From positions 14,826-78,825 of the forward strand of contig CAUZOB010000001.1 of the NCBI GenBank assembly GCA_963581185.1: 64,000 bases of DNA, in the 5' to 3' direction. A model generated the notes under the pieces. It ran no database searches. It was given only the letters and a program-made list of their open reading frames with translations, and was not told where the DNA came from. Each line of letters opens with the position of its first letter. Positions within the stretch are counted from its first letter, which is position 1. Below are positions 1-64,000 of the stretch, piece by piece. The position numbers were made by a program, and so were the translations under genes. This DNA is from Planctomycetota bacterium (GTDB lineage: Bacteria > Planctomycetota > Planctomycetia > Pirellulales > Pirellulaceae).

Positions 1-969
1 CGGTGAGAGCGGTTTGCCCGCTTGATGGGCTGGACAGACATCCTGGCATCGTCCGCAGGCGACGCAGGCGTCCAATTCACGCAGCTGGCGGCTTTGAAAG
101 TCAGCCAGCTGCCCAACACCAAACCGCCCGGTCTTTTCAAGATCCTCAATACTCACCAGCTGCATCTGGCCAAGCTGTTTCTGCTGGGTGGCCAACTGGA
201 TCGCTCCGGCAATTGCATGCAGCAAGCGGGTGTATGGAATTACCGCAATGAAAGCCAGTGCCGCTACAGCATGGCACCACCAGAGGACCAGGTGAATCGC
301 AGCCGCTGACGTGCTGGTCGTGCCCGCCGCGGTGAACAGCCAGGCGGCGAGAAGGCCGACCGGCGAGAAGCCTGGCTGACCTGTCTCGGCCCAGAGGATC
401 CGCAGCCCTTCCACGAGGTAACCGCTGGCCGCCAACATCATCAGCGATGCCAGCAGCCAGATATCCCCGCGATTCCCTGCGATACTTTCACTTCCCTGCT
501 TGTTTCCCCAGCCCATTCGCCGCGCCAGGAACCAGCCGCTACCAAGTAGCAGGGCCACGCCGAAGGCGTCCATCAATAGTTCGTAGATGGCAAAATAAAG
601 GCCCTTGTGGAACAGCGGGTCGGTCGGGCTGCGGCCGGCCAACGACGCTCCGAGGTGCTCGATCGCGATCAGGATCGTTCCCAGCGTGAGCACCAGCATG
701 CCGCTGAAGACCAGCAGGTGGGCACAACTGGCAACTCTCCGGCTCGACCAGGTGCTGCGCTGAAAGAGGACTCGACTGAACAGTCGTCTGACCACGGTCG
801 GCCAGCCTGTTTTCTCAGAATTCGGCTGACCTGCTCTCCAGAGTCGAACACGGCTGCGAATGCCGAGCGTGAAAATGGTCAGGGAGACAGCTGCCAGCAG
901 GTAAAAGACCAGCTTGGAGCTGCCATCAATATTACCGAAGACCTCGCGAGTTAGAGATCCTGGAGCCAT
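1..969 (-). CDS. EtfD-like membrane-anchored iron-sulfur oxidoreductase (N-terminal ~323 codons; 3' end lies beyond the window start)
   Basis: Not in the ORF track because no stop lies inside the window. The reverse complement from ATG 969..967 reads MAPGSLTREVFGNIDGSSKLVFYLLAAVSLTIFTLGIRSRVRLW... It continues through several hydrophobic helices (NarI/DsrM-like), then ...LDACVACGRCQDVCPAHQAGKPLSP, a CxxCxxCxxxCP 4Fe-4S motif at 66..31. It starts 13 nt after the etfA stop on the same strand. Confidence 0.7.
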   Translation of the reverse strand, partial: MAPGSLTREVFGNIDGSSKLVFYLLAAVSLTIFTLGIRSRVRLWRAGQPNSEKTGWPTVVRRLFSRVLFQRSTWSSRRVASCAHLLVFSGMLVLTLGTILIAIEHLGASLAGRSPTDPLFHKGLYFAIYELLMDAFGVALLLGSGWFLARRMGWGNKQGSESIAGNRGDIWLLASLMMLAASGYLVEGLRILWAETGQPGFSPVGLLAAWLFTAAGTTSTSAAAIHLVLWWCHAVAALAFIAVIPYTRLLHAIAGAIQLATQQKQLGQMQLVSIEDLEKTGRFGVGQLADFQSRQLRELDACVACGRCQDVCPAHQAGKPLSP

Positions 970-982
970 GCTGCATCCGTTG

Positions 983-1954
983 TTAAGCGTTGTGGTTCGA
1001 TAGCTTGTCGATCATCTCTGGCACAACCTCGTACAGATCTGCCACCAGTCCATAATCGGCAACTTCAAAGATCGGCGCATGTGGATCAGTATTCACTGCA
1101 GCGATAATACGCGAATTCTTCATGCCAGCCAGGTGTTGTACGGCACCAGAGATTCCCAGCGCCAGGTACAACTGGGGAGAGACAATCTTGCCGGTCTGGC
1201 CGACTTGCAGTGCGTTCGGTGTAATGCCGGCATCGACCAGCGCCCGCGAGCTGCCTGTGGCGGCGCCCAGGCAATCGGCCAAGCCTCCCACCAGCTGTTC
1301 GAAATCATCCGAGTTGTGAATGGCCCGTCCTCCCGAGACAACCACGCTGGCCTCGGTCACATCGGGACGATGACTTGGCTTGCTGTCCAGCTGCTCAAAC
1401 TCTGTCCCCCGCGGCAGGCGAGCCTCGTCGACAGTCACCGTCTCCACATCGGCAGCTGCGGCTAGCTGTTCTGCGGCTGGATAGGCTGTTGCCCGGACCG
1501 TGATAATGCTGGGCGTGCCATGCAATCTGACTGTGGCCAATATGGCACCCGCATACATTGGCCGCTTGAGTAGCAGCTGGTCATCGTGCCAGCGATGCGA
1601 GACCACATCGCTGGCCATACAGCCACCCAGCAGTCCAGCGGCGCGCCCGACGACATCCTTTGAGAAAGTCGAAGAGGCTGCGATCACGACCGTTGCCTGC
1701 TGGTTACGGACCACGTCGGCAATCACCTTTGCCTGTCGATCCGCCAGGGGATATGCCAGTTGTGGGTGGCTGGCTACCAGCAGCGGGGCATACTGCCGTG
1801 CTTGTTCAATCAGCGGCTGGCAATCATGGCCGAGCAGCAGTGCGTGCAGCTGGCCATCCTGCTGCTGGGCCAGCTGCCTGGCAAACTGAATGGCCGACAG
1901 GCTGCCTGCTCGCAGCGACTCTCCGTCATGTTCCAGCACAACAAGTATCTGCAT
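983..1954 (-). CDS. etfA: Electron transfer flavoprotein, alpha subunit
   Basis: 323 aa beginning MQILVVLEHDGESLRAGSLSAIQFA. The C-terminal FAD-binding signature LYLALGISGAVQHLAGMKNSRIIAAVNTDPHAPIFEVADYGLVADL is classic EtfA. It sits 26 nt downstream of etfB. Confidence 0.93.
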   Translation of the reverse strand: MQILVVLEHDGESLRAGSLSAIQFARQLAQQQDGQLHALLLGHDCQPLIEQARQYAPLLVASHPQLAYPLADRQAKVIADVVRNQQATVVIAASSTFSKDVVGRAAGLLGGCMASDVVSHRWHDDQLLLKRPMYAGAILATVRLHGTPSIITVRATAYPAAEQLAAAADVETVTVDEARLPRGTEFEQLDSKPSHRPDVTEASVVVSGGRAIHNSDDFEQLVGGLADCLGAATGSSRALVDAGITPNALQVGQTGKIVSPQLYLALGISGAVQHLAGMKNSRIIAAVNTDPHAPIFEVADYGLVADLYEVVPEMIDKLSNHNA

Positions 1955-1980
1955 GATGAATCCGCAATTCGACGTGAGTG

Positions 1981-2751
1981 TCAGGGAGCATCGCTCGCCG
2001 GACCACCGGCATGTTCCAGAATCTGCGTAACCAGCTGGTCGAGGTTATCGAGCATCTGGCAACTGCGCTCGGAGCTGACCGTTTCCATTTCCACCAGCTC
2101 GATGCGTGGTTCGATGATAACGCCCAGCTCGCTGGCTAAAATCCGTTCGATCGTTTTGTGACGTGCCTTGAGGATACTGGGAAGCGACGCATAACGGGGT
2201 TCATTTAACCGCAGGTCGGTGGTAATCACCGCCGGCTGGCTGACCAGAATCGTCTCGATCCCGGCGTCGGTCTCGCGGGCCACGCGAATCTGACTGCCGA
2301 CAAATTCGATCTTGGAGGCGAAAGTTGCCTGTGGCCAGCCCAGCCTCGCGGCCAGGAACTGGCCAGCCTGGTTGGCGTCATCATCGACCGCTTGCTTGCC
2401 CATCAGGACCAGCTGGGGTTGTTCACGCGCCACGACCGCGTCGAGCAGGCAGGCGACATTCCAGGAATCGAGTTGTTGGGGGGTGTCAGTTTCCACCAGT
2501 AGCGCTCGACTGGCACCCAGCGCCAGGGCCGTGCGTAATTCCTGTTCGTACAGATCCGAGCCGATACCGACAGCCACGACCTCGACATCGCTGCCCTGCT
2601 CGGCAATCCGAATGGCCTCTTCCAGCGCGATCGCGTCAAAGGGGTTGATCACGAAGGGCAGGTTGGAATCGTCGATGTCACGCCCGTCTTCGCGGACCCT
2701 GATTCGCTGGTCCGTATCCGGAACTCGCTTGGTTGGAACCAGGATCTTCAT
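1981..2751 (-). CDS. etfB: Electron transfer flavoprotein, beta subunit
   Basis: The track ORF 1981..2874 has a 41-aa low-complexity extension. The internal ATG at 2751 gives MKILVPTKRVPDTDQRIRVREDG..., the canonical EtfB N-terminus. That start lies 5 nt after the stop of the upstream dehydrogenase gene. Confidence 0.9.
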   Translation of the reverse strand: MKILVPTKRVPDTDQRIRVREDGRDIDDSNLPFVINPFDAIALEEAIRIAEQGSDVEVVAVGIGSDLYEQELRTALALGASRALLVETDTPQQLDSWNVACLLDAVVAREQPQLVLMGKQAVDDDANQAGQFLAARLGWPQATFASKIEFVGSQIRVARETDAGIETILVSQPAVITTDLRLNEPRYASLPSILKARHKTIERILASELGVIIEPRIELVEMETVSSERSCQMLDNLDQLVTQILEHAGGPASDAP

Positions 2752-2755
2752 GCTG

Positions 2756-4009
2756 CTAGCTCTTGCCTTCGACTTTGCCGTAGTAGCTGCCTTGCATCTC
2801 GTAGCAGCGCTGCTGGATCTCGTCGCGCTGCTGGAACCCGTCGAGATCAAAGTACCTGTCAGCCTCGATCGCATCGATATCGTAAGATGTGCTGCCGGTC
2901 AGGATCAGGTCGGCCATGATTACACCAATGGCCGGGCTCTGCACAATCCCATGGCCGCAGAAGCCGGCACAGTAATACAGGCCTTGAATGTCGGGCATGC
3001 TGCCACAGAAGGGCTTGCCGTCGGGAGTGAAGGTCATGATCCCGGCGGTGATGGTCATCGGCGTGCGGGGTGTGATCCAGGGGTAGCGTTTCTCTGCGGC
3101 ATCGATCAGCAGTGCCAGGAAGAGGTCATCCGGGCGGGGCTTGATGGCAGACATGTCAAAGTCGACTGGCAGGGAGGCCATGTCGTATTGCATGCAGTCG
3201 ACGCCATACATACCGACAATCAACCCGCCACTCTCTGGACGAGCGTAGAGCCGCAGGTGGCGATCGCGGATTGCCGGGCTCAAGCGATCTACCGGGTTGT
3301 CGGGATCGGGGCGGGTTGTCAGGTAGACGTGACCGAGTGCCGCTGTTGGCAGCGTCGCGTCGGCCAGTTCTGCCAGCAGGTACGACCAGGGTCCGCCGGC
3401 ATTGACAACAACGGGAGCGTGGATTGGTCCGCTGGCTGTCTGCACACCGGCAACTCTGCCACCCTCCAGGATCAGTCCCTCGACGGGGCAGTTGGTCCGG
3501 TAATCGACGCCATTGTCCCGACCTACCTTGATGTAGGCACTCACCAGCTCTGCTGGCTGTAGATGTCCATCGGTCGGGCAATAGCAGGCATCCAGCAGGT
3601 CGTCGGTGCGCATGGAGGGCAGCTTTTCTGCCACCTGTTGCTGGGAAAGATGCTCGATATCAAAGCCGACCGACTGGCCCATTGCAACCAGGTCTCGGAT
3701 TTCCACTGCCCGTTCGGCTGTCGCGGCAATTCGCAGCGATCCTGTTTGAACGAAGATCTCAACGTCGGCCAGTTGCTCCAGCTCCTGCACAATCTCGACG
3801 CCATCCATCAGCATCCGGGTGGCGGCCGGCGTGCCTCGCAACTGGCCCAGCAGGCCAGCGGCCCGGCCGGTCGAGCCATTACCCAGTCGCTCCCGCTCCA
3901 CCACAACCACCCGGCTGCCGCGCCGTGATAGCTGCATCGCCGTACTCAGCCCGGCCACGCCGCCACCAATCACGATTACATCGGCTGTCGATTGGGAATC
4001 CCCGGTCAT
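2756..4009 (-). CDS. FAD-dependent oxidoreductase, DAO family (sarcosine/dimethylglycine/D-amino-acid dehydrogenase-like)
   Basis: 417 aa. The N-terminal Rossmann dinucleotide motif is DVIVIGGGVAGLSTAMQLSRRGSRVVVVER. Length and overall pattern fit the DAO family. It is the first gene of a DAO-etfB-etfA-FeS operon. Confidence 0.85.
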   Translation of the reverse strand: MTGDSQSTADVIVIGGGVAGLSTAMQLSRRGSRVVVVERERLGNGSTGRAAGLLGQLRGTPAATRMLMDGVEIVQELEQLADVEIFVQTGSLRIAATAERAVEIRDLVAMGQSVGFDIEHLSQQQVAEKLPSMRTDDLLDACYCPTDGHLQPAELVSAYIKVGRDNGVDYRTNCPVEGLILEGGRVAGVQTASGPIHAPVVVNAGGPWSYLLAELADATLPTAALGHVYLTTRPDPDNPVDRLSPAIRDRHLRLYARPESGGLIVGMYGVDCMQYDMASLPVDFDMSAIKPRPDDLFLALLIDAAEKRYPWITPRTPMTITAGIMTFTPDGKPFCGSMPDIQGLYYCAGFCGHGIVQSPAIGVIMADLILTGSTSYDIDAIEADRYFDLDGFQQRDEIQQRCYEMQGSYYGKVEGKS

Positions 4010-4056
4010 TCGCCCGCTACCCTGTCTACCCAGTTGCTGGGCAATCTTACCTGGTC

Positions 4057-5970
4057 TTACTTGAGGTTGACCGTGCGACTTGTTCCGGCACCATCATCTT
4101 CCGGCCGCAGGTTGCGGAGCGTTTTTTCGTCTGGCCGGTCACTGCCAACTTTCACAATATACTTTCCGCTGGCATAGACTGGCGGTCGAAATCGACTGCT
4201 GGCAACACGGATCGTGTAGACAATCTCGCCGCTCGCCTGTTCGATCACCTGCACGACCGGTGCGGCTGAGCCATTCACACGTAACTCGGGCAGCCAGCCA
4301 ACCGGCTGGCGACCATCGTTGTCCTGCATGCGGATTGTCACCGGCCAGCCAGGAAATTGCGCTTCGTCGCCGTCGCGGACATCGGCAAACCGCGGCCAGC
4401 ATTCAAAAGTGATCGTTCGCTCGGTCTTGTTGAACCTCACGACGCCATAGCCATCGGAACGCTTGCGCTGGTCCATGCGGTTTTCCGGGTTGGCGTAAGC
4501 CTTCATGCTGATCGCGTTTCCCAGGCCATCGAGATAGTCACCAGTCCAGGGCAGGGGGCTGCCGACAACAGCATTCGCTCCGGCTTTTTCGTCCTGCGGG
4601 TGCCACCAGCGACCGTAGATCGTGTTGACAATCGCCGGGCTGGTAAAGCCGAATGGTCCATCCCCGTGGTTTTCGATGCCATGTTGCACCAGAACGGCCA
4701 GGTGTTGATCGCCACACAGGTGAGGTGCCCAGGCGCGGCGGATCTCGCTTAGTGCCTGGCGGCGGCCCGTCTGTGGCCAGCCATTGGAATCGAGGTCAGC
4801 CAGCAGTCGGTTGTTGGGATTCCCATGCAGGTGTACGGCGCCGCAAAAGGCTGTCTGGGACAACACGCATTTCATCGAGGCGCCGGTCCAGTCCTGGCTC
4901 CAGCTGTGAAGAAAAGCCAGCTGTCGGTCACCTAGCAACTTGAGGCCAGCCACATCGACAGACTTACGGTCATAGCTGGGATCATTGATGTGGTCGGGTC
5001 GCGGTCCCAGCGGCGGGATCTTTCCCTTGGGACCACTCTTGAACTTGCGGTCTTCCAGGATTGCCAGGTCAATGCCGCCGACACGCAGGTTGGTGTAGTA
5101 GACAGTGATGTCCCGTTCAATCGGTGTGGCATCGTATGGATCTGGCAAATGCCAGGTCTGGCAGCGCTGCACCATGTTGACAAATCGTGCCGGGTAGAAA
5201 TAACCGCCGTCATTGCCAGCTGGCGTGGCAGCTTGCCTGCCGTTTTCTCCCCAGATATTTCCCTGCCCGATATCGTGGTCATCCGGAATCGTGATCACCG
5301 GACGATCCTTGAGGAGGTCTCGGAACTGGATACCGAACTCCAGCCAGCCAAAGGTGTGCTGGGTGTGGTGATACGACTGGTCGCCGGCAAAGAACAGCAG
5401 GTCCGGGTCCTGCGCCAGCAGGTTGGCCACGATCGTGGCCCGTGGACCAGGTGTACGGCGTGAGTTGCACGACAACGATCCAACCACGATCACCTCCTTG
5501 TCGATCGGGTCACGGCGAATGGTGCCAGTGAATTGCGCCTGCTTAGCATGCCTCAGCCGGTACTTCACATTCCGGCTGTTATCCCAGTTTTCAATCCGAA
5601 AGTGGGCACTCCAGCCCAGTTCATGAACTGGCTGCTTGGAGACCTCCTGCCAGCTACCATCTTCCTGGGCCAGTTCCAGCCGCACCTCCCGCGGCTCATC
5701 CGGCAGCAGCGGATACAGCTGGGCTGTTATCTTCAGCACACCGCGGTCGTGGGTATAAACCGCAAAGGCCATGACCTGGTCGCGCGGGACCAACAGGCGG
5801 GGCTGCTTGCCACCCTTCGGCTTCCACCACTGGCCCGTGGCATCCGAGTCAAGGGCCGGGAATTTTTCACCGAACGGCTGTGGTTCGACGGCGCTGGCGC
5901 CAGCAGCCAGCAGCGAGAATGCCAGGCAGAGCCCAGCTGCGATCAACAATTGGAATGTGAAGTGACGCAT
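4057..5970 (-). CDS. Secreted PhoD-like / calcineurin-like metallophosphoesterase
   Basis: 637 aa with signal peptide MRHFTFQLLIAAGLCLAFSLLAAGASA. Metallophosphatase-type motifs are LLFFAGDQSYHH, ITIPDDHDIGQGN and CGDQHLAVLVQHG. Family assignment comes from these motifs only. Confidence 0.55.
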   Translation of the reverse strand: MRHFTFQLLIAAGLCLAFSLLAAGASAVEPQPFGEKFPALDSDATGQWWKPKGGKQPRLLVPRDQVMAFAVYTHDRGVLKITAQLYPLLPDEPREVRLELAQEDGSWQEVSKQPVHELGWSAHFRIENWDNSRNVKYRLRHAKQAQFTGTIRRDPIDKEVIVVGSLSCNSRRTPGPRATIVANLLAQDPDLLFFAGDQSYHHTQHTFGWLEFGIQFRDLLKDRPVITIPDDHDIGQGNIWGENGRQAATPAGNDGGYFYPARFVNMVQRCQTWHLPDPYDATPIERDITVYYTNLRVGGIDLAILEDRKFKSGPKGKIPPLGPRPDHINDPSYDRKSVDVAGLKLLGDRQLAFLHSWSQDWTGASMKCVLSQTAFCGAVHLHGNPNNRLLADLDSNGWPQTGRRQALSEIRRAWAPHLCGDQHLAVLVQHGIENHGDGPFGFTSPAIVNTIYGRWWHPQDEKAGANAVVGSPLPWTGDYLDGLGNAISMKAYANPENRMDQRKRSDGYGVVRFNKTERTITFECWPRFADVRDGDEAQFPGWPVTIRMQDNDGRQPVGWLPELRVNGSAAPVVQVIEQASGEIVYTIRVASSRFRPPVYASGKYIVKVGSDRPDEKTLRNLRPEDDGAGTSRTVNLK

Positions 5971-6070
5971 GGATTTTTCCGGGAATGCGAACCTCGTGAA
6001 TTGGGATTGAGCCGTGCTGGATGCCAGCCAGCCGGTTCGGTCTGGCCGCCTGCCTCGGACCGCTCAGGCC

Positions 6071-8005
6071 TTACTCGCGGACGAACTTGAAAATACTTCG
6101 TCCGCTCGGTGTCTGGACCGTGTAATAGACTTCTCCCTGTTCGTCCATTCCGAAAGAGAGAACTGGAATGCCACCGTCGCTGATTGCCAGGTTGCTGGCA
6201 ACCTTGCCGTTCTTGAGGTCATATTTCAATGCCCAGATTTTGCCGGTGATATAGTCGGCGTAAAGGTATGCGCCGACCAGTTCGGGCAGGGCACTGCCGC
6301 GATAGACATGACCTCCAGTGATCGACTTGCCAACCTGGTGATCGTATTCCCAGACTGGGTCCAGAGCCGGGCTGAGAGAGCTGGCCGCCTTGTTGCCGAA
6401 TGGATAATTTCCCTCTCGACCACTCCAGCCATAATTGGCGCCGCGCTGGACGAGATTGATCTCCTCCCAGAGATCCTGGCCAACATCCGCGAACCAGATG
6501 GCCCCGGTCGGTCGATCGACCGACATGCGCCAGGGATTGCGTGTCCCGTAGGCATAAACTTCCGGCGCAATCTCTTCCTGGCCGGCGAATGGATTGTCTT
6601 TGGGGATAGAGTAGTTCTTGCCAGTGGATTTCTTGTCCACATCGATGCGCAGGATAGTCCCCATGATGGTCGCTGGATTCTGGCCGTGGCCGATGGGGTC
6701 ATTGCGCCCGCCACCGTCACCCAGTCCCATGTAGAGGTAGCCATCGTTGCCAAACACCATCGGGCCGCCGTTATGATTGGCGAAGGGTTGTGGAATTCGC
6801 ATCAGCACCAGTTCGCTCTCGGGATCCGCCCGGCTGGGGTCCTTTCTTGAGCGAGTGAATCGGGAGAGGTACGAAACCCGTGCTTCCTTGGAGGATGTGT
6901 AGTAGATGAAGAGGTGGCCGTTCTTTTTGAAGTTCGGATGCATGGCGAAGCCCAGCAGTCCTTCTTCGTCGTCCTCGGGGAATGGCTGCACGCGATCCCG
7001 GATATCCAGGAAGACGCGAGCCAGCGTGGCTGCAGGATCATTATCGAAGACGTAGATCCTGCCGATCTGAGCTGCCACAAAGATCCGGTTACTGCCGTCG
7101 CCGGCATGTGTCATTTCCAGCGGACGGATGTTCTGAATCCGACCTTGCTCGTCAACTCCCTCAAAATCTTCCCACTTCAGTTGCGGGAAGGCCTCGACAG
7201 GCTTGAGTGCCAGTCGGCCATCGATCGGGTTAGGGGCGTCGGCGTCGGCCTTGATTTCACGAATCTTGATATTCCGGAAAGCCACTTCGTTGCCGTGATC
7301 CTGCAGGCAGATATGGCCACTGGTCGGTTTGCCAAACAACTCGTACTTGGCAAACTTGCTCTTGGCAACGCGCTCGTCCCAGTCCTTGTCGCCCTTCTTG
7401 AATTTGTAATAGCTGACACCATTCAGCGCCACCTCGCACTGGTCGGGTGCGATTCGCAGGTAAATGTGATTCCACTCGCCAGCCGGCCGGGTGGCATCGT
7501 CGACTTCGGGACTCTTGAAGCCAACCTGATTTTCGAAACGGCGGGCCCAGTTGGGTTTGACTGGCTTGTAGAGCTGGTAAAGCCAGCCAGCCTTCTGGGG
7601 ATCGTGCCCGTCGACGTTGTCCTGGAGCTGGATTTCAGGTCCCGTATGCCAGGGCCGTTGCCCTTCTTCACTGACATGGAACATGATCCCGCTGTTACCA
7701 CCCTTGGACATCCGGTACTCGATCGAGAGTTCGAAGTACTCGAACTGCTTGGTGGTAATAATATCCCCGGCAGCCTTGCCACTCCGTACAAGTATCCCAT
7801 CCTTGACCGACCAGCCGTCGGAAATCTCATCCTGCTTGTAGTTACGCCACTGGTCTGTGGTCTTGCCGTCGAACAGCATCGACCAGCCCGTTCTCTTTTC
7901 TGCGTCGGTGAGGCCATTGAAGGGGACGTCCGCATCCACTGGCGCGGACGGAAGAAGAGCCAGGCAGAGGGCCAGCAGTGCGACGCGAGTCAGGAGACGG
8001 TTCAT
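6071..8005 (-). CDS. Secreted DUF1080 (3-keto-disaccharide hydrolase-like) domain fused to a PQQ-dependent sugar (glucose/sorbosone) dehydrogenase beta-propeller
   Basis: I prefer ATG 8005 (MNRLLTRVALLALCLALLPSAP, a signal peptide) over the track start at 8059. DUF1080 signatures: GWSMLFDGKTTDQWRNY, GGNSGIMFH, ICLQDHGNEVAFRNIKIRE. GSDH signatures: GFAMHPNFKKNGHLFIYYT, ANHNGGPMVFGNDGYLYMGLGDGG, YAYGTRNPWRMSVD, GANYGW. Confidence 0.85.
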   Translation of the reverse strand: MNRLLTRVALLALCLALLPSAPVDADVPFNGLTDAEKRTGWSMLFDGKTTDQWRNYKQDEISDGWSVKDGILVRSGKAAGDIITTKQFEYFELSIEYRMSKGGNSGIMFHVSEEGQRPWHTGPEIQLQDNVDGHDPQKAGWLYQLYKPVKPNWARRFENQVGFKSPEVDDATRPAGEWNHIYLRIAPDQCEVALNGVSYYKFKKGDKDWDERVAKSKFAKYELFGKPTSGHICLQDHGNEVAFRNIKIREIKADADAPNPIDGRLALKPVEAFPQLKWEDFEGVDEQGRIQNIRPLEMTHAGDGSNRIFVAAQIGRIYVFDNDPAATLARVFLDIRDRVQPFPEDDEEGLLGFAMHPNFKKNGHLFIYYTSSKEARVSYLSRFTRSRKDPSRADPESELVLMRIPQPFANHNGGPMVFGNDGYLYMGLGDGGGRNDPIGHGQNPATIMGTILRIDVDKKSTGKNYSIPKDNPFAGQEEIAPEVYAYGTRNPWRMSVDRPTGAIWFADVGQDLWEEINLVQRGANYGWSGREGNYPFGNKAASSLSPALDPVWEYDHQVGKSITGGHVYRGSALPELVGAYLYADYITGKIWALKYDLKNGKVASNLAISDGGIPVLSFGMDEQGEVYYTVQTPSGRSIFKFVRE

Positions 8006-8204
8006 CGTTTTCTTCTTTTCAAGCGGAGGGTATTCTTCAAGGAGCACTCTGGAGTGCAAGACTGATTGTACTACGCCCCGGGCCGCCAGACAGCCAACCT
8101 GGCCGGTGGAGGATCAGGGGCCGTTCTTTTCAGCGGCCTATCAACAGCTGCTCGATCACGGCCAGCGTGACCCGATCTTCTCGTCGCACCTACTGAAAAC
8201 GACA

Positions 8205-8369
8205 ATGGCTGTTGAGCAGGAGGCAGAGGGTGTCAGTCAAGAGACATGGCACTACCTGCTGGCTGCAATCAACCGTTTCCTGAATTCGCCACTCAAGCAG
8301 AAGCATGTACGGCGACTGGCCCGTCAGGCCAACGAACTGGTAAGCAGGGATTTTATTGAGACCCCGTAA
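8205..8369 (+). CDS. Small hypothetical protein (54 aa), weakly supported
   Basis: ATG 8205 gives MAVEQEAEGVSQETWHYLLAAINRFLNSPLKQKHVRRLARQANELVSRDFIETP. Codon choice resembles neighbouring genes (CTG, GCC, AAC). The short hairpin GACCC-CGTAA-GGGTC spans the stop codon. I recognise no homology and see no clear RBS. Confidence 0.3.
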   Translation: MAVEQEAEGVSQETWHYLLAAINRFLNSPLKQKHVRRLARQANELVSRDFIETP

Positions 8370-8387
8370 GGGTCCTGCTCTGCTAGA

Positions 8388-9434
8388 TCAGGTCTTGGGC
8401 TTGGGGGCCTGCTGCTCTGCTGGCTTTTGGCCCTGTCCCTCAAGTTGCTTGCGAGCGGTCTCCAGCTCCTGCAGTGCTCGCTTGAGATTCTCCAGTGACT
8501 TGGCGACCGGATCATCCTTGGCCGGCGGGGCACCAGCTTCCAGCTGACGTTGAATCGCCTTGATCATGTTTTCAGCATGCTGCAGCTGGATCTTGGCCAT
8601 CCGCTGGCGAATGTTGGCGGGGAGATTACCCTGCGGAGCCGGCTGGGGAAAATTGGGGATCCGGATCGGGGGAATCTTGAATTGCGGAATACCATTGCCG
8701 CCCTGGATCTGGATATTGCCGATCTGGATAAGACCGGCAGCTCCCTTGGCGTACTTCTCGTACAGCTTGTATGCGTCGGGGTGATTCTTCTTGAGTTCCG
8801 CGACGTTCTTGGCTGCGTACTTCTTTGTTTCCGGCTTGCCATCTTTCTTTTGCGTGACCTCTACGGTGATCCCCTTGTTGGGATCCTCGTGAATCTTGAT
8901 TTTGCGATCCTGCTCGGTCACTTCAACATCCCGCACGCCATTTGCATTACGAATCTGGATTCCCTGGGCGCCGCCCTGGATCTGGATTTGAATCTGGGGG
9001 ATGCCGCGCAGCTGGGGGACAGGCTGGTTCGCGACAGCCGGCTTGGGCGGTGCGAGTGCCTCGCGGGCAAGTCGTGGGCCAACGCCATTCTCAACCTTGG
9101 CGATCGCTTCAAGTGCCGTGCGGGCAGTCTTCTTCAACTCGTCGCTGCCTGTCTTGAGGTGTCCTCTGAGTATGCTCACTGCGCGGGTCACGACTTCTCG
9201 ATTGTCACCCCCGGCAGCCTCTGCCAGCGGTGCGACTGCCGCCTGGCCGGCCTTTAGCAGTCTTTGGGTCGCCGTCTGTCGCTTGGCGAAATCACGGGAA
9301 CCGAGTTGCTCGATCAACTGGGGGATTGTTGCGGCCTGAGGTTCAGCCAGCCTGTCCTCGGCGATCAGACGCGGAGCGGCAGTGCATACCAGGAGTGTGA
9401 GCAGTGTGGCCAGCAGCGAATGAACCTTGAGCAT
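8388..9434 (-). CDS. Secreted hypothetical protein (helical-repeat N-terminus, IQ/G-rich repeats, coiled-coil C-terminus)
   Basis: I prefer ATG 9434 (MLKVHSLLATLLTLLVCTAAP signal peptide), which has GGGGAG 7 nt upstream on the minus strand. The N-terminal helical region reads IPQLIEQLGSRDFAKRQTATQRLLKAG. I recognise no enzymatic motif. Confidence 0.7.
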   Translation of the reverse strand: MLKVHSLLATLLTLLVCTAAPRLIAEDRLAEPQAATIPQLIEQLGSRDFAKRQTATQRLLKAGQAAVAPLAEAAGGDNREVVTRAVSILRGHLKTGSDELKKTARTALEAIAKVENGVGPRLAREALAPPKPAVANQPVPQLRGIPQIQIQIQGGAQGIQIRNANGVRDVEVTEQDRKIKIHEDPNKGITVEVTQKKDGKPETKKYAAKNVAELKKNHPDAYKLYEKYAKGAAGLIQIGNIQIQGGNGIPQFKIPPIRIPNFPQPAPQGNLPANIRQRMAKIQLQHAENMIKAIQRQLEAGAPPAKDDPVAKSLENLKRALQELETARKQLEGQGQKPAEQQAPKPKT

Positions 9435-9537
9435 CGTGGGACTCCCCGGAGTTGAACGGGACAAGGGATCTACATCGTGTACCCGAAATTTCCTTATAAA
9501 CGCCCGTCAGGCTACTTGTCCAGAGCCTTTCTGGCGT

Positions 9538-11193
9538 TCATTTTCTCGGCAAGGTGCGTCCAGGGCGCTGGCCCGTGTGCTGACCCTGTTGCAGCACAAT
9601 TGTGCCGTTAACGATTACGTACTCTATACCGACTGGATATTGGAAAGGTTCGGTATAGGTGGCCTTATCGATGATCGTGGCAGCGTCGAAAATTGTGATA
9701 TCGGCGAAGAAGCCGGCGGCTAACTGCCCGCGCTGACGAATGCCGACCTTGGCAGCATTCAGCCAGGTCATTTTGTGGACGGCATCTTCCAGCCTGAGCA
9801 TTTTTTGTTCGCGGACATAGTATCCCAGTACCCGTGGGAAGGTGCCGAAGTTTCGCGGGTGGGGATTGCCTCGACGCAATGGACCCTTGATGGCATAGGC
9901 AGAACCATCCGAGCCGACCGAGCACCACGGTTGCTGCAGAGCCAGGTTCATATCCTTGTCGGTGTGATGGGCGTAGACGGTTGCCACCGAACCCCCTTCC
10001 TCGATCAGGAAGTCCAACAGTTCATCCAGCAGGTCTGCATTTTTCTTACCGGCGGTACGGAGCGCCATGACGCGATCCATGGTAAGGCCCTTGAAGCGGT
10101 TATCGCCAGCGACCAGCATCCGGCCCCAGTCTCCACCCACCGCGGTGTAGTGGTTGTACCAGCCCTCGACTCCCTTCACGATGTCCCGCTTGATCCTGCT
10201 GCGTGACTGCGGATCCGCCAGTCGTTTCAGCAGCGCCGCGTTGCCGCCCTCATGGGCCCAGGGCGGAATGATACTTCTGAGGTTGTTGTTGCCACGCGTG
10301 TAGGGATAGACATTGGCCTGGACGTTGACATTCCGCTGCCTGGCAGCTTCGATGATGGCAATAATCTCCGGCATCCGGCCCCAGTATTCTTCGTCAGCGA
10401 TCTTGAGGTGGATGATATCGACTGGCACGTCGGCGTTTTCAGCGACGGTGATTGCTTCTTCGATGGAGCCGAACACGCCAGTACCTTCATTGCGAATATG
10501 GATCGAGAAGATACCACCGTAAGGTCGCACCACGCGGGCCAGCTGGGTGATCTCCTCGGTGCGGGCCAGCGACCCAGGGGGCATCATCACCTGGCTGGAG
10601 AGACCAAGGGCTCCGTCGTCCATCCCCTGGCGGATTATTTCTTCCATCGCTTTGAGTTGCTCGGGCGTGGGACGATCAAACGATTTTCCCATCACCGCTT
10701 CCCAGGCATTATTCAGCCCCACATAGGACGCCACGTTGGTGGCGATCCCCGACTTTTCCAGCAGCCCGAAGTACTCAGCGAGTGTCTTCCAGCGTACGGT
10801 TTGACCATCGACGGTGGCCGAGCGTGCTGGCCGGCGACCGAGGTTGGGGGCGGCCGAGGAGCCTTCACCGAGGATCTCCGTGGTCACTCCCTGGCGAATC
10901 TTGCTTTGGGCATTGCCGTCCACCAGCAACGATGAATCGGAATGCGAATGCATGTCAATGAAGCCGGGGGCCACCATCAGGCCCGTGGCGTCAATCTCTC
11001 GCCGGCCGGTACCTTCCAGCTGTCGCTCAATCTTCACAATCCGATCTCCACGGATTGCCACGTCGGCCTGGAACCAGGGAATCCCCGTGCCATCGATCAG
11101 CTGGCCGTTGCGGATCACCAGGTCAAATTCCGGTTCATCCGCCAGGCATGGCAGGCAGAGTACGAAGGTCAGCAGGAAGGGAAGCAGTTTCAT
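9538..11193 (-). CDS. D-aminoacylase (N-acyl-D-amino-acid deacylase), amidohydrolase superfamily, secreted
   Basis: 551 aa with a signal peptide (MKLLPFLLTFVLCLPCLA). It shows FDLVIRNGQLIDGTG...ADVAIRGDRIVKI followed by the metal motif PGFIDMHSHSD. The C-terminal small-domain pattern is ADITIFDAATIIDKATYTEPFQYPVGIEYVIVNG. Confidence 0.85.
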   Translation of the reverse strand: MKLLPFLLTFVLCLPCLADEPEFDLVIRNGQLIDGTGIPWFQADVAIRGDRIVKIERQLEGTGRREIDATGLMVAPGFIDMHSHSDSSLLVDGNAQSKIRQGVTTEILGEGSSAAPNLGRRPARSATVDGQTVRWKTLAEYFGLLEKSGIATNVASYVGLNNAWEAVMGKSFDRPTPEQLKAMEEIIRQGMDDGALGLSSQVMMPPGSLARTEEITQLARVVRPYGGIFSIHIRNEGTGVFGSIEEAITVAENADVPVDIIHLKIADEEYWGRMPEIIAIIEAARQRNVNVQANVYPYTRGNNNLRSIIPPWAHEGGNAALLKRLADPQSRSRIKRDIVKGVEGWYNHYTAVGGDWGRMLVAGDNRFKGLTMDRVMALRTAGKKNADLLDELLDFLIEEGGSVATVYAHHTDKDMNLALQQPWCSVGSDGSAYAIKGPLRRGNPHPRNFGTFPRVLGYYVREQKMLRLEDAVHKMTWLNAAKVGIRQRGQLAAGFFADITIFDAATIIDKATYTEPFQYPVGIEYVIVNGTIVLQQGQHTGQRPGRTLPRK

Positions 11194-11244
11194 GACAATC
11201 CTCGAGCTGATGATGGCGGAGGGTCTGGCAGAAGGTGCCTACGA

Positions 11245-12159
11245 TCATCTACCCTTGCCGCCGGGGCTGCGTCCTGACTGCGAACCGCCGCGACCCGAAC
11301 CCGTATTATATCCATAATGGCGGGCAATCTGTTCGGCAGACTTTTTCTGGGCCAGCATCAGCTGTTTCGCCTGCAGGCACGATGCCATCTCCCGCTGGGC
11401 CCTGTTGGCGGCAATCCGGTACTTGTTGTAAACCGAGACTCGCTGAGTGAGTCTTGTCTGGGTCGCCTTTTCGTCACCAATACGATCATTGAGCCGCTCC
11501 CGTGCTCCGGACCAGAGTGCGGATTCGCGGCTGATTGTCCGCTTCTCTTTCTCCAGCCGGTCGACGGCCTGGCTGAGTTGGCGTTGGGCGAGAAGTACGG
11601 CCGGGACAGCGGTTATCTGCTTTTCACGTTCCACTCCCTTGACCGACAGTTTCAGCGTGCTGTCGACGCTCCGTCGCTGCTGACCATAGTGCTTGCGAGC
11701 TGCCTCGACGACGTCTTTGAGGGAGGCATAAGCGGAGTTGGCGGGGACATTTTTCAGCATCGCAGATTCAACTTCATTCAGCTCCAGCTTGGCGGATGTC
11801 AGCTCCAGCTTGGAGAATTCACTCTCTGTTCTGGCCTGTTGCATGGGCGACAATGCGCGGTCCATGTACTCTCTCGCCTCGTTCATGTTCTTGCGGGCCG
11901 CCACAATACGAGCGTCCATGACCTTGATCTGCTGGGCCAGGATGCGGGCCTGGGCAGCCGCCTGTTGCGCTATCTGCCGGCGCATCTGCTCGATCTTCTG
12001 GCGGTTGTTCTTGTTCCCCTTCTTGGCAGCAGGGGAGATAGTCGGCGCCAGCATGCTCAGCAGCAGTCCCATGATGAGTGGGCAGAGGAGGGAGCGACGA
12101 TGATGGAGATGATCGGTGATCGGAGTGGCCTCGTGTTGAGCTGCTGCAGTTGGCCTCAA
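11245..12159 (-). CDS. Hypothetical membrane-anchored/secreted coiled-coil protein
   Basis: The hydrophobic N-terminus is SLLCPLIMGLLLSMLAPTISPAA. About 230 aa of heptad-like Q/A/R/K/E-rich sequence follows, ending in a Gly/Ser-rich tail. The opposite-strand ORF 11317..12168 looks like a Leu/Arg-rich antisense artefact. The start is uncertain: TTG 12159 or ATG 12072. Confidence 0.65.
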   Translation of the reverse strand: MRPTAAAQHEATPITDHLHHRRSLLCPLIMGLLLSMLAPTISPAAKKGNKNNRQKIEQMRRQIAQQAAAQARILAQQIKVMDARIVAARKNMNEAREYMDRALSPMQQARTESEFSKLELTSAKLELNEVESAMLKNVPANSAYASLKDVVEAARKHYGQQRRSVDSTLKLSVKGVEREKQITAVPAVLLAQRQLSQAVDRLEKEKRTISRESALWSGARERLNDRIGDEKATQTRLTQRVSVYNKYRIAANRAQREMASCLQAKQLMLAQKKSAEQIARHYGYNTGSGRGGSQSGRSPGGKGR

Positions 12160-12203
12160 GAGTGCTAGCCTTGATGATAACAGATAAGGATACCGGTTAC
12201 TGG

Positions 12204-12794
12204 TTAGAGGATCATCTCTGGTGGAACGAAGCCGCTGTCGCCGGACTGGGCGTCCAACTGGCTCCAGGTTTGTGACGATTCGGAGCGGATCAGTTCATAA
12301 AACAGTGACTTGTAAGTGATCAGTGTAGCTCCGGCTGCGTGCATTCGAGTGATCGCAGCGGAGACATCGAGAGCCGAGCTATAGATGGCATCCGAGATGA
12401 CAAACACCTGGAAGCGGCCGTCGATTAAATCCAGTACCGACTGCAGCACACAGACATCGGTTTCGCCACCGGCGATGATCAGTTGCGTGCGTTCTTCTTT
12501 ACCGATAGCCGACATGACTTCGAATTGACCACAGATGCTATATGTCGATTTCTCGAACAGCCGGCCGTCGGGCGGGAAGCGATTGTCCAGGCTGTCGGGC
12601 AATCCTCCTTTCTTGGCAACCGGTTTTTCCAGTGTGGCAATGACCGGGACGTCCACGAGCGGAGCCAGGATTAGCAGCTGTTCGAGTCGCTGAATCAGCG
12701 GCCGCATATTGTGTTCGGCCCGCTCGAGGAAATAAGGCTGAACGTCGACCAGCAGGATCAAAGCGGACGAGGGAGAGATCAGCAGTTCGGCCAA
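12204..12794 (-). CDS. Isochorismatase-family cysteine hydrolase
   Basis: 196 aa containing ALILLVDVQPYF and the catalytic-Cys region LIIAGGETDVCVLQSVLDL. The start codon is TTG (12794..12792) with GGAGGG 7 nt upstream. Confidence 0.85.
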   Translation of the reverse strand: MAELLISPSSALILLVDVQPYFLERAEHNMRPLIQRLEQLLILAPLVDVPVIATLEKPVAKKGGLPDSLDNRFPPDGRLFEKSTYSICGQFEVMSAIGKEERTQLIIAGGETDVCVLQSVLDLIDGRFQVFVISDAIYSSALDVSAAITRMHAAGATLITYKSLFYELIRSESSQTWSQLDAQSGDSGFVPPEMIL

Positions 12795-12980
12795 GACGAT
12801 GCCCTCCGGTTACGTGGCTGGGGCGACCCATGAAACAACAGATCGATGGTATCAGATCGACTGGCCGCTGCCATTGGATGTCGACTTTCGACGACCCTGT
12901 TACACTACTGCCAGCAGGCCCTGCGAGTGGCCTGCTGGTTGCCCGCCCCTGCCACCAACTTCTTCTGAGGACAAGCTGAG

Positions 12981-15671
12981 ATGTCAACCAGCCGAATAGC
13001 CACGATTGCCCTGTTGCTGGCCAGTTGCCCCATCATGGCGGTCGCCGAAGTTACTCCACCTGCCGGATTTCAACCGCTCTTTAACGGTCGCGATCTGGAA
13101 GGATGGCAGGCAATTCCTCACTATGACCACCGCAAGCTGGCCGCCATGGAAGCGGCCGAGCGGGAGAAGCTGCTGGCTGGCTGGCAAGCAGAAGCCGAGC
13201 AGCACTGGACGGTTGACGATGGCGAACTGGTGAACGATGGAAAGGGACCCTACCTGACGACAAACCAGCAGTTTGGTGATATGGAACTGCTGCTGGAGTA
13301 CAAGACAGCGGCTCAGGCGGACAGCGGGATCTACCTGCGCGGGACACCCCAGGTCCAGATCTGGGATTTCACGAAAGAGGGGGGCAAGTGGAATCGAGGC
13401 GCCGATCTCGGCTCGGGTGGCCTGTTCAACAACAGTCCCGGTAGCCCGGCGCGTGACCCCCTGCTGCTGGCTGACCGACCGTTTGGCGAGTGGAACAAGT
13501 TCCGCATCGTGCAGATCGGTGCCCGTACGACCGTCTACCTGAATGACCAGCTGGTGGTCGACAATCAGCCGATGCACAACTTCTGGGATCGCAGCCGTCC
13601 CCTCTTTCCACTGGGTCCCATTCAGCTGCAGACCCATGGTGGAGAAATCCGCTGGCGCAATATTTTCATTCGTGAGATCTCGATCCCGGCAGCGAACGAG
13701 TTATTGGCAAAGAGAGATGCTGATCAGTTCGAATCGCTCTTCAACGGCAAGGATCTGGCTGGCTGGCAGGGGGATACTGATGCATACGAGGTCAGCGATG
13801 GCGCGATTGCCTGTCGTGCTGGCAGCGGCGGTAACCTGTTCAGCGAAGAAGAGTACGCTGACTTTGTTGTTCGACTTGAATTCAAGCTGCCGCCGGGCGG
13901 CAACAATGGCCTGGCGATCCGCTATCCCGGCAGTGGCGGGCCTCACGTTAGCGGGATGTGTGAAATCCAGGTGCTCGATTCAGAGCACCCCAAGTATGCC
14001 AGTCTGGATCCGCGCCAGTATCACGGTTCCGCTTATGGCATTGCTGCCGCACATCGCGGTTACCTGCGTGAGACCGGCCAGTGGAACTTTCAACAGGTCA
14101 CGGTGCGAGGATCGACAATCGAGGTTGAGTTGAATGGCTATACGATCCTTTCGACCGATGTCGCGGACGTGACCGAGTTCAAGGATGGCGCGGCACCTAC
14201 CGGCTTCAAGCGAACAACTGGCTTCTTTGGCTTTGCCGGACATGGAGACCCGGTCGCTTTCCGCAATATCTCGATTCGCCGCCTGCCGCCAGTCTCGCTG
14301 GTCGAGAGCAGCTGGCCGCAATTCCGTGGCCAGAACAGCTCGGGACGTGCTGGCTGGGGAGGTGGTTATCCCACCGAGCTGGGACCGGAGAAGAATGTGG
14401 TCTGGAAAGTACCGCTGGCCAGCGGGCACTCATCGCCAATCGTGATCGGCGATTCGATCGTGCTGACCGCCCAGCAGGACGACAAGCTGCAGACAATCTG
14501 CCTGGCACGGAAAGATGGTTCGGTCAAATGGGTCGCGGATGCTCCCTACAAGGAACTGGAAGCAATCCACCAGATCGGCAGCCATGCGCAGAGCAGTCCG
14601 GCCAGTGACGGTGAGCGAGTTGTCTCATTCTTTGGCTCCAGTGGCTTGTACTGCTATGACATGGACGGCGAGTTGCTTTGGAAGAAGCCGATGGGACCGT
14701 TCAACAACGACTTTGGCGCCGGCACTTCACCGATCATCTCAGCTGATCAGGTGATTCTCTGCCAGGATCACGATACCGGTTCTTTCCTGATCTCGGTCGA
14801 CAAGCGGACCGGTGAGACGAACTGGGAAGTGGATCGCAGCGAGTTTCCGCGAAATTACTGCAGCCCTGTGATCTGGACTGTGAATGGTCAAAAGCAGATT
14901 GTTGTGGCCGCCACGCTACGAGTTGTCGGCTATGACTTTCAGACCGGTGAAGAAGTCTGGACGGTACGTGGTATTTCCCGCTCGGTCTGTATGACACCGG
15001 TCATCGGCGACCGCAACAAGCTCTTTTTAGCTGGCTGGGCGCGGGGCGGTGATGAGGGTGAGCGGATCGTGGTGGATGATTTTGCCGATGTGATCAAGAC
15101 GCGGGACACCAACAACAATGGCCTGATTGAGCGGACTGAGCTGGAGAAGGGGGGCGCCATCGAGCGCCGCTTTAGCCAGGTCGATCGTGACAAGTCGGGC
15201 ACGCTGACCGGCAAGGAATACGAGTACTTTCGTGGCCTCTTCGATTCCGCTCGGAATGTCCTGATGGCGATTGAACCTGGTGGAACGGGGGATGTGACGG
15301 AATCACACGTCTCCTGGGAATTCCGCAAATTTCTGCCGTTCTGCAGTTCGCCGCTGGCCTACAACGGCTATATCTTTACCGTCAAAGATGGCGGCATCCT
15401 GACCTCGCTGAATGCTCGTACCGGTCAGCCGCTGAAGACGGCCCGAGTTTCCGGCAGCGGGGCCTATTACAGTTCGCCGGTGGCGGCCGATGGTCGGGTC
15501 TACCTGGTAGATCAACGTGGGCGGCTGACGGTTGTCAGCGCCTGGGCCGAATGGAAGGAGCTGGCGAAGGCTGATTTCGAGGAAGAAGTCTACGCGACTC
15601 CGGCGCTCGTGGATGGCAGGATTTACCTGCGCACCAGCGGCCACCTGTACTGCTTTGGTAGCCAGCCGTGA
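12981..15671 (+). CDS. Secreted multidomain protein: 2x DUF1080 + PQQ-like (BamB-type) beta-propeller with an inserted EF-hand pair
   Basis: 896 aa with a signal peptide. Two DUF1080 modules are present (FQPLFNGRDLEGWQ...IRWRNIFIREI and FESLFNGKDLAGWQG...VAFRNISIRRL). The propeller repeats follow, starting WPQFRGQNSSGRAG. Two canonical EF-hand loops are DTNNNGLIERTE (15105..15140) and DRDKSGTLTGKE (15183..15218). Confidence 0.85.
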   Translation: MSTSRIATIALLLASCPIMAVAEVTPPAGFQPLFNGRDLEGWQAIPHYDHRKLAAMEAAEREKLLAGWQAEAEQHWTVDDGELVNDGKGPYLTTNQQFGDMELLLEYKTAAQADSGIYLRGTPQVQIWDFTKEGGKWNRGADLGSGGLFNNSPGSPARDPLLLADRPFGEWNKFRIVQIGARTTVYLNDQLVVDNQPMHNFWDRSRPLFPLGPIQLQTHGGEIRWRNIFIREISIPAANELLAKRDADQFESLFNGKDLAGWQGDTDAYEVSDGAIACRAGSGGNLFSEEEYADFVVRLEFKLPPGGNNGLAIRYPGSGGPHVSGMCEIQVLDSEHPKYASLDPRQYHGSAYGIAAAHRGYLRETGQWNFQQVTVRGSTIEVELNGYTILSTDVADVTEFKDGAAPTGFKRTTGFFGFAGHGDPVAFRNISIRRLPPVSLVESSWPQFRGQNSSGRAGWGGGYPTELGPEKNVVWKVPLASGHSSPIVIGDSIVLTAQQDDKLQTICLARKDGSVKWVADAPYKELEAIHQIGSHAQSSPASDGERVVSFFGSSGLYCYDMDGELLWKKPMGPFNNDFGAGTSPIISADQVILCQDHDTGSFLISVDKRTGETNWEVDRSEFPRNYCSPVIWTVNGQKQIVVAATLRVVGYDFQTGEEVWTVRGISRSVCMTPVIGDRNKLFLAGWARGGDEGERIVVDDFADVIKTRDTNNNGLIERTELEKGGAIERRFSQVDRDKSGTLTGKEYEYFRGLFDSARNVLMAIEPGGTGDVTESHVSWEFRKFLPFCSSPLAYNGYIFTVKDGGILTSLNARTGQPLKTARVSGSGAYYSSPVAADGRVYLVDQRGRLTVVSAWAEWKELAKADFEEEVYATPALVDGRIYLRTSGHLYCFGSQP

Positions 15672-15704
15672 TCGTAGCCCACAGATAGTAGCAGAGAGGA
15701 TAAT

Positions 15705-15735
15705 CTCCTGCGCCCGTGTTGGACGGACGCAGGAG
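15705..15735. terminator. Hairpin between convergent transcription units (possible bidirectional terminator)
   Basis: CTCCTGCGCCCGT-GTTGG-ACGGACGCAGGAG forms a 13-bp stem with one mismatch, 34 nt after the stop at 15671. No U-tract follows on either strand, so the function is uncertain. Confidence 0.35.
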
Positions 15736-16229
15736 CAATCCCGCTCTACTACTCTTCGCCAGAATCGCTTTCCGCTTTTGGATCGGCTTCGTCGGCAAAC
15801 TGCAGGCCGAAGTTGTAGAGCTTAAACGAGTAAGTAGCGATCACAATGATCAGCAGCAGCATGACGCCGATCCGTGACAGCAGTGCCCAACGGAAGGCGG
15901 ATTCAATAGCATATGCCTTGTTTTCAATTGCATCGATTTGTGTCGAAAGGGGTTTTCAGCAGCCATGTCTTTTAGTACCTCGCTGACGAGATAGGGATGT
16001 GATCGGAACTGTTTGCGGCTCTCCAAACGACCTCCGGACGCACCGGTCACGGTAGTCGTTGGATTTCAAATTCCCGGCCAAGGGAGCGGCGTGCCCTGAT
16101 TACGTGAGTGGAGCTCAACGGGCAGCCAGTAAGAGATGCAATTAACCCAAAGCCGGATATCAACCTAGGGAGTATGAATACCCAATTCAAAGGAGCCAGT
16201 GTTATTTTCCGGGAATAATTGCTGACCGG

Positions 16230-16261
16230 AAAAACCCTCTAAAATCTGCTGATTTGAGAGG
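16230..16261 (-). terminator. Rho-independent terminator of pepC
   Basis: The minus strand reads CCTCTCAAA-TCAGCAGA-TTTTAGAGG followed by G-TTTTT. It begins 16 nt after the pepC stop (16279..16277). Confidence 0.6.
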
Positions 16262-16276
16262 CAGTTGGGCAGTCTG

Positions 16277-17653
16277 TCAGCGAGCGAGCGAGCCCATCGG
16301 GTCCCATGCAGGCAGCACGATGGGATCCTGTTGCCAGGCATCGAGCAGCTCGGCGGAGAGGTACTTTTTATTGGCGGCAATTTCGAACATGAACTCGTCA
16401 AACCATGAGTCATTCATGACATAGAAGCCCTTGCGGCCATTTTCTTCGCCCCAGCTGTTTTCCACGCGCCAGCGACGTGCCGCCTGGCTCCCATCGTTGT
16501 CCACCAGATCCACACCGGTGAATAACATGGCATGCGTCATCAAGGTCTCGTGATGGACAAGCCGATCGGCCTTGGGCATATCCAGGTCGGTGTCGTAGAC
16601 CCCCCTGTAGTCGTAGAGATCGACGTCCCAGATACCCTGGTCTCGCCGCATCATCTTGCCCACATCACAGCCCATCCAGACCGGCTGCTGATCCAGGATC
16701 GTGGAAATCGTCACCTGCTTCATGGTCTCAATGTCCACGTTCAGGTACTTGACCATATCGCCACCAACAACGTTACCGAGAAAATCGACGGTAAAAGTTC
16801 TGCCGACCGGGCTGGAGGGTCGGGGGTCATGGACCAGGCAGACATAGTCATCCAGCGGCTGTTCGATGTACTTGTCGGCAAACTGCCCAGGCGTCAGTGT
16901 GCCAGCCCGATTGAATTTTCGGTCCTTGTCGTTCCATTGCCAGTCAAACTCGGTCGGAGGCGTTCCCAGGTGAATGGCAAGAATCCGATAGACCTCGGAC
17001 ACCACCTGGTACTGTTGCTGGGCCAGGCTCTCTTGCGAATCACCATTGGCTGAAGCCTTCCTCAGCTGCATCGCTGCCTGTCGCAAGCGGGCCAACAGCA
17101 CCTCGTTCATTCGCCGGGTATTACTGGAGCTTTGCGATTCCGGCATGACCTCCTTGGGGACCACGCCGTGCTTCTTGATGATATTGGTGAACATGTTCCA
17201 CTGGCCGCCGTCGTCCAGCGGTTTGTCCAGCAGCCAGGCGACTGTGCGGTCATCGACTTCGCGGTCGGCGGTATCGAGGATACTTTGCAGGAAGTAGTTG
17301 GCCCGTTCCAGCTTGTCCCAGAAGAGCGTGTGATTCTGGCTGAACTCGAAATCCTTCAGATTCAAAGCGGCCATGGCTGCCGGACGGAAGAGATTCAAGC
17401 CGGCGAACATCCAGCAGCGACCACTTCGTTTCTGGTTGGTGACGCTCCAGTCATCCAGCAGGTGCGAAAAGGTGTGGCTGGTCGACGTTACGATATGGCG
17501 ATCGAGTGCCACATCGTCAATGCCCGTTTGCGTGACGGCGTTTTGCATCATCCGCGCTGTCGGATGCGAATCAAAGTCACTCCGCAACTGGGCCATTTGT
17601 CCGTCATCCAGAGAATGCTCAGACTGAGCCGCTGGTTGTGTTGTCGTCGCCAT
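16277..17653 (-). CDS. pepC: Aminopeptidase C / bleomycin hydrolase (C1-family cysteine peptidase)
   Basis: I prefer ATG 17653 (MATTTQPAAQSEHSLDDGQMAQLRSDF). The 16-aa track extension is simply the translated heptamer repeat. The active-site Cys context NQKRSGRCWMFAGLN and overall PepC-like length (458 aa) support the call. Confidence 0.9.
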   Translation of the reverse strand: MATTTQPAAQSEHSLDDGQMAQLRSDFDSHPTARMMQNAVTQTGIDDVALDRHIVTSTSHTFSHLLDDWSVTNQKRSGRCWMFAGLNLFRPAAMAALNLKDFEFSQNHTLFWDKLERANYFLQSILDTADREVDDRTVAWLLDKPLDDGGQWNMFTNIIKKHGVVPKEVMPESQSSSNTRRMNEVLLARLRQAAMQLRKASANGDSQESLAQQQYQVVSEVYRILAIHLGTPPTEFDWQWNDKDRKFNRAGTLTPGQFADKYIEQPLDDYVCLVHDPRPSSPVGRTFTVDFLGNVVGGDMVKYLNVDIETMKQVTISTILDQQPVWMGCDVGKMMRRDQGIWDVDLYDYRGVYDTDLDMPKADRLVHHETLMTHAMLFTGVDLVDNDGSQAARRWRVENSWGEENGRKGFYVMNDSWFDEFMFEIAANKKYLSAELLDAWQQDPIVLPAWDPMGSLAR

Positions 17654-17658
17654 AATCT

Positions 17659-17728
17659 GTAACCCGTAACCCGTAACCTGAAACCTGAAACCACTAACCA
17701 CTAACCACTAACCACTAACCACTAACTT
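17659..17728. repeat. Heptanucleotide tandem array, 10 units: GTAACCC x2, GTAACCT, GAAACCT, GAAACCA, CTAACCA x4, CTAACTT
   Basis: Read directly from the sequence. The array spans from 5 nt before the pepC ATG (on the minus strand) into the last 4 codons and the stop (TAG 17717..17715) of the upstream WD40 gene. Confidence 0.95.
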
Positions 17729-18851
17729 CTTCGGTCATCTGGTAGATGCGCAGGCTTCCGTCAAAGCATGCTGCGGCCAGGCGACGATTGTCGGCGGCCA
17801 GGTCGATACCGCGAATGCAGTCCAGAACCTTGGGCTCATCGACGTTCAAGGAATGGAAGGGCTTGAGGGCCAGCGGATCCTTGTCTGCCTGCCTCAGTTT
17901 CAAGTCACCCTCCTTTTCTTCCTTCTTGCTGACCTTGACCGGACTACTCGCTTCGTCCAGCTTCCAAAAACAGATCAGCCCGCTGCCACTCTGCTTGGCA
18001 ATTCCGCCGATAATGTAGCCATCGGGATGAAAACGGATTCCCCAGGCAACGCCGGTCGAATTGTCTTCCGGTCGCAAGTGACGCAGCACGGTACGCTTCT
18101 CCCAGTCAATCAGGCCAATGATCGGATCCTGTTGGCCGGCGAAGGAGTTGACGACGTTGGTGATACCAGCTGTTGCGACCAGCCTGCCGTCAGGGGAGAG
18201 TCGCATGTCACGTGCGCCACCCATATCGGCGGCAAACTTGTTGTCGTATCCGGTCATCACGGTGGCAATACTGGCAACCCGCTGAGCCGAGTCCAGGTCC
18301 CAGATAAAGACATTGCCCATCAAGTCCTGGGAGACCAGGTGCTTGCCGTCGGGATGAAAGTTGACCGCGTAGGGGTTCCGTTCATGCCCGGCCAATTCGG
18401 CAATCATCTCACCCACGTCCGCTCGCCAGACGCGGATCATGTTGTCATTGCCACAGGTCGCCAGCAGCGAGCCATCGGGGCTGACTCGAACCCAGCGAGC
18501 CGAGCCGACATGCGCGCGGACCATTCGCCGGGAGCGGGGCAGTGGATCGTCGGTTAGCCACCAGTGCAGCTCGCCATCCCAGCCGGCCGTGTAAAGCCAG
18601 TTGCCGTCGGGGGAAAAGTCCATCGAGCGGACCCAGCTGTTGTGGCCCGAGAGCATCATCTTGCGACCGCTGGAGAGATCCCAGCGGTAGACGTTCAGAT
18701 CCTCGGCTCCGGCAAAAACAAAACGCGAGAGTGGATCAAAGCGGCAGCAGGTGAGTGGCAGCTGGTGCTGGTAAGACGCCACCTTGTGAGTCTTGGTCAC
18801 ATCCAGCGGCAGGCTTGCCAGGTCGGTTGGTACTGCAGTTGGTTCGTTCAT
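17715..18851 (-). CDS. WD40 repeat protein
   Basis: 378 aa. Repeats include GHNSWVRSMDFSPDGNWLYTAGWDGELHWW, AHVGSARWVRVSPDGSLLATCGNDNMIRVWR and GHERNPYAVNFHPDGKHLVSQDLMGNVFIWD. Its ATG overlaps the DUF1501 stop (ATGA at 18851..18848). Confidence 0.85.
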   Translation of the reverse strand: MNEPTAVPTDLASLPLDVTKTHKVASYQHQLPLTCCRFDPLSRFVFAGAEDLNVYRWDLSSGRKMMLSGHNSWVRSMDFSPDGNWLYTAGWDGELHWWLTDDPLPRSRRMVRAHVGSARWVRVSPDGSLLATCGNDNMIRVWRADVGEMIAELAGHERNPYAVNFHPDGKHLVSQDLMGNVFIWDLDSAQRVASIATVMTGYDNKFAADMGGARDMRLSPDGRLVATAGITNVVNSFAGQQDPIIGLIDWEKRTVLRHLRPEDNSTGVAWGIRFHPDGYIIGGIAKQSGSGLICFWKLDEASSPVKVSKKEEKEGDLKLRQADKDPLALKPFHSLNVDEPKVLDCIRGIDLAADNRRLAAACFDGSLRIYQMTEEVSG

Positions 18852-20119
18852 GCCAGCAGCTCTTTGATCGGTTCGACCGCTGGATCACCGATCGGAATCT
18901 CACGACCGTCGATATCATGATTGGCAGTGGAGTCGATACCGAGTGCCTGCAGGTATGTATGGAAGAGGTGACCGCCGTGGACCTCGTGGTCCACCACTTC
19001 GGTCCCCTTGTCGTTGGTGGCACCAATCACCGCTCCGGTCTGAACGCCGCAGCCACCAAGTGCCATCGACCAGGCACTTCCCCAGTGATCGCGGCCATAA
19101 CGATGGTTGATCTTGGGGGTCCGGCCAAACTCGGAATAGACCATCACCAGCGTGCTCTCGAGCATGCCACTCTCCTCGAGATCACCCAGCAGGGTCGAGA
19201 AGGGTTGATCAAATTCACCCAGCTGTTCAACGTGAAAGTTGAAATTTTCGGCATGTGTATCGTAGCCATGGTGCGTGACCTTGACGCAGGTCGAACCCTC
19301 TTCCAGCAAGGTCCGGGCCATCAGGCAGTAGCGACCGAAATCGTGACGACCGTAACGGTCCAGCTGGTCTTCTGACTGCTTCTCAAACAAATCCTTGCGC
19401 GCCATCAACTGGGCTGCCTGGTTAAACGTCGCGTCGTAGGAATCGACCAGTGCCTTGGGGCGCCGTGAAGTGAATTGCTGATTCAGCTGGCTGCGGAAAT
19501 CGCGACGCCTGGAAAACTGCTGTTCACTCAGCTCCTGCTGACGGTCGAGGTTGTCCGGTGGGACGATGCCCTCGAGCCGCATTTGGGCGTAGCTGGATCC
19601 GAGGAAGCCAGCGGTATTGTCGGTCAGGCCGCGCGTTGAAATGTGGACGAAGCCGGGCAGGGGACTGTCGGTCGGTGCCAGGTACTTGTTCACCACCGAT
19701 CCGATATAAGGATAGGCACTCTCGCCCCGCCGACCCTTCTCCATGAACATGTGACCCTGGTGATGGTCGTCGGTGTTCAAGTTGATGCTGCGGACGACAG
19801 ATAGCAGGTGCATTTTCTGGGCAGTGTAAGGAAGCAGCTCGCAGATCCGCAGGCCCGGAACCGATGTCGGAATCGACTGGAAGGGACCGCCATACAGGGT
19901 CCCCGGCTTGGGATCCCAGGACTCCAGCTGGCTGACGCCGCCCTGCATGTAAATCTGCAGGATTCGCTTTTGGTCGGACTTCAGCGTGTCGGCCACCAGC
20001 TGGCTGGAGAAACCATCCAGTCCAGCCATTGCACCAGCTCCCAGGGCAGCTGTCCCAGCCAGAAAGTTTCGGCGCGAGTGGACATGATCCAGCGGATGAC
20101 AACCAGTATTCCGCTTCAT
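18848..20119 (-). CDS. DUF1501 domain protein (sulfatase/phosphatase-like fold, Tat signal)
   Basis: 423 aa with Tat-type N-terminus SRRNFLAGTAALGAGAMA. The characteristic C-terminal block is YSEFGRTPKINHRYGRDHWGSAWSMALGGCGVQTG. AGGAG lies 8 nt upstream of the ATG. Confidence 0.9.
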   Translation of the reverse strand: MKRNTGCHPLDHVHSRRNFLAGTAALGAGAMAGLDGFSSQLVADTLKSDQKRILQIYMQGGVSQLESWDPKPGTLYGGPFQSIPTSVPGLRICELLPYTAQKMHLLSVVRSINLNTDDHHQGHMFMEKGRRGESAYPYIGSVVNKYLAPTDSPLPGFVHISTRGLTDNTAGFLGSSYAQMRLEGIVPPDNLDRQQELSEQQFSRRRDFRSQLNQQFTSRRPKALVDSYDATFNQAAQLMARKDLFEKQSEDQLDRYGRHDFGRYCLMARTLLEEGSTCVKVTHHGYDTHAENFNFHVEQLGEFDQPFSTLLGDLEESGMLESTLVMVYSEFGRTPKINHRYGRDHWGSAWSMALGGCGVQTGAVIGATNDKGTEVVDHEVHGGHLFHTYLQALGIDSTANHDIDGREIPIGDPAVEPIKELLA

Positions 20120-20164
20120 TTGTAGTCTCCTGCAAGGTGAAAATGGCCGAGTCTGCTTGTCGCC

Positions 20165-21829
20165 CTAGTGATTAAATCGGAACTCGGCTGAACACAGTAT
20201 AGCCCGAGTTGCCTGGGCCAAGCCAGTTAAACGATCAGCAGCGAATGTATCCAGGAATTGAGCCATGGCCTGCCGCTCTTCGTCACGAGCTGGGCGCGAC
20301 AGGACAACCAGGTACAGAGTGCTAATTGCGTCGTCGTTGGAAGCGGTCGCGTTCAATTGATCCAGCAAGTTGCCGTTGGCTGGCTCAAGCCAGCTGCTGA
20401 GCAGCTCGTTGTTCTCCAGGAACAAGGCCTGCTTGGCCGTGGGGCCGAAGGCCGAATTGGCAGAAGCGAAGACGTCAATGTAAGTAGTAACATGACTCTC
20501 CAGGGCCTTGTGGACGGCACGTTCCAGTTGCAGTGCCTGGTCCGCCTGCGCGGGGTCAAAGCCCTCGTTGTCCGCCGTCAGCTTGGCAAGCTCTGCCTGC
20601 CTGGTCTGCTCGATCAAGCCAACCGCCTGCATAGTCGACCAGGCCAGCTGTTCAGGGGTCAGTGGCTTGAGCGCGGAGCTGAGGTACAGCTGGGCTGCCG
20701 GGTCGCTCGCGTCCGCAGCCACTTCGCTACTCAACTGGTAGGTCTTGCTGAGTACCAGCTGGCGGACCAGGTAGCGGATATCGTAGTCGTGGTCGCGGAG
20801 GTCGTTTGCCAGCAGGTCCAGTAACTCTGGATGGGAGGGCGGATTGTCGGCGTGCATCATGTCGAGCGGCTCCACAAGGCCGCGTCCCATCACCAGCGCC
20901 CAGAGCCTGTTAGCAATGTTCAACCGAAAAGCGGCGTTGTCATCGGCGATCATGGCCGGTGCCAGTTGCTGCCGGCGACTGTAACGCGGCACTCCGCGAG
21001 CCTTGTTGTCCGGCTTGGTCACGTACGGATCCTCGGCCGGCTTGGGATCCTCGATGGCTGGCAAATTAAGCAACTTCGGGACCGTGCTGTTCTCCTCGTT
21101 GGTGAAGACCGAGGTGAACTTCACGTCTCCTTCCGCTTTCTCACCGATCGAGGCCAGCTTGGAGTCCGGATCGGTGAACAGGTAGCTGCGTTTAATGAAG
21201 GCACTCAGGCCATAGTAATGCTGCTGAGGATAGTCGCCGATCGAGGGATGATCATGACATTGTGCACATTGCAGATCGCGGCCAAGGAAGAAACGGCCGA
21301 TGTCCCGTACCGTTTCGTCGACGTTGAGATTCCGGTCCAGCAGGAAGCGGGCCTGCCCTCGCGTGGCCTGCTCAGCACCGTCCGCTGATAACAACTCGCT
21401 CGCCAGCTGCTTCCAGGATTTATTCTGCAGGAAGGAACTGAACAGATAGTCCTGCCAGGCAGTCGGCTCGACATGTTTCTTCGGCAGCCGCTGCATCAAC
21501 ATCACGTCGAAAGTATGTTGCAAGCGAAGTGCATGCTGGGGAGTCGACAGCAGCTGATCGACCAGTTGTTCTCGCCGGTTGTCGGCGGGATTATTGAGGA
21601 ATTCCTGGACTGCAGGGTGAGTCGGAATTCGGCCGGTCAAGTCGAGGTAGAGTCGCCGAACAAACTCAGTGTCGCTGGCTGGCGCTGCTAGCGTGTCCGC
21701 CATCTCACCCTGGGTTGCACGCACCAGCTGGTCAATTCGCTGGTGCAGCGGCGGCAGGTCCTGGGCCGGCGCGGACTGTACCAGCAGCGCAGCGATAAGG
21801 AGACCGAGCAATGGCATGGAATTTTTCAT
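20165..21829 (-). CDS. DUF1549/DUF1553 domain protein (no N-terminal cytochrome domain)
   Basis: 554 aa with a signal peptide. It carries the signature FVRRLYLDLTGRIPT and CAQCHDHPSIGDYPQQHYYGLSAF. Its C-terminus ends ...AILCSAEFRFNH, typical of this family. It lies immediately upstream of a DUF1501 gene. Confidence 0.9.
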   Translation of the reverse strand: MKNSMPLLGLLIAALLVQSAPAQDLPPLHQRIDQLVRATQGEMADTLAAPASDTEFVRRLYLDLTGRIPTHPAVQEFLNNPADNRREQLVDQLLSTPQHALRLQHTFDVMLMQRLPKKHVEPTAWQDYLFSSFLQNKSWKQLASELLSADGAEQATRGQARFLLDRNLNVDETVRDIGRFFLGRDLQCAQCHDHPSIGDYPQQHYYGLSAFIKRSYLFTDPDSKLASIGEKAEGDVKFTSVFTNEENSTVPKLLNLPAIEDPKPAEDPYVTKPDNKARGVPRYSRRQQLAPAMIADDNAAFRLNIANRLWALVMGRGLVEPLDMMHADNPPSHPELLDLLANDLRDHDYDIRYLVRQLVLSKTYQLSSEVAADASDPAAQLYLSSALKPLTPEQLAWSTMQAVGLIEQTRQAELAKLTADNEGFDPAQADQALQLERAVHKALESHVTTYIDVFASANSAFGPTAKQALFLENNELLSSWLEPANGNLLDQLNATASNDDAISTLYLVVLSRPARDEERQAMAQFLDTFAADRLTGLAQATRAILCSAEFRFNH

Positions 21830-21981
21830 CTGTATGCTGACTGACGACCCGAGGGGAGACCGTTATGGAACATGACTATTTTAGCACGGTCTTGTTGGCT
21901 CAACCAATGCGTCTGGAATTCCACTATCATGAATAACTGCCCGCTCGCTCGCTTTCGTTCCTCCCGTTTACAAGGTGATTC

Positions 21982-23601
21982 ATGGCCATCCGCCATTCTT
22001 CCGTCGTTGCCCTGGTCGCTGTGCTGATTGTCCTGGCCGGAAACTGGACGCCCAATCCGGCTTATTCCCAGGCCATCACTGCCGACGTGCTGCTCACGGG
22101 TGGCACCATTCATGACGGCAGCGGCAAGCCACCGCAGGTTGGAGATGTTGCCGTCCTCGATGGCAAGATTGTGGCGGTGGGAGAGTTTGAGCTGGAGAGT
22201 GCCGAGCTGGTGATTCCCTGCCAGGGGCTGATTATTACACCGGGCTTTATCGACCTGCACAATCACAGCGATTCGGTGATAATTCGCAGCGGCACGCGGG
22301 CCAATATGAACTTTGTCCTGCAGGGCTGCACCACGATTGTGACGGGGAATTGTGGCGCAGGACCGATTGATGTGCAGGCTTACTATGAAGAGATAGACAA
22401 GGCGGGAGCGGGTACGAATGTGGTGCACCTGTTGCCGCAGGGGAACCTGCGTCGAGAGGTGATCGGCAATGTCCGTCGGCCGGCCACGATGGATGAACTG
22501 GAAGAAATGCAGAAACTGGCTGCCAAGGCCATGCAGGACGGCGCCTGGGGTATGTCGACGGGACTCATTTATGTCCCCAGCTCCTACGCGGATACCGACG
22601 AGTTGATTGCCATTGCAGGCGTGATTGCAGAACATGGCGGGATCTATGCCAGCCATATCCGCGGCGAAGGTTCCGGCTTGCTGGACTCGGTAAACGAGGC
22701 GATGGCGATTGGCAAAGGAGCGAAGCTGCCGGTTCACGTCTCCCACTTTAAATCCTCAGGCCGCGACAACTGGGGACTCGTACGAGTGGCAGTCGACCTG
22801 ATCGGCAAGGCGCGGGCCGAGGGTCAGCAGGTGACGGCCGACCAGTATCCTTACCGGGCCTCCAGTACCTCGCTGGATGCGACCCTGCTGCCCTCTCGCA
22901 TGCGCAGTGGCGGGCGAGAGGCAATGATCAAGCGGCTCGATGACGCCGAGCAGGGTGAGGCGATGGTGGCGGCTATCAAGCGCAGCCTGGATAAACGCGA
23001 TGGGGGTGAGTCGATTCGCATCGCGCGCTATGCACCCGGGAAAGAATGGGTCGGCAAGAACCTGGTGCAGATTGCAGAATTGGAAAGCAAGACGTCGCTG
23101 CAGATTGCCCTCGAGATTATTCGTGGCGGTGGTGCGGCGATCGTCAACTTCAGCATGGATGAGGAAGATGTCCGCTATGTGATGCGCGTCCCCTGGGTGG
23201 CCACAGCGTCGGACGGGCGGGCCTACCAGCCAGGTGCGGATCGACCCCATCCTCGCAATTATGGAACCTTTCCCCGCAAAATCGGCTACTACGGATACAA
23301 GCAGGGGAACCTCTCGCCGGAACAGGCGATTCGCAGCGCCACCGGCCTGCCGGCAGATATCCTGCAGATGACAGACCGCGGATATATCAAGGTTGGGCAG
23401 TTTGCCGACCTGGCAGTCTTCGATGCAGAGGAATTAATCGATGCGGCAACCTTTGATGATCCCCATCAGTATTCCCAGGGCATGCGCTATGTACTGGTCA
23501 ACGGCGTGCTGACCGTCTATCGCGGCACCGCAACCGGGGCCCTGGCCGGCAAGGCCCTGCGCTTCGCTGCCAGCAAAAAGCCAGCCGATGACCAGCGCTA
23601 G
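21982..23601 (+). CDS. D-aminoacylase (N-acyl-D-amino-acid deacylase), second paralogue, secreted
   Basis: 539 aa with a signal peptide. It shows ADVLLTGGTIHDGSG...GDVAVLDGKIVAVG and the metal motif PGFIDLHNHSD. The C-terminal block is ADLAVFDAEELIDAATFDDPHQYSQGMRYVLVNG. The layout is collinear with 9538..11193. Confidence 0.88.
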   Translation: MAIRHSSVVALVAVLIVLAGNWTPNPAYSQAITADVLLTGGTIHDGSGKPPQVGDVAVLDGKIVAVGEFELESAELVIPCQGLIITPGFIDLHNHSDSVIIRSGTRANMNFVLQGCTTIVTGNCGAGPIDVQAYYEEIDKAGAGTNVVHLLPQGNLRREVIGNVRRPATMDELEEMQKLAAKAMQDGAWGMSTGLIYVPSSYADTDELIAIAGVIAEHGGIYASHIRGEGSGLLDSVNEAMAIGKGAKLPVHVSHFKSSGRDNWGLVRVAVDLIGKARAEGQQVTADQYPYRASSTSLDATLLPSRMRSGGREAMIKRLDDAEQGEAMVAAIKRSLDKRDGGESIRIARYAPGKEWVGKNLVQIAELESKTSLQIALEIIRGGGAAIVNFSMDEEDVRYVMRVPWVATASDGRAYQPGADRPHPRNYGTFPRKIGYYGYKQGNLSPEQAIRSATGLPADILQMTDRGYIKVGQFADLAVFDAEELIDAATFDDPHQYSQGMRYVLVNGVLTVYRGTATGALAGKALRFAASKKPADDQR

Positions 23602-23651
23602 CCGGTATCGGTGGGGCTTGATAGTGCTCATTCCGGTTCAGCCATCAACCA

Positions 23652-25145
23652 CTAGCGTATCGACTTGGGTACCGCCTGGCCCTTGGGAATCAGGCTGGAG
23701 TACTCCTTCTCCTGCATGCGATCGTCAAAGTCCGCCTGCGCTGCGACGATCGTCTGGGGATCTTCCAGCAGGTCAATGATTGTGACCGCCAGTACCTTGG
23801 AGGCATAGACAATCCCCTTTTCCCCGATCGTCGATCCGATTGCCGCCACGTTTTGCCAGCTATGGCCAGGACTCTTGGCGACCATGCAGGAGGTGCGGAT
23901 TCCGCTTGTTGGCACGTGCCAGCTGATGTCACCCACATCGGTCGAACCCTTGCCCGCTGCTGGTGCCAGCGGCGTCTCATGGATTGACTCGTCGATTGCC
24001 AGCGGAAACTCGGTACCGAACTGCTCGACCAGTGGAGCCTGCAGGCGCCGGGCAAACAGCTTCTCCTCGTCATTAAAAGTTGGTGCTCCGACCTGCCGCA
24101 GGTTCTTCTCCAGCAACTGGGCCAGCGGCATGTTCGGGATCAACTCGTGGCAATCGGTGTCGATTGTGACGGTCATTGTGGTTTGCGTCATCAGGGCAGC
24201 GCCGCGGGCGATATCCTGCAGCCAGCGAAAGTTGAATTCCACATCCTTGTGGTCATCGGCGCGGCAAAAATACCAGACCGTGGCGGTCGGGGGGACCACG
24301 TTCGGCGCGCCGCCGCCGTCGATGATGACATAGTGCAGGCGGGCATCTTCCTTGATGTGTTCGCGCATGAAGTTGGCACCAATGTTCATCAGCTCCACTC
24401 CATCCAGCCCGCTGCGTCCAGTCTCGGGATTTCCGGACGCGTGTGCCGGCACGCCGGCAAAAGTGAACTTGGCCGATACAAGTGCCTTGCTGCTACCGGC
24501 AATCGCCTCGTTCCTGGAACTCGGATGCCAGTGCAGGCAGACGTCGAGATCGTTAAATTGACCATCGAGCGTCATGTAGACCTTGCCGATCACGGTCTCT
24601 TCGGCCGGAGTACCATACAGGCGCAGTGTGCCGGGGATGCCATGTTTTTCCATTGCTGCCTTGGCAGCCAATGCCGCTCCAAGTGCTCCCGTGCCAAGCC
24701 CGCTGTGTCCGCAGGCGTGCCCCGCGGCTCCTGGCTCGAGGGGGATCCGCTGCGGTGCTATCCGCTGGGACATGCCGGGCAGGGCATCGTATTCGGCCAG
24801 GATGCCAATCACCGGTTTCCCTGAACCAAAACTGGCAACAAAAGCGGTCGGCATATCAGAGATCCCGACTTTGACCTCAAAGCCATTCTCCTTGAGCTTG
24901 CTTACCAGCAGCTCGCTGGAGCGGGTTTCCATCAATCCGACCTCGGCAAATTGCCAGATCGATTTATTCACCAGCTTGAGTTCGTCGCTGCGCTGCTCAA
25001 CGTCGGCGATGGCCGTCTGCTGGCTGGGACGTAACTGGGCCTGGCAGGTTTCGCTGACCAGACTGCTGGCCAGCCAGGCCGCCAGGGCGATGGCGGGGAC
25101 GTGGCGAAAGCAGGATTGACGGATGGTGGTGGCGCGCTGGTACAC
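23652..25145 (-). CDS. M20-family amidohydrolase (aminobenzoyl-glutamate utilisation protein B-like)
   Basis: Motifs are GKPVIGILAEYDALPGMSQ and GHACGHSGLGTGALGAALAAK. The start is uncertain. I prefer GTG 25145 (VYQRATTIRQSCFRHVPAIALAAWLASS, signal-like) with AGGAG 7 nt upstream, over the track's TTG at 25232. Confidence 0.8.
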   Translation of the reverse strand: MYQRATTIRQSCFRHVPAIALAAWLASSLVSETCQAQLRPSQQTAIADVEQRSDELKLVNKSIWQFAEVGLMETRSSELLVSKLKENGFEVKVGISDMPTAFVASFGSGKPVIGILAEYDALPGMSQRIAPQRIPLEPGAAGHACGHSGLGTGALGAALAAKAAMEKHGIPGTLRLYGTPAEETVIGKVYMTLDGQFNDLDVCLHWHPSSRNEAIAGSSKALVSAKFTFAGVPAHASGNPETGRSGLDGVELMNIGANFMREHIKEDARLHYVIIDGGGAPNVVPPTATVWYFCRADDHKDVEFNFRWLQDIARGAALMTQTTMTVTIDTDCHELIPNMPLAQLLEKNLRQVGAPTFNDEEKLFARRLQAPLVEQFGTEFPLAIDESIHETPLAPAAGKGSTDVGDISWHVPTSGIRTSCMVAKSPGHSWQNVAAIGSTIGEKGIVYASKVLAVTIIDLLEDPQTIVAAQADFDDRMQEKEYSSLIPKGQAVPKSIR

Positions 25146-25358
25146 GGTGGCACTCCTGGGCAGAGACGGGATTAGTAATCCGGGACATGGATGAACGGTT
25201 GATAAGCTATGCGACGGACAGTGGGCCTGCAAATCCCAGCCTGACTCTCCAGCCAGAGCGAGTGGCCGGTTGCCGCATTATTTGATGTTCCTGCTTGCAT
25301 CCGGAGCGGTCAGGTCTTCTACTCCCAGCATCCCAATACCTGAAAGGCCAGCGACATC

Positions 25359-26807
25359 ATGAAACTTCGCATACGGGTTCTCTCATCGGCTTTGCTTGGA
25401 CTACTCTCTGTCGCCATACCACTTGCCGGTCAACAGCCTCGTTTTACACGGGCCAATGAAGAGCTGGGAATCGAGGGTCTCGGCGGTGGGGCAGCTGCCT
25501 GGGTCGACTTTGATAATGACGGATGGGTCGACCTCTACAGCGGCCGGCTCTGGAAGAATAACGAGGGGAAAAAGTTCACGCTGGTGGAAGCTCCGGCCGT
25601 GAGCAGCGATGGCACATGGGCCGACATCGACAACGACGGTGATGCCGACTTCTTCAGCTGGAGTGGTGCTGGAAAACTGGTGCTCAATCTGGGCGACAAG
25701 GGTTTTCAGGATATCAGCGACAATCTGCCTGACCTGCCAACCAAGGTCAGTCTGGGTGCTGTCTGGGGCGATTTTAATGGTGACGGTTTCGTCGACCTCT
25801 ACGTCGGTGGATACGAGAGTCCCAGCTACCTGACCGACGTGATGTACTTCAACAATGGCGACACGACGTTCAAAGAAGTCTGGCGGACCGTGGGGACCAC
25901 CAAGCCGGCGCGTGGGATTACCACCGCCGACTATGACGAGGATGGCGACCTGGACATTTACGTCTCCAATTATCGACTGGTTGGCAACATCCTCTGGCAG
26001 AACAACGGCAAGGGGGAATTTACGGACGTTGCAGTGGCGACCGGGACGGATGGTGATGGGGGCCTGGGTGCCTGGGGTCACACGATCGGGTCCTGCTGGG
26101 GTGACCTCGATAGCGATGGTCATATCGACCTGTTCGTCGGCAACTTCAGCCATCCACCGGCCTACCAGGATCGACCCAAGTTTCTGCGCAACCTGGGGCC
26201 GGCGATGGGATTCAAATTTGCTGATCTGAGTGCCAATGCGGGACTTGCCTGGCAGGAGTCTTTCGCCTCACCCGCCCTGGGCGATTATGACAATGACGGC
26301 CTGCTGGATCTTTACTTCACAACGGTCTATGCCGTTGGCAGTGGTGGCATCCGCAATTACCCGGTGCTCTACCGGAACAGCGGCGAGTGGAAGTTTGCCA
26401 ACGTCACCGCGGCAGAAGGTATTCCCAACCTGGCTCCAACTTACCAGGCAGCCTGGGCTGACTATGACAACGACGGCGACCTGGACCTGGTCAGCGCCGG
26501 ACGCCTGATGCGTAACGACGGCGCGGTGGGCAACTGGCTCAAGGTTCGCCTGCTGGGTGGCGACGGCATCGATCAATGGGCGATCGGTTCCCAGGTCCGC
26601 GTCCAGCTGGGCACGCGGGTGATCACCCGCCAGGTTGCTACAGCAACCGGGCAAGGGAACCAAAATCAGCGAACCTTGCATTTTGGACTGGGGGAGCATA
26701 CTGGCCCTGTCTCTATCCAGGTGCGATGGAGCGACAATCGCGAGCTCAAGCTCGAAGAGATGCCGGGCAAGCTGATCGTGGTCAAGCGTTCAGATCAGAC
26801 AAAGTGA
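25359..26807 (+). CDS. CRTAC1-family FG-GAP/VCBS repeat protein with ASPIC/UnbV C-terminal domain, secreted
   Basis: 482 aa with a signal peptide. FG-GAP calcium-loop repeats recur (VDFDNDGWVDLY, ADIDNDGDADFF, GDFNGDGFVDLYVG, ADYDEDGDLDIYV, GDLDSDGHIDLFVG, GDYDNDGLLDLYF, ADYDNDGDLDLV). The ASPIC-like end reads GNWLKVRLLG...QVRVQLG...GQGNQNQRTLHFGLG. Confidence 0.85.
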   Translation: MKLRIRVLSSALLGLLSVAIPLAGQQPRFTRANEELGIEGLGGGAAAWVDFDNDGWVDLYSGRLWKNNEGKKFTLVEAPAVSSDGTWADIDNDGDADFFSWSGAGKLVLNLGDKGFQDISDNLPDLPTKVSLGAVWGDFNGDGFVDLYVGGYESPSYLTDVMYFNNGDTTFKEVWRTVGTTKPARGITTADYDEDGDLDIYVSNYRLVGNILWQNNGKGEFTDVAVATGTDGDGGLGAWGHTIGSCWGDLDSDGHIDLFVGNFSHPPAYQDRPKFLRNLGPAMGFKFADLSANAGLAWQESFASPALGDYDNDGLLDLYFTTVYAVGSGGIRNYPVLYRNSGEWKFANVTAAEGIPNLAPTYQAAWADYDNDGDLDLVSAGRLMRNDGAVGNWLKVRLLGGDGIDQWAIGSQVRVQLGTRVITRQVATATGQGNQNQRTLHFGLGEHTGPVSIQVRWSDNRELKLEEMPGKLIVVKRSDQTK

Positions 26808-26843
26808 TTTCGGTAGCAGGACTCCAGGGGAGCACCGTGTTTG

Positions 26844-28235
26844 ATGGTCAGTGTTTTTCATTTCGGCGCGGTTGGCGATGGCCAGGCAGATGACACCGAG
26901 GCCCTGCAGCATGCCCTCGACGCTGGCGACGGTGTGCTGGAATTGGACAAGGGAACGTACCGGATTCGTCGTACGCTGGTGATCGACCTGACCAGGCAGG
27001 GCTACGGAGCAGTCCTCGGTCGCGGCGGTACTTCCCGGATTGTGATGGACGGACCGGGCCCGGCAATCGAGATCATTGGCGACCACCAGGGGACGGCGCA
27101 GCCCGGGTCCTACAAGGATCAGACCTGGGAGAAAGAGCGGTTTCCCACTGTCCAGGATGTGGAGATCCTCGGTCAGCATCCGCAGGCCGTCGGAATCGTG
27201 CTCCGTAAGACCACCAAGTGCGTGATCTCGCGCGTGCTGGTGCGAGAATGCCTGCATGGAATCCAGCTGGTCGAACGAAACCGGGACTTCATCCTCTCCG
27301 ACTCCCACCTGCTCAATAACCATGCGCACGGCCTGTTCTTCGACCGCTGCAACTTGCACCAGATCATTGTGCACGGCAACCATATCAGCTGGAACAAGAA
27401 GTCTGGTATCAAGTCACTTGACGGCGATGTACACAACCTGCAGATCACCGGCAACGACATCGAGTACAACAACAGCCCGGGCCTGGATGAATCGCCGCAG
27501 GGCGAACCGACCGGTGCCGAGATCTGGTTCGAGGCCACCGCTGGTGTGATCAGCGAGGTCACGATTGCCAGCAACACGATCCAGGCAACGGTTCAGCCCG
27601 GCGGTGCCAACGTTCGCATCTGGGGCAGCCCGGATGCCAGCCTCGAATCGAACCGCTTGATTGCCATCACCGGCAACGTGCTTGGCAGCCAGTCGCGAGG
27701 GATTGAACTGAAGCATGGCAAGCGGATCACAATCACTGGCAACACGATTTACGACTCGGCTGAGCTCTCGATCGTGATGGAAGATTGTGGTGGTTTTGCA
27801 ATTGCCGGCAACACGCTTGTCTGGCGCAGTGATGCCGATGCACCGCAGAGGGACGGAATCAAGCTGGTGCGGTGCAGTGCCGGTACTTTGACCGGACTGC
27901 AGTCCGAGCATCTTTGTTACGGGACCCCCGAGCGGGGTGCTGGAGTGACGCTTGAGCAATGCCACGACATAACCATCGGCCACTGCCAGATTCTCGACCC
28001 GCAGGTGCGGGGTATCGAGTTGCTTGACTGTGTTCGCTGCCAGCTCTCGGCCAACTCTATCATCGACCGTCGCGATCCACCCAGCATGCTGCAGGCAATT
28101 CGGTTACTCGGTGACTGCCGCGACAACCTGCTTCACAACAACATGCTAGGCGGCGCAGTGGACCAGGCGATCGTGCTCGCCGACGGTGCAGCGACGGTCA
28201 GAGGGAATCTTGACCTGGATCATCCGGCTGACTGA
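26844..28235 (+). CDS. Right-handed parallel beta-helix repeat protein (pectate-lyase-superfamily N-terminus)
   Basis: ATG 26844. The N-terminus is VFHFGAVGDGQADDTEALQHALDAGDGVLELDKGTYRI. Repeated ~22-aa beta-helix turns follow (HGNHISWN, ITGNDIEYN, IASNTIQ, ITGNVLG, ITGNTIY, IAGNTLV). No signal peptide is seen. Confidence 0.75.
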   Translation: MVSVFHFGAVGDGQADDTEALQHALDAGDGVLELDKGTYRIRRTLVIDLTRQGYGAVLGRGGTSRIVMDGPGPAIEIIGDHQGTAQPGSYKDQTWEKERFPTVQDVEILGQHPQAVGIVLRKTTKCVISRVLVRECLHGIQLVERNRDFILSDSHLLNNHAHGLFFDRCNLHQIIVHGNHISWNKKSGIKSLDGDVHNLQITGNDIEYNNSPGLDESPQGEPTGAEIWFEATAGVISEVTIASNTIQATVQPGGANVRIWGSPDASLESNRLIAITGNVLGSQSRGIELKHGKRITITGNTIYDSAELSIVMEDCGGFAIAGNTLVWRSDADAPQRDGIKLVRCSAGTLTGLQSEHLCYGTPERGAGVTLEQCHDITIGHCQILDPQVRGIELLDCVRCQLSANSIIDRRDPPSMLQAIRLLGDCRDNLLHNNMLGGAVDQAIVLADGAATVRGNLDLDHPAD

Positions 28236-29403
28236 GGTCATCCGTGAGGCTCTCTTCGATGGCGGGTAATGCCAGGCAGACGATGCTGCAGGCGACGCAG
28301 GCGGCCGCGAATACCCAGAACACCTGGTCCAGCATCTTGTTGTTTTGGTAGAGACGAATCAGGCCAGCCACCAGGATCGAGGCCACACCCCAGCTGGCTC
28401 CCATCGTCAGGGAACTGGCAATCCGAGGCCCGCGCGGTATCAGCCGCTGTGCATAGCTAATGAAGACCGGCATGGCGATGCCCAGCAGCAGGCCTGCCAA
28501 CAGGCAGAGGACGATCTTGCCGGCGTAGCTTGCGGGTCCAACCAGCACCACGAAGGGAGTGGCCAGCAGAGTCGGCAGCCAGAGCATGGTACGCTCCCAG
28601 CGCGAGCTGGCTACCAGGGCACAGATAATTGCGCCGGCACCGATCCCTGCCATGAAGGACGATTGCACCGGTCCGATTTCATCCGTCGTGAGTCCCTCGG
28701 CTTCCAGCAGGTAGGCCAGCGTGAGCGGAATTCCCAGCGCCGGGATGATACGCAGCACTCCGCCGGCGAACAGCTTCAGCATGATCATGCCGCGTCCGGC
28801 AAAAATATCACGTATGCGAGGCGGGGTCTGCGATCCAGACTGCAAGGGAAACTGTCGTCCCTGGATGCCGAGTGCCACGATCAGCATCGCCGGCAGCGCC
28901 CAGACCAGGTGCCAGGCCAGGGTGGTGATGCCATCATAGGCAACCAGCTCGCCGGCATAGGTCGGCCCGACTGCCTGGCCGAGGTATCCACAGAGCGCAA
29001 AAATGGCCATCGCCCGACTGCGATTGTGAGGCAGCAGCGATCCTGCAGTGGCCGCTGCCTCAGGGTGAAAAGCGGCGATCCCCAGGCCGGCAATGAACAG
29101 AATCAGGCACATCAACCAGGTGGAGTGGATCCAGCCCAGCAATGCCAGACAGACAATCGAGACTACCGGACCAAACCAGATCAGCCAGCGACATCGGACA
29201 CGATCACCGAGATAGCCGAAGAGGATCTGGGCGAATGAATTCGTGGTGATCCAGCAGAGGTAGCCGATCGCCAGGAAGTCGCCACGGGCCATGCCCAGCT
29301 GGTCTTCCAAATTGGGCCAGATCGGATTCACTGTGGAAGCGATCGTATCGACTACGAAATGCCCAAAGGCCAGTATGGCCAGCATCAGCGAGGCGTGTTT
29401 CAT
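28198..29403 (-). CDS. MFS transporter
   Basis: 401 aa with about 12 hydrophobic helices. The MFS loop-2/3-like motif is GYLGDRVRCRW. The opposite-strand ORF 28345..29238 is an antisense artefact. Confidence 0.85.
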   Translation of the reverse strand: MKHASLMLAILAFGHFVVDTIASTVNPIWPNLEDQLGMARGDFLAIGYLCWITTNSFAQILFGYLGDRVRCRWLIWFGPVVSIVCLALLGWIHSTWLMCLILFIAGLGIAAFHPEAAATAGSLLPHNRSRAMAIFALCGYLGQAVGPTYAGELVAYDGITTLAWHLVWALPAMLIVALGIQGRQFPLQSGSQTPPRIRDIFAGRGMIMLKLFAGGVLRIIPALGIPLTLAYLLEAEGLTTDEIGPVQSSFMAGIGAGAIICALVASSRWERTMLWLPTLLATPFVVLVGPASYAGKIVLCLLAGLLLGIAMPVFISYAQRLIPRGPRIASSLTMGASWGVASILVAGLIRLYQNNKMLDQVFWVFAAACVACSIVCLALPAIEESLTDDLSQPDDPGQDSL

Positions 29404-29523
29404 CAGTAAGCTTTAGGGCGGGCAGCTAGTCGCCAATCGTGACGGGGATCATAATCGGGAGCAGCCAAAACAGACGGCGGTGATCCACAGAGTGCACGGC
29501 ATCATAACCAAGAGTACCTGATC

Positions 29524-30492
29524 ATGCGACTGACATCCGTCCTCACTCCGATGTCCGATCAGAATCTGGCGTTAGCAGCCCAGCTGGGCGTGAGCCAGGT
29601 GACAATTCGAAACCTGGGGCTGGAACTGGAAGCCTGGCAGGCAGCCGCCGAGCGAGTGGCCAGCTTCGGACTCCAGCTTGGTGTGGTCGAGGATGCACTG
29701 GAAACCGAGGCCGTGATCATGGGCCAGCCAGGCCGTGATGACGAGATCGAGGGTATCCTCAAGCTGCTGGAAATCATGTCCGAGGTCCAGCTGCCGATCC
29801 TCTGCTACAACTTCATGGCGGGTACCGACTGGGTCCGCACCTCTGTCGATGTACCGGAACGTGGCGGTGCCCGGGTGACCGGATTTGAGCTTTCCGAAAT
29901 TGACCAGGCCGTCTCGCTGGATAATGCCTCTCGTCAGCTGGAACACAGTGAGATCTCGGCCGATCAGCTGTGGGAAAACCTGGCTTACTTTCTTGAGCGT
30001 GTCATTCCCAGGGCCGAGCAGCTGGGGATCGCCCTGGCCATGCATCCGGATGACCCGCCGCTGGATGTCTTCATGGGGCGGGCACGAATCATGAACAGCC
30101 TGGCGAACTTTCAGCGGCTGGTGGAGCTGGTTCCCAGTCCCAGTAACGGCATCTGTTTCTGCCAGGGTTCGTTTGCTGAGATCGGAGTCGATATCCCGGC
30201 TGCCATCAAGCAACTAGGGCCACACATTCGCTATGTCCACTTTCGCGATATCCGTGGAACCAGGGAGTCGTTTGTGGAGACTTTTCACGACAATGGCCCG
30301 ACCGATATGCTGGCCGCCATGCAGGCTTACAAGGAGGTTGGTTTTGAGGGGCCAATTCGGCCCGACCATGTTCCACAGCTGTGTGGAGAAGATGACGGCG
30401 AGCCAGGCTATACAATGCTCGGCCGGCTGTTCGCTTTTGGCTACATGCGCGGCTTGCTGGAAGCTGTAGGGGCATCTGACTCCAGCAGATAG
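29524..30492 (+). CDS. uxuA: Mannonate dehydratase (short form)
   Basis: 322 aa. It aligns by eye to UxuA blocks: ILCYNFMAGTDWVRT (E. coli CYNFMPVLDWTRT), LAMHPDDPP, ICFCQGSF, IRYVHFRD and IRPDHVPQL...GYTMLGRL. Confidence 0.8.
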   Translation: MRLTSVLTPMSDQNLALAAQLGVSQVTIRNLGLELEAWQAAAERVASFGLQLGVVEDALETEAVIMGQPGRDDEIEGILKLLEIMSEVQLPILCYNFMAGTDWVRTSVDVPERGGARVTGFELSEIDQAVSLDNASRQLEHSEISADQLWENLAYFLERVIPRAEQLGIALAMHPDDPPLDVFMGRARIMNSLANFQRLVELVPSPSNGICFCQGSFAEIGVDIPAAIKQLGPHIRYVHFRDIRGTRESFVETFHDNGPTDMLAAMQAYKEVGFEGPIRPDHVPQLCGEDDGEPGYTMLGRLFAFGYMRGLLEAVGASDSSR

Positions 30493-30537
30493 CTAGAGCA
30501 CGATTGCTGTTGGAACGCACGAGGTTGCAGCGCCGGG

Positions 30538-31785
30538 TTACTGCAGCGGCTCAAGTTCCGCCGGCGCTTCGGCAGGCGGCGCAACTTGTTTCTCTTCCAG
30601 CAGCTTCTTGTCACGGATCAGCGCGACCAGCTGTTCGGTCACGACCACCAGCCCGGCCGGTTCGAAATGGATACCGTCCTGCATGAACAGGGGAGTTGAT
30701 TTATCCAGCACGACCAGCGTGCTGGCCAGGTCCAGCAACTCGTGCGCACCCTCTGTGGCGACGTCCCTGGTCAACTGAGCATACTCCTGGTGACGCCTGA
30801 TGGCCGACGGTTTATCCGGTACAAAGTGCCGCTCGACCAGGTAATCCGGCACACCAGATTTCTCATGCGACGAAGGGCCGGTGATCAGCACCAGCGGTAC
30901 TCCCTGGGTCCGGCAGAGCTTGCCGATCGTGGCCATGTTCTGGCGGTAGTCACTCGGCGGCACGCGCATCTTATCGGTAGGCATGTTGCCGGTGGAGGAG
31001 AATAGCTGGCTAATCAGATACCGTGCGCCCTGCCAGAGGCGACAGTTGTTATAGGCGGATGCCAGCAGGCTGTTACTGCCACTGCTGGCTGGATCGATCT
31101 TCTTCTGGGCGTCGGTGGAGCCGTAGGCTTGCCAGTGGTCATTCCAGCCGAACCAGGCGACCACCAGGTCTGGTTCCAGTTGCTCGAGGTATTTCTCAGC
31201 CAGCACGCGGCCCTGGTGTGAAGAATAGCCAGCGGCAGCCAGCATCACGCAATCCACCTGCTCGTCGCCCTGTTGGTTGAGGCTGGCTTCGACAAACTGG
31301 TGAAATCCCTGCTCGGTGCAGGAGTCGCCGAGGAACACGATTCGACGCACCCGGGCTGGCTTGGGTGTGATCGGCTCATCGTCCTGGAACCCGTACGAGT
31401 TGATACCGGCCTGGCCTTCAGGGTAAACCCAGAAGAGGTCCTTATCGGGTGCCAGGGTGATGAATGTATCGGGCCGAGGATATCCGAACTCAATTCCCGA
31501 CTGGTAGCGAAAACCTGTTACCCGCAGCGACAGCTCGGGCACAATCACCAGCATATTGAGGATGGCAAGTAGCAGGACCCAGCGGTAGGGCATGCTCAAG
31601 CGGGCCAGCCGCGTAGTCAGCCAGCCCAGCACGGGGATAGCCAGGGCAGCTCCGCCGGCCACCAGCGCCCATCGCGATCCGCCGGTACGTTGCCAGAGGA
31701 TGACCAGCGCCAGCAGGCTGGTGGCTGCCAGCGAGATGCCCAGCAGGGCTTTTACGAACCATTCGTCTCGTCGCCGCAAGTCCAT
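30538..31785 (-). CDS. Membrane-anchored SGNH/GDSL-family hydrolase
   Basis: 415 aa with three N-terminal TM helices, then RRIVFLGDSCTEQG (GDS catalytic block) and later WFGWNDHW and FMQDGIHF (the DxxH-like block). Confidence 0.7.
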   Translation of the reverse strand: MDLRRRDEWFVKALLGISLAATSLLALVILWQRTGGSRWALVAGGAALAIPVLGWLTTRLARLSMPYRWVLLLAILNMLVIVPELSLRVTGFRYQSGIEFGYPRPDTFITLAPDKDLFWVYPEGQAGINSYGFQDDEPITPKPARVRRIVFLGDSCTEQGFHQFVEASLNQQGDEQVDCVMLAAAGYSSHQGRVLAEKYLEQLEPDLVVAWFGWNDHWQAYGSTDAQKKIDPASSGSNSLLASAYNNCRLWQGARYLISQLFSSTGNMPTDKMRVPPSDYRQNMATIGKLCRTQGVPLVLITGPSSHEKSGVPDYLVERHFVPDKPSAIRRHQEYAQLTRDVATEGAHELLDLASTLVVLDKSTPLFMQDGIHFEPAGLVVVTEQLVALIRDKKLLEEKQVAPPAEAPAELEPLQ

Positions 31786-31935
31786 GATGATCAGATCTTA
31801 CACGCTGGGCCGACAATCGTCTTTAGCGATTGGTTTGCAGCGGGCATGCATGGACAGTCCCCGATCTCTGCTTATACTCAGTTCTTTCCGGTCCGAGAGG
31901 TCAAATTTCCCTCGGGTCCCCCCTGCCGACCGATC

Positions 31936-33228
31936 ATGGGATCGGCATCTGTCCTGCCAGGTTCGCTGATTGTGATTAATAACGAGGAGCTTCCCGGGCG
32001 GCTCTACGATCGCACGTTCTTGATTGCCGTCCTCAGCCAGATGGGCTTTGTGCTGGGCAATACGCTGATGACCCATTACGGTCGATGGATCGAATACCTG
32101 GGAGGCGATGCTGCTCAGGTTGGTTGGGTGATGGGACTGGGTGCCGCCTCGGCGGTCATCTGCCGACCCTGGCTGGGTCAGCTCATTAACCGATTGGGTC
32201 CACGTACGACCTGGGCTATTGGCTATGTCCTGTTTGCCATCGGGGTCGTCCCCAACATGCTGATTTCCGATGGCTTGCTGGATCAGGGAATGGGGATTTC
32301 CCTCTACCTGTTTCGTGCCTGCATGGCACTTGGTGCTGCCTTTGTCTTCACCAGCAGCCTGACCTATGTCACTCACCTGGCGCCGCGCCACCGACGCACC
32401 GAGGTGATCGGCATTCTCGGAATTGCCGGCTTCGTCGGCATGATGATCGGCCCCTTTGTTGGCGACATGTTGCTGGACAGGCCGGATCGGGACCGTGGCG
32501 ACTTTGCGATCCTGTTCCTGGCTGCTGGCAGTGCGGTTGTGATTCCGCTGCTGTTGCTTCTGTTTCTACCAAGGCCGGAAAAGACCCGCGTCGAACAGAG
32601 CGGTGGGTTGGTCCAGTTCGTTCGCTTGTGCCGACGCTACTGGCCCGGCCCGGTCGTACTGGTCTGCCTGGCTTTCGGTTTCTGCATGACCGTACCCTTT
32701 GTCTTCCTGCCAACGTTTGTTGACCAGCGCGGGATCACATTGGGGAGCTGGTCGACGATCGGTGTCTTCTTCTGGGTCTACTCGTGCTGGGGAATTTTTC
32801 TGCGAGTCGTCTTTCGACGCTTGCCTGAGCGAATCGGTCGCCACAATGTGCTTTACGCCGGCCTGACAGCGATGGTGCTGGCAATGCTGATGTACTACCG
32901 GATTGATCCGGAACGACCCTGGACATTTCTGCTGGCTGCCTGGATGGGCGGTACCGGACACGGGCTGCTCTTTCACACAGCGGTCTCTTTGACCATTGAC
33001 GCCTTTCCCTCCGAAGTCCGCGGTACGGGAACGGCCCTGGCAACCATGTTCATCGACCTCGGTATGGTGGGCGGACCACCGGTGCTGGGCATCATTGCCA
33101 AGCGAACGGGTTACCAGGAGATGTTCCTCGTGATCGGAGCTGTGGTGGCCGTGATTGGCATCTTCTACGCCTGCTGGCGGAGATTCGGTCGCCATCACGA
33201 TCGTTCGGTGTCCCCGTCCAATGGGTAA
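31936..33228 (+). CDS. MFS transporter
   Basis: The track ORF starts at 31690, inside the divergent SGNH gene. I prefer ATG 31936 (MGSASVLPGS...); ATG 31846 is also possible. About 12 TM helices are present (FLIAVLSQMGFVLGNTLM..., GPRTTWAIGYVLFAIG...). Confidence 0.8.
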   Translation: MGSASVLPGSLIVINNEELPGRLYDRTFLIAVLSQMGFVLGNTLMTHYGRWIEYLGGDAAQVGWVMGLGAASAVICRPWLGQLINRLGPRTTWAIGYVLFAIGVVPNMLISDGLLDQGMGISLYLFRACMALGAAFVFTSSLTYVTHLAPRHRRTEVIGILGIAGFVGMMIGPFVGDMLLDRPDRDRGDFAILFLAAGSAVVIPLLLLLFLPRPEKTRVEQSGGLVQFVRLCRRYWPGPVVLVCLAFGFCMTVPFVFLPTFVDQRGITLGSWSTIGVFFWVYSCWGIFLRVVFRRLPERIGRHNVLYAGLTAMVLAMLMYYRIDPERPWTFLLAAWMGGTGHGLLFHTAVSLTIDAFPSEVRGTGTALATMFIDLGMVGGPPVLGIIAKRTGYQEMFLVIGAVVAVIGIFYACWRRFGRHHDRSVSPSNG

Positions 33229-34685
33229 ACCGGTCGCCGCAGCTTGTGGTACTCAAAGCAGCTGAAGTCGGGTCGGTGAATACCTGGCGTGTCGCCATCG
33301 ACGATCAGGCTGGCCAGTGGTCCAATGTCGGCACGAAAATGTACCGCACTCTTGAGTACCAACAGTTGCAGCGCTGTCGGATCGATGTCGACCGTTTCCA
33401 GCATGGCGCGGTCGATCAACTGGCGCCGCAGGCTGGTGGTCAGAACCTCCACTCCACCGATCCTCAGTAGCGCGGTGTTTCCAAGCGTGTCGGCAAGTCC
33501 CTGGGCCATCGCTCCATGGAAGCGGAAATCACCGTCGCTTAAACGCAGCACCTCGGCCCTCAGCTGTAATGGCTGACCGTGCCGGTCGTCGGTCTTGCCA
33601 CCAAGCGTCACGTCGATCGTTGCTCCCTCGCCTGCCTCGACCGCTTGCTGGACCGTTTCCGGATCGAACAGGCACCCCACCACGGCCGATGGACAATCGG
33701 CTTTGATGAGAGCTGCCAGGGCCACGGTGCCGTCGCAGGGAGCACCGCCGCCGGGGTTATCTGAACCGTCGGCAAAGATCACCAGCCCCTCCTGCTGCTG
33801 GCTCAGTTGAATTGCTCGCTCAATCGTAGTCAGCTGTGGTTGCAGGTTATCTCGCGCCTGCCAGAGTATCGTTGCCAGCCGCTCGACAGCCTCCTCGGCC
33901 TGCTGAAGATCGCCATCCGCAGTTGCCAGCACGGTTACTCCCATGTCGCGAATGTCGGCAAAGGGAAAGCCCATCGCGATCGTGGCGGTCAGTATTCCCG
34001 CTTCCGCTTCGAGTGCATGCAATTGAGCGACGATGTCCTGCATCGGCTGGCGCAGCGTGCACTGCATGGGGGGCATTGTCAGCAGTGGCAACTGGCGATA
34101 GGCCTGCTGAGGTTGCACCTCGCCTCGCACGATCCGGCTGATCAGCTCGGCAGCTTCCTCCCCTCGCTCCCGCATGTCGACGTGGGGGTAAGTGTCATAG
34201 CCAATAATAACGGTCGCCCGTTCGGCCAGCGCAGGGGAGATATTGGCGTGCAGGTCGAGTGTCACCACGATGGGAATATCGTCGGGCACCAGTTCACGCA
34301 CACGCCGTACAATCTCAGCTTCGGCGTCCTCGTATTCTTCTGTCACCATGGCACCATGCAGGTCCAGCAGGATTCCATCGGCTGGCAGCTCGGCAGCGAT
34401 CCGCGATGTCAACAGCTCACAGAGCTGGTCAAAAGTCTGCCTGGCAACCATGCCGGACGGATAGGCACGGGTATTGAGCACCGGGACGAGTTCAAAGCCC
34501 ACTCGCTCGGCGGCTGCAAGATAACCGCCGTGGATCGTGCCGGTATCGCTGTATCGCTCGATCACCGTGTCGTGACCAGCGAGTTGATCGCCAGCGTGAC
34601 TGTCGCGGATGAAGTCGGCGAGCGTCGTCATGCCCTCGGCAAAAGTGTTGGTCTCGTGTTGAATGCCGCCACTGATTATTCGCAT
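33195..34685 (-). CDS. M81-family metallopeptidase (microcystinase MlrC-like)
   Basis: 496 aa. The N-terminus MRIISGGIQHETNTFAEGMTTLADF is the hallmark start of MlrC-family proteins. Further blocks are GILLDLHGAMV and TLDLHANIS. Confidence 0.85.
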   Translation of the reverse strand: MRIISGGIQHETNTFAEGMTTLADFIRDSHAGDQLAGHDTVIERYSDTGTIHGGYLAAAERVGFELVPVLNTRAYPSGMVARQTFDQLCELLTSRIAAELPADGILLDLHGAMVTEEYEDAEAEIVRRVRELVPDDIPIVVTLDLHANISPALAERATVIIGYDTYPHVDMRERGEEAAELISRIVRGEVQPQQAYRQLPLLTMPPMQCTLRQPMQDIVAQLHALEAEAGILTATIAMGFPFADIRDMGVTVLATADGDLQQAEEAVERLATILWQARDNLQPQLTTIERAIQLSQQQEGLVIFADGSDNPGGGAPCDGTVALAALIKADCPSAVVGCLFDPETVQQAVEAGEGATIDVTLGGKTDDRHGQPLQLRAEVLRLSDGDFRFHGAMAQGLADTLGNTALLRIGGVEVLTTSLRRQLIDRAMLETVDIDPTALQLLVLKSAVHFRADIGPLASLIVDGDTPGIHRPDFSCFEYHKLRRPVYPLDGDTERS

Positions 34686-34869
34686 CGATTCACCTGCTCC
34701 TGATTCTAGTCCGGCCTGCCGGGAGTTTGTGTCAGAGGGAAGTGCTACAGTACAATGTCGCCCGCCGATCGTCAGGTCCTGAGAATTGTGACCGATCAGG
34801 ATTCAATCTTCCAGTTGTGGCTGGACCTGGTACCGGTCGGAAGCCCCAAGCCTGGATCACGTGGTCGCG

Positions 34870-35502
34870 ATGGCCAAGCTGTACTTTTATTACTCCGCGA
34901 TGAATGCCGGCAAGTCAACGACCTTGCTGCAGTCTAGCTATAACTATCGCGAACGCGGTATGCGCACAATCGTGCTGGTTCCGGACCTGGACACGCGAGA
35001 AGATTCGACCAGGGTGACATCCCGGATCGGCCTCTCGACTCCCGCTACCACATTCCACCTTGCCGATGACCTGTTCCAGATTGTCGAGCAGCAGCACAAT
35101 GACCAGCCACTCGATTGCGTACTGGTTGATGAAGCACAGTTTCTGACCCGCCCGCAAGTACTCCAGCTCTCCGACCTGGTGGATCGACTGGATATACCGG
35201 TGCTGGCTTACGGCCTGCGAACAGATTTCCAAGGAAAGCTTTTTGAGGGAAGTGAACAATTGCTGGCTTGGGCCGATAACCTGGTGGAAATCAAGACGAT
35301 CTGTCACTGCGGCCGCAAGGCGACGATGGTCCTGCGCACCGACAGTGAAGGCCAGGTGATCAAGGAAGGTGCCCAGATCCGGATCGGGGGCAATGAACTT
35401 TATGTCTCGGTCTGCCGCCGGCACTTCAAGGAAGGCATGGCCCAGCGAAGAACTGATGAACTGCAATTCGAGGATTTTGAGAGCGTGGAGGAACCAACAT
35501 GA
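34870..35502 (+). CDS. tdk: Thymidine kinase
   Basis: ATG 34870 gives [31 protein letters not shown] (P-loop). VDEAQFL and the C-terminal zinc ribbon CHCGRKAT...SVCRRH are present. Confidence 0.93.
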
Positions 35503-36776
35503 CGAACGCAGGACTTTGGCGAGGGATCCCTGGATTGTGCCTGGCATTACTGCTCTGTAGCTCTGCTGACGCTCTGCTGGCGGCAGAACCGGCCGGCAGC
35601 TGGCCCCAGTTCCTGGGACCGACACGGAATGGCATCTCCAGCGAGACTGGCTTGATCGATAGCTGGCCGGCGGGTGGACTCAAACAGGCCTGGCGGGTCA
35701 AGGGAGGCGTGGGGATGTCCGGCATCGCCGTGGCCGATGGAAAAGCGATCACGATGGTCCAGCGTGATGGCCGCCAACTGGTCATTGCGCTCGACGCTGG
35801 AAACGGAAAGTTGCTCTGGCAGACTGCTGTGGGGGCCGCTTTTCAGAATCCCATGGGACATGGCCCGCGGGCGACACCAACGATCGCCGCCGGACTGGTC
35901 CATGTTTTCACCGGGGATGGGCATACCGCCACGCTGGCATTGGCCGATGGCACGCTCCAGTGGCAGCATGACAGTCTCAAGGGACTCGGCGGACGTGTGG
36001 CCGATTACGGTATGGTCTGCTCGCCGCTGGTGGATGGCAACAACGTGATTGTGACCGTTGGAGCCCAGGCCGGTACGGTGGTCGCCTACGATACGAAAAC
36101 CGGTAAGCCTCAATGGTCCTCGGGCCAGGGGGATTCGGCAGGCTACTCGTCGCCGGTTGTTATCAAGCTGGCTGGCAAGCGGCAACTGGTGACGTTCAAT
36201 GGCCAGGCCCTGATCGGTACCGATCCGGCCAATGGGAACCTGCTCTGGCGATACGAGTACAAGACCGACTACGACTGCAATATCATGACCCCACTGTCGG
36301 TCAAAGGGCAGGTCTTTATCTCCGCGGGTGAAAACCATGGCAGCACTTTGCTGTCGGTGGTAGAGGAGAATGGCAAGTACCAGCTGAAGGAGACCTGGGA
36401 ATCGCTCGGCGTCCAGAGCGTGTTGCGCTGCGAATGGCAGACGCCAATCCAGCTGGGCGGCTATCTTTACGGCTTTGATAACGTCGGCGGAGCTGGTCCG
36501 ATATCCCACCTCACTTGTATTGAAGCTGCCACCGGCCGTCGCGTCTGGCAGCAGACGCGGTTCGGGAAAGGCAACATGATCGCTGCCGATGGCAAGCTGA
36601 TCATGACAACGCTTAAAGGGGAACTGGTAATCGTCAAGGCGAGCCACCAGGGGTTTGAAGAGCTGGGTCGCCAGCAGGCACTGGATCGAACCCGTCAGGC
36701 TCCCAGCCTGGCCGGCGGACTGCTGTATGTCCGTGATGACCAGGAGATCGCCTGCTTCGATCTCCGCAAACAGTAA
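35499..36776 (+). CDS. Secreted PQQ-like (BamB-type) beta-propeller repeat protein
   Basis: 425 aa with a signal peptide, then [18 protein letters not shown]... and repeated propeller blades ([47 protein letters not shown]). Its ATG overlaps the tdk stop (ATGA). Confidence 0.8.
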
Positions 36777-36816
36777 GCTGTCGAACGATAGACAATCTTG
36801 AGCCGCGAGCTACCTG

Positions 36817-37602
36817 ATGTTTTCACTGGCTGGACATAGCGCCCTGATCACAGGATCGACCAAGGGAGTTGGCTTGGCGATTGCCCGCTCGCTGGCTCAA
36901 GCGGGCGCCGATATCGTGCTGAATTGTCGCCAGGATGGCGAGCAGGCTCAGCAGGCACTGGAACTCTGCCGGGCCGAAGGAGTAAAAGCTGAACTGGTGA
37001 CGGCTGACCTGTCTGGTGACACGTCGGTCTGCGTGCAGCAGTTGTATAGCGCAGCACTCGAGGCCAACCCGGGAATTGACCTGCTGGTCAACAACGCCGG
37101 GACCTATATCGATAAACCATTCCTCGATATGGACCTCGAAACGTTCGATTACACGATGCGACTGAATGTCTACGCCAGTTACTTTCTCACCCAGGCTTTC
37201 GCGCGGCACTGGGTTGAAAATAAAGTGGCCGGTCGAGTGTTACTGATCGGCTCGATCAATGGCCAATTGGCAGAACAGGTTCATACCGCCTACGACACCT
37301 CCAAGGGGGCAGTCGCGATGATGGTCAAATCGCTCTGCGTGTCGCTGGCTCCACTCAATATCCGGGTCAACGGCCTGGCACCCGGACTTGTCTACACGCC
37401 ACTCACAGCCCCGGCACTGGATGATCCGGAATTCATGAAGTGGATGCAGTTGCACACGCCCAGCCAGCAGGTGCCAGGTCCCGAAGTCTGCGGCGAGGGA
37501 GCGGTTTATTTGCTGAGTGATGAGGCCCTGCACGTGCATGGGCAGATGCTGATGGTGGATGGTGGCATGAGCTCCTGGCAGCAGCCGGATCCTCCAGGTT
37601 AG
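36817..37602 (+). CDS. SDR-family oxidoreductase
   Basis: 261 aa. It has the cofactor motif ALITGSTKGVGLAIARSL, NNAG, and catalytic Y..K (YDTSKGAV). Confidence 0.9.
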   Translation: MFSLAGHSALITGSTKGVGLAIARSLAQAGADIVLNCRQDGEQAQQALELCRAEGVKAELVTADLSGDTSVCVQQLYSAALEANPGIDLLVNNAGTYIDKPFLDMDLETFDYTMRLNVYASYFLTQAFARHWVENKVAGRVLLIGSINGQLAEQVHTAYDTSKGAVAMMVKSLCVSLAPLNIRVNGLAPGLVYTPLTAPALDDPEFMKWMQLHTPSQQVPGPEVCGEGAVYLLSDEALHVHGQMLMVDGGMSSWQQPDPPG

Positions 37603-37713
37603 AAGGTCGTGGTTAAGTACAACCGGGCTCAATCCCTGGGCAGTTCGACGGAGGAGAGCGTAACAGGGTTGAGCGGCGGATCGTAATGGGTTTTTGATGC
37701 AAAGGGAGCAATC

Positions 37714-38238
37714 ATGAAATCGGGCGATAAGGCACCGCAGCTGACGCTGCTGGATTCAGAGAATCAGCCGGTTGAGTTGGCTTCATTGTGGCAGCAACAG
37801 TCGCTGGCGCTGTACTTCACACGCCACCTTGGCTGAGTTTTCTGTCGTGAGCAGATCGTGGATCTGCGACGTGCCGCCGACGACTACGCGCGAGCAAATA
37901 TTGCCATGGCCATCGTGATGATGGGTGCTGTCGAGAAAGTTGCTGCAATCAAGGAAAAATTCAAGGTGCCTTTCATCTGCCTGGCGGATCCGGAACAGGA
38001 AACCTACAGGGCATTTGAGATTCCTCGAGGTGGGCTCCTGTCGATTGCTGGTCCACGAATCTGGCTGGCCGGACTGAGGGCCTTGTTTCGTGGCGGTATG
38101 GGCCGGCCCGGTCCCGACGTCCACCAGATGCACGCTGCGGTGGTGATTGACACGGGTGGCATCGTGCAGCTGGTGCACTACCCGCGCAATTCGGCCGACC
38201 ATGTGAGTTTCCAACAAGTAGTGGCAACGCTCGGTTAA
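37714..38238 (+). CDS. Peroxiredoxin-like (AhpC/TSA, thioredoxin-fold) protein with in-frame TGA at the first redox Cys: candidate selenoprotein (UxxC); alternatively a nonsense pseudogene
   Basis: ATG 37714 has GGGAG 6 nt upstream. The reading is MKSGDKAPQLTLLDSENQPVELASLWQQQSLALYFTRHLG-TGA(37834..37836)-VFCREQIVDLRRAADDY...VATLG, all in one frame to TAA 38238. The TGA replaces the first Cys of the family's G-C-x-x-C-R motif. A SECIS-like hairpin follows. Confidence 0.6.
37846..37871 (+). promoter_or_regulatory. Candidate bacterial SECIS hairpin
   Basis: CGT-GA-GCAGATC-GTG-GATCTGC-G-ACG has a perfect 7-bp upper stem, a 3-bp lower stem and an internal loop. The apical loop contains G and U. 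The hairpin starts 9 nt after the in-frame TGA. Confidence 0.5.
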
Positions 38239-38298
38239 CTCCATCACAATGTGGAGGCTCACTGGCGTTTCCAGAAGATCCCCGATTCCCGCCCTGGC

Positions 38299-40002
38299 AT
38301 GATCATGGACATTGCTCCCTTGCAGCCGACCCGGGTTCGCTACAGTGTCATCTTTGCATCGATGCTGATGGCCATCCTGCTTTACCTGGATCGATTCTGC
38401 ATCGGGATTGCCGAGCCCTTTATTCGCCAGGATCTGGGCCTCTCGAAGATGCAGATGGGCGTTTTCATGAGCGCCTTTTTCTGGCCCTATGCACTTGCCC
38501 AGATTCCATCTGGCTGGCTGGCCGATCGTTTCGGCGCACGCAAGATGATGACCATCTACATCCTCTCCTGGTCGTTTTTTACTGCCATGATGGGACTCGC
38601 CACGGGCTTCATCATGCTGGTGGCGATGCGAGCTGCTTATGGACTTGGCCAGGCAGGAGCCTACCCGACTAGTTCGAGTATCGTGAGCCGGTGGATTCCA
38701 ATCCTTGGTCGTGGCCGTGCCAGCAGCTTCATTTCCCTGGGGGGCCGCATCGGTGGAGCAATTGCTCCCGTCCTGACAGCCATCCTGATCGTGGCATTTG
38801 TCTCGGCCGACAAGTCGCCGCTGCTGGAGCCGGAATCGGTGCTCGACAGTGCCCAGATACTGGAAAAACTCGGGGAGAGGAACGAGAAAGGCAACGAGGC
38901 CTACCTCTATCTCTTCAAGAAGTCGTCCGGCGCGCTGAAAGAGATTGTTTCATCTCCCCCCGACGAAAATACGGATCCGAGCCAGGACATCATTATAGCC
39001 AGCTTTAACCAGGCCATTCGAGATCCCGGCTTCTACTCGGCCGAAGCATTTCTTTCCATCAAGAACCTGGATCGATTTGCCACGAACTCGATCAAGAGAA
39101 TCGAGAGTGGTGAGACGCTTAATGACGCCGATTCAAAGAAGTTCAACCGGTTCCTGCTTGAATCGCTGTTCCCAATCGAAATTCAAAGGACCTATATGAA
39201 AAGCTGGCGACCGGTGCTCTGGCTTTATGGAGGCCTGGGCCTGCTGGTGGCTGGATTCTTCTGGCTCGTCGTTCGAGATCGACCGCAGCTTCATCCACGC
39301 TGCAATCAAGCGGAAATGGAACTGATCAGCGGGGGGATGGAACCGGACACAAGCAAAAAAATCGGCAGCATTCCGTTGGGAGATATCGTCAGCAGTCCCA
39401 GCCTCTGGTTTTCAAGCGTCTCCCAGATCGGGGTCAATATCGGCTGGCTATTTATTGGTACCTGGTTTCCCACCTACCTGCTGGAACAGCACCAGGTTCC
39501 GATCCTGGAACGGGGTACGATGGTCATGGTTCCATTTCTTGTTGGCTTCCCGGGAATGCTCCTGGGAGGAGTCGTGACGGACAAGCTGGTTTCGCTGATT
39601 GGCGTTCGCTGGGCTCGCAGGCTGCCCTGGATTATTTCCAAGTCCATCGCTGTTGGGGCGTTTGCCGTCTGCCCCCTGCTGGATTCCCCCTGGGCCGTTA
39701 CCGCGATGATGGCAACGGTCGCATTCTGCGTTGACTTCGGTAACCCGGCTACATGGGCATTCACCCAGGATGTGGGTGGCAAGCATGTCGGATCGGTCCT
39801 CGGTTTCGGGAACATGTGGGGCAACCTTGGTGCGGCGGTATCTCCTATCCTGCTCGCCTGGATCTTCGTGAATTACAGTTATTCGCACATGTTCTATACC
39901 TGTGCCGGCCTGTTCGCGATTTCAACCATCTGCAGTTTTTTCATTGATCCTACCGTGCCAGTCATTCGCGAAGACAAGTACCCTGGAGAGAGCATTGAGT
40001 GA
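38299..40002 (+). CDS. MFS transporter (anion:cation symporter-like) with a ~135-aa hydrophilic insertion
   Basis: I prefer ATG 38299 or 38305 (MIMDIAPLQPTRVRYSVIFASMLMAILLYLDRFCIG). The MFS motif is GWLADRFGARKMM. The insertion DKSPLLEPES...TYMKSWRP lies at about 38809..39213, between hydrophobic helices. Confidence 0.85.
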   Translation: MIMDIAPLQPTRVRYSVIFASMLMAILLYLDRFCIGIAEPFIRQDLGLSKMQMGVFMSAFFWPYALAQIPSGWLADRFGARKMMTIYILSWSFFTAMMGLATGFIMLVAMRAAYGLGQAGAYPTSSSIVSRWIPILGRGRASSFISLGGRIGGAIAPVLTAILIVAFVSADKSPLLEPESVLDSAQILEKLGERNEKGNEAYLYLFKKSSGALKEIVSSPPDENTDPSQDIIIASFNQAIRDPGFYSAEAFLSIKNLDRFATNSIKRIESGETLNDADSKKFNRFLLESLFPIEIQRTYMKSWRPVLWLYGGLGLLVAGFFWLVVRDRPQLHPRCNQAEMELISGGMEPDTSKKIGSIPLGDIVSSPSLWFSSVSQIGVNIGWLFIGTWFPTYLLEQHQVPILERGTMVMVPFLVGFPGMLLGGVVTDKLVSLIGVRWARRLPWIISKSIAVGAFAVCPLLDSPWAVTAMMATVAFCVDFGNPATWAFTQDVGGKHVGSVLGFGNMWGNLGAAVSPILLAWIFVNYSYSHMFYTCAGLFAISTICSFFIDPTVPVIREDKYPGESIE

Positions 40003-41008
40003 ACCAACCCTTGTCGGTAGCGACGATTTTCGATTTAAAGCAGACAATGCTTGGGCCCAGGTGCCAGCGGAATTTCAGTGGCAGGAAGCCGTCGGTGTAG
40101 CGGCCGATTCCACTGGCCGTGTCTATGTCTTTAACCGTGGCCCCTCGCCGGTCGTGATTCTTGACCGCGACGGCAGTTTTGTCGGGGGCTGGGGCCAGGG
40201 GGTCTTTAACCGCCCGCACGGGATCGTCGTGGACAACGATGACAACCTGTTCCTGACCGACGATATGGGACACAGCGTACGCAAGTACTCGCCCGACGGT
40301 GAACCGCTGATGGATGTGGGACCCAGCGGGATTCCCTCCGAGACCGGTGTTGAAGGAATGGACTTTCGCACCATTCGAGCCGGTTGCGGGCCGTACAACA
40401 TTCCCACCAACCTGGCCGTTGCTCCCAGCGGCGAGCTGTTTGTGGCTGATGGCTATGGCAATGCTGCCATTCATCGCTTCACGGCCGAGGGCCAGTTGAT
40501 CCAGTCGTGGGGCAACCCTGGAGATGGTCCCAGCCAGTTCAACGTACCCCATGGCATCGCGGTCGATAGCACGGGCCAGGTGATCGTGGCAGATCGCGAG
40601 AACAGTCGATTACAGTTTTTTAGCGACGAAGGTGAGCTGCTCGACACCTGGACCAATGTCGTGCGCCCGACACAGCTGGTGATCGACGACGCTGGCAACC
40701 TCTGGGTTTCGGAGCTGGGAACCATTGCCGGCCTGTTTCCCTTCATGGATCCACCCGAGGAGCCGGTTGGCTCCCGCGTCAGTATCTTCTCTGCCAGTGG
40801 TGAGCTGCTGGCCCGCTGGGGTGGTGGTAAGAATCCAGGATCGCCAGGCGACTTTTTCGCTGCCCACGACCTCTGGCTGGATCCTTTTGGGGACCTGTAT
40901 GTCAGCGAGGTGGTCTACTCGGCGGGCGGCAAGCATGGCATGGTGCCGGCCGACTGTCCCAGCCTGCAGAAATTCACCCGCCTGGCTTCCGAGCGGGGTG
41001 GTGATTGA
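39995..41008 (+). CDS. NHL-repeat beta-propeller, peptidyl-alpha-hydroxyglycine alpha-amidating lyase (PAL)-like
   Basis: The probable TTG start at 39995 follows GGAGAG and overlaps the MFS stop. NHL repeats include FNRPHGIVVDNDDNLFLTDDMGHSVRKY. The block FVADGYGNAAIHRFTAEGQLIQSWG...QFNVPHGIAVDSTGQVIVADRENSRLQFF closely mirrors the PAL catalytic-core pattern ADGYxNxRIxxF...FxVPH...VADRENxRIQxF. Confidence 0.75.
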   Translation: MSEPTLVGSDDFRFKADNAWAQVPAEFQWQEAVGVAADSTGRVYVFNRGPSPVVILDRDGSFVGGWGQGVFNRPHGIVVDNDDNLFLTDDMGHSVRKYSPDGEPLMDVGPSGIPSETGVEGMDFRTIRAGCGPYNIPTNLAVAPSGELFVADGYGNAAIHRFTAEGQLIQSWGNPGDGPSQFNVPHGIAVDSTGQVIVADRENSRLQFFSDEGELLDTWTNVVRPTQLVIDDAGNLWVSELGTIAGLFPFMDPPEEPVGSRVSIFSASGELLARWGGGKNPGSPGDFFAAHDLWLDPFGDLYVSEVVYSAGGKHGMVPADCPSLQKFTRLASERGGD

Positions 41009-42105
41009 TGGCTGCCAAGGGCGTCACAATCCTGGGCGGTGGCAACACGGCTTTTTCCGTGGCCGCCAGGCTGCAACTTGAAGGAGCAGCTGTCACGCTC
41101 TGCGAGATCCCCTCGTTTGCACATATGGTTGAGCCGATCCTGGAGAGCCGGCAGATAGAGCTGGATGGTGTGGCGGGCCAGGGTGTTGCCACGCTGGACT
41201 GTGTGACAACCGACTTTGCCGTCGGCCTGGCCGAGAACGAGTTAAACCTGCTGATCATCCCGGCCTATGGTCACCGGGCCTTCGCCGAAGCCTGCGCGCC
41301 ACATCTCAACAGCGGCCAGGTGCTGGTACTGATGCCGGGCACGCTCGGTTCACTGGAGTTTGCCCGCATCCTCAGGGAGGCTGGGGCCCCAGCCGACATC
41401 GTGCTGGCCGAGACGGACACGGCACCCTATGTCTGCCGCAAGATGACCGCCAGCCAGGCGCATATCTGGGGAGTGGTGAGTGCCCTTGGGCTGGGTGTCT
41501 TGCCGGCCAGTCAGGCTGAGCGAGTGCAGAAGCTCCTGGATCCGCTGTTTCCTGGAGTCCAGCTGTACGACAACGTGGTGACTTGTGGTCTGGCGGCAAT
41601 GAACCCGGTTGTGCATCCTGTCGGAGTGCTACTTAACGCGGGCCGGATTGAGCAGAGCCAGGGTGACTTCCATTTTTATGGTGAAGGGGTGACGCCAGGC
41701 GTCTGCCGCCTGATCTACCAAGTCGACCGAGAGCGACTGGCCGTGGCGGCGGCCCTGGGAGCTGAGTTGCTGCCAGTGGACAAGGCATTTCATGCGGCTG
41801 GCTTTGGGCCAGCTGGAGATCTTGAGGCTACCATCAACGGTAGCGAGATGCTGACTGCATTGAAGGCACCTGGTCAACTCGACACCCGCTGGTTGACCGA
41901 GGATGTTCCCTACGGACTGGCAGCCTGGTCCGCACTTGGTTTGCAGTACGGTGTCAGTTGTCCGACGATGGAGTCCCTGGTGGATTTGATCGGGACACTG
42001 CTGGGCCAGGATTTTCGCCAGCAGGCACGCAGCATGGCCGACCTCGGTATTGACGGAATGTCGCTGTCAGACCTGCAGCAGTACCTCCAGGATGGCACCA
42101 GCTGA
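41008..42105 (+). CDS. NAD(P)-dependent opine (octopine/nopaline-type) dehydrogenase family protein
   Basis: ATG 41008 overlaps the NHL stop (TGATG). The N-terminal Rossmann motif is VTILGGGNTAFSVAARL. Length and helical C-terminal domain pattern (PYVCR, NPVVHPVGVLLNAGRIE, FYGEGVTP) are typical of opine dehydrogenases. Confidence 0.75.
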   Translation: MAAKGVTILGGGNTAFSVAARLQLEGAAVTLCEIPSFAHMVEPILESRQIELDGVAGQGVATLDCVTTDFAVGLAENELNLLIIPAYGHRAFAEACAPHLNSGQVLVLMPGTLGSLEFARILREAGAPADIVLAETDTAPYVCRKMTASQAHIWGVVSALGLGVLPASQAERVQKLLDPLFPGVQLYDNVVTCGLAAMNPVVHPVGVLLNAGRIEQSQGDFHFYGEGVTPGVCRLIYQVDRERLAVAAALGAELLPVDKAFHAAGFGPAGDLEATINGSEMLTALKAPGQLDTRWLTEDVPYGLAAWSALGLQYGVSCPTMESLVDLIGTLLGQDFRQQARSMADLGIDGMSLSDLQQYLQDGTS

Positions 42106-42147
42106 GTTTTTCTGGATCGAAGATTGGCATAAGGGAGATCGGCAACG

Positions 42148-42825
42148 ATGTATCCAGATGATCAACAGGCCCAGCAGATGTTGGGCGACGCACTTGAGAC
42201 CATCGATCGATACTACAAGGATCGTGGTATCTTCCAGGACCGCTTTGGATTTGGCCAATCACCGGCCCTGGTGGTGGTGGATTTTGCCTATGGCTGGACG
42301 GATGAAGCATACGCCGGCGGTACAGCGCGACTGGACGGCCCGGTGGAGGCGACGCGCCAGTTGCTCGAGGCAGTTCGGGCAAAGAACGTGCCGATCATCT
42401 ATACCACCAGCCCGTACCGGCCAGAGAGTGGCGATCAGCCTTTCAAATCGGCAGCTGATCCGTCGGTCGAGTACCGCGAGTGGGATGCCCGAGCCTGTGA
42501 AATCGACCAGCGGATTGCCCCGCGCGACGAGGATTACGTGATCGAGAAAGAGAGTGCCAGCGCGTTTTCTGGAACACACCTGGCTGGCTACTTGATCCAG
42601 CAGCAGGTCGACACGCTGCTGATCACTGGCTGCAGCACAAGTGCCTGCATTCGCGCCACGGCGACCGACGCCAAGAGTCTGAGGTTGAGGCCTGTGATCG
42701 TGGATGAATGTGTCGGTGATCGCTCGGCCGTTGCTCACGTGTTTACACTATTTGATATCCAGGCACGTTTTTCTGATGTCTGTAGCCTCGCCGAGACGAC
42801 AGATTATCTGGCTGGACTCGAATAA
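42148..42825 (+). CDS. Isochorismatase-family hydrolase, N-carbamoylsarcosine-amidase-like
   Basis: 225 aa. Motifs are PALVVVDFAYGWTD and the catalytic Cys block LLITGCSTSACIRATATDA. Confidence 0.8.
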   Translation: MYPDDQQAQQMLGDALETIDRYYKDRGIFQDRFGFGQSPALVVVDFAYGWTDEAYAGGTARLDGPVEATRQLLEAVRAKNVPIIYTTSPYRPESGDQPFKSAADPSVEYREWDARACEIDQRIAPRDEDYVIEKESASAFSGTHLAGYLIQQQVDTLLITGCSTSACIRATATDAKSLRLRPVIVDECVGDRSAVAHVFTLFDIQARFSDVCSLAETTDYLAGLE

Positions 42826-42853
42826 TTGGTATTCCTGCGGAGGAGATCGTTCG

Positions 42854-43741
42854 ATGAACGACAAGCCAGGCTATTTCACTTTTCCCAACGGCCATCCGAA
42901 TGCCGTCTACAGCGTGGCCTTCATGCCAGATGGCAAGCGGGTTCTGAGTGGTGGTCTGGATCATGCAATCCGCATCTGGGATGTCGCCAAGCGAACGGCG
43001 ATCACGCTGGATGAATCTCATGCTGATGGTGTGTCGGGAGTGGCGGTTGATTCGACCGGTAAGTGGATTGTCTCCACCGGGCTGGACCAGCTGGTCAAGG
43101 TCTGGGAGTCCTCGGCCGGGGCCTCAGAGGCGACCTTGAATGGGCACGGTGCCTATGTGGTTGGAGTTGCCTGTTCGCCGGTTGCCGAGCAATTTGCCTC
43201 AGCCAGCCACGACAAGACAGTTCGCCTCTGGAACCGCCAGGGCCAGCAGTCGGTGCTCAATGGTCACACCGACCTGGTGATTGCGGTCGCCTATAGCCGG
43301 GATGGCAAGCAGCTGGCCTCGGCCGGCAAGGATGGATCGGTGCGATTGTGGGACAGCACGAGTGGCGAGGCTGGCACGGTACTGTCGGGTCATGATGGAT
43401 CCGTGGAGAGCGTGGCATTCTTGCCAGACGGCCGCCGCTGTGTGTCGGCCGGCGGGGATGGACTGGTCATCCTCTGGGATATTGAGAAGTCAGCCATCGT
43501 TCATCGGCTGCGTGGCCACGAGGGTTACGTGAAGTCGGTGAGTGTTTCGCATGACGGAGCAACGATCGCATCGGGCGGCCAGGATGGAACGATACGACTC
43601 TGGTCGGCAGAGACTCTGCAGCCGCTAAATCTGCTGGAAGGGCACCGTAACACGGTCTACAGCCTTTCCTTTTCGCCGGATGGCAAGCAACTCGCCAGCG
43701 GCGGCTTTGATCGCCGCGTGAACGTCTGGGATCTTGGTTGA
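42854..43741 (+). CDS. WD40 repeat protein (seven-bladed, no additional domain)
   Basis: I prefer ATG 42854, with GGAGGAG upstream (MNDKPGYFTFPNGHPNAVYSVAFMPDGKRVLSGGLDHAIRIWD). Seven GH...WD repeats follow. The track start at 42704 lies inside the previous gene. Confidence 0.85.
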   Translation: MNDKPGYFTFPNGHPNAVYSVAFMPDGKRVLSGGLDHAIRIWDVAKRTAITLDESHADGVSGVAVDSTGKWIVSTGLDQLVKVWESSAGASEATLNGHGAYVVGVACSPVAEQFASASHDKTVRLWNRQGQQSVLNGHTDLVIAVAYSRDGKQLASAGKDGSVRLWDSTSGEAGTVLSGHDGSVESVAFLPDGRRCVSAGGDGLVILWDIEKSAIVHRLRGHEGYVKSVSVSHDGATIASGGQDGTIRLWSAETLQPLNLLEGHRNTVYSLSFSPDGKQLASGGFDRRVNVWDLG

Positions 43742-43742
43742 T

Positions 43743-45092
43743 TCAGACTTCCGGCAGAGGCTGGTAGTGGTCATGTTCGACCAGGTACCGTGGGCGACCG
43801 CTGAGATCCTTGATCGTGGCGCGGTTGATGTCGATGCCCATATTGCGATACAGCGTAGCGTGGATTTCCTGGAAATGCACCGGCCGATCGATGGCATGCT
43901 CGGCATGCGGATTGGTGGCACCGATTACCTGGCCGGTGCGCATTCCGCCGCCGAACATCAAGGCGCTGCCAACTCGTGGCCAGTGGTCGCGGCCACCCTT
44001 GGCATTGACCCGTGGCGTGCGACCAAACTCACCCCAGACAAGGACTGTCACGTCCTTGTCCATACCCCGATCCTTGAGATCATCCATCAACGTGCTGACC
44101 CCCTGATCGAGTGCAGGCAGATGATCGCGAGCATTTTCAAAATTCGTGCCGTGGGGCCGGCCGTGCCAGTCCCAGCGTCCATAGGCCAGCGTGACGACTC
44201 GCACACCCGCTTCTACCAGTCGCCGGGCTGCCAGGAAATAGTCATTCTGCAGTGGCCCCGCATCGCCATAGCCGGCCGGCAGGTCGGACCCACGCCCGTA
44301 GCGATCACGCAATGCCGGGTCTTCCTTTTCCAGGTCCAGCGCGTCGGCTAGCTGGCTGTTTGTGAGAATACCGAGTGCCTGGTCGGTGAAGGCATCCACA
44401 CCCTCCAGCTCAGTTACCCGGTTCACCAGTTTCTTGTAGGCGTCCAGTTTTCCCAGCAGTCTGCGGCGGTCCTGGAACTGCTCGATGCCGATACCCTGCA
44501 GAGCGAGGCTGCGAGCGCCATCGGCGTTGGGCAGGAATGGAGCGTGAGCGGGGCCGACAAAGCCGGCCTGGCCAGGATCCTTCCAGCCACCAGTTTTCAT
44601 GTTAGGCGAGAGCCCGACGAAGGGTGGTACACCGCGGACCGCGGTTCCCTGCAGCTTGGAAACGGCCGATCCAAACGAGGGCCAGCCGCCGACAGGCTGG
44701 TTATCTGAGTGACGGCCGGTCATGCACTGGAAGGCAGCATGACGGTCCTTGGCACCAACCACGCTGCGAATCAGCACCATCTCGTTCATGCGATCGGCGA
44801 TCAATGGCAAGTGTTCGCAGATCTGGATGCCGGGTACACGAGTCGAGACTGGCTTGAATTCGCCACGAATCTCAACCGGAGCATCTGGCTTGAGGTCGAA
44901 CATATCCTGGTGAGGTGGCCCACCGGAAAGGAAGATCATGATCACGGACTTGGAAGATCGCCCGTTGCCTGTAGCAGATTCAGCTGCCAGCAGCTGGGGC
45001 AGGGCAGCACCCCCCATCGCCAGTGAGCCGATCTGGAGGAAGTTGCGACGGTCGATTCCGTCGCAAAATGGGATCTTCTTGTTGGTCGTCAT
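43743..45092 (-). CDS. DUF1501 domain protein (Tat signal), no DUF1553 partner adjacent
   Basis: I prefer ATG 45092 (MTTNKKIPFCDGIDRRNFLQIGSLAMGGAALPQLLA). The family block is VWGEFGRTPRVNAKGGRDHWPRVGSALMFGGGMRTGQ. Confidence 0.9.
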   Translation of the reverse strand: MTTNKKIPFCDGIDRRNFLQIGSLAMGGAALPQLLAAESATGNGRSSKSVIMIFLSGGPPHQDMFDLKPDAPVEIRGEFKPVSTRVPGIQICEHLPLIADRMNEMVLIRSVVGAKDRHAAFQCMTGRHSDNQPVGGWPSFGSAVSKLQGTAVRGVPPFVGLSPNMKTGGWKDPGQAGFVGPAHAPFLPNADGARSLALQGIGIEQFQDRRRLLGKLDAYKKLVNRVTELEGVDAFTDQALGILTNSQLADALDLEKEDPALRDRYGRGSDLPAGYGDAGPLQNDYFLAARRLVEAGVRVVTLAYGRWDWHGRPHGTNFENARDHLPALDQGVSTLMDDLKDRGMDKDVTVLVWGEFGRTPRVNAKGGRDHWPRVGSALMFGGGMRTGQVIGATNPHAEHAIDRPVHFQEIHATLYRNMGIDINRATIKDLSGRPRYLVEHDHYQPLPEV

Positions 45093-45433
45093 TTTTTCAA
45101 GCTGCAGGTGGAATGTGCATCGTTGCTGTGGCCAGGATTGTGGCCGCCAGCGTAGATATCGGCAATATCTGTTTACTGCTTCCAGCATATCAGATCGGGT
45201 TTGTGGATCCTAGCAATTGCTACGTCGTGCGATCACCGCCAGCAACGCCGTGCCGAGAGGGTTTGAGCTGAAAAACCGGTCTGCGCCGGAAATTATCGAG
45301 CCGGCCTGATGGGCCTTATGGGGCGGTGGATAAACGGCAGTCTTTTGCTAGAATCTGGCGTTCAGCAAGTAAAGCCCGTTGCTTGACATGCTGAGTCGCG
45401 TTGAACGCGAGTGAGTTAGACAGGGGAGTGACT

Positions 45434-47119
45434 GTGGACCAGAAAATCTTGTGGGAGTTGATTTTCGGCCTGATTGGCGGTCTGGGTATATTCCTGCTCG
45501 GCATGAAGAACATGTCCGAGGGCATGCAGGCCGTGGCTGGCGGCGGCTTACGGCGGATGATCGGCATCGCCACGAACAATCGCATCTCCGCAACGGGCGT
45601 GGGCCTGGCTGTTACCTGCCTCGTCCAATCAAGCTCCATCACCACCGTGATGGTGGTCGGATTCGTCAACAGCGGATTGATGACGCTGACTCAATCAGTC
45701 GGTGTGATCATGGGTTCCAATATTGGCACCACGGTCACCGGCTGGATTCTCGTCCTCAAGATCGGCAAGTACGGACTGCCGATCCTGGGACTGGCCGCGT
45801 TCACCTACTTGTTCTCCAAGGGCGACCGTGTCCGCTACATCGCGATGGCGATCATGGGCATTGGGATGGTCTTCTTCGGGTTGGAGCTGATGAAGGAGGC
45901 CTGCTCGCATATCAGGTCATTGCCAGAGTTTAAGGAGTGGCTTGGTCATTTCAATGCCGAGTCGTTCGTCGGCATGGCGCAGTGCATGCTAGTCGGCTGT
46001 GTCCTGACCGTGATGGTCCAGTCGTCCTCTGCCACGCTGGGAATCACCATTGCCCTGGCACTGACCGGCGTCATCTCTTATCCAACTGCCGCCGCATTGG
46101 TGCTGGGCGAGAACATCGGCACGACCATCACCGCCTTGCTTGCATCGATCGGAGCAAACACTAACGCCCGCCGTGCCGCCTACTTTCATGTGCTCTTCAA
46201 CATGATCGGTGTCTGCTGGATTGGCGCTATCTTCTTCATGTATGTGGAATTCGTCCCCTGGGCGATCGGTGTCGATGTGACGCACTCAGTCCCGGATGGG
46301 AAGGGCAATATGATATTTCCACATACCACCGCTGCCATCGCCGCGACGCACTCCATCTTCAACATTATCAATACGGCGTTGTTCCTGCCATTTGCTCATA
46401 TCCTTGCCAGGATGCTGACCCGCGTGGTGCCAGACCGCGAGGCCAAGGAAGCTCCTCGCCTGACGAACCTCGATGTTCGCATGCTGGAAACACCGGTCGT
46501 TGGCATTGAGCAATCGCGTGTGGAAGTGCTGCGTATGGCACATAGTTGCAAGGACATGATGGGCTGGCTGAAGAAGTCGGCGGCTGAAGATGAGCCGGAT
46601 TCAAAGCGGGTCAAGAAGCTGCAACAGGTGGAAAAGGATCTCGACACGATGCAGGATGAATTCGTCACGTTCATGACGAACCTGTTGTCCGGTAATGTTC
46701 CCCACCAGGTGATCGAGGAGGGACGTCAGCAGTTGCGGATGGCGGACGAGTACGAGTCAATCAGCGATTGCCTTGCCAGCATTCAGAAGTTTCAGTTGAA
46801 GTTGGGAAAACAGGGGCATCGCTTTTCAGAGGATCAACGCGCAGAACTCAAGGCACTGCATGACCTGGTCGCTGATTTCCTGGATCTTGTCCTCAATGCC
46901 TACGAGCAGCGAGAGTCGGACGCCATGCCCTCTGCGAGTGAGTTGGCGTCGACAATTTCCAAGCGAGCTAAGGAACTGCGTAACAACCATATCAGCGGCC
47001 TGAGCGAGACAAGGACGGAGCCTTACGTGAATCTGGCCTACACCTCATCCGTGGCAGCCTATCGCTCGGTGCGGGACCATGTCGTCAATATCACCGAAGC
47101 GATGAACGAAGAGAATTGA
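45434..47119 (+). CDS. Na+/phosphate cotransporter family protein (NptA-like, with PhoU-like C-terminal domain)
   Basis: Motifs are GGLGIFLLGMKNMSEGMQ, the duplicated repeat SSSITTVMVVGFV / SSSATLGITIALA, and a helical PhoU-like tail. The start is uncertain: GTG 45434 after GGGGAG is preferred, and the track gives TTG 45401. Confidence 0.85.
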   Translation: MDQKILWELIFGLIGGLGIFLLGMKNMSEGMQAVAGGGLRRMIGIATNNRISATGVGLAVTCLVQSSSITTVMVVGFVNSGLMTLTQSVGVIMGSNIGTTVTGWILVLKIGKYGLPILGLAAFTYLFSKGDRVRYIAMAIMGIGMVFFGLELMKEACSHIRSLPEFKEWLGHFNAESFVGMAQCMLVGCVLTVMVQSSSATLGITIALALTGVISYPTAAALVLGENIGTTITALLASIGANTNARRAAYFHVLFNMIGVCWIGAIFFMYVEFVPWAIGVDVTHSVPDGKGNMIFPHTTAAIAATHSIFNIINTALFLPFAHILARMLTRVVPDREAKEAPRLTNLDVRMLETPVVGIEQSRVEVLRMAHSCKDMMGWLKKSAAEDEPDSKRVKKLQQVEKDLDTMQDEFVTFMTNLLSGNVPHQVIEEGRQQLRMADEYESISDCLASIQKFQLKLGKQGHRFSEDQRAELKALHDLVADFLDLVLNAYEQRESDAMPSASELASTISKRAKELRNNHISGLSETRTEPYVNLAYTSSVAAYRSVRDHVVNITEAMNEEN

Positions 47120-47195
47120 GTCATCAGCTGCGACGAATTCGTGGCTCGAGGCCAGATCTCAGTTGCTCGTGGTTAGGTCTTCGTCCCGTCTCCCG

Positions 47196-48677
47196 CTAGC
47201 TCTCAAAAACCTCGCGGACCACGTGCGACTCATCCGGACCGGTCAAGCGCTGGTCCAGGCCCTGGTAGAAGAATGCCAGCTGCTCGTGATCGAGTCCCAT
47301 CAGGTGCAGGATCGTGGCATGCAGGTCGGAGACATGCACGGGCCTGTCAATGCTGCCGAAGCCAAAGTCGTCGGTCACGCCGATCGCCTGACCACCTCGC
47401 ACGCCACCACCGGCCAACCACATGCTGAAAGCATGCCAGTTGTGATCGCGGCCTGGCTTATCAACTCCCTCACTCGTCGGCGTGCGGCCAAACTCGCCGC
47501 CCCAGACAAACAGCGTCTCGTCCCAGAGGCCACAGTCCTTCATATCCTGCATCAATGCCGCCATCGGACCATCTGTTTCTCCGGCATGCAGCTTGTGGTT
47601 CGTAATGCAATCTGTATGGCCGTCCCAGGTATCCTCGATATGTCCGCCGCCGGAATAGAGCTGGACAAACCGCACTCCCTTTTCCAGCAAGCGTTTGGTA
47701 ACCAGGCACTTGCGGCCAAAGTCACTTGTGAGCGGGTTATCCAGCCCGTATCGCTCGTGCGTCTGCTTGGATTCTCTACCCAGGTCAACAACACCCTGGG
47801 CAGCAGATTGCATGCGAAAAGCGAGTTCGTACGATTCAATTCGAGCTGCCAGTTCTGATTCTCGCTGGCGTTGCAGCAGGTGCTGCTTGTTCAGTTTTCC
47901 CAGCAGGTCGAGGCTGCGGCGCTGACCCTCAGGGCTGATGCCGGCCGGGTTGTTGAGGTTCAACAGCGGCACGTCGCCGCTGCGAAAATGTGTACCCTGG
48001 TAAGCGGCCGGTATGTAGCCGCTGCTCCAGTTCGACGCGCTGCCAATCGGCCCTCCGCGGGGATCGATCATCACCACGTAGCCGGGCAGGTTCTGGTTAA
48101 ATGTCCCCAGGCCATAGTTGACCCAGGAGCCCAGGCTGGGACTGCCAATCCCCACCTTGCCGGTATTCATCTGGATACAACCCGAGGCATGGGCCGCCGT
48201 GTCGGTGTACATCGAACGAATCACACAAAGATCGTCGGCATGTTTGGAGAGCTGCGGGTAGAGGCTGCTGATCGGCAAGCCACTCTCGCCGAACTGTTTG
48301 AACGGGAACGGTGACTTCATCAAGTAACCAATCGGTCGGCCGTTCGATCCAACCTCCAACTCACCCACGTACTTCTCCCCATCATGCTTGTCCAGCATCG
48401 GCTTGGGGTCGAACGTGTCGACCTGGCTCGGCCCGCCATTCATGAAGAAGAAGACGCAGCGGGTTGCGCGGGGCTTGAAGTGCGGTTCTCTGGGTGCCAG
48501 CAGCCCCTCTGGACCGGTCTGGGGTTCGGCCTGCAGTTGATCGAAATAGCCATCGCGACTGAGTAGATCCAGCAGGGCCAGGCCGGTAAACCCCGCTCCC
48601 CCTTCCCACAACATCTGGCGACGTGTCTGGCCACAGCCTGTCTGGTTGGGAATCAGCTGTCGATGTGAGGTTGTCAT
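47196..48677 (-). CDS. DUF1501 domain protein (Tat signal)
   Basis: I prefer ATG 48677 (MTTSHRQLIPNQTGCGQTRRQMLWEGGAGFTGLALLDLL). The family block is VWGGEFGRTPTSEGVDKPGRDHNWHAFSMWLAGGGVRGGQ. It lies 23 nt downstream of a DUF1549/DUF1553 gene. Confidence 0.9.
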   Translation of the reverse strand: MTTSHRQLIPNQTGCGQTRRQMLWEGGAGFTGLALLDLLSRDGYFDQLQAEPQTGPEGLLAPREPHFKPRATRCVFFFMNGGPSQVDTFDPKPMLDKHDGEKYVGELEVGSNGRPIGYLMKSPFPFKQFGESGLPISSLYPQLSKHADDLCVIRSMYTDTAAHASGCIQMNTGKVGIGSPSLGSWVNYGLGTFNQNLPGYVVMIDPRGGPIGSASNWSSGYIPAAYQGTHFRSGDVPLLNLNNPAGISPEGQRRSLDLLGKLNKQHLLQRQRESELAARIESYELAFRMQSAAQGVVDLGRESKQTHERYGLDNPLTSDFGRKCLVTKRLLEKGVRFVQLYSGGGHIEDTWDGHTDCITNHKLHAGETDGPMAALMQDMKDCGLWDETLFVWGGEFGRTPTSEGVDKPGRDHNWHAFSMWLAGGGVRGGQAIGVTDDFGFGSIDRPVHVSDLHATILHLMGLDHEQLAFFYQGLDQRLTGPDESHVVREVFES

Positions 48678-48700
48678 CTGGGGAGCTCCGTCACGATTTA

Positions 48701-50968
48701 TCAATCGGAATATACGATTTCGTTGAGGTTCAATAAGATTCGGCAGAACTGCACCAGGGCAACATGCTCGGGGGCCATGCCGGCCTGGTCCGGCTGCCTG
48801 CGAGCGAGCTCGGTTTCCTGCTCAAGGAATTCCAGCGTCACTCGCTTTTCCTGCCCGCTGGGGAATCGAGAGAGTGCCAGCCGATAAGCAAGTCTCACCT
48901 GGTCCACCGGCCTGGGTCCTGCTTCGCTAACTAGCCTGTCTGCCAGGTAGCCGGCCTGGCGATTGACAAAGTCGCCGTTGAACATCGTCAGCGCCTGCGG
49001 CGCGACGCTGGTAACAAGTCGCTCGGGGGCAGGACGCGTCGTGTCGCAGAGGTCCAGTACCTCCAGGAACGGTACGATCAACGATCGCTTGACATAAGCA
49101 TAGATGGTGCGGCGATTGGCACTCTGTTCATCGAAAGCTGGCCAGATCGACCTCTTGTCGGCATGACCGTCGAGCGCCTCGCTGGGCACAAAGGGATACA
49201 TGCTGGGGCCATACATGGTGCGATCCAGCTTGCCGCTGATGGCCAGCAGCGAGTCACGAATTGCCTCCACTTCAAGCCTTACATAGGGCTTGCGCCACAA
49301 TAACAGGTTCTCAGGGTCTTCGTCGTAGTACTTGTCGTTACCAACCGTCGACATGCGGTAGGCGTTGCTGGTCATGATCAGCCGATGCAGCTTTTTCATC
49401 GACCAGTTGGCATCGTGGACGAACCAGTGGGTCAGCCAGTCGAGCAACTGCTGGTGAGTCGGTGGCGTGCCCATCACGCCAAAGTCGCTGGGCGTGCGCA
49501 CAATACCGGCCCCGAAATGATGCTGCCAGATGCGATTGACAATCACGCGTGCCGTAAGAGGGTTCTCGGGGCGGGCGATCCAGCGGGCCATTGTCAGTCG
49601 GCGGCGCGTCGTTCGCTCACTCGCCGCCAGGAACTCAGGCTGCCCACGCGTCAGCACCGTTGGGACTCCCGGTTGGACCACCGGTCCCGGACTGCTGGCA
49701 CTGCCTCGCACCAGCAAGTGTGTGATCGGTGGCTGGGGGGAGGGCTCAACATAGAAATAGCCATTTGGCAGATCAGGCATCTCCTTGCGCAGTTGCTCGA
49801 TCTGCTTGAGTCCCTGCTGGCAGGTCTCGGCCGCTACTGGTTCCATCAATGGTGACAGCTCCTTGACGATCTGGGCCAGCTGCCCGCCAATCCGCTGCTG
49901 TTCGTCCCCCGTCAGCGTGCCCCACTCCTTGACCAGCAGGCTGCGGACATTCTCCGGCAGGCTGGTTTCGATCTGCTCCGCCTTGAGTTTCTCCAGCAGC
50001 AGGCGGGCTCCCGCCTGGTAGGCCTGGTGAACCTGTTTGCGCTGGCTGCTGATCGCAGCCCTGGCTGTATTCAGCTTTGCCACTTCTGCGACCGAGCCTG
50101 CCGGTGAGTCGAGATCGGTACGGCCACTTTGCGGTCGTTGCAGGGGGTCCAGGACTGCGATCATGCGGTAATAGTCATGCTGCGTGTAGGCTTCAAACTT
50201 GTGGTCATGGCAGCGTGCGCAGGCCAGCGTGATACCGAGGAATGTCTGCGAGGTGGCATTCAGCATGTCATCCAGCTGATCGAAACGATCCTGGGGGAAG
50301 TCAGCTGGCTCATCATCCCAGGGCCCCAGTCGGTAGAAGCCGGTGGCAATCATCGATTCCGTGCTGGCATCGTCCAGCTCGTCGCCGGCCAGCTGTTCCA
50401 GCACGAAGCGGTCGTAGGGCTTGTCGTCATTGAAGCTGCGGATCACGTAATCACGAAATCGCCAGACGCTTGGCTTGCCGGCGTCGCGCTCGTATCCATT
50501 TGTCTCGGCAAATCGCACCAGGTCCAGCCAGTGGCGTCCCCAGCGCTCACCATATCCCTTGTCAGCGAGCAGGTCGTCGATGTACGTGTCGAAGGCCTCG
50601 GGAGACGGTTGTGAGAGCAACAAGTCCTGTTGCTGCAGGGTCGGTGGCAGACCGACCAGGTCCAGCGAGATGCGTCTCAGCAGCGCATTCGCGCTGGCAG
50701 CTTCGGCTGGATGCCAGCCGCGCCGTTCAAGTTTATGCAGGATGAAGGCATCGATTTCGTTGCGGACCCAGCGGGTCTGTCGGGTTTCCGGAACGGCCGG
50801 CCTTTTGACAGCTTGAAAGGCCCAGTGCTCACGATCCTCGTCGGTCACCGATGCGTCTGCCCTGACCAGTTCATCAGCCGGCTTGTCCTGCGACCAGGCA
50901 GGCAGGGCCATGCCGAGCAGGAGCAGCAATGAAGCACATGTTCGGTAAGAGTTGGCTTGTCCTATCAC
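48701..50968 (-). CDS. DUF1549/DUF1553 domain protein
   Basis: 755 aa with a GTG start at 50968 and a signal peptide. It has IDAFILHKLERRG, LLRRISLDLVGLPPT and CARCHDHKFEAYTQHDYYRM. The C-terminus ...FCRILLNLNEIVYSD is typical of the family. Confidence 0.9.
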   Translation of the reverse strand: MIGQANSYRTCASLLLLLGMALPAWSQDKPADELVRADASVTDEDREHWAFQAVKRPAVPETRQTRWVRNEIDAFILHKLERRGWHPAEAASANALLRRISLDLVGLPPTLQQQDLLLSQPSPEAFDTYIDDLLADKGYGERWGRHWLDLVRFAETNGYERDAGKPSVWRFRDYVIRSFNDDKPYDRFVLEQLAGDELDDASTESMIATGFYRLGPWDDEPADFPQDRFDQLDDMLNATSQTFLGITLACARCHDHKFEAYTQHDYYRMIAVLDPLQRPQSGRTDLDSPAGSVAEVAKLNTARAAISSQRKQVHQAYQAGARLLLEKLKAEQIETSLPENVRSLLVKEWGTLTGDEQQRIGGQLAQIVKELSPLMEPVAAETCQQGLKQIEQLRKEMPDLPNGYFYVEPSPQPPITHLLVRGSASSPGPVVQPGVPTVLTRGQPEFLAASERTTRRRLTMARWIARPENPLTARVIVNRIWQHHFGAGIVRTPSDFGVMGTPPTHQQLLDWLTHWFVHDANWSMKKLHRLIMTSNAYRMSTVGNDKYYDEDPENLLLWRKPYVRLEVEAIRDSLLAISGKLDRTMYGPSMYPFVPSEALDGHADKRSIWPAFDEQSANRRTIYAYVKRSLIVPFLEVLDLCDTTRPAPERLVTSVAPQALTMFNGDFVNRQAGYLADRLVSEAGPRPVDQVRLAYRLALSRFPSGQEKRVTLEFLEQETELARRQPDQAGMAPEHVALVQFCRILLNLNEIVYSD

Positions 50969-51184
50969 GATCTTCTGGTCCGGAAAATCAAGTTACGATT
51001 ACAACAGAAAATGAGTCCAGCGCGAGTCTCACTATCGTAACGTCTAGCGATTCTGGTCTCAAACGAACTGTTGCCTGAGTCTGACAAAGTACAGCTGGCG
51101 AGACTGAGCATTGCAATTGCCAGTGGCAGAATGGATAAATGATCAGACAGCATTGAGTAAGTGACCAAGGTCGGAGAACAGGAC

Positions 51185-52543
51185 ATGAACATTCCCCTAC
51201 GAGCACTGAATCGTCGTGGCTTCCTGGCCGCTGGAACTGCAGCCGGCCTGGCCGGTTTGCATGGTTCCCACTCACTGGCCGCTGGCGAGCCTCCTGGGGT
51301 CCGTCGCCCTCGAGCGACCGATGGGGATGACCGCTTCGAACCTGACTGGGAAGAACGCCTGACCTTGACGGTCGGTCCAAAGAAAGCGGACCTGGTTGGA
51401 AGCGACGACAAGGTGATCCAGGCAGCGGTTGATTACATCGCCCGCCTGGGTGGTGGCACGGTCAAAATTCTTCCCGGCACCTACACGCTCAGGAATGCCG
51501 TCTCACTTCCCAGCCGCATCCGGATTGTCGGCAGCGGTTCCGACTCGATCATTACCAAGATCCCCTCGACCACCGTGGCGATCTCAGCTGACTCCGATTG
51601 GTATGACCAGGAAGTGACCGTCAAGGATGGCAAGGCCTTCAAGGTCGGAGATGGAGTTGTGCTGCGGACCAAGAACGCCAGCAACGGGAGCAACGAGGTG
51701 ATCAAGCGAACGCTGGTCGCTCGCTCCGGTAACCGTTTCAAGATCAACGACGGCCTGCGCAAGAATCTCTGGCTCAGTGGCAAGCCAACCATGTCGTCCC
51801 TGTTCCCGCTGTTTACCAGCGAGTACAGCTCGGATGTCTTGATCGAAAATCTGACATTCGACGGTAACCTCACGAACAACGAAAACCTGAACGGCAATTA
51901 CGGTGGCTGTATCTTCCTGCAGGATTGCAACCGCTACACGTTCAAGAACGTGGAAACCCGCAACTACAATGGCGACGGGATCAGCTTCCAGATCTGTCAC
52001 GATATCGTCGTGGATAACTGCTTCAGTCACGACAATGCGGACCTCGGGATCCATCCGGGCAGCGGTTCACAGCGGCCGCAGATAAAACGCAGCCGAATGG
52101 AAGGCAACACGATTGGCCTGTTCTGGTGCTGGGGAGTCAAGTTTGGCCTGGCCGAGAACAACACCATGGATGGCAACCGCAACTATGGCATCTCGATCGG
52201 TCATTGTGATACCGACAACGTGATGCGGAACAACCAGGTGCTCAATAGTGGCAAGGTCGGTATCCTCTTCCGCGACGATGCCCGTGGTCAGGATTTCTGG
52301 GCCAACCGAAATGTCATAGAAGGGAACCGCGTGGTGAACAGCGGCGGGGATGATGGAGTTGCCATTGATATCCACGGCCAGACGCGCGACACGCGGATCG
52401 TCGACAACGAGATCCTGGAAATGCGGGATCCCGTCAAGCGAACCGGAATTCGGATTGCCGCCAAGGCGGGCGTGGTCGAAATGAACGAAAACAGGATCCG
52501 TGGATTTGCCGTCGATATCAACGACCAAAGATCGGGCGGATAG
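51185..52543 (+). CDS. Tat-exported right-handed parallel beta-helix repeat protein
   Basis: ATG 51185 follows GGAGAA. The twin-arginine leader is MNIPLRALNRRGFLAAGTAAGLAGL. Then come GGGTVKILPGTYTL and periodic beta-helix turns (FDGNL, MEGNTIG, MDGNRNYGISIGH, IEGNRVVN, VDNEI). Confidence 0.75.
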   Translation: MNIPLRALNRRGFLAAGTAAGLAGLHGSHSLAAGEPPGVRRPRATDGDDRFEPDWEERLTLTVGPKKADLVGSDDKVIQAAVDYIARLGGGTVKILPGTYTLRNAVSLPSRIRIVGSGSDSIITKIPSTTVAISADSDWYDQEVTVKDGKAFKVGDGVVLRTKNASNGSNEVIKRTLVARSGNRFKINDGLRKNLWLSGKPTMSSLFPLFTSEYSSDVLIENLTFDGNLTNNENLNGNYGGCIFLQDCNRYTFKNVETRNYNGDGISFQICHDIVVDNCFSHDNADLGIHPGSGSQRPQIKRSRMEGNTIGLFWCWGVKFGLAENNTMDGNRNYGISIGHCDTDNVMRNNQVLNSGKVGILFRDDARGQDFWANRNVIEGNRVVNSGGDDGVAIDIHGQTRDTRIVDNEILEMRDPVKRTGIRIAAKAGVVEMNENRIRGFAVDINDQRSGG

Positions 52544-52585
52544 ATCGACAGGCGATTACTTGCTCCCGACAGGAAAGGGCCCAGC

Positions 52586-54199
52586 ATGTCCCTGCAACGC
52601 GTTACCCTGGCCATCACGCTGGCCGCCAGCCTGCTATCAGCATCCTGGTTGATAGCTCACCCGCAAACGCGGCAGCGATTCCTCCGTCAGCAGGACGCCA
52701 GGCGCGGACAAGTCCAGTCGCCGCTGCGGACCAGTCAACCGCTGTGCGAGCTGACGCTTGATTTGATCCTGCCGGGCCAGCGCAAGCCGGTACCTGGCAA
52801 TGTGCGGATCACCCCAGTCGGTGCGGACAAGCCGCTGGATATCGGCGAGCTGGTGCAGCGCGAGCTGGGCTGGTTCGCATTCGCTGCCGGCGAGACGATC
52901 CATCTGCCGAGGGCCAATTACAAGGTCGAAATCCTGCAGGGGATCGAGTCGCTGGTGGAGACACGCCAGCTGGATTTGACCGGCAAAACACGAGCCAGGC
53001 TGAAGGTCTCCACGCAGTCGTTTTATTCAACTCAATCGCAGGGCTTGCAGAGCGCCAACACGCACCTGCACTTGATGAAGTTGACCTATAGCGAGATGGA
53101 CCACTACTTGCGTACCGTTCCACAGGCCGACGACCTGGATCTGCTGTTCGTGTCTGTTCTGAGACGGATTCCGGATGAACGCGACTATATCACCAACCGC
53201 TTCAATCCCGCTGACGTGGAACGTTTTGGCCGCGATGGGATCCAGCTCGGTTTTGGTGAGGAACACCGTCACAATTTTGGACGGGGTGGTGAGGGTTTTG
53301 GCCATGTGATGCTGCTGAATATTCCCCAGCTGGTGCGGCCCGTCAGCATCGGCCCAGGCATCATGCGCAGTGGCACCGATGGAATTCCACTGCGTCGAGG
53401 CATTCTCAAGACACATCGAGATGGTGGCACGGTGATCTGGTGCCATAACACGTTTGGCCATGAGGATCTTCCCAGCTGGACCGAGGGACTGGTCCACGCT
53501 CAGAATATTTTCGATGGCGGCAGCCGCGGTGAGTACGATGTCTCCTTCTATCGCTACCTTGACCTGGGAATGCGAGTTCCTTTTTCAACCGGCACCGACT
53601 GGTTTATCTACGACTTCAGCCGTGTCTATGTGCCGCTGGCCGGGAAACTGACTCAGCGACGCTGGCTTGAGCAACTGGCTGCCGGCCGTTCATTTATTAC
53701 CAATGGCCCGCTGTTGGAATTCCAGGCGAGTGGACATTCGATCGGTGACACGATTCAGCTCGCTGAGGCAGGCGAGATCACGCTCTCTGGTCGTGCCCTT
53801 GCCCGTGAGGATTTTTCGCATCTTGAACTGGTCCACAATGGCACAGTGATCGAGCGATTTGCGACCCGGCCGGTGGATGGCCATTTTGAAGCCAGCATGA
53901 ACAAGACCGTGTCGCTGACTGAGCCGGGCTGGTTCGCTCTCAGGACCTCGACTGAGGCGGGGAATAATGCGTTTGGCAAGCCGCTGTTCAGTCACACCAG
54001 CCCGATCTACGTCCAATACCAGGGCCGCGATCGATTTGAGCCTAAGGTGGCCGAGGGGATGGTCCGCGAGATGGAAGCAAGCATGGAGTATATCGGCCAG
54101 ATGGCGGTCTTTGCCGATCAGCAAGAACGCGAGGCGATCATGGAAGTTTACCATTCGGCGATCGCCAAGCTGCAGGGCAGAATTCAGCGAGGAGAGTAA
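52586..54199 (+). CDS. Secreted CehA/McbA-like (PHP-type) metallohydrolase, putative
   Basis: 537 aa with a signal peptide. His/Asp-rich metal-ligand-like blocks are SANTHLHL, GEEHRHNFG, VIWCHNTFGHED and FSTGTDWF. The assignment is from motif memory only. Confidence 0.5.
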   Translation: MSLQRVTLAITLAASLLSASWLIAHPQTRQRFLRQQDARRGQVQSPLRTSQPLCELTLDLILPGQRKPVPGNVRITPVGADKPLDIGELVQRELGWFAFAAGETIHLPRANYKVEILQGIESLVETRQLDLTGKTRARLKVSTQSFYSTQSQGLQSANTHLHLMKLTYSEMDHYLRTVPQADDLDLLFVSVLRRIPDERDYITNRFNPADVERFGRDGIQLGFGEEHRHNFGRGGEGFGHVMLLNIPQLVRPVSIGPGIMRSGTDGIPLRRGILKTHRDGGTVIWCHNTFGHEDLPSWTEGLVHAQNIFDGGSRGEYDVSFYRYLDLGMRVPFSTGTDWFIYDFSRVYVPLAGKLTQRRWLEQLAAGRSFITNGPLLEFQASGHSIGDTIQLAEAGEITLSGRALAREDFSHLELVHNGTVIERFATRPVDGHFEASMNKTVSLTEPGWFALRTSTEAGNNAFGKPLFSHTSPIYVQYQGRDRFEPKVAEGMVREMEASMEYIGQMAVFADQQEREAIMEVYHSAIAKLQGRIQRGE

Positions 54200-54921
54200 T
54201 GGACGGACTCAATCACAGACCTGTTGCGAGGCTGGCGTGTTTCGCCTTCGTGATCTGTGCCTTGCTGCCATCGGTCAGCAGAGCCCAGCAGTCGGCCATG
54301 ATCTCGGTGTTCGATGCGATCGACAATGGCCAGCTCGATGTGCGCGTGGTTGCCAAACACGCCAATCAGCTGACCATCATGCTGCACAATACGACCGAGC
54401 AGCCTCTGGTCGTGAAGCTGCCGAGCGTCTTTGCTGCGGTGCCAGTTTTGCCGGAGCAGCAACGCTTGTCCGCTGCCAGCACCCAGCCACAATCGCTTGG
54501 TATCGGCTATTCATCGCCGACAATTCGCAAGGTTGCCCCGCCTGGTAATGGCCAGCTCTGGGGCGCTGTCAATTCAGGCGGCGTGTTGCAGGTGGGGCCC
54601 GGCCGCGTTGTCCGCCGCACACTCAGGTCAGTCTGCCTGGAGTACGGCAGTCCGGAGCCGACACCGAAGGACAAGTACAAGCTGGCTCGTATTGAGGATG
54701 TTGAGAGCAACAAGTATGTCAGCAGGCTGCTGGGTTATCTGCGAGCAGATTCACATCGAGTGATCCAGTTGGCGGCCTGGCACCTGAATAACAAGATGAC
54801 CTGGCAACAGCTGTCGACGATCCGAATTCCTCCCATGCCTGGCCGTCCTGGCGGTGTATTTCGGCAGCAGGAGCTGCAGACAGCTTATCGGCTGGTTGAG
54901 TTTCTGACGGAGAGTCCGTAG
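54199..54921 (+). CDS. Secreted hypothetical protein
   Basis: 240 aa with signal peptide ARLACFAFVICALLPSVSRAQQ. Its ATG shares one base with the upstream stop (TAATG). I recognise no motif. Confidence 0.6.
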   Translation: MDGLNHRPVARLACFAFVICALLPSVSRAQQSAMISVFDAIDNGQLDVRVVAKHANQLTIMLHNTTEQPLVVKLPSVFAAVPVLPEQQRLSAASTQPQSLGIGYSSPTIRKVAPPGNGQLWGAVNSGGVLQVGPGRVVRRTLRSVCLEYGSPEPTPKDKYKLARIEDVESNKYVSRLLGYLRADSHRVIQLAAWHLNNKMTWQQLSTIRIPPMPGRPGGVFRQQELQTAYRLVEFLTESP

Positions 54922-54931
54922 AGGTTGCAGG

Positions 54932-57900
54932 TTACCGCTTGGCCTGCAGGATCAGGCCGGCATAGCCCACCACGCGACTACTGTCGCCACTCACGTCTGC
55001 ACTGGTGGTATAGCCGACCTGGCTGCAGGAACCGAGCTGGCCCAGTTGCCGCAGGCACTGCATCACGATCACGGCAGGCCGCATGCCACACATGCTGATC
55101 TCTTTCTCTGTGACCGTTTCGTAAAGCTGAGCTGGATCCAGCGACTCCATCGCCGCCAGCGCGAGTGCGTCGACCTGGCGCGTCCGCTTGTCATTCGCAA
55201 AGTGATTCATGTCACTGGAGATGACCAGCAACGGCTGCTGCGGCAACGTGCCCAGCACGCCTGCCAGCTGATCTCCAAGGCCCTGGCAATCTGCCAGGCT
55301 GGCGTTGCCCACGGCGATTCCCACCACCCGTGTCTTCGGTGCCAGGCGCGATAGCAGCGGCAACTCAATTTCTATCCCATGTTCGTTTCGATGTGCCGCT
55401 TCATCCAGCTCCAGGCCGTCAATGCTGTCGGCCAGCACCTGGGCCAGTTCCATATCTGTCTCGATACGCTTTCCTGGAATGGACCAGGCGGCGTGTGGAT
55501 CGATCGCCCAGTCCGCCCCGAGTGGGGTGTGCTTGGGACTAATAATGATCACGGTGGAAGGGATCTCGACCCGCTTCAGTACATCGGCGGCCAGGCGGCC
55601 GGAAAAGACCAGCCCGGCATGCGGGACCATGACTGCCGCGGCAGCCATTTTTTCGTCGGGAATATCTCCCAGCAGATCGTCGGTCATGGCCGCCAGCTCG
55701 TCAGCGTCGCCGGGATAAAAACGTCCTGCCACGGCTGCAGCCCGGGTTGAGTTGTCATTCTCCTGGCTGGCCTGTCGCAGCATGCTGAATCGGAATGGGC
55801 TGGTCGTTGAAGCGCTGCGATAGCTGACCAGCTGCCAGTCCTTGAGGTGTGTGACCTTGGCGAGTTCACTCAGTTCATCGACGCCTTGTTGTGCTGACTG
55901 ACCGCGGTCGCTCAGCCAGGCACTCTGCTCACCGTCACTGATCACGATCGCTCGCTGTTGATCGATGGCGGCGGGATCGGCCGTCTCCAGGCTGCCGTGC
56001 GGAATTGGATCTTCCAGCAACAGTAGCTGTGGCTGCATCTGCTCAACGAATTGCCGTTTCACGTCCTGGCGGCCAAGAGCTCTGGCAAGGTTTTCAACCA
56101 GCTGGAACAAGGTGGCTTGTAGGGGAACCTTGTTGCCCGCTGAGAGTCGGCCTGATTGGATCGTCCCACCGCTGCCAGGGTCGGTCAGCTGCAGGGCAAG
56201 ACCGTGGATCATCATGTCCGGGCAGTTAGTGAGGTAATAGTTGGGAGTCGCACCAGCGATCAGTGCTGCCAGGTTCTGGCGGCTGTGGTCGGCCAGCGCA
56301 CTCAGCTCAGCTGGCTGCAGGAGGGCGGAATCGTCGATTGAGATTAGCACGCTGGTATCCCAGGCTGCCTCGATCACCTGGACTTCGAAAGTTTGCAGGC
56401 TGGCATCGTCCTGCTGCCAGGCATCTTCCGGCAGGCCGGCCTTGTGGCACACCCGTCGCAGGAACTGCTCGCTGTCCCAACCGAAGTCAACCGCCACGAC
56501 CGGAAGCAGCAGGCCACTCTTGTTACCCTGTCGGATGACCAGCCCGTGGTGACCTACCTGGATCACACTCTGGCGCTGGTCGGCGGGGATATCGACAGGC
56601 TGAAAATTGTGCAGCAGGGATATATCGACTTTCAGGCCCTCCAGTTCGGCTGGCGAAATGGGCGGAAAACGTCGATCTCGAGTTGCGGTGCTGACGGCAG
56701 CCTGTTGAAGCGCGTCGGCCAGCGAAAATGGTCGGTTCAATACCCCGCAACAGGCGCGCAACTGTTGGTCCTTCTTGAGCGTTACGAAGCAGCCCATCAC
56801 GGTCGAATCGGCTGCTGGACCAAGTGCATCTGCCAGGTCCGGGGAGGCGTCGCCTACGACTGCCTTAGCCAGCAGCTGGCAGGTGGCGCGGTGAACCCGC
56901 TGCTGGTCTGGTTCAGACAGCGGGCTGAAATCGGTATTGGGACTCGCCGATTGTGGCGAGTCAGCGGAAGAGGACATGGCGGGGTCCTGTAGTCGAGGAT
57001 TTGGCTTACTGGCGTAGTCCTGGATTCGCACGGGCTGGCGTTTACGGCCCCAGTCGCCGGGCTGGTCAGCAAATCGGCCGGCAACCTGGTGTCCACATTG
57101 GCCACACCTGTTGCCATCCAGCTGGTAGCTACCGAGCTCGTACCAATCTCGTTGAATCAGCAGCGTACTGCAGGACGGACAGTAAGTGCTCTGGTGCTGT
57201 TCGTCGTTGACATTGCCGACGTAAGCGTGACGTATTCCCTGTTCTTTCGCCAGCGAATGTGCACGTAGCAGCGTTTCGTGCGGCGTACGCGGCTTGTCGG
57301 TCATCCGGTAGTCGGGATGAAAAGCAGAAAAATGGACCGGCACGTCGTCCCCCAGGTTGGCCAGGATCCAGTCCACCATCCTGGAGAGTTCGTCGTCGCT
57401 GTCGTTTTCTCCAGGAATGATCAGGTTGGTAATCTCGAACCAGGTATCGCTTTCATCCGCCAGCCACTTGAGCGTGTCGAGTACAGGTTGCATGTGAGAG
57501 AGCGTGATCAGTCGATAGAAATCTTCGTTGAAAGCCTTGAGGTCGACGTTGGCTGCATCCATCACCTCAAAGAAGGGCTGACGAGCCGCTTCGGATATGT
57601 AACCTGCTGTGACCGCCACGGTCTTGATCCCCCGCTGGTGGCAGGCACGGGCTACATCGATTGCATATTCGGCCCAGATGACGGGGTCGTTGTAGGTGAA
57701 AGCCACACTCTGGCAACCGAGTTGCAGCGCTGCTTCGGCAATCGTCTCCGGGGTCGCTTCCTCACTCAGCTGTCGGATTTCCCGCGACTTGGAGATATCC
57801 CAGTTCTGGCAGAACTTGCAGCCCAGGTTGCAGCCAGCAGTACCGAAGGAGAGCACGCTGGTTCCAGGGTAAAAGTGGTTGAGCGGCTTTTTCTCGATCG

Positions 57901-58132
57901 GGTCGATACAAAAGCCGGTGCTGCGGCCGTAGGTCGTCAGCTGCATCTGGCCGCCGCTGTACTCGCGCACGAAACAAAATCCGCGGTCACCTTCGGCCAG
58001 GTGACATTCGCGCGGGCAGAGGTCACAGATGACGCGTCCGGCGGTCTCACTATCATGCCACCAACCACCGGGCATGTTGCCATCGGCGGAAGGGTCTACT
58101 TGCGGCGGGAGGCCCACGACTCGGCCAGCCAT
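54932..58132 (-). CDS. Fused AmmeMemoRadiSam system protein: radical SAM enzyme + AMMECR1 domain + cryptic domain + Memo domain
   Basis: 1066 aa in one uninterrupted frame. The radical SAM part (aa ~20-370, nt ~58075..57025) has WWHDSETAGRVICDLCPREC, CNLGCKFCQNW (CX3CX2C, 57832..57809) and a CPSC...CGQC ribbon. The AMMECR1 part (aa ~405-590) has GCFVTLKKDQQLRACCG, RDRRFPPIS, GHHGLVI and LLLPVV. The Memo part (aa ~798-1066) has AGRFYPGD, PHAGLVFSG, IIISPKHT, SSDMNHF, CGMRPAV and VGYAGL. The start is ATG 58132 or ATG 58075. Confidence 0.85.
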   Translation of the reverse strand: MAGRVVGLPPQVDPSADGNMPGGWWHDSETAGRVICDLCPRECHLAEGDRGFCFVREYSGGQMQLTTYGRSTGFCIDPIEKKPLNHFYPGTSVLSFGTAGCNLGCKFCQNWDISKSREIRQLSEEATPETIAEAALQLGCQSVAFTYNDPVIWAEYAIDVARACHQRGIKTVAVTAGYISEAARQPFFEVMDAANVDLKAFNEDFYRLITLSHMQPVLDTLKWLADESDTWFEITNLIIPGENDSDDELSRMVDWILANLGDDVPVHFSAFHPDYRMTDKPRTPHETLLRAHSLAKEQGIRHAYVGNVNDEQHQSTYCPSCSTLLIQRDWYELGSYQLDGNRCGQCGHQVAGRFADQPGDWGRKRQPVRIQDYASKPNPRLQDPAMSSSADSPQSASPNTDFSPLSEPDQQRVHRATCQLLAKAVVGDASPDLADALGPAADSTVMGCFVTLKKDQQLRACCGVLNRPFSLADALQQAAVSTATRDRRFPPISPAELEGLKVDISLLHNFQPVDIPADQRQSVIQVGHHGLVIRQGNKSGLLLPVVAVDFGWDSEQFLRRVCHKAGLPEDAWQQDDASLQTFEVQVIEAAWDTSVLISIDDSALLQPAELSALADHSRQNLAALIAGATPNYYLTNCPDMMIHGLALQLTDPGSGGTIQSGRLSAGNKVPLQATLFQLVENLARALGRQDVKRQFVEQMQPQLLLLEDPIPHGSLETADPAAIDQQRAIVISDGEQSAWLSDRGQSAQQGVDELSELAKVTHLKDWQLVSYRSASTTSPFRFSMLRQASQENDNSTRAAAVAGRFYPGDADELAAMTDDLLGDIPDEKMAAAAVMVPHAGLVFSGRLAADVLKRVEIPSTVIIISPKHTPLGADWAIDPHAAWSIPGKRIETDMELAQVLADSIDGLELDEAAHRNEHGIEIELPLLSRLAPKTRVVGIAVGNASLADCQGLGDQLAGVLGTLPQQPLLVISSDMNHFANDKRTRQVDALALAAMESLDPAQLYETVTEKEISMCGMRPAVIVMQCLRQLGQLGSCSQVGYTTSADVSGDSSRVVGYAGLILQAKR

Positions 58133-58268
58133 GGTCGGATTCCTTGTATTCGTTGTTGCTGAGTTGTTCTCGACCCAAGAATAAACCAGTCGACCGATGG
58201 CGGGTAGCCAATTCGGTGGCCTTGGAGGATAACAGGAAGCTCAGTGGAGGATCCTGAGTGCTCGAAAG

Positions 58269-59045
58269 ATGTACGAACTAGCAACCGAATACGAGATCTG
58301 GCAGTACCTGCTAGCTGGTGTGATCCTGCTCTGCAGCAGCCTGCTGCAGGCAGTGATCGGCTTCGGTGCGGGTGTATTCGGTATCCCGCTGCTGCTGATG
58401 TCCGGCTTTGATCATCGCGTTGCGATCCCGATCATCGTGATGACCTCGATGACTCAATCCCTGATCGGATCGGTGCGTCTGCGGAAACATTCCCAGTGGA
58501 AAATGGCCTGGCGCCCGGCCTTGATCCGTATCTCGATCATACCACTTGGCGGCTTCTTGCTTGTCCTGGTTGGCCGCCTGGGTGCCCAGTATGTTCGCCA
58601 GGCGATCGGCGGTGTGCTGCTGTTGATCGTCTTTATCAAGTGGCGGATCAAGGTCGAGCCGACCCATGAGTTACCGACTTTCTGGGTCTGGGTAGCATTC
58701 CCAATCAGTGGCATCCTGCTGGGATTTTGTGGAATGGGGGGACCGGCCGTTGCCCTCTGGGTGATGGCTCAGCCCTGGAGTGCGATTCGTAGCCGGGCCT
58801 TTCTGTTCAACATGCTGGTAACTGGCATGGTGCCGCTGACGATTCAGCTGATTATCCTCTTCAAGACTCAGGCCCTGTTGGGATTGGCGATTGGTGCTGC
58901 CGGCTTACCGCTTATTTTCCTCGGCACCTGGCTGGGGATTTCGACGGGTGACAAATTGCCACGAAAACAACTCAATACAGCGTCCCTGATCGTACTGACC
59001 CTGATCGCCATCAGCGCTATCCTGACTCCGCTGCTGACAGGCTAG
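58269..59045 (+). CDS. TauE/SafE-family sulfite/anion exporter
   Basis: 258 aa with about 8 TM helices. The N-terminal pattern LLAGVILLCSSLLQAVIGFGAGVFGIPLLL and the internal repeat GFCGMGGPAVALWV are typical of the family. Confidence 0.85.
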   Translation: MYELATEYEIWQYLLAGVILLCSSLLQAVIGFGAGVFGIPLLLMSGFDHRVAIPIIVMTSMTQSLIGSVRLRKHSQWKMAWRPALIRISIIPLGGFLLVLVGRLGAQYVRQAIGGVLLLIVFIKWRIKVEPTHELPTFWVWVAFPISGILLGFCGMGGPAVALWVMAQPWSAIRSRAFLFNMLVTGMVPLTIQLIILFKTQALLGLAIGAAGLPLIFLGTWLGISTGDKLPRKQLNTASLIVLTLIAISAILTPLLTG

Positions 59046-59337
59046 CGGCTTACAGATTACAGCTGAGGGTTAGGCGCGGATCCTGCAGAATCCTCCGAGA
59101 GCCAGTCAACTGTCCAACGGCAGCTTTTTCAACGCCCAATCGAGCTGATCGTTATAACCTGCTCGCTGGCTGGTACATCCGCTACAGAATTCCCCCCGCC
59201 CGGCGTCGTCATGAGTGAATTCAGCTGACCTTTCGCTGGCAAGGCGCATAATTGCGCACATACGGGGCACAGCGATCGAGGAGGCCAGTCCATGGGCTGG
59301 CGATGGCCTCCAGGAACAGAGATCGCAGGGAGGCACC

Positions 59338-62300
59338 ATGCGCGGGCGAAGTCGTCATTGGCGGCTGCGCGCTGGACGGAATCAGCGTTGGCAGAAAACA
59401 GAAAAGCGGAGGCTTTTCTTTGAGCAGCTGGAACCACGGCAGATGCTAACTGCCGCTGCATTCTCGATTTTCGAGAATACGGACTCGGTCCAGCCCGAGC
59501 CAGTTGCCGGTCTTATCGACCCGCTGTTGATCGACCAGGCGGTCGCCAACCTGACCTCCACTGGCACCAACCAGCCCATCGTTCAGCGACAGGTTGCCGA
59601 TCTCCACAGCGGCAATGAATTCTCGCTCCAGACCATGCAATCATCCGGCCTGGTACGGCTGGATGAACTGCGAGCCAATCCGGAGCTGGCCGATATCGAT
59701 GGCCGTGGGTTTTCTGTTGTGATTATCGATACCGGTATCGACCTGGATCACCCCTTCTTTGGGACCGATGCTGACGGTGATGGGATCGCCGACCGGATCG
59801 TCTTCAACTATGACTTTTCCGGCGGCAATGACAACGATGCCTCGGACTACGACGGGCACGGCTCAAATGTCTCCAGTATTGTTGCTTCCAGTGACAGCCT
59901 CCGACCTGGCATGGCATCCGCTGCCGGCATCATTCATCTCAAAGTGTTTCCCGACCAGGGGGGTGCTGCCACCACCCGCGACATCGAGGAAGCTCTGCAG
60001 TGGGTAGTCGCCAACGCTGGTCTTTACAACATTGCCAGCGTCAACATGTCACTCGGCTATGGCAACTTTGCCTACGCCCGCAACAACACCGCATGGTCAG
60101 ATGAGTTCAAGGCCCTGGAGTCGCTGGACGTGATCATGGTGGCCGCAGCGGGCAATGACTACTACGAGCTGGAATCGACCGCCGGCATCTCCCTGCCTGC
60201 TGCCGATCCCGGCGTGATCTCAGTGGGTGCTGTCTTTGCTGGCAACATCGGCGGCGTGCGTTATTTCGACGGAGCCCATGCGGCACGCAGTGGCCCCGAT
60301 ATCATCACGCCGTTTTCCCAGCGGCATCCCGCGATGCTGGATGTCTTTGCCCCGGGAGCTCCGATTTCCGGAGCTGGAGCCAACGGCGGCCTGCTGACCC
60401 AGCACGGGACCAGCCAGGCGACACCACACGTGGCTGGAGCAGCGGCACTGGCTCAGCAGATTTCCACACAACTGCTTGGCCGACGATTGACGGTCGACGA
60501 ATTCCGCCACCTGCTGGCCACAGCCTCAACCACGATTACCGATGGCGATGATGAAAACGACAATGTTCTGCATAGCGGCCTCGAGTACCCACGGCTGGAC
60601 CTGGTAAAAATGGCCGCGGGGATTCAACAGCTGCAACCCGGCGCAATTGAAGGCCGGGTCTTTCATGACCTCGACGCCGATGGTTCAACGGCCACCGACC
60701 CCGGACTCTCGGGACAACTTGTCTATCTCGACAGCAACAATAACGGCCAGCTGGATGCGACCACAACAAGCTTCGACTCGACCGCAGCCAGCCAGGTGAT
60801 TGCCGACCAGTCGATGCTGCAATCCACCATCCTGGTTGAAGACCAGCAAGGTCCGCTGACCGACGTGAATGTCAGGATCGATGTTCGCCATAGCTGGAAT
60901 GCTGACCTGGTAGTGTACCTGGTCAGCCCGCAGGGGACACGAGTTGAGCTGATCTCAGACATTGGTAACGGACAGACGGACTTTCGCGATACAGTCTTCG
61001 ACGACCAGGCACGGTCGCCGGTCCATCGAGGTTCGTCGCCCTACCAAGGGTCCTACCGTCCCACCGAGTCGCTCGGCCAGCTTGCCGGAGAAAGTGCGGC
61101 TGGCGAATGGACCCTGGAAGTTCATGATCGATTTGAGCGTGATGAGGGGCGACTGGAGTCCTGGTCGCTTGAATTGAGTCACACCGAATTGTCGACACGG
61201 ACTGGCAGTAGCGGAGAATTTCAATTCGACAGCCTGGTCTCTGGACAATACTTCGTCCGCACCGACGTGCCTGCCAACTGGCTGATGCTGCCGACCGCAG
61301 TCGCCAGTGGTGGTCTGCAGGAGCTGACGGTGACAGCCGGACAGACAACCGCAGCGGTCGAGTTTGCCTATCAGACATCCCTGCAGATCTGGCTGACCGA
61401 CAGCGTGATTCGTGAAGACGATGGTCCGCAGGCAACCGAGCTGGTTGTCTCGCGCCAGGGAGTGTCGTTAGCGGATGACCTGTGGGTGACACTCGTCCAT
61501 AACGATGCCAGTGAAATTGACTTGCCGGGCCAGGTGGTTATCCCAGCTGGCGCTGATGAAGTAACGGTGGCTGTGAACACGGTCGACGACCGCCTGCGTG
61601 ACGGTACGCAGCAGGTGACGATCACAGCCAGCTCGACGGGGCTGGGAAGCGATACAGCGGTGCTGGCTGTTGACGATCACGAGCTGCTGACACTCACCAG
61701 CCAAACGTCCAGTGTCAGGGAAAACGCCGGCTCGGCTGCGATCGAGCTGCTTATCGAACGCAGCGACTTCGAGACCCAAGCGCCATTACAAATCGAATTG
61801 ACTTCAAGCGACAGCAGCGAACTGGCTCTGCCCTCCAGCGTCCTGATGGCTGCCGACGTAACGTCTCTGACGATCCTGGTTGACGTTATTGACGATCAGA
61901 TTCTTGACGGCACCCAGCAGGTGCAGGTACGGGCCAGGGCTGCCGGCTTCCTGCCAGCAGAAATCGAGCTGAATGTACTGGACTATGAGCCGCTGCAGCT
62001 TGCTGTGGACGACCATGTTGCCTGGGTATCAGCCACGGCTGGCAGCAACACGCTGACCATTAATCGCAATCCGCTTGAATTGGCTGATCCGCTGTCGGTT
62101 CAGCTTGACTGGCAGGGCGCCGTTGGACTGGCAGTCGCCGACCAGTTCGTGATTCCTGCTGGAGTTGAATCGGCCGATCTGCAGATCCAGGTCGAGGATC
62201 CTGGTAACTGGTCGCAAACACGGCAGGTTGTTGTGACCGCCGAGGCATCTGGCTATGAAGCGACCACCGCCAGATTCTGGTTCTCTGATCGGGCTGGCCT

Positions 62301-63183
62301 GCATCTCGAATCGGACCAGGCATCGGTTGCTGAGAACGCTGGAGCGGCGGCACTTACCTGGATCGTCAGCCGGGCAGGTATCGGTACAGCAGAGGAACTG
62401 ACGGTCCAATTGAGCAGCAGCGATACCAGTGAACTGGCTGTGCCCGATGTGATCGTGATTCCCGCGACGGCTAGCAGCATTGAGTTCATGGCCGACGTGA
62501 TTGACGATCATCTGTTTGACGGTACTCGGCCGGTCACGGTGACCGCACGAAGTGACGGCCTGGAGCAGACCAGCCTGGTGATTGAGGTTAGCGACTACGA
62601 GACCTGGCAGAATCCGGTCAATCCGCTCGATGTCGACAACAACGGCCGTGTTACTCCCTCCGACGTGCTGGCGCTCATCAACATGATGGAGCAATCCGGG
62701 AGCATTCCGCTGCCAGTCAACACGCTACCCGAGAATGCACCCGCTCCGTTCCTGGATGTCAACGGTGACTTCCAGTTCTCGCAGGCGGATATGAAGCCGG
62801 TTGTCGATCACTACAACGAGCTGACGCTGGCTAACCTGAGGGCACGTCAGGCCGAGGCGGAGAGGAATCGATCCAGCGATGCCAAGCAGGTGATGGCACA
62901 GCTGGTCCGGCTGAGCTTGCCCCAGCAGGTTGTCAGCAGGAGTGTTGTGATACCGGCCACGTCGGTTGTGATGCCTGCCAGCTTCGACGGCGGTGAACCG
63001 CGCCAGCGGGTCTTTGCTGAGACTCGTGATTTTGTCCGGATCTCGCGGCCAGCACGACCAGCGCCAGCGGTTCTTGCCTGGCAGCTGCCAGGCGATCCAG
63101 CGGAAGGCTTCGATTGGAGCGACCTGGACGAGCTGCTGCAGCTGTTAGAGCCCGTAGAACTCGGCAGCGGTCTGTCCGTATAG
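59338..63183 (+). CDS. Giant secreted S8 (subtilisin-family) serine peptidase with proprotein-convertase P-domain, Calx-beta array and dockerin-like C-terminal module
   Basis: I prefer ATG 59338 after GGGAGG (MRGRSRHWRLRAG...RRLFFEQLEPRQMLTAAAF). The catalytic triad contexts are VVIIDTGID (Asp codon 59728), DGHGSNVSS (His codon 59857) and HGTSQATPHVAGAAAL (Ser codon 60412). The P-domain is VNVRIDVRHSWNADLVVYLVSPQGTRVELISD...WTLEVHD. At least 5 Calx-beta-like repeats occur (VxExxGxA...VxxVDDxxxDGTQxVTxTA). The dockerin-like loop is NPLDVDNNGRVTPSDVLALIN. Confidence 0.9.
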   Translation: MRGRSRHWRLRAGRNQRWQKTEKRRLFFEQLEPRQMLTAAAFSIFENTDSVQPEPVAGLIDPLLIDQAVANLTSTGTNQPIVQRQVADLHSGNEFSLQTMQSSGLVRLDELRANPELADIDGRGFSVVIIDTGIDLDHPFFGTDADGDGIADRIVFNYDFSGGNDNDASDYDGHGSNVSSIVASSDSLRPGMASAAGIIHLKVFPDQGGAATTRDIEEALQWVVANAGLYNIASVNMSLGYGNFAYARNNTAWSDEFKALESLDVIMVAAAGNDYYELESTAGISLPAADPGVISVGAVFAGNIGGVRYFDGAHAARSGPDIITPFSQRHPAMLDVFAPGAPISGAGANGGLLTQHGTSQATPHVAGAAALAQQISTQLLGRRLTVDEFRHLLATASTTITDGDDENDNVLHSGLEYPRLDLVKMAAGIQQLQPGAIEGRVFHDLDADGSTATDPGLSGQLVYLDSNNNGQLDATTTSFDSTAASQVIADQSMLQSTILVEDQQGPLTDVNVRIDVRHSWNADLVVYLVSPQGTRVELISDIGNGQTDFRDTVFDDQARSPVHRGSSPYQGSYRPTESLGQLAGESAAGEWTLEVHDRFERDEGRLESWSLELSHTELSTRTGSSGEFQFDSLVSGQYFVRTDVPANWLMLPTAVASGGLQELTVTAGQTTAAVEFAYQTSLQIWLTDSVIREDDGPQATELVVSRQGVSLADDLWVTLVHNDASEIDLPGQVVIPAGADEVTVAVNTVDDRLRDGTQQVTITASSTGLGSDTAVLAVDDHELLTLTSQTSSVRENAGSAAIELLIERSDFETQAPLQIELTSSDSSELALPSSVLMAADVTSLTILVDVIDDQILDGTQQVQVRARAAGFLPAEIELNVLDYEPLQLAVDDHVAWVSATAGSNTLTINRNPLELADPLSVQLDWQGAVGLAVADQFVIPAGVESADLQIQVEDPGNWSQTRQVVVTAEASGYEATTARFWFSDRAGLHLESDQASVAENAGAAALTWIVSRAGIGTAEELTVQLSSSDTSELAVPDVIVIPATASSIEFMADVIDDHLFDGTRPVTVTARSDGLEQTSLVIEVSDYETWQNPVNPLDVDNNGRVTPSDVLALINMMEQSGSIPLPVNTLPENAPAPFLDVNGDFQFSQADMKPVVDHYNELTLANLRARQAEAERNRSSDAKQVMAQLVRLSLPQQVVSRSVVIPATSVVMPASFDGGEPRQRVFAETRDFVRISRPARPAPAVLAWQLPGDPAEGFDWSDLDELLQLLEPVELGSGLSV

Positions 63184-63987
63184 CTGTGCCTGTTCATGTG
63201 GGCTGAGCGGTCCGAGTACTTCGGCCAGCGCATCGCAGACCTGTTGGTAGGAGCCTGCCAGTTCACAGACTGGCCAGTCCGAACCGAACATCAATCGTTC
63301 AGGGCCAAAAGCCTCGATGGCCGTTTCCACATAAGGCCGCAGATCAGCAGGCTGCCAGTGCCGCCAGTCCGCTTCGGTGATCATGCCAGACAGTTTGCAG
63401 TAGATATTGGGAAAGCGGGCTGCCGCCTGGAGATCAACTCTCCAGTCATCGATCTGCCCTGCGGCGATCTTTGGCTTGGCCAGGTGATCAATCACCATCG
63501 GCAACTCGGGCAGTGCCTGGCCCAGCGTGACCGCGTGGCGGAGGTGTTGCGTGTAAAAGAGCAGATCAAACGGGCAGCGCTGTTTTTCCAGCACGCGCAA
63601 GCCCCGCAGGACGTCGTCGCGGACGATAAAGTCCTCGTCCGGCTCGTCCTGCGTGATGTGCCGAATGCCGACGAATTTGGAGTGGCTGCGTAATTCCAGC
63701 AGCTGCTCTTCACATGCTGGACTGGCCAGGTCGACCCAGCCAACCACGCCGGCGATAAAGTCGTTGTTTTCCGCTAGTGAAAGGGCCCAGCGATTTTCTG
63801 CCAGGTGATGCTGGGTTTGCACAAGTACGGTTCGATCGACACCTGCCTGCTGCAGCTTTGGAGCCAGGTCAGCGGGCAGGAAATCCCGGCAGATTGTCTC
63901 GTGACCGTCACTTTTCAGCCAGCTGTAGTCGAGCGGTTCCAGCGACCGCTGCCAGAAATGCTGGTGGGCATCAATCACGAGGCTCAT
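63145..63987 (-). CDS. Amidohydrolase-2 family protein (L-fucono-1,5-lactonase-like)
   Basis: 280 aa. The N-terminal metal motif is MSLVIDAHQHFW. VGIRH and the C-terminal MFGSDWPV block are typical of this lactonase/decarboxylase clade. Confidence 0.8.
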   Translation of the reverse strand: MSLVIDAHQHFWQRSLEPLDYSWLKSDGHETICRDFLPADLAPKLQQAGVDRTVLVQTQHHLAENRWALSLAENNDFIAGVVGWVDLASPACEEQLLELRSHSKFVGIRHITQDEPDEDFIVRDDVLRGLRVLEKQRCPFDLLFYTQHLRHAVTLGQALPELPMVIDHLAKPKIAAGQIDDWRVDLQAAARFPNIYCKLSGMITEADWRHWQPADLRPYVETAIEAFGPERLMFGSDWPVCELAGSYQQVCDALAEVLGPLSPHEQAQLYGQTAAEFYGL

Positions 63988-64000
63988 GGTATTCTCACTC

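Follow-up and report, generated by a model that had tools for sequence, protein, structure and literature searches.

The spacer between a gene for a WD40 beta-propeller protein and the pepC-type gene that follows it, in a genome of the Pirellulaceae, is filled from the stop codon of the first gene to the start codon of the second by a tandem array of seven-nucleotide units; the question that this locus raises is whether such an array has a dedicated role in the expression of its neighbours, or is a repeat that the site tolerates. The array is located in a window (i.e. the whole stretch of DNA that has been analysed) of 64,000 nt, which belongs to a metagenome-assembled genome (MAG) of 5.06 Mb, in 367 contigs and with 58% G+C.

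On the plus strand, positions 17659-17728 hold exactly the ten heptamer units that the preliminary description had listed, letter by letter upon re-inspection, and TRF reports two overlapping rows of period 7, at 17653-17692 (score 45) and at 17689-17726 (100% matches, score 76). We have set the phase of the units to the one that fits the other arrays of the genome, GGTTNNN, and in this phase the minus strand, which is the coding strand, reads AGTTAGT (GGTTAGT)4 (GGTTTCA)2 (GGTTACG)2 GGTTACA GATTATG from 17727 down to 17651, i.e. 11 units and 77 nt, head to tail, with a period of exactly 7 nt both by TRF and by the phase of the 11 units. The ten units therefore stand, but their boundary does not, since an eleventh, degenerate unit, GATTATG (17651..17657, minus strand), extends the array to 17651-17727 and carries the start codon of pepC (ATG, 17653-17651); for the same reason, the array is indeed the whole leader of pepC, but it does not end 5 nt before the ATG, as had been proposed. 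Preceding this last unit are an invariant mixed block, (GGTTTCA)2 (GGTTACG)2 GGTTACA (17658..17692, minus strand), which is the same in each of the six assemblies covering the spacer, and a pure tract, AGTTAGT (GGTTAGT)4 (17693..17727, minus strand), which is variable and whose first full unit includes the stop codon of the WD40 gene (TAG, 17717-17715). The WD40 reading frame thus ends in a TAG of the array, as had been described; a TAG in every unit, which had been described as well, is not found, as only the five TTAG units contain one, and the GGTTTCA and GGTTACG/A units have no stop. The graded series of units is real, and is the expected product of stepwise mutation plus slippage.

The WD40 gene (17715..18851, minus strand) encodes 378 aa, and array sequence provides its stop together with the three codons before it (VSG*). 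The gene that follows (16277..17653, minus strand) encodes 458 aa of the pepC-type aminopeptidase C / bleomycin hydrolase family (Peptidase_C1_2, E = 6e-173); its closest public relatives occur in Pirellulaceae MAGs, at 72-73% amino-acid identity. Upstream of the WD40 gene, and co-directional with it, are a DUF1501 gene (18848-20119, minus strand), whose stop shares 4 nt with the WD40 start, and a PSCyt2/PSD1 gene (20165-21829, minus strand); PSCyt2/PSD1 and DUF1501 genes form a typical planctomycete pair. Between the WD40 gene and pepC, the scans predict neither a sigma-70-like promoter nor an intrinsic terminator, in a test that is a weak one for a planctomycete. Because the four genes share the minus orientation, DUF1501 and WD40 overlap, and neither promoter nor terminator is predicted, the array probably lies within a PSCyt/PSD-DUF1501-WD40-pepC transcription unit and is read through by the operon.

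The start of pepC at ATG 17653 agrees with two same-genus orthologues, which begin with ATGGCG or ATGGCA at this position; an N-terminal extension from GTG 17701 through the array has been rejected, as a 7-nt difference between alleles shifts its frame and the orthologues start at the ATG. A Shine-Dalgarno core is absent at this start, as it is for most genes of this genome, where an SD-like core is found at about 28% of the starts of long ORFs against a background of 10%; translation of pepC, which is in this respect like most genes here, is compatible with an open, G/U-rich leader. Such an open leader is what the folding predicts: 194 of 200 dinucleotide shuffles fold at least as well as the sense leader RNA (z = +1.77), by which a leader hairpin or attenuator has been rejected, and the idea that unit number would alter the structure of the pepC leader fails, since there is no structure to alter. 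ViennaRNA with G-quadruplex energies predicts no G-quadruplex in the array, and the variable tract contains only GG runs, separated by 5 nt, and no four tracts of G3 or longer. No Rfam family is found in or near the array, the sole match being a sub-threshold, chance snoRNA inside the WD40 gene.

The exact pepC and WD40 proteins are also encoded on contigs of other metagenome assemblies, five of which span the spacer and form, together with the window, a set of six assemblies (n=6) from which the lengths of the array have been read. After the first AGTTAGT, the window has four GGTTAGT units (spacer of 61 nt), one contig, L097, has three (54 nt), and four contigs (L095, L098, L099 and L100) have one (40 nt); a further contig, L096, begins inside the array, and look-ups with the neighbouring proteins have returned no additional array alleles. 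Outside the GGTTAGT tract, the array is identical in all six assemblies, and the flanks show no difference in 2,494 nt (1,117 upstream and 1,377 downstream) between any two of them. Since the flanks are free of substitutions while the tract varies, the tract changes much faster than point substitution. The unit counts across samples, which it had been advised to compare, are thus 1, 3 and 4 GGTTAGT units at the level of assemblies, and the anticipated expansion and contraction by whole 7-nt units is seen as three length alleles on DNA-identical flanks in six assemblies. Also as anticipated, the spacing of the two genes changes without a frameshift: 40, 54 or 61 nt separate the stop of WD40 from the start of pepC, with both frames untouched. 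The last residues of the WD40 protein, which had been expected to change too, do not: with the stop located in the first full unit, the protein has the same 378 aa in every allele, and both the WD40 and the pepC proteins are identical across alleles. In natural populations, units of the pure GGTTAGT tract are thus gained and lost whole, in a manner that fits replication slippage, which would be the generator of the length variation.

Variation of this kind is not confined to the pepC site. The contig ends C14:39845-39994 and C293:4440-4590 of the same MAG share an overlap of 151 nt, in which the only differences fall within a heptamer array that reads (GGTTCCG)2(GGTTTCG)4 in one allele and (GGTTCCG)3(GGTTTCG)3 in the other; both alleles also occur in other metagenomes, and, the two ends differing only there, it is the array that has forked the assembly of this MAG. 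These alleles agree with slippage, and so does an impure hairpin array at another locus, on contig C119, which is invariant in five assemblies. The exception is a locus on contig C31, where a pure tract of four units shows no length variation across nine assemblies; therefore, the purity of a tract alone does not predict its variation.

We have compared two other same-genus genomes, G001 (locus L002) and G002 (locus L001), both of which keep the order DUF1501-WD40-pepC without an array at the site; the three-unit GGTT pattern has 0 and 1 matches in these two genomes against 25 here. The array being absent from both, it has grown or arrived after the split of the species. The spacer between the WD40 gene and pepC is 107 nt in L002, where the stop context of the WD40 gene, GGC TAG TGGTTCG, amounts to a two-unit proto-repeat at the homologous position, possibly the seed from which the array has grown. 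The WD40 tail of the array-bearing genome is 10-13 aa shorter than those of the two orthologues, whose tails are of low complexity. Upstream of pepC, at a distance of about 60-100 nt, both relatives have a conserved block of roughly 33 nt, ATGGGCAGGGCAGCCAGRACTCGGGTAAAATCA (L001:3917-3950 and L002:3901-3934), which may be a promoter or regulatory element of pepC; neither the window nor the rest of the array-bearing MAG contains it. The array would thus have displaced the old spacer, the ATGGGCAGGGCAGCCAGRACTCGGGTAAAATCA block included, together with the low-complexity end of the WD40 protein. In G002, an ORF of 227 aa that resembles a membrane protein (L001:3046-3729, minus) lies on the opposite strand between the WD40 gene and pepC, and the ATGGGCAGGGCAGCCAGRACTCGGGTAAAATCA block is retained despite the extra gene; thus, the WD40-pepC junction is a site of repeated rearrangement in the genus.

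The preliminary description had seen nothing similar elsewhere in the 64 kb. Two weak relatives are in fact present in the window, with three to four units each, of which two have the exact core: an intergenic array at 12188..12215 on the plus strand (GGATACC GGTTACT GGTTAGA GGATCAT), and a short, degenerate GGTTNNN array at 54923-54943. The array is likewise no one-off of the WD40-pepC pair; it belongs to a genome-wide family of about 25 arrays, with a wide occurrence in the order. We count 12 arrays in the genome in which the GGTT core recurs at period 7 with at least three exact units, the median for all 256 four-mers being 1, while at periods 6, 8 and 9 the same core occurs 1, 2 and 3 times, respectively; the reversed-pattern control has 0-1 matches against 25 for the three-unit GGTT pattern. 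A looser search, which allows one mismatch per core, has returned 48 arrays, and we have kept the 25 of them with at least three exact or at least four total units. Of these, 23 are located outside the interiors of ORFs, the crude ORF calls covering about 92% of the genome. The units of the family are GGTTACA, GGTTACG, GGTTAGT, GGTTAGG, GGTTAGA, GGTTTCA, GGTTTCG and GGTTCCG. A generic scan for periods has found eight arrays of at least four units at period 7, seven of which are intergenic, none at periods 8, 10 and 11, and ten at period 5, only two of which are intergenic; among the longer periods not divisible by 3, it is period 7 that is conspicuous. An unrelated heptamer forms the genome's longest pure heptamer tract, a perfect (AGGAACG)7 at C310:1800-1849 (TRF score 100).

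The positions of the arrays relative to genes show a pattern. All 11 arrays with the G-rich strand in sense that lie downstream of a gene begin 0-7 nt from the stop codon of that gene; the orientation preference in this genome, 12 against 6, is not significant alone (p = 0.24). The genes that flank the other arrays encode an RND transporter, a Laminin_G_3 protein and a glycosyltransferase, among others. Several arrays form inverted pairs, (GGTTNNN)n followed by (NNNAACC)n, that fold as imperfect hairpins, such as those on contigs C22 (-41.8 kcal/mol, z = -3.6) and C119, while the one-directional arrays at the pepC site and on contig C31 are unusually unstructured (z = +3.0 and +1.8). The locus on contig C31 (C31:11385-11433) repeats the layout of the pepC site: a gene for an RND transporter ends in the array, and the array leads to the start of a Laminin_G_3 gene. 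The array at C31 ends with the same 14-mer, GGTTACAGATTATG, as the array at the pepC site, on contig C1; both end in GGTTACAGATT-ATG, and both have the same polarity, with GGTTAGT-type units first and GGTTACA-type units last. At the C31 locus (loci L101-L108), the last unit is GGTTATG instead of GATTATG in one sample; therefore, the start codon is located in phase, within a unit.

Across the order, the four-unit GGTTNNN pattern is absent from 28 of 41 Pirellulales genomes, and a few genomes are rich in it, with 308 (G029), 262 (G039), 223 (G013), 45 (G017) and 31 (G023) four-unit matches. Each array-rich genome has its own dominant units, e.g. GGTTAGA, GGTTAGG, GGTTCAG, GGTTCGG and GGTTGGA, and graded arrays of other heptamers occur in these genomes too. 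At 17 loci of G029, as we read them, the G-rich arms directly follow stop codons and the C-rich arms directly precede start codons, in nearly all intergenic cases. As a side observation, G029 (L109-L125), G013, G017 and G039 hold several families of units, (TTGGTCA)n and (GGTCGGA)n among them beside the GGTTAGA types, and the arrays of array-rich genomes are often inverted pairs at gene boundaries. A loss of mismatch repair has been rejected as the source of array richness, as MutL is present in 40 of the 41 genomes, whether array-rich or array-free.

In cyanobacteria, knowledge of heptamer repeats goes back to about 1990. In our full-text literature search, no paper has been found that describes heptanucleotide or heptameric repeats in Planctomycetes. 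One of the closest precedents is that of Rehm et al. 2015, who have described the heptamers GGGAATC and GGGGA(C/T)T in Xanthomonas and Nostoc as dispersed, non-coding and preferentially located between aligned ORFs, mostly transcribed, highly variable in length between close relatives, without a link to phase-variable, surface or virulence genes, and of unknown function (PMC4692102). The GGTTNNN arrays resemble these repeats in being 7-nt, head-to-tail, dispersed over the genome and strongly non-coding, in lying between aligned ORFs with the G-rich strand coding and 0-50 bp from a stop codon or overlapping it (here, the WD40 stop is overlapped), and in varying in length between close relatives; they differ in their core, GGTT, which has only GG runs and no predicted G-quadruplex, in their far fewer copies (about 25 loci), in showing no preference for four units, and in their planctomycete host. 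Another is that of MacGregor 2015, who has described TAACTGA arrays directly upstream of start codons that lack a Shine-Dalgarno sequence in marine Beggiatoaceae, Cyanobacteria and Bacteroidetes, with no predicted RNA structure and with stops in all frames, and has proposed a binding protein (PMC4679880). Here too, heptamer arrays run up to within a few nucleotides of start codons without a Shine-Dalgarno sequence, no RNA structure is predicted, the phylogenetic distribution is patchy, and stops in three frames of one orientation allow only a brief overlap with the ends of genes; the unit is a different one, several unit variants coexist in one array, and most arrays are anchored at stop and not at start codons.

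More generally, heptamers are over-represented among the long simple-sequence repeats (SSRs) of bacteria, and have been proposed to be especially prone to polymerase slippage (Mrazek 2007, as cited in PMC4692102 and PMC4679880); the excess could stem from about 7 nt interacting with the polymerase, according to the 2007 study as cited in PMC4692102. The STRR heptanucleotides of Calothrix PCC 7601 and heterocystous cyanobacteria, as cited in the same two papers, share with our arrays, as far as these citations describe them, the presence of several related families per genome, the tandem and dispersed arrangement and slippage as the proposed origin, and differ in phylum and in units. By its 7-nt unit, its many loci, its non-coding bias and its variation in unit number, the array at the pepC site belongs to the dispersed intergenic heptamer class, all of whose positional and dynamic features it has; it is a natural example, in a new phylum and in a marine planctomycete, of a class that is known and unexplained, in which one haplotype with no flanking substitution carries three copy-number alleles of an array that occupies exactly the interval between a stop codon and the start codon that follows. 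Moreover, the position rule of Xanthomonas and Nostoc (the G-rich strand in sense, right after stop codons) holds in Pirellulales for a unit that does not form a G-quadruplex; as the rule holds without G3 tracts, it argues against the G-quadruplex as a general explanation of the class.

We consider it probable, though by a good way short of certain, that the array is a hypermutable heptanucleotide simple-sequence repeat of the dispersed STRR / long-SSR class, i.e. a tolerated filler without a dedicated regulatory role. Under this explanation, the array would have replaced the ancestral spacer and the tail of the WD40 gene, which it would now supply with a stop codon; single substitutions, followed by local amplification, have produced the graded composition of the units, and only the pure tract varies, the mixed units beside it being stable. 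The array would run in phase up to the ATG of pepC, where purifying selection on coding sequences would halt its spread, and it would be transcribed as an unstructured, G/U-rich intercistronic spacer. Nothing more would be required of it than a stop for the upstream frame and an accessible SD-less start for pepC, and both would hold at every observed copy number. Neutral slippage leaves unexplained the recurrence of the GGTT core at about 25 loci, the shared GGTTACAGATT-ATG end of the arrays at C1 and C31, and the polarity of array-rich relatives, where G-rich arms follow stops and C-rich arms precede starts.

A dedicated regulatory role of the array, or an effect on the expression of pepC, appears unlikely, and this holds for the explanation according to which the array is a tuning or contingency locus. 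Here, unit number would set pepC expression through the stop-start distance, by way of re-initiation or coupling, or through the length of a ribosome standby platform, and the population would carry heritable, reversible expression variants. The three length alleles on identical backgrounds speak for this explanation, as does the fact that an SD-less start has no leader here other than the array; furthermore, since the ATGGGCAGGGCAGCCAGRACTCGGGTAAAATCA block is missing here, pepC probably relies on read-through from the WD40 gene. There is also a precedent in the AGAT repeats of the 5' UTR of Moraxella uspA2, where repeat number affects expression, as cited in PMC4679880; to the extent that the citation describes it, this contingency locus resembles ours in its slippage-driven copy-number polymorphism within a leader, the transcription of which is probable in our case. 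The differences from SSR contingency loci are that the unit is of 7 nt, that the array is neither inside a reading frame nor between promoter hexamers, and that the neighbour is a cytoplasmic, housekeeping-type peptidase and not a surface or restriction-modification gene. What phase variation would call for is not found: unit number switches neither a reading frame nor the spacing of a predicted promoter, and the neighbours are a WD40 and a Peptidase_C1_2 gene and not surface, antigen or restriction-modification genes. Moreover, the genes beside other arrays of the family are unrelated, every spacer, at 40-61 nt, is long for two genes to be tightly coupled, no RNA structure exists that could be modulated, the array is absent from the two other same-genus genomes, and phase variation has been judged unlikely for the analogous class by Rehm et al. 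(PMC4692102).

It is likewise improbable that the GGTTNNN arrays form a track of RNA or DNA sites for a sequence-specific protein, in a post-transcriptional or nucleoid-level network such as has been suggested for the TAACTGA repeats of Beggiatoaceae. The recurrence of one 4-nt core at about 25 loci in strict 7-nt spacing, the defined positions at stops and starts, and the terminal 14-mer common to C1 and C31 would all suit such a protein, and the patchy occurrence across the families of the order is compatible with a mobile binding factor, an idea that comes from PMC4679880. Yet no candidate protein has been identified, conservation of the arrays from species to species within the genus is not seen, positions 5-7 of the unit drift freely, the core itself differs between genomes, and copy number varies without visible constraint. 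A bolder variant, to which we give little credence, would make the arrays functional punctuation: a factor that reads in steps of 7 nt would hand ribosomes or RNA polymerase from cistron to cistron, and slippage would heritably vary the ratio of pepC to WD40. This variant would rest on the phase anchoring of C1 and C31, where TAG falls in GGTTAGT and ATG in GGTTATG or GATTATG.

There is a slim chance that the array did not grow in place but is a footprint, or a piece, of a small mobile element that had heptamer repeats as its arms and was inserted between the genes. The polarity and the GGTTACAGATT-ATG end that C1 and C31 share could be read in this way, and the inverted pairs of several loci fold as hairpins in the manner of MITEs (C22, z = -3.6); against this, no match to PF05635 (23S-IVS-protein) exists in the whole genome, the arrays are surrounded by neither target-site duplications nor shared non-repeat sequence, the two-unit proto-repeat exactly at the WD40 stop of one same-genus genome points to growth in place, and the analogous repeats of Rehm et al. 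have no association with mobile elements (PMC4692102). Very improbable is a G-quadruplex element that, in the manner of the GGGNATC repeats known from Xanthomonas and Nostoc, would affect transcription or translation: the position, with the G-rich strand in sense directly after a stop and between aligned ORFs, is the one that the G-quadruplex class prefers (PMC4692102), and other Pirellulales arrays do have G3-G4 tracts (e.g. GGGTTCA and GGGGTTA), but the GG runs of the variable tract are 5 nt apart, the fold with G-quadruplex energies contains none, and several members of the family are counted as lacking G runs (e.g. GGTTATC and ATTTTTC).

Lastly, it is hardly credible that the length differences are artefacts from the collapse of a short tandem repeat in assembly, even though the alleles rest on assemblies and contigs do break at arrays (L096, C14/C293 and several contig ends of G029), since the array (51-72 nt between anchors) is shorter than typical reads, which makes collapse by the assembler unlikely, and does not reach the largest k in assemblies of the k141 type, the short allele has been recovered four times independently through different pipelines (JGI, ENA and Logan), and all differences are exact multiples of 7 confined to the pure tract.

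For practical work, it matters that heptamer arrays break short-read assemblies of planctomycete MAGs. Among the array-rich genomes, several contigs end in arrays longer than 100 nt. Of the five genomes richest in arrays, four consist of 290-1510 contigs, and the remaining one, G023 (31 matches), of only about 20; the single-contig genomes G012, G015, G018, G021 and G035 have no four-unit GGTTNNN array. Either short-read assemblies are broken up by the arrays, or it is by chance that the lineages for which closed genomes exist have none.

Follow-up and report, generated by a model that had tools for sequence, protein, structure and literature searches.

Gene content of the locus

The window, by which we mean the whole 64,000-nucleotide stretch of Planctomycetota DNA analyzed here, carries a run of plus-strand genes whose products Pfam assigns, in order, to a thymidine kinase (TK), a PQQ-like propeller protein, a short-chain dehydrogenase (SDR), the proposed selenoprotein, an MFS transporter, an NHL-repeat protein, an octopine/nopaline-dehydrogenase family protein (OpDH), an isochorismatase-family protein and a WD40 protein. 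The MFS, NHL and octopine-dehydrogenase neighbors are as the original prediction described them. The features discussed below are as follows.

36817-37602, plus strand: short-chain dehydrogenase (Pfam adh_short), the upstream neighbor, syntenic in all close loci and in the more distant locus L017
37703-37708, plus strand: Shine-Dalgarno-like AGGGAG, 5 nt 5' of the ATG, read from the sequence and with a putative function
37714-38238, plus strand: proposed selenoprotein gene, 174 codons (Sec as codon 41) plus TAA, for a SelL-related/Prx-like thioredoxin-fold redox protein
37834-37836, plus strand: in-frame UGA, the predicted selenocysteine at codon 41, a TGA in relatives and aligned with Cys
37834-37845, plus strand: predicted redox motif U-V-F-C (Sec and resolving Cys)
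37846-37871, plus strand: extended hairpin as first drawn, whose outer 3 bp (37846-37848 with 37869-37871) are specific to the window
37851-37867, plus strand: 17-nt core hairpin of the candidate SECIS, with a 7-bp stem (37851-37857 with 37861-37867) and the loop GUG at 37858-37860
37858-38238, plus strand: 126-aa ORF reported by gene callers, whose GTG start is the hairpin loop
38251-40002, plus strand: MFS transporter (Pfam)
39902-41008, plus strand: NHL-repeat protein (Pfam)
41005-42105, plus strand: OpDH (Pfam)

From the ATG at 37714 the frame runs through 40 sense codons ending ...ALYFTRHLG, meets the TGA, continues as VFCREQIVDLRR... and closes at the TAA at 38236-38238, which gives 174 sense codons when the TGA is included as one. 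Translation of the plus strand thus places the ATG, TGA and TAA exactly where they had been predicted. The start is shared with relatives, as the window gene and its orthologs begin alike with MK(Q/S)GD, and the gene is intact, with no stop or frameshift beyond the TGA at 37834-37836. A reassigned code, with TGA read as Trp or Gly, is ruled out, since TGA is the ordinary terminator of 23 of the 48 large ORFs in the window. When the window was searched by motif for other in-frame TGA candidates, nothing but noise emerged besides the one at 37834.

An antisense ORF of 159 aa (37783-38262, minus strand) spans nearly the whole of the gene. It is longer than the truncated sense ORF, and a length-based gene caller could choose it wrongly; we regard it as a shadow ORF, opposite the conserved gene on the plus strand.

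The gene is separated from its neighbors by 111 nt upstream and 12 nt downstream. Scanning 36700-38500 revealed no promoter-like site, and the sole terminator-like site there (38457-38476) scores at chance level and lies inside the MFS ORF. The gene is probably cotranscribed with the MFS, NHL and OpDH genes, and it may plausibly head a transcription unit with the MFS gene.

Gene order is kept in the close loci to the limit of each contig, in a 58-kb ENA contig for upwards of 20 kb, and the complete run through the octopine dehydrogenase is present in L001 and L014. When window positions 34861-43741 were compared with L001, L005-L009, L011, L012 and L014, the proposed selenoprotein was the least conserved member of the cluster, at 65-70% identity versus 78-92% for SDR, MFS, NHL, OpDH and TK. 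These sequence comparisons suggest that it evolves faster than its neighbors while keeping the UGA and the hairpin.

Several other features of the window deserve mention. A 3-keto-disaccharide hydrolase domain occurs in two large proteins (6071-8059, minus strand, and 12981-15671, plus strand), one fused to a glucose/sorbosone dehydrogenase propeller and the other to a PQQ-like propeller. Next to an FAD-dependent oxidoreductase of the DAO family lies an electron-transfer flavoprotein alpha/beta pair (983-4009, minus strand); the longest ORFs at 1981-2874 and 2756-4009 overlap by 119 nt, so that one of the starts is probably further downstream. Pfam gives no match at E <= 1e-5 for six ORFs of 240-637 aa, namely 4057-5970, 8388-9464, 11245-12159 and 21826-22746 on the minus strand and 52586-54199 and 54199-54921 on the plus strand.

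A thioredoxin-fold protein that spans the UGA

With Cys written for U, the Pfam AhpC/TSA match (E = 2.7e-15) covers residues 4-152 and runs across the TGA. The same substitution gives 132.9 bits (E = 9.1e-39) against the NCBIfam model NF040769, "SelL-related redox protein," whose curated cutoff is 120 bits, with the alignment extending over profile positions 2-172 of 173. A second Pfam family, PF13911 (AhpC-TSA_2), scores 25.7 bits on the window protein, under its 27-bit cutoff, and is present as a precomputed match on all close homologs. The best PDB match by sequence is 9us9, a prostamide/prostaglandin F synthase (E = 3e-4, residues 18-174), in which G-C-V-V-C-R aligns with G-U-V-F-C-R of the window.

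The protein had been proposed to be peroxiredoxin-like. This holds for the fold, which is of the AhpC/TSA type and passes the NF040769 cutoff, but not for membership among the canonical peroxiredoxins. The window motif is G-U-V-F-C, not the canonical T/S-x-x-C(U); Sec41 is the residue three before Cys44, where Thr does not stand, and a His lies three before the Sec. Lacking the T-x-x-C motif and scoring 39 bits on the BCP equivalog, whose cutoff is 140, the protein is not a canonical peroxiredoxin (Prx/AhpC/BCP) and falls with the UxxC "Prx-like" kind. Selenoprotein L proper is likewise ruled out, as there is a single TGA and the motif is U-V-F-C (U-V-F-T in L011 and L012), with no UxxU. More precisely, the sequence places the family in the CxxC-type "Prx-like"/SelL-related, PF13911-like group. 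By analogy with other thioredoxin-fold proteins, the U-x-x-C motif should lie at the N terminus of a helix.

The extent of the domain bears on how the locus is to be read. Gene callers resolve all close homologs in a manner that implies two products, a peptide of 40 residues that stops at the TGA and a separate protein of 126 residues initiated from the GTG at 37858; in L012, L014 and L022 the two ORFs, of 40 and 126 aa, are called next to each other. For the window, too, the ORF track lists only the 126-aa fragment, with the GTG in the hairpin loop, as had been remarked at the outset. However, the AhpC/TSA match spans the stop, Cys-form homologs are single chains of 180-195 aa, and a split would leave the fold short of both its first beta strand and its active-site motif. 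With the proposed GTG start falling in the loop of the hairpin as well, we regard two separate products as extremely unlikely, and favor a single chain with selenocysteine at codon 41.

Conservation of the UGA and its pairing with cysteine

Evidence that public records shorten this gene, as the original prediction expected, is apparent from its closest relatives. In a collection of 5.8 billion proteins, the closest 14 proteins (60-98% identity) are without exception fragments, 108-133 aa long and starting just past the motif, and the sole full-length match, P0015, reads TRHLGCAFCRQQ. NCBI names the close homologs "AhpC/TSA family protein" (127 aa) or "hypothetical protein," and the Pirellulaceae orthologs carry no selenoprotein annotation in public records.

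When 1.84 billion cluster representatives were searched exhaustively with HMMER, 709 relatives emerged, of which the best 150 were classified. Among these 150, 73 are full length and 76 are N-truncated ORFs of ~100-140 aa that start right after the motif. The full-length representatives mostly read RHxGCxxC (58 of 73), with CxxT or CxxS in a few. In all six truncated clusters that were sampled, an in-frame TGA stands at the equivalent place.

At the nucleotide level, TGA occupies the homologous codon (R-H-x-G-U-x-x-C/T) in each of 23 fetched loci, whose proteins are 27-98% identical to that of the window, and 19 of the 23 are distinct in the sequence immediately 3' of the TGA. The fetched loci comprise metagenome-assembled genomes (two Pirellulaceae, one Planctomycetaceae and one Deltaproteobacteria), six JGI metagenome contigs, and Logan and ENA contigs, with marine and soil metagenomes among the sources. 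In alignment, the first Cys of RHxGCxxC falls on U41, both for P0015 and for 58 of the 73 full-length representatives. The claim that the stop sits on the first redox Cys is therefore borne out, and position 41 is indeed occupied across homologs by TGA or, in the full-length forms, by Cys.

Among the more divergent loci, the Planctomycetaceae homolog (L003:3019-3070) has 31% identity, the motif G-U-T-F-C and the TGA. L017:309-360, identical in L018, is a Sec form at 43% identity; upstream of it lies an SDR fragment 77% identical to the window SDR, so that L017 is probably a syntenic ortholog in a lower-GC relative. Two syntenic orthologs with ~65% identity after the Sec codon (L011:1449-1460 and L012:1723-1734) read U-V-F-T, with the TGA and the hairpin unchanged. 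As Thr replaces Cys44 in these two while the Sec codon and the hairpin are kept, Sec appears to be the indispensable residue. Their motif resembles the UxxT listed for glutathione peroxidases (GPx).

A lone in-frame stop in a short gene looks like a fresh nonsense mutation, and gene callers handle the TGA in that way. The locus might on that account be a pseudogene, a Cys-form Prx-like gene hit by a TGC/TGT-to-TGA mutation, or might reflect a sequencing or assembly error. Neither can explain a TGA that recurs identically in 23 loci that were assembled independently and reach down to 27% identity, and again in the truncated clusters. Both halves of the gene are under purifying selection; the N-terminal 40 codons show protein-level conservation with synonymous variation, and the C-terminal part is conserved at the protein level too. 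The relatives have no additional disabling mutations in the form of further stops or frameshifts, which the original prediction had named as a sign of decay, and conservation is higher in the nucleotides 3' of the stop than in the remainder of the gene. We assign this explanation a vanishingly small probability. The conserved UGA is instead well accounted for by a functional, Sec-encoding gene.

A conserved hairpin downstream of the UGA

The core hairpin, GCAGAUC-GUG-GAUCUGC, has seven Watson-Crick pairs and begins 14 nt past the UGA. Its 17 nucleotides fold with an energy of -8.1 kcal/mol, and the 26-mer of the original prediction with -10.8 kcal/mol (z = -2.6). Longer single-sequence folds of 52-76 nt around the UGA favor another, window-specific minimum-energy structure with insignificant z-scores, so a single sequence alone is insufficient for a SECIS claim. 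As a measure of chance, a perfect Watson-Crick hairpin of 7 bp or more that satisfies the SECIS loop and spacing rules follows 11 of the window's 2062 TGA triplets (0.5%).

Comparison among loci is more informative. In a 20-locus alignment that is gapless from the UGA, the RNAalifold consensus is the core helix and nothing else. The 7-bp helix has 89.5% of its cells paired; shifting the 3' arm by 1-3 columns lowers this to 16-43%. Double changes affect four of the seven pairs, in 15 cells, and run from G-C to C-G, A-U or U-A, from A-U to G-C or C-G, from U-A to C-G and from C-G to G-C. The covariation score was reached by none of 500 column shuffles; since 11 of the 20 aligned hairpins are near-identical, it rests on ~8 divergent sequences, and L003 does not fit. 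Within these bounds, the comparison favors the expectation that Sec-containing orthologs share the hairpin, with compensating changes in four pairs, L003 excepted.

The loci that depart from the consensus do so in different ways. L003 has no hairpin in the family register, L013 has a hairpin with one U-C mismatch, L022 has a 7-bp hairpin displaced by 4 nt with the loop AGUU, and the hairpin of L017 and L018 is AU-rich (GCAAAU-GGUCA-AUUUGC).

The hairpin as first drawn was thus correct in its 7-bp core at 37851-37867, which is conserved, but not in its 3-bp lower stem, which is particular to the window. The 3' partner of that stem is ACG in the window and GAG, GAA or GTC in relatives; the pairing of CGU (37846-37848) with ACG (37869-37871) is not kept and so lies outside the conserved element. 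An alternative lower helix (37845-37846 with 37868-37869) has 86% of its cells paired but shows no double changes, and was also set aside.

The published model of bacterial SECIS elements calls for a loop 3-9 nt long that has G within its first two positions, followed by G/U, a stem of 4-16 bp, a UGA-loop spacing of 16-37 nt and an energy of at most -7.5 kcal/mol (PMC13188914). The window hairpin agrees with all four, with its loop GUG, 7 bp, 21 nt and -8.1 kcal/mol. From the UGA to the apical loop there are 21 nt in the window, and 17 of the 20 aligned loci have a spacing of 20-21 nt; in the alignment G25 never varies and U26 is conserved to at least 90%. The geometry claimed at the outset, with the loop a little over 20 nt from the UGA and opening with G-U, is accordingly confirmed. 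Rfam scans of the whole window at the gathering threshold, and of 37700-38000 with E up to 10, gave chance-level matches only and no SECIS family.

Selection on the RNA is also visible in the codons. Among nine close orthologs, synonymous codon identity is 0.87 at codons 41-53 versus 0.56 elsewhere, and at codons 118-132, where the protein is as highly conserved as at 41-53, it is ~0.4. The peak at codons 41-53 therefore points to an RNA-level constraint on top of the coding constraint, at the place expected for a SECIS. Of the 20 Sec-form loci, 19 have GUN (Val) as the loop codon; just 2 of 68 Cys forms have Val at this position, Ala being their commonest residue. This bias fits the requirement for a loop that opens with G-U.

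Selenocysteine machinery and lineage

Pfam scans of 40 window ORFs detected no SelA, SelB or SelD; outside the scanned set are the ORFs at 54932-58132 (minus strand, 1066 aa), 59215-63183 (plus strand, 1322 aa) and 63145-63987 (minus strand, 280 aa, reaching the end of the window), as well as short ORFs. ARAGORN found no tRNA, tRNA-Sec included, in the 64-kb window or in 17 loci, and none of selA, selB, selD or tRNA-Sec was present in any fetched locus. Absence of the machinery from a 64-kb window alone says little. Complete selA/selB/selC/selD sets, along with several selenoproteins, have been reported in Planctomycetes, including a Rhodopirellula (PMC4807772).

The closest relatives of the window are marine Pirellulaceae, some of them recovered in a Tara mesopelagic sample. 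On the minus strand, the window has three DUF1501 genes (18848-21829, 43743-45188 and 47196-50968), two of them paired with PSCyt2/PSD1 (DUF1549/DUF1553) genes, a pair characteristic of planctomycetes. This content agrees with the Pirellulaceae origin suggested by the homologous metagenome-assembled genomes.

That no Sec machinery was found in the window or the fetched loci is what might be expected if the UGA were bypassed without Sec, either through near-cognate read-through by Trp or Cys or, with the machinery lost, with little or no full-length product. Simple read-through needs neither alignment of the stop with the catalytic Cys, nor a hairpin, nor a G-U loop. All three are present here, including a SECIS-model hairpin maintained by compensatory change and by suppressed synonymous change, and a GU loop codon specific to the UGA forms, and they count against bypass, which we consider very unlikely. 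Taken together, the evidence makes us confident that 37714-38238 is a functional, intact Sec-encoding gene whose first active-site residue is selenocysteine.

Discussion

How such a protein would be made and would act can be outlined from established systems. The UGA at 37834-37836 would be recoded during translation by standard bacterial Sec recoding, with the hairpin at 37851-37867, 14 nt past it, acting as a bacterial SECIS. On arrival of the UGA in the A site, the hairpin would bring SelB-GTP-Sec-tRNA(Sec) to the ribosome, and Sec would be inserted in place of termination to yield the full-length protein. Dependence on SelB and the insertion itself we infer from the form and conservation of the element. 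In the protein, the selenolate of Sec41 would be the attacking nucleophile of the U-x-x-C redox center, and Cys44 would resolve the intermediate as a selenenylsulfide. In the two orthologs with Thr in place of Cys44, an external thiol would then have to resolve it. The substrate may be a peroxide, a disulfide or an endoperoxide-type oxidant, possibly tied to the colocated SDR/MFS/NHL/opine-dehydrogenase genes.

The candidate SECIS shares with the E. coli fdhF type a stem-loop in the coding sequence just 3' of the UGA, a 17-nt minihelix and a small loop opening with G-U. It differs in that the window stem has no bulged U and there is no primary-sequence match to an Rfam SECIS. The spacer of fdhF is 11 nt, as against 14 nt in the window hairpin.

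The protein most resembles the UxxC "Prx-like" selenoproteins and NF040769, with which it has in common an AhpC/TSA-type thioredoxin fold, Sec/Cys pairs among homologs, occurrence in marine bacteria and a SECIS after the UGA; it departs from them in that two window-type orthologs have UxxT. In contrast to SelL, with which it shares a Prx-like fold, a redox motif at the equivalent structural position and an aquatic distribution, the window protein has one Sec (UxxC/UxxT), and NCBIfam files it as "related" and not as SelL. Shchedrina et al. reportedly described SelL in 2007 as having two Sec residues (UxxU) that form a diselenide. Vertebrate SelU belongs to the PRXL2/PF13911 group; the likeness of the window protein to that group, represented by 9us9, lies in a CxxC aligned with its U-x-x-C, the similarity is distant, and we see no evidence for a prostaglandin-type substrate in a planctomycete. 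SelL of eukaryotes and marine bacteria is known as a Prx-like protein with a diselenide (PMC2398784, PMC2397514). UxxC "Prx-like" selenoproteins have been set apart from TxxU Prx (PMC1088965) and are known from the Sargasso Sea, from GOS data and from deltaproteobacterial genomes (PMC1088965, PMC2398784, PMC1794560). The name "Prx-like thiol:disulfide oxidoreductase" appears in PMC1794560 and PMC13188914, and a 2026 review considers Prx-like selenoproteins "predicted with high confidence" (PMC13188914). This literature (PMC1088965, PMC2398784, PMC1794560, PMC13188914) bears out the premise that Prx-like oxidoreductases are a known class of bacterial selenoproteins. The gene is an unannotated selenoprotein of this already known type, and it introduces no new mechanism or kind of selenoprotein.

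A more specialized role can be imagined, in which the Pirellulaceae group forms a functionally distinct, unannotated SelL-related/Prx-like-2 branch, its Sec enzyme dedicated to the SDR-Sel-MFS-NHL-opine-dehydrogenase-isochorismatase cluster. We think this rather unlikely. Were it so, the enzyme would provide a selenium-dependent step by which an imported compound is taken up or catabolized and would not act as a general antioxidant, about half of the 50%-identity clusters of the family would be Sec forms that are systematically truncated in databases, and the UxxT variants would point to GPx-like, single-Sec chemistry.

For the functional, Sec-encoding gene that we favor, the value of the finding lies partly in the RNA. 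The locus offers a clean example of a SECIS constraint shaping a protein sequence, in that the loop codon is Val in the Sec forms. It also adds to the evidence that a marine Pirellulaceae lineage decodes Sec. For annotation, the gene, its 14 closest homologs and about half of the representative clusters (among the best 150 of 709) are recorded as fragments of ~126 aa. As these fragments are without the active site, inventories of redox proteins and of selenium use in marine Planctomycetes are undercounted.

Follow-up and report, generated by a model that had tools for sequence, protein, structure and literature searches.

A probable four-module, single-chain AmmeMemoRadiSam protein with a predicted second AMMECR1-fold domain, an architecture shared across Planctomycetota

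The gene on the reverse strand at 54932..58132 of the window, by which we mean the whole 64,000-nucleotide stretch of DNA that was analyzed, very likely encodes a single chain in which a radical SAM enzyme (rSAM, module R), an AMMECR1 domain (module A), an AMMECR1-like module (module X), and a Memo domain (module B) follow each other in this order, and this architecture is, with the same high likelihood, the standard one in Planctomycetota. Taken together with the mechanism proposed below, this constitutes the best explanation overall, to which we assign a probability of roughly 0.65. The gene itself is an ordinary, lineage-typical one among hundreds of its kind. The following features were assigned to it:

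54932..58132, reverse strand: four-module single-chain AmmeMemoRadiSam gene (ORF list, full-length colinear homologs, and AF2 model)
57023..58063, reverse strand: module R, AmmeMemoRadiSam radical SAM enzyme, residues 24-370 (TIGR04337)
57809..57832, reverse strand: CX3CX2C cluster motif of module R, C101-N-L-G-C105-K-F-C108 (motif search and conservation)
56885..57022, reverse strand: flexible linker of about 45 residues, residues 371-416 (alignment and AF2)
56375..56884, reverse strand: module A, canonical AMMECR1 domain, residues 417-586 (TIGR04335)
55745..56374, reverse strand: module X, predicted cryptic second AMMECR1-fold domain of about 210 residues, residues 587-796 (AF2 and Foldseek)
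54950..55744, reverse strand: module B, Memo domain, residues 797-1061 (TIGR04336)

According to the ORF list, the gene is one uninterrupted reading frame with an ATG start, which comprises 1066 aa plus a stop codon. A Pfam search with the 1066-aa chain yielded Radical_SAM at residues 98-249 (PF04055, E 3e-20), AMMECR1 at residues 444-586 (E 3e-44), and Memo at residues 799-1060 (E 3.4e-50), and the TIGRFAM equivalog models TIGR04337, TIGR04335, and TIGR04336 were all matched above their curated cut-offs. The initial annotation had proposed that the three components lie in a single intact frame in the order rSAM, AMMECR1, extra module, and Memo, each of the three named modules with intact signature motifs. 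The Pfam and TIGRFAM matches and borders bear out both the frame and the order, and the catalytic residues of the named modules are invariant in all 121 aligned sequences. It could also be that separate genes were merged here through an error in sequencing or assembly or through an overlooked stop codon or frameshift. Four loci from long-read metagenome-assembled genomes (MAGs; L038, L052, L058, and L062) do appear to contain frameshifts, but these show the reverse situation, in which a fused gene has been broken. We regard a merging artefact as practically negligible, given that the frame is uninterrupted, that an identical protein is found on an independent JGI contig (P0001), and that in 40 of the 62 genomes scanned the four modules share a single unbroken frame (3 of the 40 cut at the contig end), with conserved, ungapped junctions. 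Moreover, the chain is colinear from end to end and nearly gap-free with 120 homologous clusters of 1034-1161 aa, which excludes a hidden frameshift or a chimeric assembly at the sequence level. M1 (58132) is favored as the start, since the near-invariant residues P9, P10, and G18 lie N-terminal to M20, where the JGI gene call starts. The AF2 model of the whole chain has a mean pLDDT of 86.5 and a pTM of 0.60, and the relative placement of the domains in it is predicted with only moderate confidence.

Module R matches TIGR04337 with 592.2 bits (cut-off 220) over model positions 3-349 of 349. The three cysteines of the CX3CX2C motif, which in radical SAM enzymes is the motif for the SAM-binding [4Fe-4S] cluster and is predicted to be so here, are conserved in all 121 aligned sequences; in the AF2 model, which was made without an Fe-S cluster, they sit in a low-pLDDT loop (residues 98-114). 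Two further four-Cys groups are present in module R, namely C36/C39/C43/C53, of which C53 is found in 120 of 121 sequences and the other three at 90% or more in a 50-sequence alignment (A3), and C318/C321/C343/C346, all four of which are found in 121 of 121. The nearest solved fold is pyruvate formate-lyase (PFL) activating enzyme (3cb8, E 6.7e-9, TM 0.71), which has the same CX3CX2C motif, and the next-ranked NCBIfam matches are likewise glycyl-radical activases. However, module R scores far below the cut-off for this group (TIGR02493, 60.9 bits versus 231.75) and differs from it by the additional N- and C-terminal four-Cys groups and by the lack of a glycyl-radical enzyme partner. The linker behind module R is the sole poorly conserved, gappy stretch of the chain (about 21-42% identity, 15-19% gaps), and its residues 377-397 have a pLDDT below 50.

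Module A matches TIGR04335 with 141.7 bits (cut-off 99) over model positions 7-174 of 175. The RGChG motif, which contains the proposed catalytic cysteine, and the DxRa motif of the AMMECR1 family (Balaji and Aravind 2007, PMC2034487) correspond to L-R459-A-C461-C-G463 and D486-R-R488-F, respectively, and none of the 121 aligned sequences deviates at R459, C461, G463, D486, or R488. Judged by these motifs, module A is a catalytically intact AMMECR1 domain. Its sequence matches the archaeal proteins PH0010 (1vaj), MM0484 (1zq7), and ST0229 (1wsc) with E values of 8e-30 to 4e-21, the closest at 31% identity, and its fold superimposes on 1vaj with a TM of 0.87 and an rmsd of 1.6, whereby the archaeal proteins are stand-alone and form a single domain unit. 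Module B matches TIGR04336 with 244.3 bits (cut-off 26) over model positions 1-269 of 270. H838, H868, and C1015 occur without exception in the 121 sequences and align with human MEMO1 (3bcz/7kq8), which points to a Memo/PCAD-Memo metal triad; E917-H918, D974, and H977 are also invariant. The MEMO1 ligands H49, H81, and C244 bind Fe and Cu (PMC11081632). The fold of module B is that of human MEMO1 (3bcz, 7kq8, 7l5c) with a TM of 0.81 and the same Fe/Cu His/His/Cys triad, whereas the sequence identity is 22-23% and MEMO1 is a stand-alone eukaryotic protein, for which signalling and iron-homeostasis roles have been proposed and no enzymatic activity has been found (PMC11081632).

The extra module between A and B was modelled confidently by AF2 (pLDDT 92.9, pTM 0.86). 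A Pfam scan of X alone and a profile search of X against PDB sequences gave no match at E<=10, so that the link to the solved AMMECR1-family proteins is visible by fold comparison only. The sole Foldseek matches at E<=1e-3 were 1zq7, 1vaj, and 1wsc, all AMMECR1-family entries, with E values of 1.7e-6 to 1.4e-4, a probability of 1.00, a TM of 0.43-0.56, and 11-13% identity. An hhalign comparison of X with A pointed to a faint yet specific similarity, with an E value of 3.8e-4 over 125 columns, compared to about 0.2 for the controls, and in the AF2 chain model the secondary-structure elements occur in the same order in X and A. The RGChG and DxRa motifs are missing from X, and in the hhalign register the Cys column holds S, A, or F. 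Thus, X is AMMECR1-like by its predicted fold and is not a family member by the sequence definition, as it has neither the active-site motifs nor a Pfam or TIGRFAM match. The X family comprises 230 representatives in 1.84e9 proteins. Among the loci and representatives analyzed, X always follows A and precedes B wherever those flanks are present, it is never paired with a module outside the R/A/X/B set, and it is retained in every A-B fusion of the planctomycete clade. No description of X was found in the literature searched, and none of the family models tried recognizes it. X appears to be an undescribed, diverged second AMMECR1-fold module that is confined to planctomycete A-X-B and R-A-X-B proteins.

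As for the role of X, it might be a functional, non-catalytic, built-in partner of the catalytic AMMECR1 domain, in which case the chain would present an AMMECR1 (pseudo)dimer docked on Memo, with a patch of Q672, H712, and RPGxPLQ as substrate-binding surface; we consider this specific picture rather unlikely. The family consensus contains the motifs GATPxYY, SxRPGxPLQxTL, DPAMHGT, and KSAW, Q672 is invariant in the aligned homologs, and N620, P630, H712, G713, D708, and R666 show little or no variation. The same residues speak against another reading of low probability, according to which X is an inert relic, i.e., a decayed AMMECR1 duplicate that is kept as a mere spacer with no ligand-binding or regulatory role. 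The polar motifs DPAMHGT and RPGxPLQ would be unexpected in a pure spacer, and neither the confidently predicted fold nor the retention in all A-B fusions of the clade fits with decay. What an inert relic would explain is the loss of the RGChG cysteine and of DxRa, and the fact that X is the fastest-evolving module, with about 21-44% identity per 30-residue block. In addition, several family-conserved residues are lost in the present genome, where X ranks among the most divergent copies (76% of strongly conserved positions kept, compared to a median of 96%), the motifs read SAGNKVPLQ and DPIPHGS, and the near-invariant R666 is replaced (R666G). With this divergence and the loss of R666, a conserved ligand site becomes less credible for the X copy of this genome.

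The R-A-X-B architecture is shared by at least 120 clusters (90% identity) from Pirellulaceae, Planctomycetaceae, and Fuerstiella marisgermanici, and JGI names the homologs "rSAM enzyme/protein B/protein A". A motif-limited scan of the GTDB species representatives found at least 62 Planctomycetota genomes; this number is a lower bound, since the scan used an 8-sequence X subset and required the exact pattern [LF]xDPAMHGT, by which genomes with DPIPHGS, as in the present case, are missed. At the protein level, the closest DNA homologs share about 55% identity, a distance at which synonymous sites would be saturated. Thus, the fusion, which had been taken for a departure from the three-gene norm, turns out to be the usual form in planctomycetes. 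It was also stated beforehand that this interpretation would have to be given up if the fusion proved both common and already characterized, of which only the former applies: the searched literature, which does not cover Burroughs et al. 2019, contained no paper describing the fusion and no functional study (AmmeMemoRadiSam, AMMECR1/MEMO1, DUF3467). The A-X-B core is also found without a fused rSAM module, the rSAM then being a separate gene, which is adjacent in three loci (L027, L039, and L014; e.g., in Gemmataceae). In five further A-X-B loci (L012, L013, L017, L035, and L056) no rSAM gene was found in the flanks of up to 8 kb per side, so that A-X-B is not in all cases tightly coupled 1:1 to an rSAM module. 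A-X-B is the invariant core, with the rSAM module fused in most lineages and separate in others.

Compared to the AmmeMemoRadiSam three-gene system, all three equivalog models are matched over their full length with intact motifs, and the components are encoded together, here fused in one ORF. The difference is that the system consists of separate proteins (model lengths 175, 270, and 349) instead of one polypeptide, and that no model recognizes the AMMECR1-fold module between A and B. Gene fusions of AMMECR1 with the dioxygenase (Memo) and a conserved rSAM/AMMECR1/dioxygenase neighborhood were already reported in 2007 (PMC2034487). That work linked the same three families by context, through a Rosetta-stone argument like the present one, and put forward the same RGChG cysteine as catalytic, whereas its fusions are two-domain; here, the rSAM is fused as well and X lies between A and B. 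The argument for one common substrate is thus not new, as A-B fusions have been known since then. The persistence of the fusion throughout the phylum supports a single common substrate for the three activities, and the joint action that had been proposed for the present gene remains a reasonable inference, strengthened in this way. The 1:1:1 stoichiometry that went with it is incomplete, because the chain has two AMMECR1-fold modules, of which only the first is catalytic, i.e., 1:1(+1):1. The new element is that the "extra domain" of 210 residues can be assigned to the AMMECR1 fold, as a second and diverged module of this kind. Both AMMECR1 and MEMO1 have counterparts from archaea up to humans and are tied to human disease, yet to our knowledge no biochemical activity has been established for either. 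A natural single chain with all partners provides a handy construct for biochemistry and structural work. If X were indeed the built-in partner, the chain would show in what stoichiometry the AmmeMemoRadiSam and AMMECR1-MEMO1 machinery works and would suggest, in concrete structural terms, how the products of the human disease genes AMMECR1 and MEMO1 might function. Burroughs et al. 2019 reportedly describe "Memo-Ammecr1 systems" and are said to predict a nucleotide base or an isoprenoid as the substrate.

With regard to the mechanism, we infer as the likeliest reading that the chain is a self-contained multi-step modifying enzyme, which would act on one substrate. The rSAM module would generate a 5'-deoxyadenosyl radical and thereby activate the substrate or an enzyme-bound intermediate, Cys461 of the AMMECR1 module might serve as a covalent or radical carrier, and the metal centre of Memo could carry out a redox or ring-chemistry step. 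Module X, as a non-catalytic paralog and built-in pseudo-dimer partner, may scaffold A against B and/or widen the substrate-binding surface. This division of labor among the modules is tentative. The published prediction for the substrate is an RNA base (Balaji and Aravind 2007, PMC2034487). In contrast to this, it might be that the system modifies a protein or peptide and not RNA or lipid, and that the rSAM module abstracts a hydrogen from a protein substrate in the manner of the PFL activase, with the chain's own AMMECR1 module or a small partner, for instance a DUF3467 protein, as candidates. The resemblance of module R to the PFL-activating enzyme, whose structure 3cb8 contains a bound peptide substrate, and to the glycyl-radical activases would fit with this, and peptide-processing systems contain rSAM domains that are related to it (PMC7159879). 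Of 63 related loci, 16 have a tandem-DUF3467 gene directly upstream in the same orientation, and one more has it just downstream. However, a DUF3467 gene is found neither in the 64-kb window nor in most of the related loci, and the published context analysis favors the RNA base, so that a protein substrate appears quite unlikely. Stop-codon readthrough from the DUF3467 gene into the fusion was considered and rejected, since a shared frame interrupted by just one stop is seen in 5 of 17 pairs, where about one-third is expected by chance.

In the neighborhood of the fusion gene, one further feature was assigned:

58269..59045, forward strand: divergent TauE/SafE-family permease, a neighbor only and no part of the system (PF01925)

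The initial annotation had presented the gene as a rare, possibly unique Rosetta-stone fusion, which is perhaps functionally tied to this divergent anion exporter. All three modules are indeed fused, and the TauE gene is real (63.6 bits, cut-off 32.6), located at a distance of 136 nt on the opposite strand. The conserved link does not hold, as none of the 63 related loci has a TauE homolog at a distance of up to about 8 kb from the gene, and neither does the Fuerstiella locus. The rarity is likewise refuted, by the wide distribution of the same architecture, and the reading as a whole is very improbable. It was correctly noted that no obvious substrate gene adjoins the fusion gene. An Rfam scan of 54000-59500 (E<=1) detected no riboswitch or other RNA, and a scan for promoters and terminators yielded nothing above the shuffle expectation. 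A 240-aa ORF and an S8 protease were also considered as conserved neighbors and discarded, because neither is conserved in the related loci, and a 537-aa ORF is syntenic in the three closest MAGs only.

The AmmeMemoRadiSam gene is encoded as one chain composed of a radical SAM module (rSAM, R), an AMMECR1 module (protein A, A), an "extra domain" (X) and a Memo module (protein B, B), and an ORF scan as well as Pfam and NCBIfam/TIGRFAM searches agreed with the initial annotation on the coordinates, the module order and the presence of the extra domain. The features are as follows, whereby residue numbers refer to the fusion protein:

54932..58132, minus strand: R-A-X-B fusion gene, one uninterrupted 1066-aa ORF
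residues 24-370: module R, TIGR04337 (rSAM), 592 bits vs a cut-off of 220; Pfam Radical_SAM at residues 98-249
residues 417-586: module A, TIGR04335 (protein A), 142 bits vs a cut-off of 99; Pfam AMMECR1 at residues 444-586
55745..56374, minus strand: module X, residues 587-796, about 210 residues
residues 797-1061: module B, TIGR04336 (protein B), 244 bits vs a cut-off of 26; Pfam Memo at residues 799-1060

The three AmmeMemoRadiSam equivalogs of NCBIfam/TIGRFAM are each detected by full-length matches, all well above the curated cut-offs. In module R the CX3CX2C motif (C101/C105/C108) is invariant in all 121 aligned sequences, as are C318/C321/C343/C346, and C36/C39/C43/C53 are nearly so. 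The predicted active site of AMMECR1 consists of RGChG with an exposed catalytic Cys and of DxRa (Balaji and Aravind, PMC2034487); the corresponding motifs of module A are R459-A-C461-C-G463 and D486-x-R488-F, in which R, C, G, D and R are invariant. H838, H868 and C1015 of module B, likewise invariant, were aligned to H49, H81 and C244 of MEMO1, which coordinate Fe or Cu according to crystal structures and ITC (PMC11081632). Because these signature motifs are intact or invariant, the three catalytic modules look active at the sequence level. An AlphaFold2 model of the whole chain (50 sequences) gave a mean pLDDT of 86.5 and a pTM of 0.60, whereby low confidence was limited to the Fe-S loop 98-114, residues 273-276 and the linker 377-397. 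Fold searches with this model led from module B to MEMO1 (TM 0.81), from module A to PH0010 (TM 0.87, rmsd 1.6) and from module R to the pyruvate formate-lyase (PFL) activating enzyme 3cb8 (TM 0.71).

Over its full length the fusion protein is colinear with its homologs, 120 clusters at 90% identity and 1034-1161 aa in length, and the alignment shows, chain ends aside, gaps only at residues 361-420. One of these clusters (P0001) is a 100% identical protein encoded on an independent JGI contig. At the sequence level a hidden frameshift is thereby excluded. The JGI protein, 1047 aa in length, was called from M20. Since P9, P10 and G18, which lie upstream of M20, are near-invariant among the homologs, sequence conservation suggests the form that is longer by 58076..58132 (minus strand), with M1 at 58132 as the real start.

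Residues 587-796 (module X) matched no Pfam or NCBIfam/TIGRFAM model, the module searched alone gave zero Pfam matches at E<=10, and its profile yielded zero matches to PDB sequences. X is present in every homolog, almost gap-free, with the family motifs GATPxYY, SxRPGxPLQxTL, DPAMHGT and KSAW. Profile comparison with hhalign revealed a weak but specific similarity to module A (E 3.8e-4 over 125 columns), compared to E ~0.2 over 10-41 columns in the controls with the Memo and rSAM modules. An AlphaFold2 model of X (29-sequence alignment) reached a pLDDT of 92.9 and a pTM of 0.86, and Foldseek, run against the PDB, gave only five chains within E<=1e-3 (probability 1.00, E from 1.7e-6 to 1.4e-4). 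These belong to 1zq7, 1vaj and 1wsc, the AMMECR1-family structures, which the canonical module A matches by sequence (E 8e-30 to 4e-21). X (607-784) and A (407-590) have the same succession of secondary-structure elements in the model of the whole chain, except that X lacks three short helices. On account of the profile signal, the confident fold, the Foldseek matches and the element order, X is a second, cryptic AMMECR1-fold domain. In the hhalign register X has S, A or F at the column of the catalytic Cys and DxRa is gone; by sequence definition it falls outside the AMMECR1 family, though the fold is present. What the present analysis adds is this assignment of the extra domain: a diverged module of AMMECR1 type that is confined to A-X-B and R-A-X-B proteins of planctomycetes.

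Judged from the alignment, X of this genome is among the most divergent of the 120, with the other three modules normally conserved: it keeps only 19 of the 25 positions that are >=90% conserved in the family (76% vs a median of 96%, second lowest of the set), compared to 97% of their own such positions for R, 87% for A and 93% for B. G replaces the near-invariant R666, SLRPGxPLQ has become SAGNKVPLQ and DPAMHGT has become DPIPHGS.

The fusion gene is intact and lineage-typical; it had been correctly observed, but its supposed rarity does not hold. At least 120 clusters have the same three Pfam domains, from sources that name Pirellulaceae, Planctomycetaceae, "Planctomycetota bacterium" and the complete genome of Fuerstiella marisgermanici, and the JGI product name already reads [quoted passage not shown]. 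A functional study of the fusion was not found in the literature searched. A scan of GTDB species representatives identified at least 62 genomes with the exact peptide pattern [LF]xDPAMHGT, which is a lower bound because DPIPHGS of this genome escapes it. They span Pirellulaceae, Planctomycetaceae, Gemmataceae, Isosphaeraceae, Thermoguttaceae and Ca. Anammoximicrobium. Two of the contigs, binned in MAGs of Ca. Methylomirabilota (L030) and Ca. Nealsonbacteria (L031), carry the full planctomycete-type R-A-X-B gene, which is probably due to mis-binning rather than horizontal transfer.

Across these genomes X follows A and precedes B wherever such flanks are present, and in 40 of the 62 the four modules share one uninterrupted frame (3 of these end at a contig edge). 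In L027 and L039, both Gemmataceae, and in L014, rSAM is a gene of its own, next to and ahead of an A-X(-B) gene. L012, L013, L017, L035 and L056 have A-X-B and no rSAM gene within the flanking DNA (<=8 kb per side), so that the radical SAM protein of these genomes is either encoded at another site or missing. In six long-read MAGs (L038, L052, L058, L062, L018, L040) the fusion is broken across shifted frames, which looks like indel sequencing errors in a fused gene and not like separate genes. A search of 1.84 billion representatives with the X profile yielded 230 proteins at E<=1e-3, none of them a canonical AMMECR1 protein. The best 150 of the 230, annotated with purpose-built module HMMs, comprise two full-length classes, A-X-B (~656-734 aa) and R-A-X-B (~1048-1152 aa), besides fragments, and X never occurs there with a module from outside this set. 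The locus and representative surveys thus indicate that the conserved core is A-X-B, the rSAM fusion being a further, frequent step.

The TauE/SafE gene, suggested to share a promoter region with the fusion, is real; a conserved link is not, as the surroundings of the fusion were devoid of TauE homologs in all 63 loci, that of Fuerstiella among them. Around the fusion there is no Rfam match (riboswitch or other) and no promoter signal beyond chance. The only recurrent neighbour (17/63 loci) is a ~210-aa protein with two tandem DUF3467 (PF11950) domains, on whose function nothing was found in the literature searched and whose gene is absent from the 64-kb window. In 16 loci (listed as L002-L011, L013, L016, L017, L019, L021, L025, L032) it directly precedes the fusion, read in the same direction, and in L012 it lies just downstream, again on that strand. 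The gap from its stop to the open-frame start of the fusion is ~0-110 nt in most loci, and the two genes, with R-A-X-B or A-X-B, are probably co-transcribed. This neighbour, together with the PFL-activase-like fold of R, would fit a protein as the substrate, an alternative that we consider less likely. Published context analysis predicts an RNA base instead (PMC2034487).

The chain thus has four folded modules that have stayed together throughout the phylum, and in three of these the catalytic or metal site is intact; we put the probability of this architecture at about 0.9. The chain might be a self-contained multi-step modifying enzyme, in which R would start radical chemistry, Cys461 of A would carry or transfer an intermediate, as proposed (PMC2034487), and the Fe/Cu centre of B would perform a redox or ring-chemistry step; X could be a non-catalytic paralog serving as complex scaffold or extended binding surface. 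We regard this mechanism as tentative and rather doubtful. Burroughs et al. 2019 are said to add isoprenoid modification as a substrate class.

Further genes of the window are:

52586..54199, plus strand: 537-aa ORF converging on the fusion, no Pfam match
54199..54921, plus strand: 240-aa ORF converging on the fusion, no Pfam match
59215..63183, plus strand: 1322-aa secreted-type protein with Planc_extracel signal, S8 subtilase, proprotein-convertase P-domain, Calx-beta-like repeats and dockerin
43743..50968: two DUF1501 genes and a PSCyt2/PSD1 (DUF1549/DUF1553) gene, with a Na/Pi cotransporter-PhoU gene between

Homologs of the 240-aa protein occur in none of the loci; the 537-aa protein is conserved, at the corresponding place, in three Pirellulaceae MAGs from the deep ocean (L020, L022, L024). 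DUF1501 and PSCyt2/PSD1 form a characteristic planctomycete gene pair, the subtilase has the typical architecture of a planctomycete surface or secreted protease, and this remaining content is ordinary for planctomycetes.
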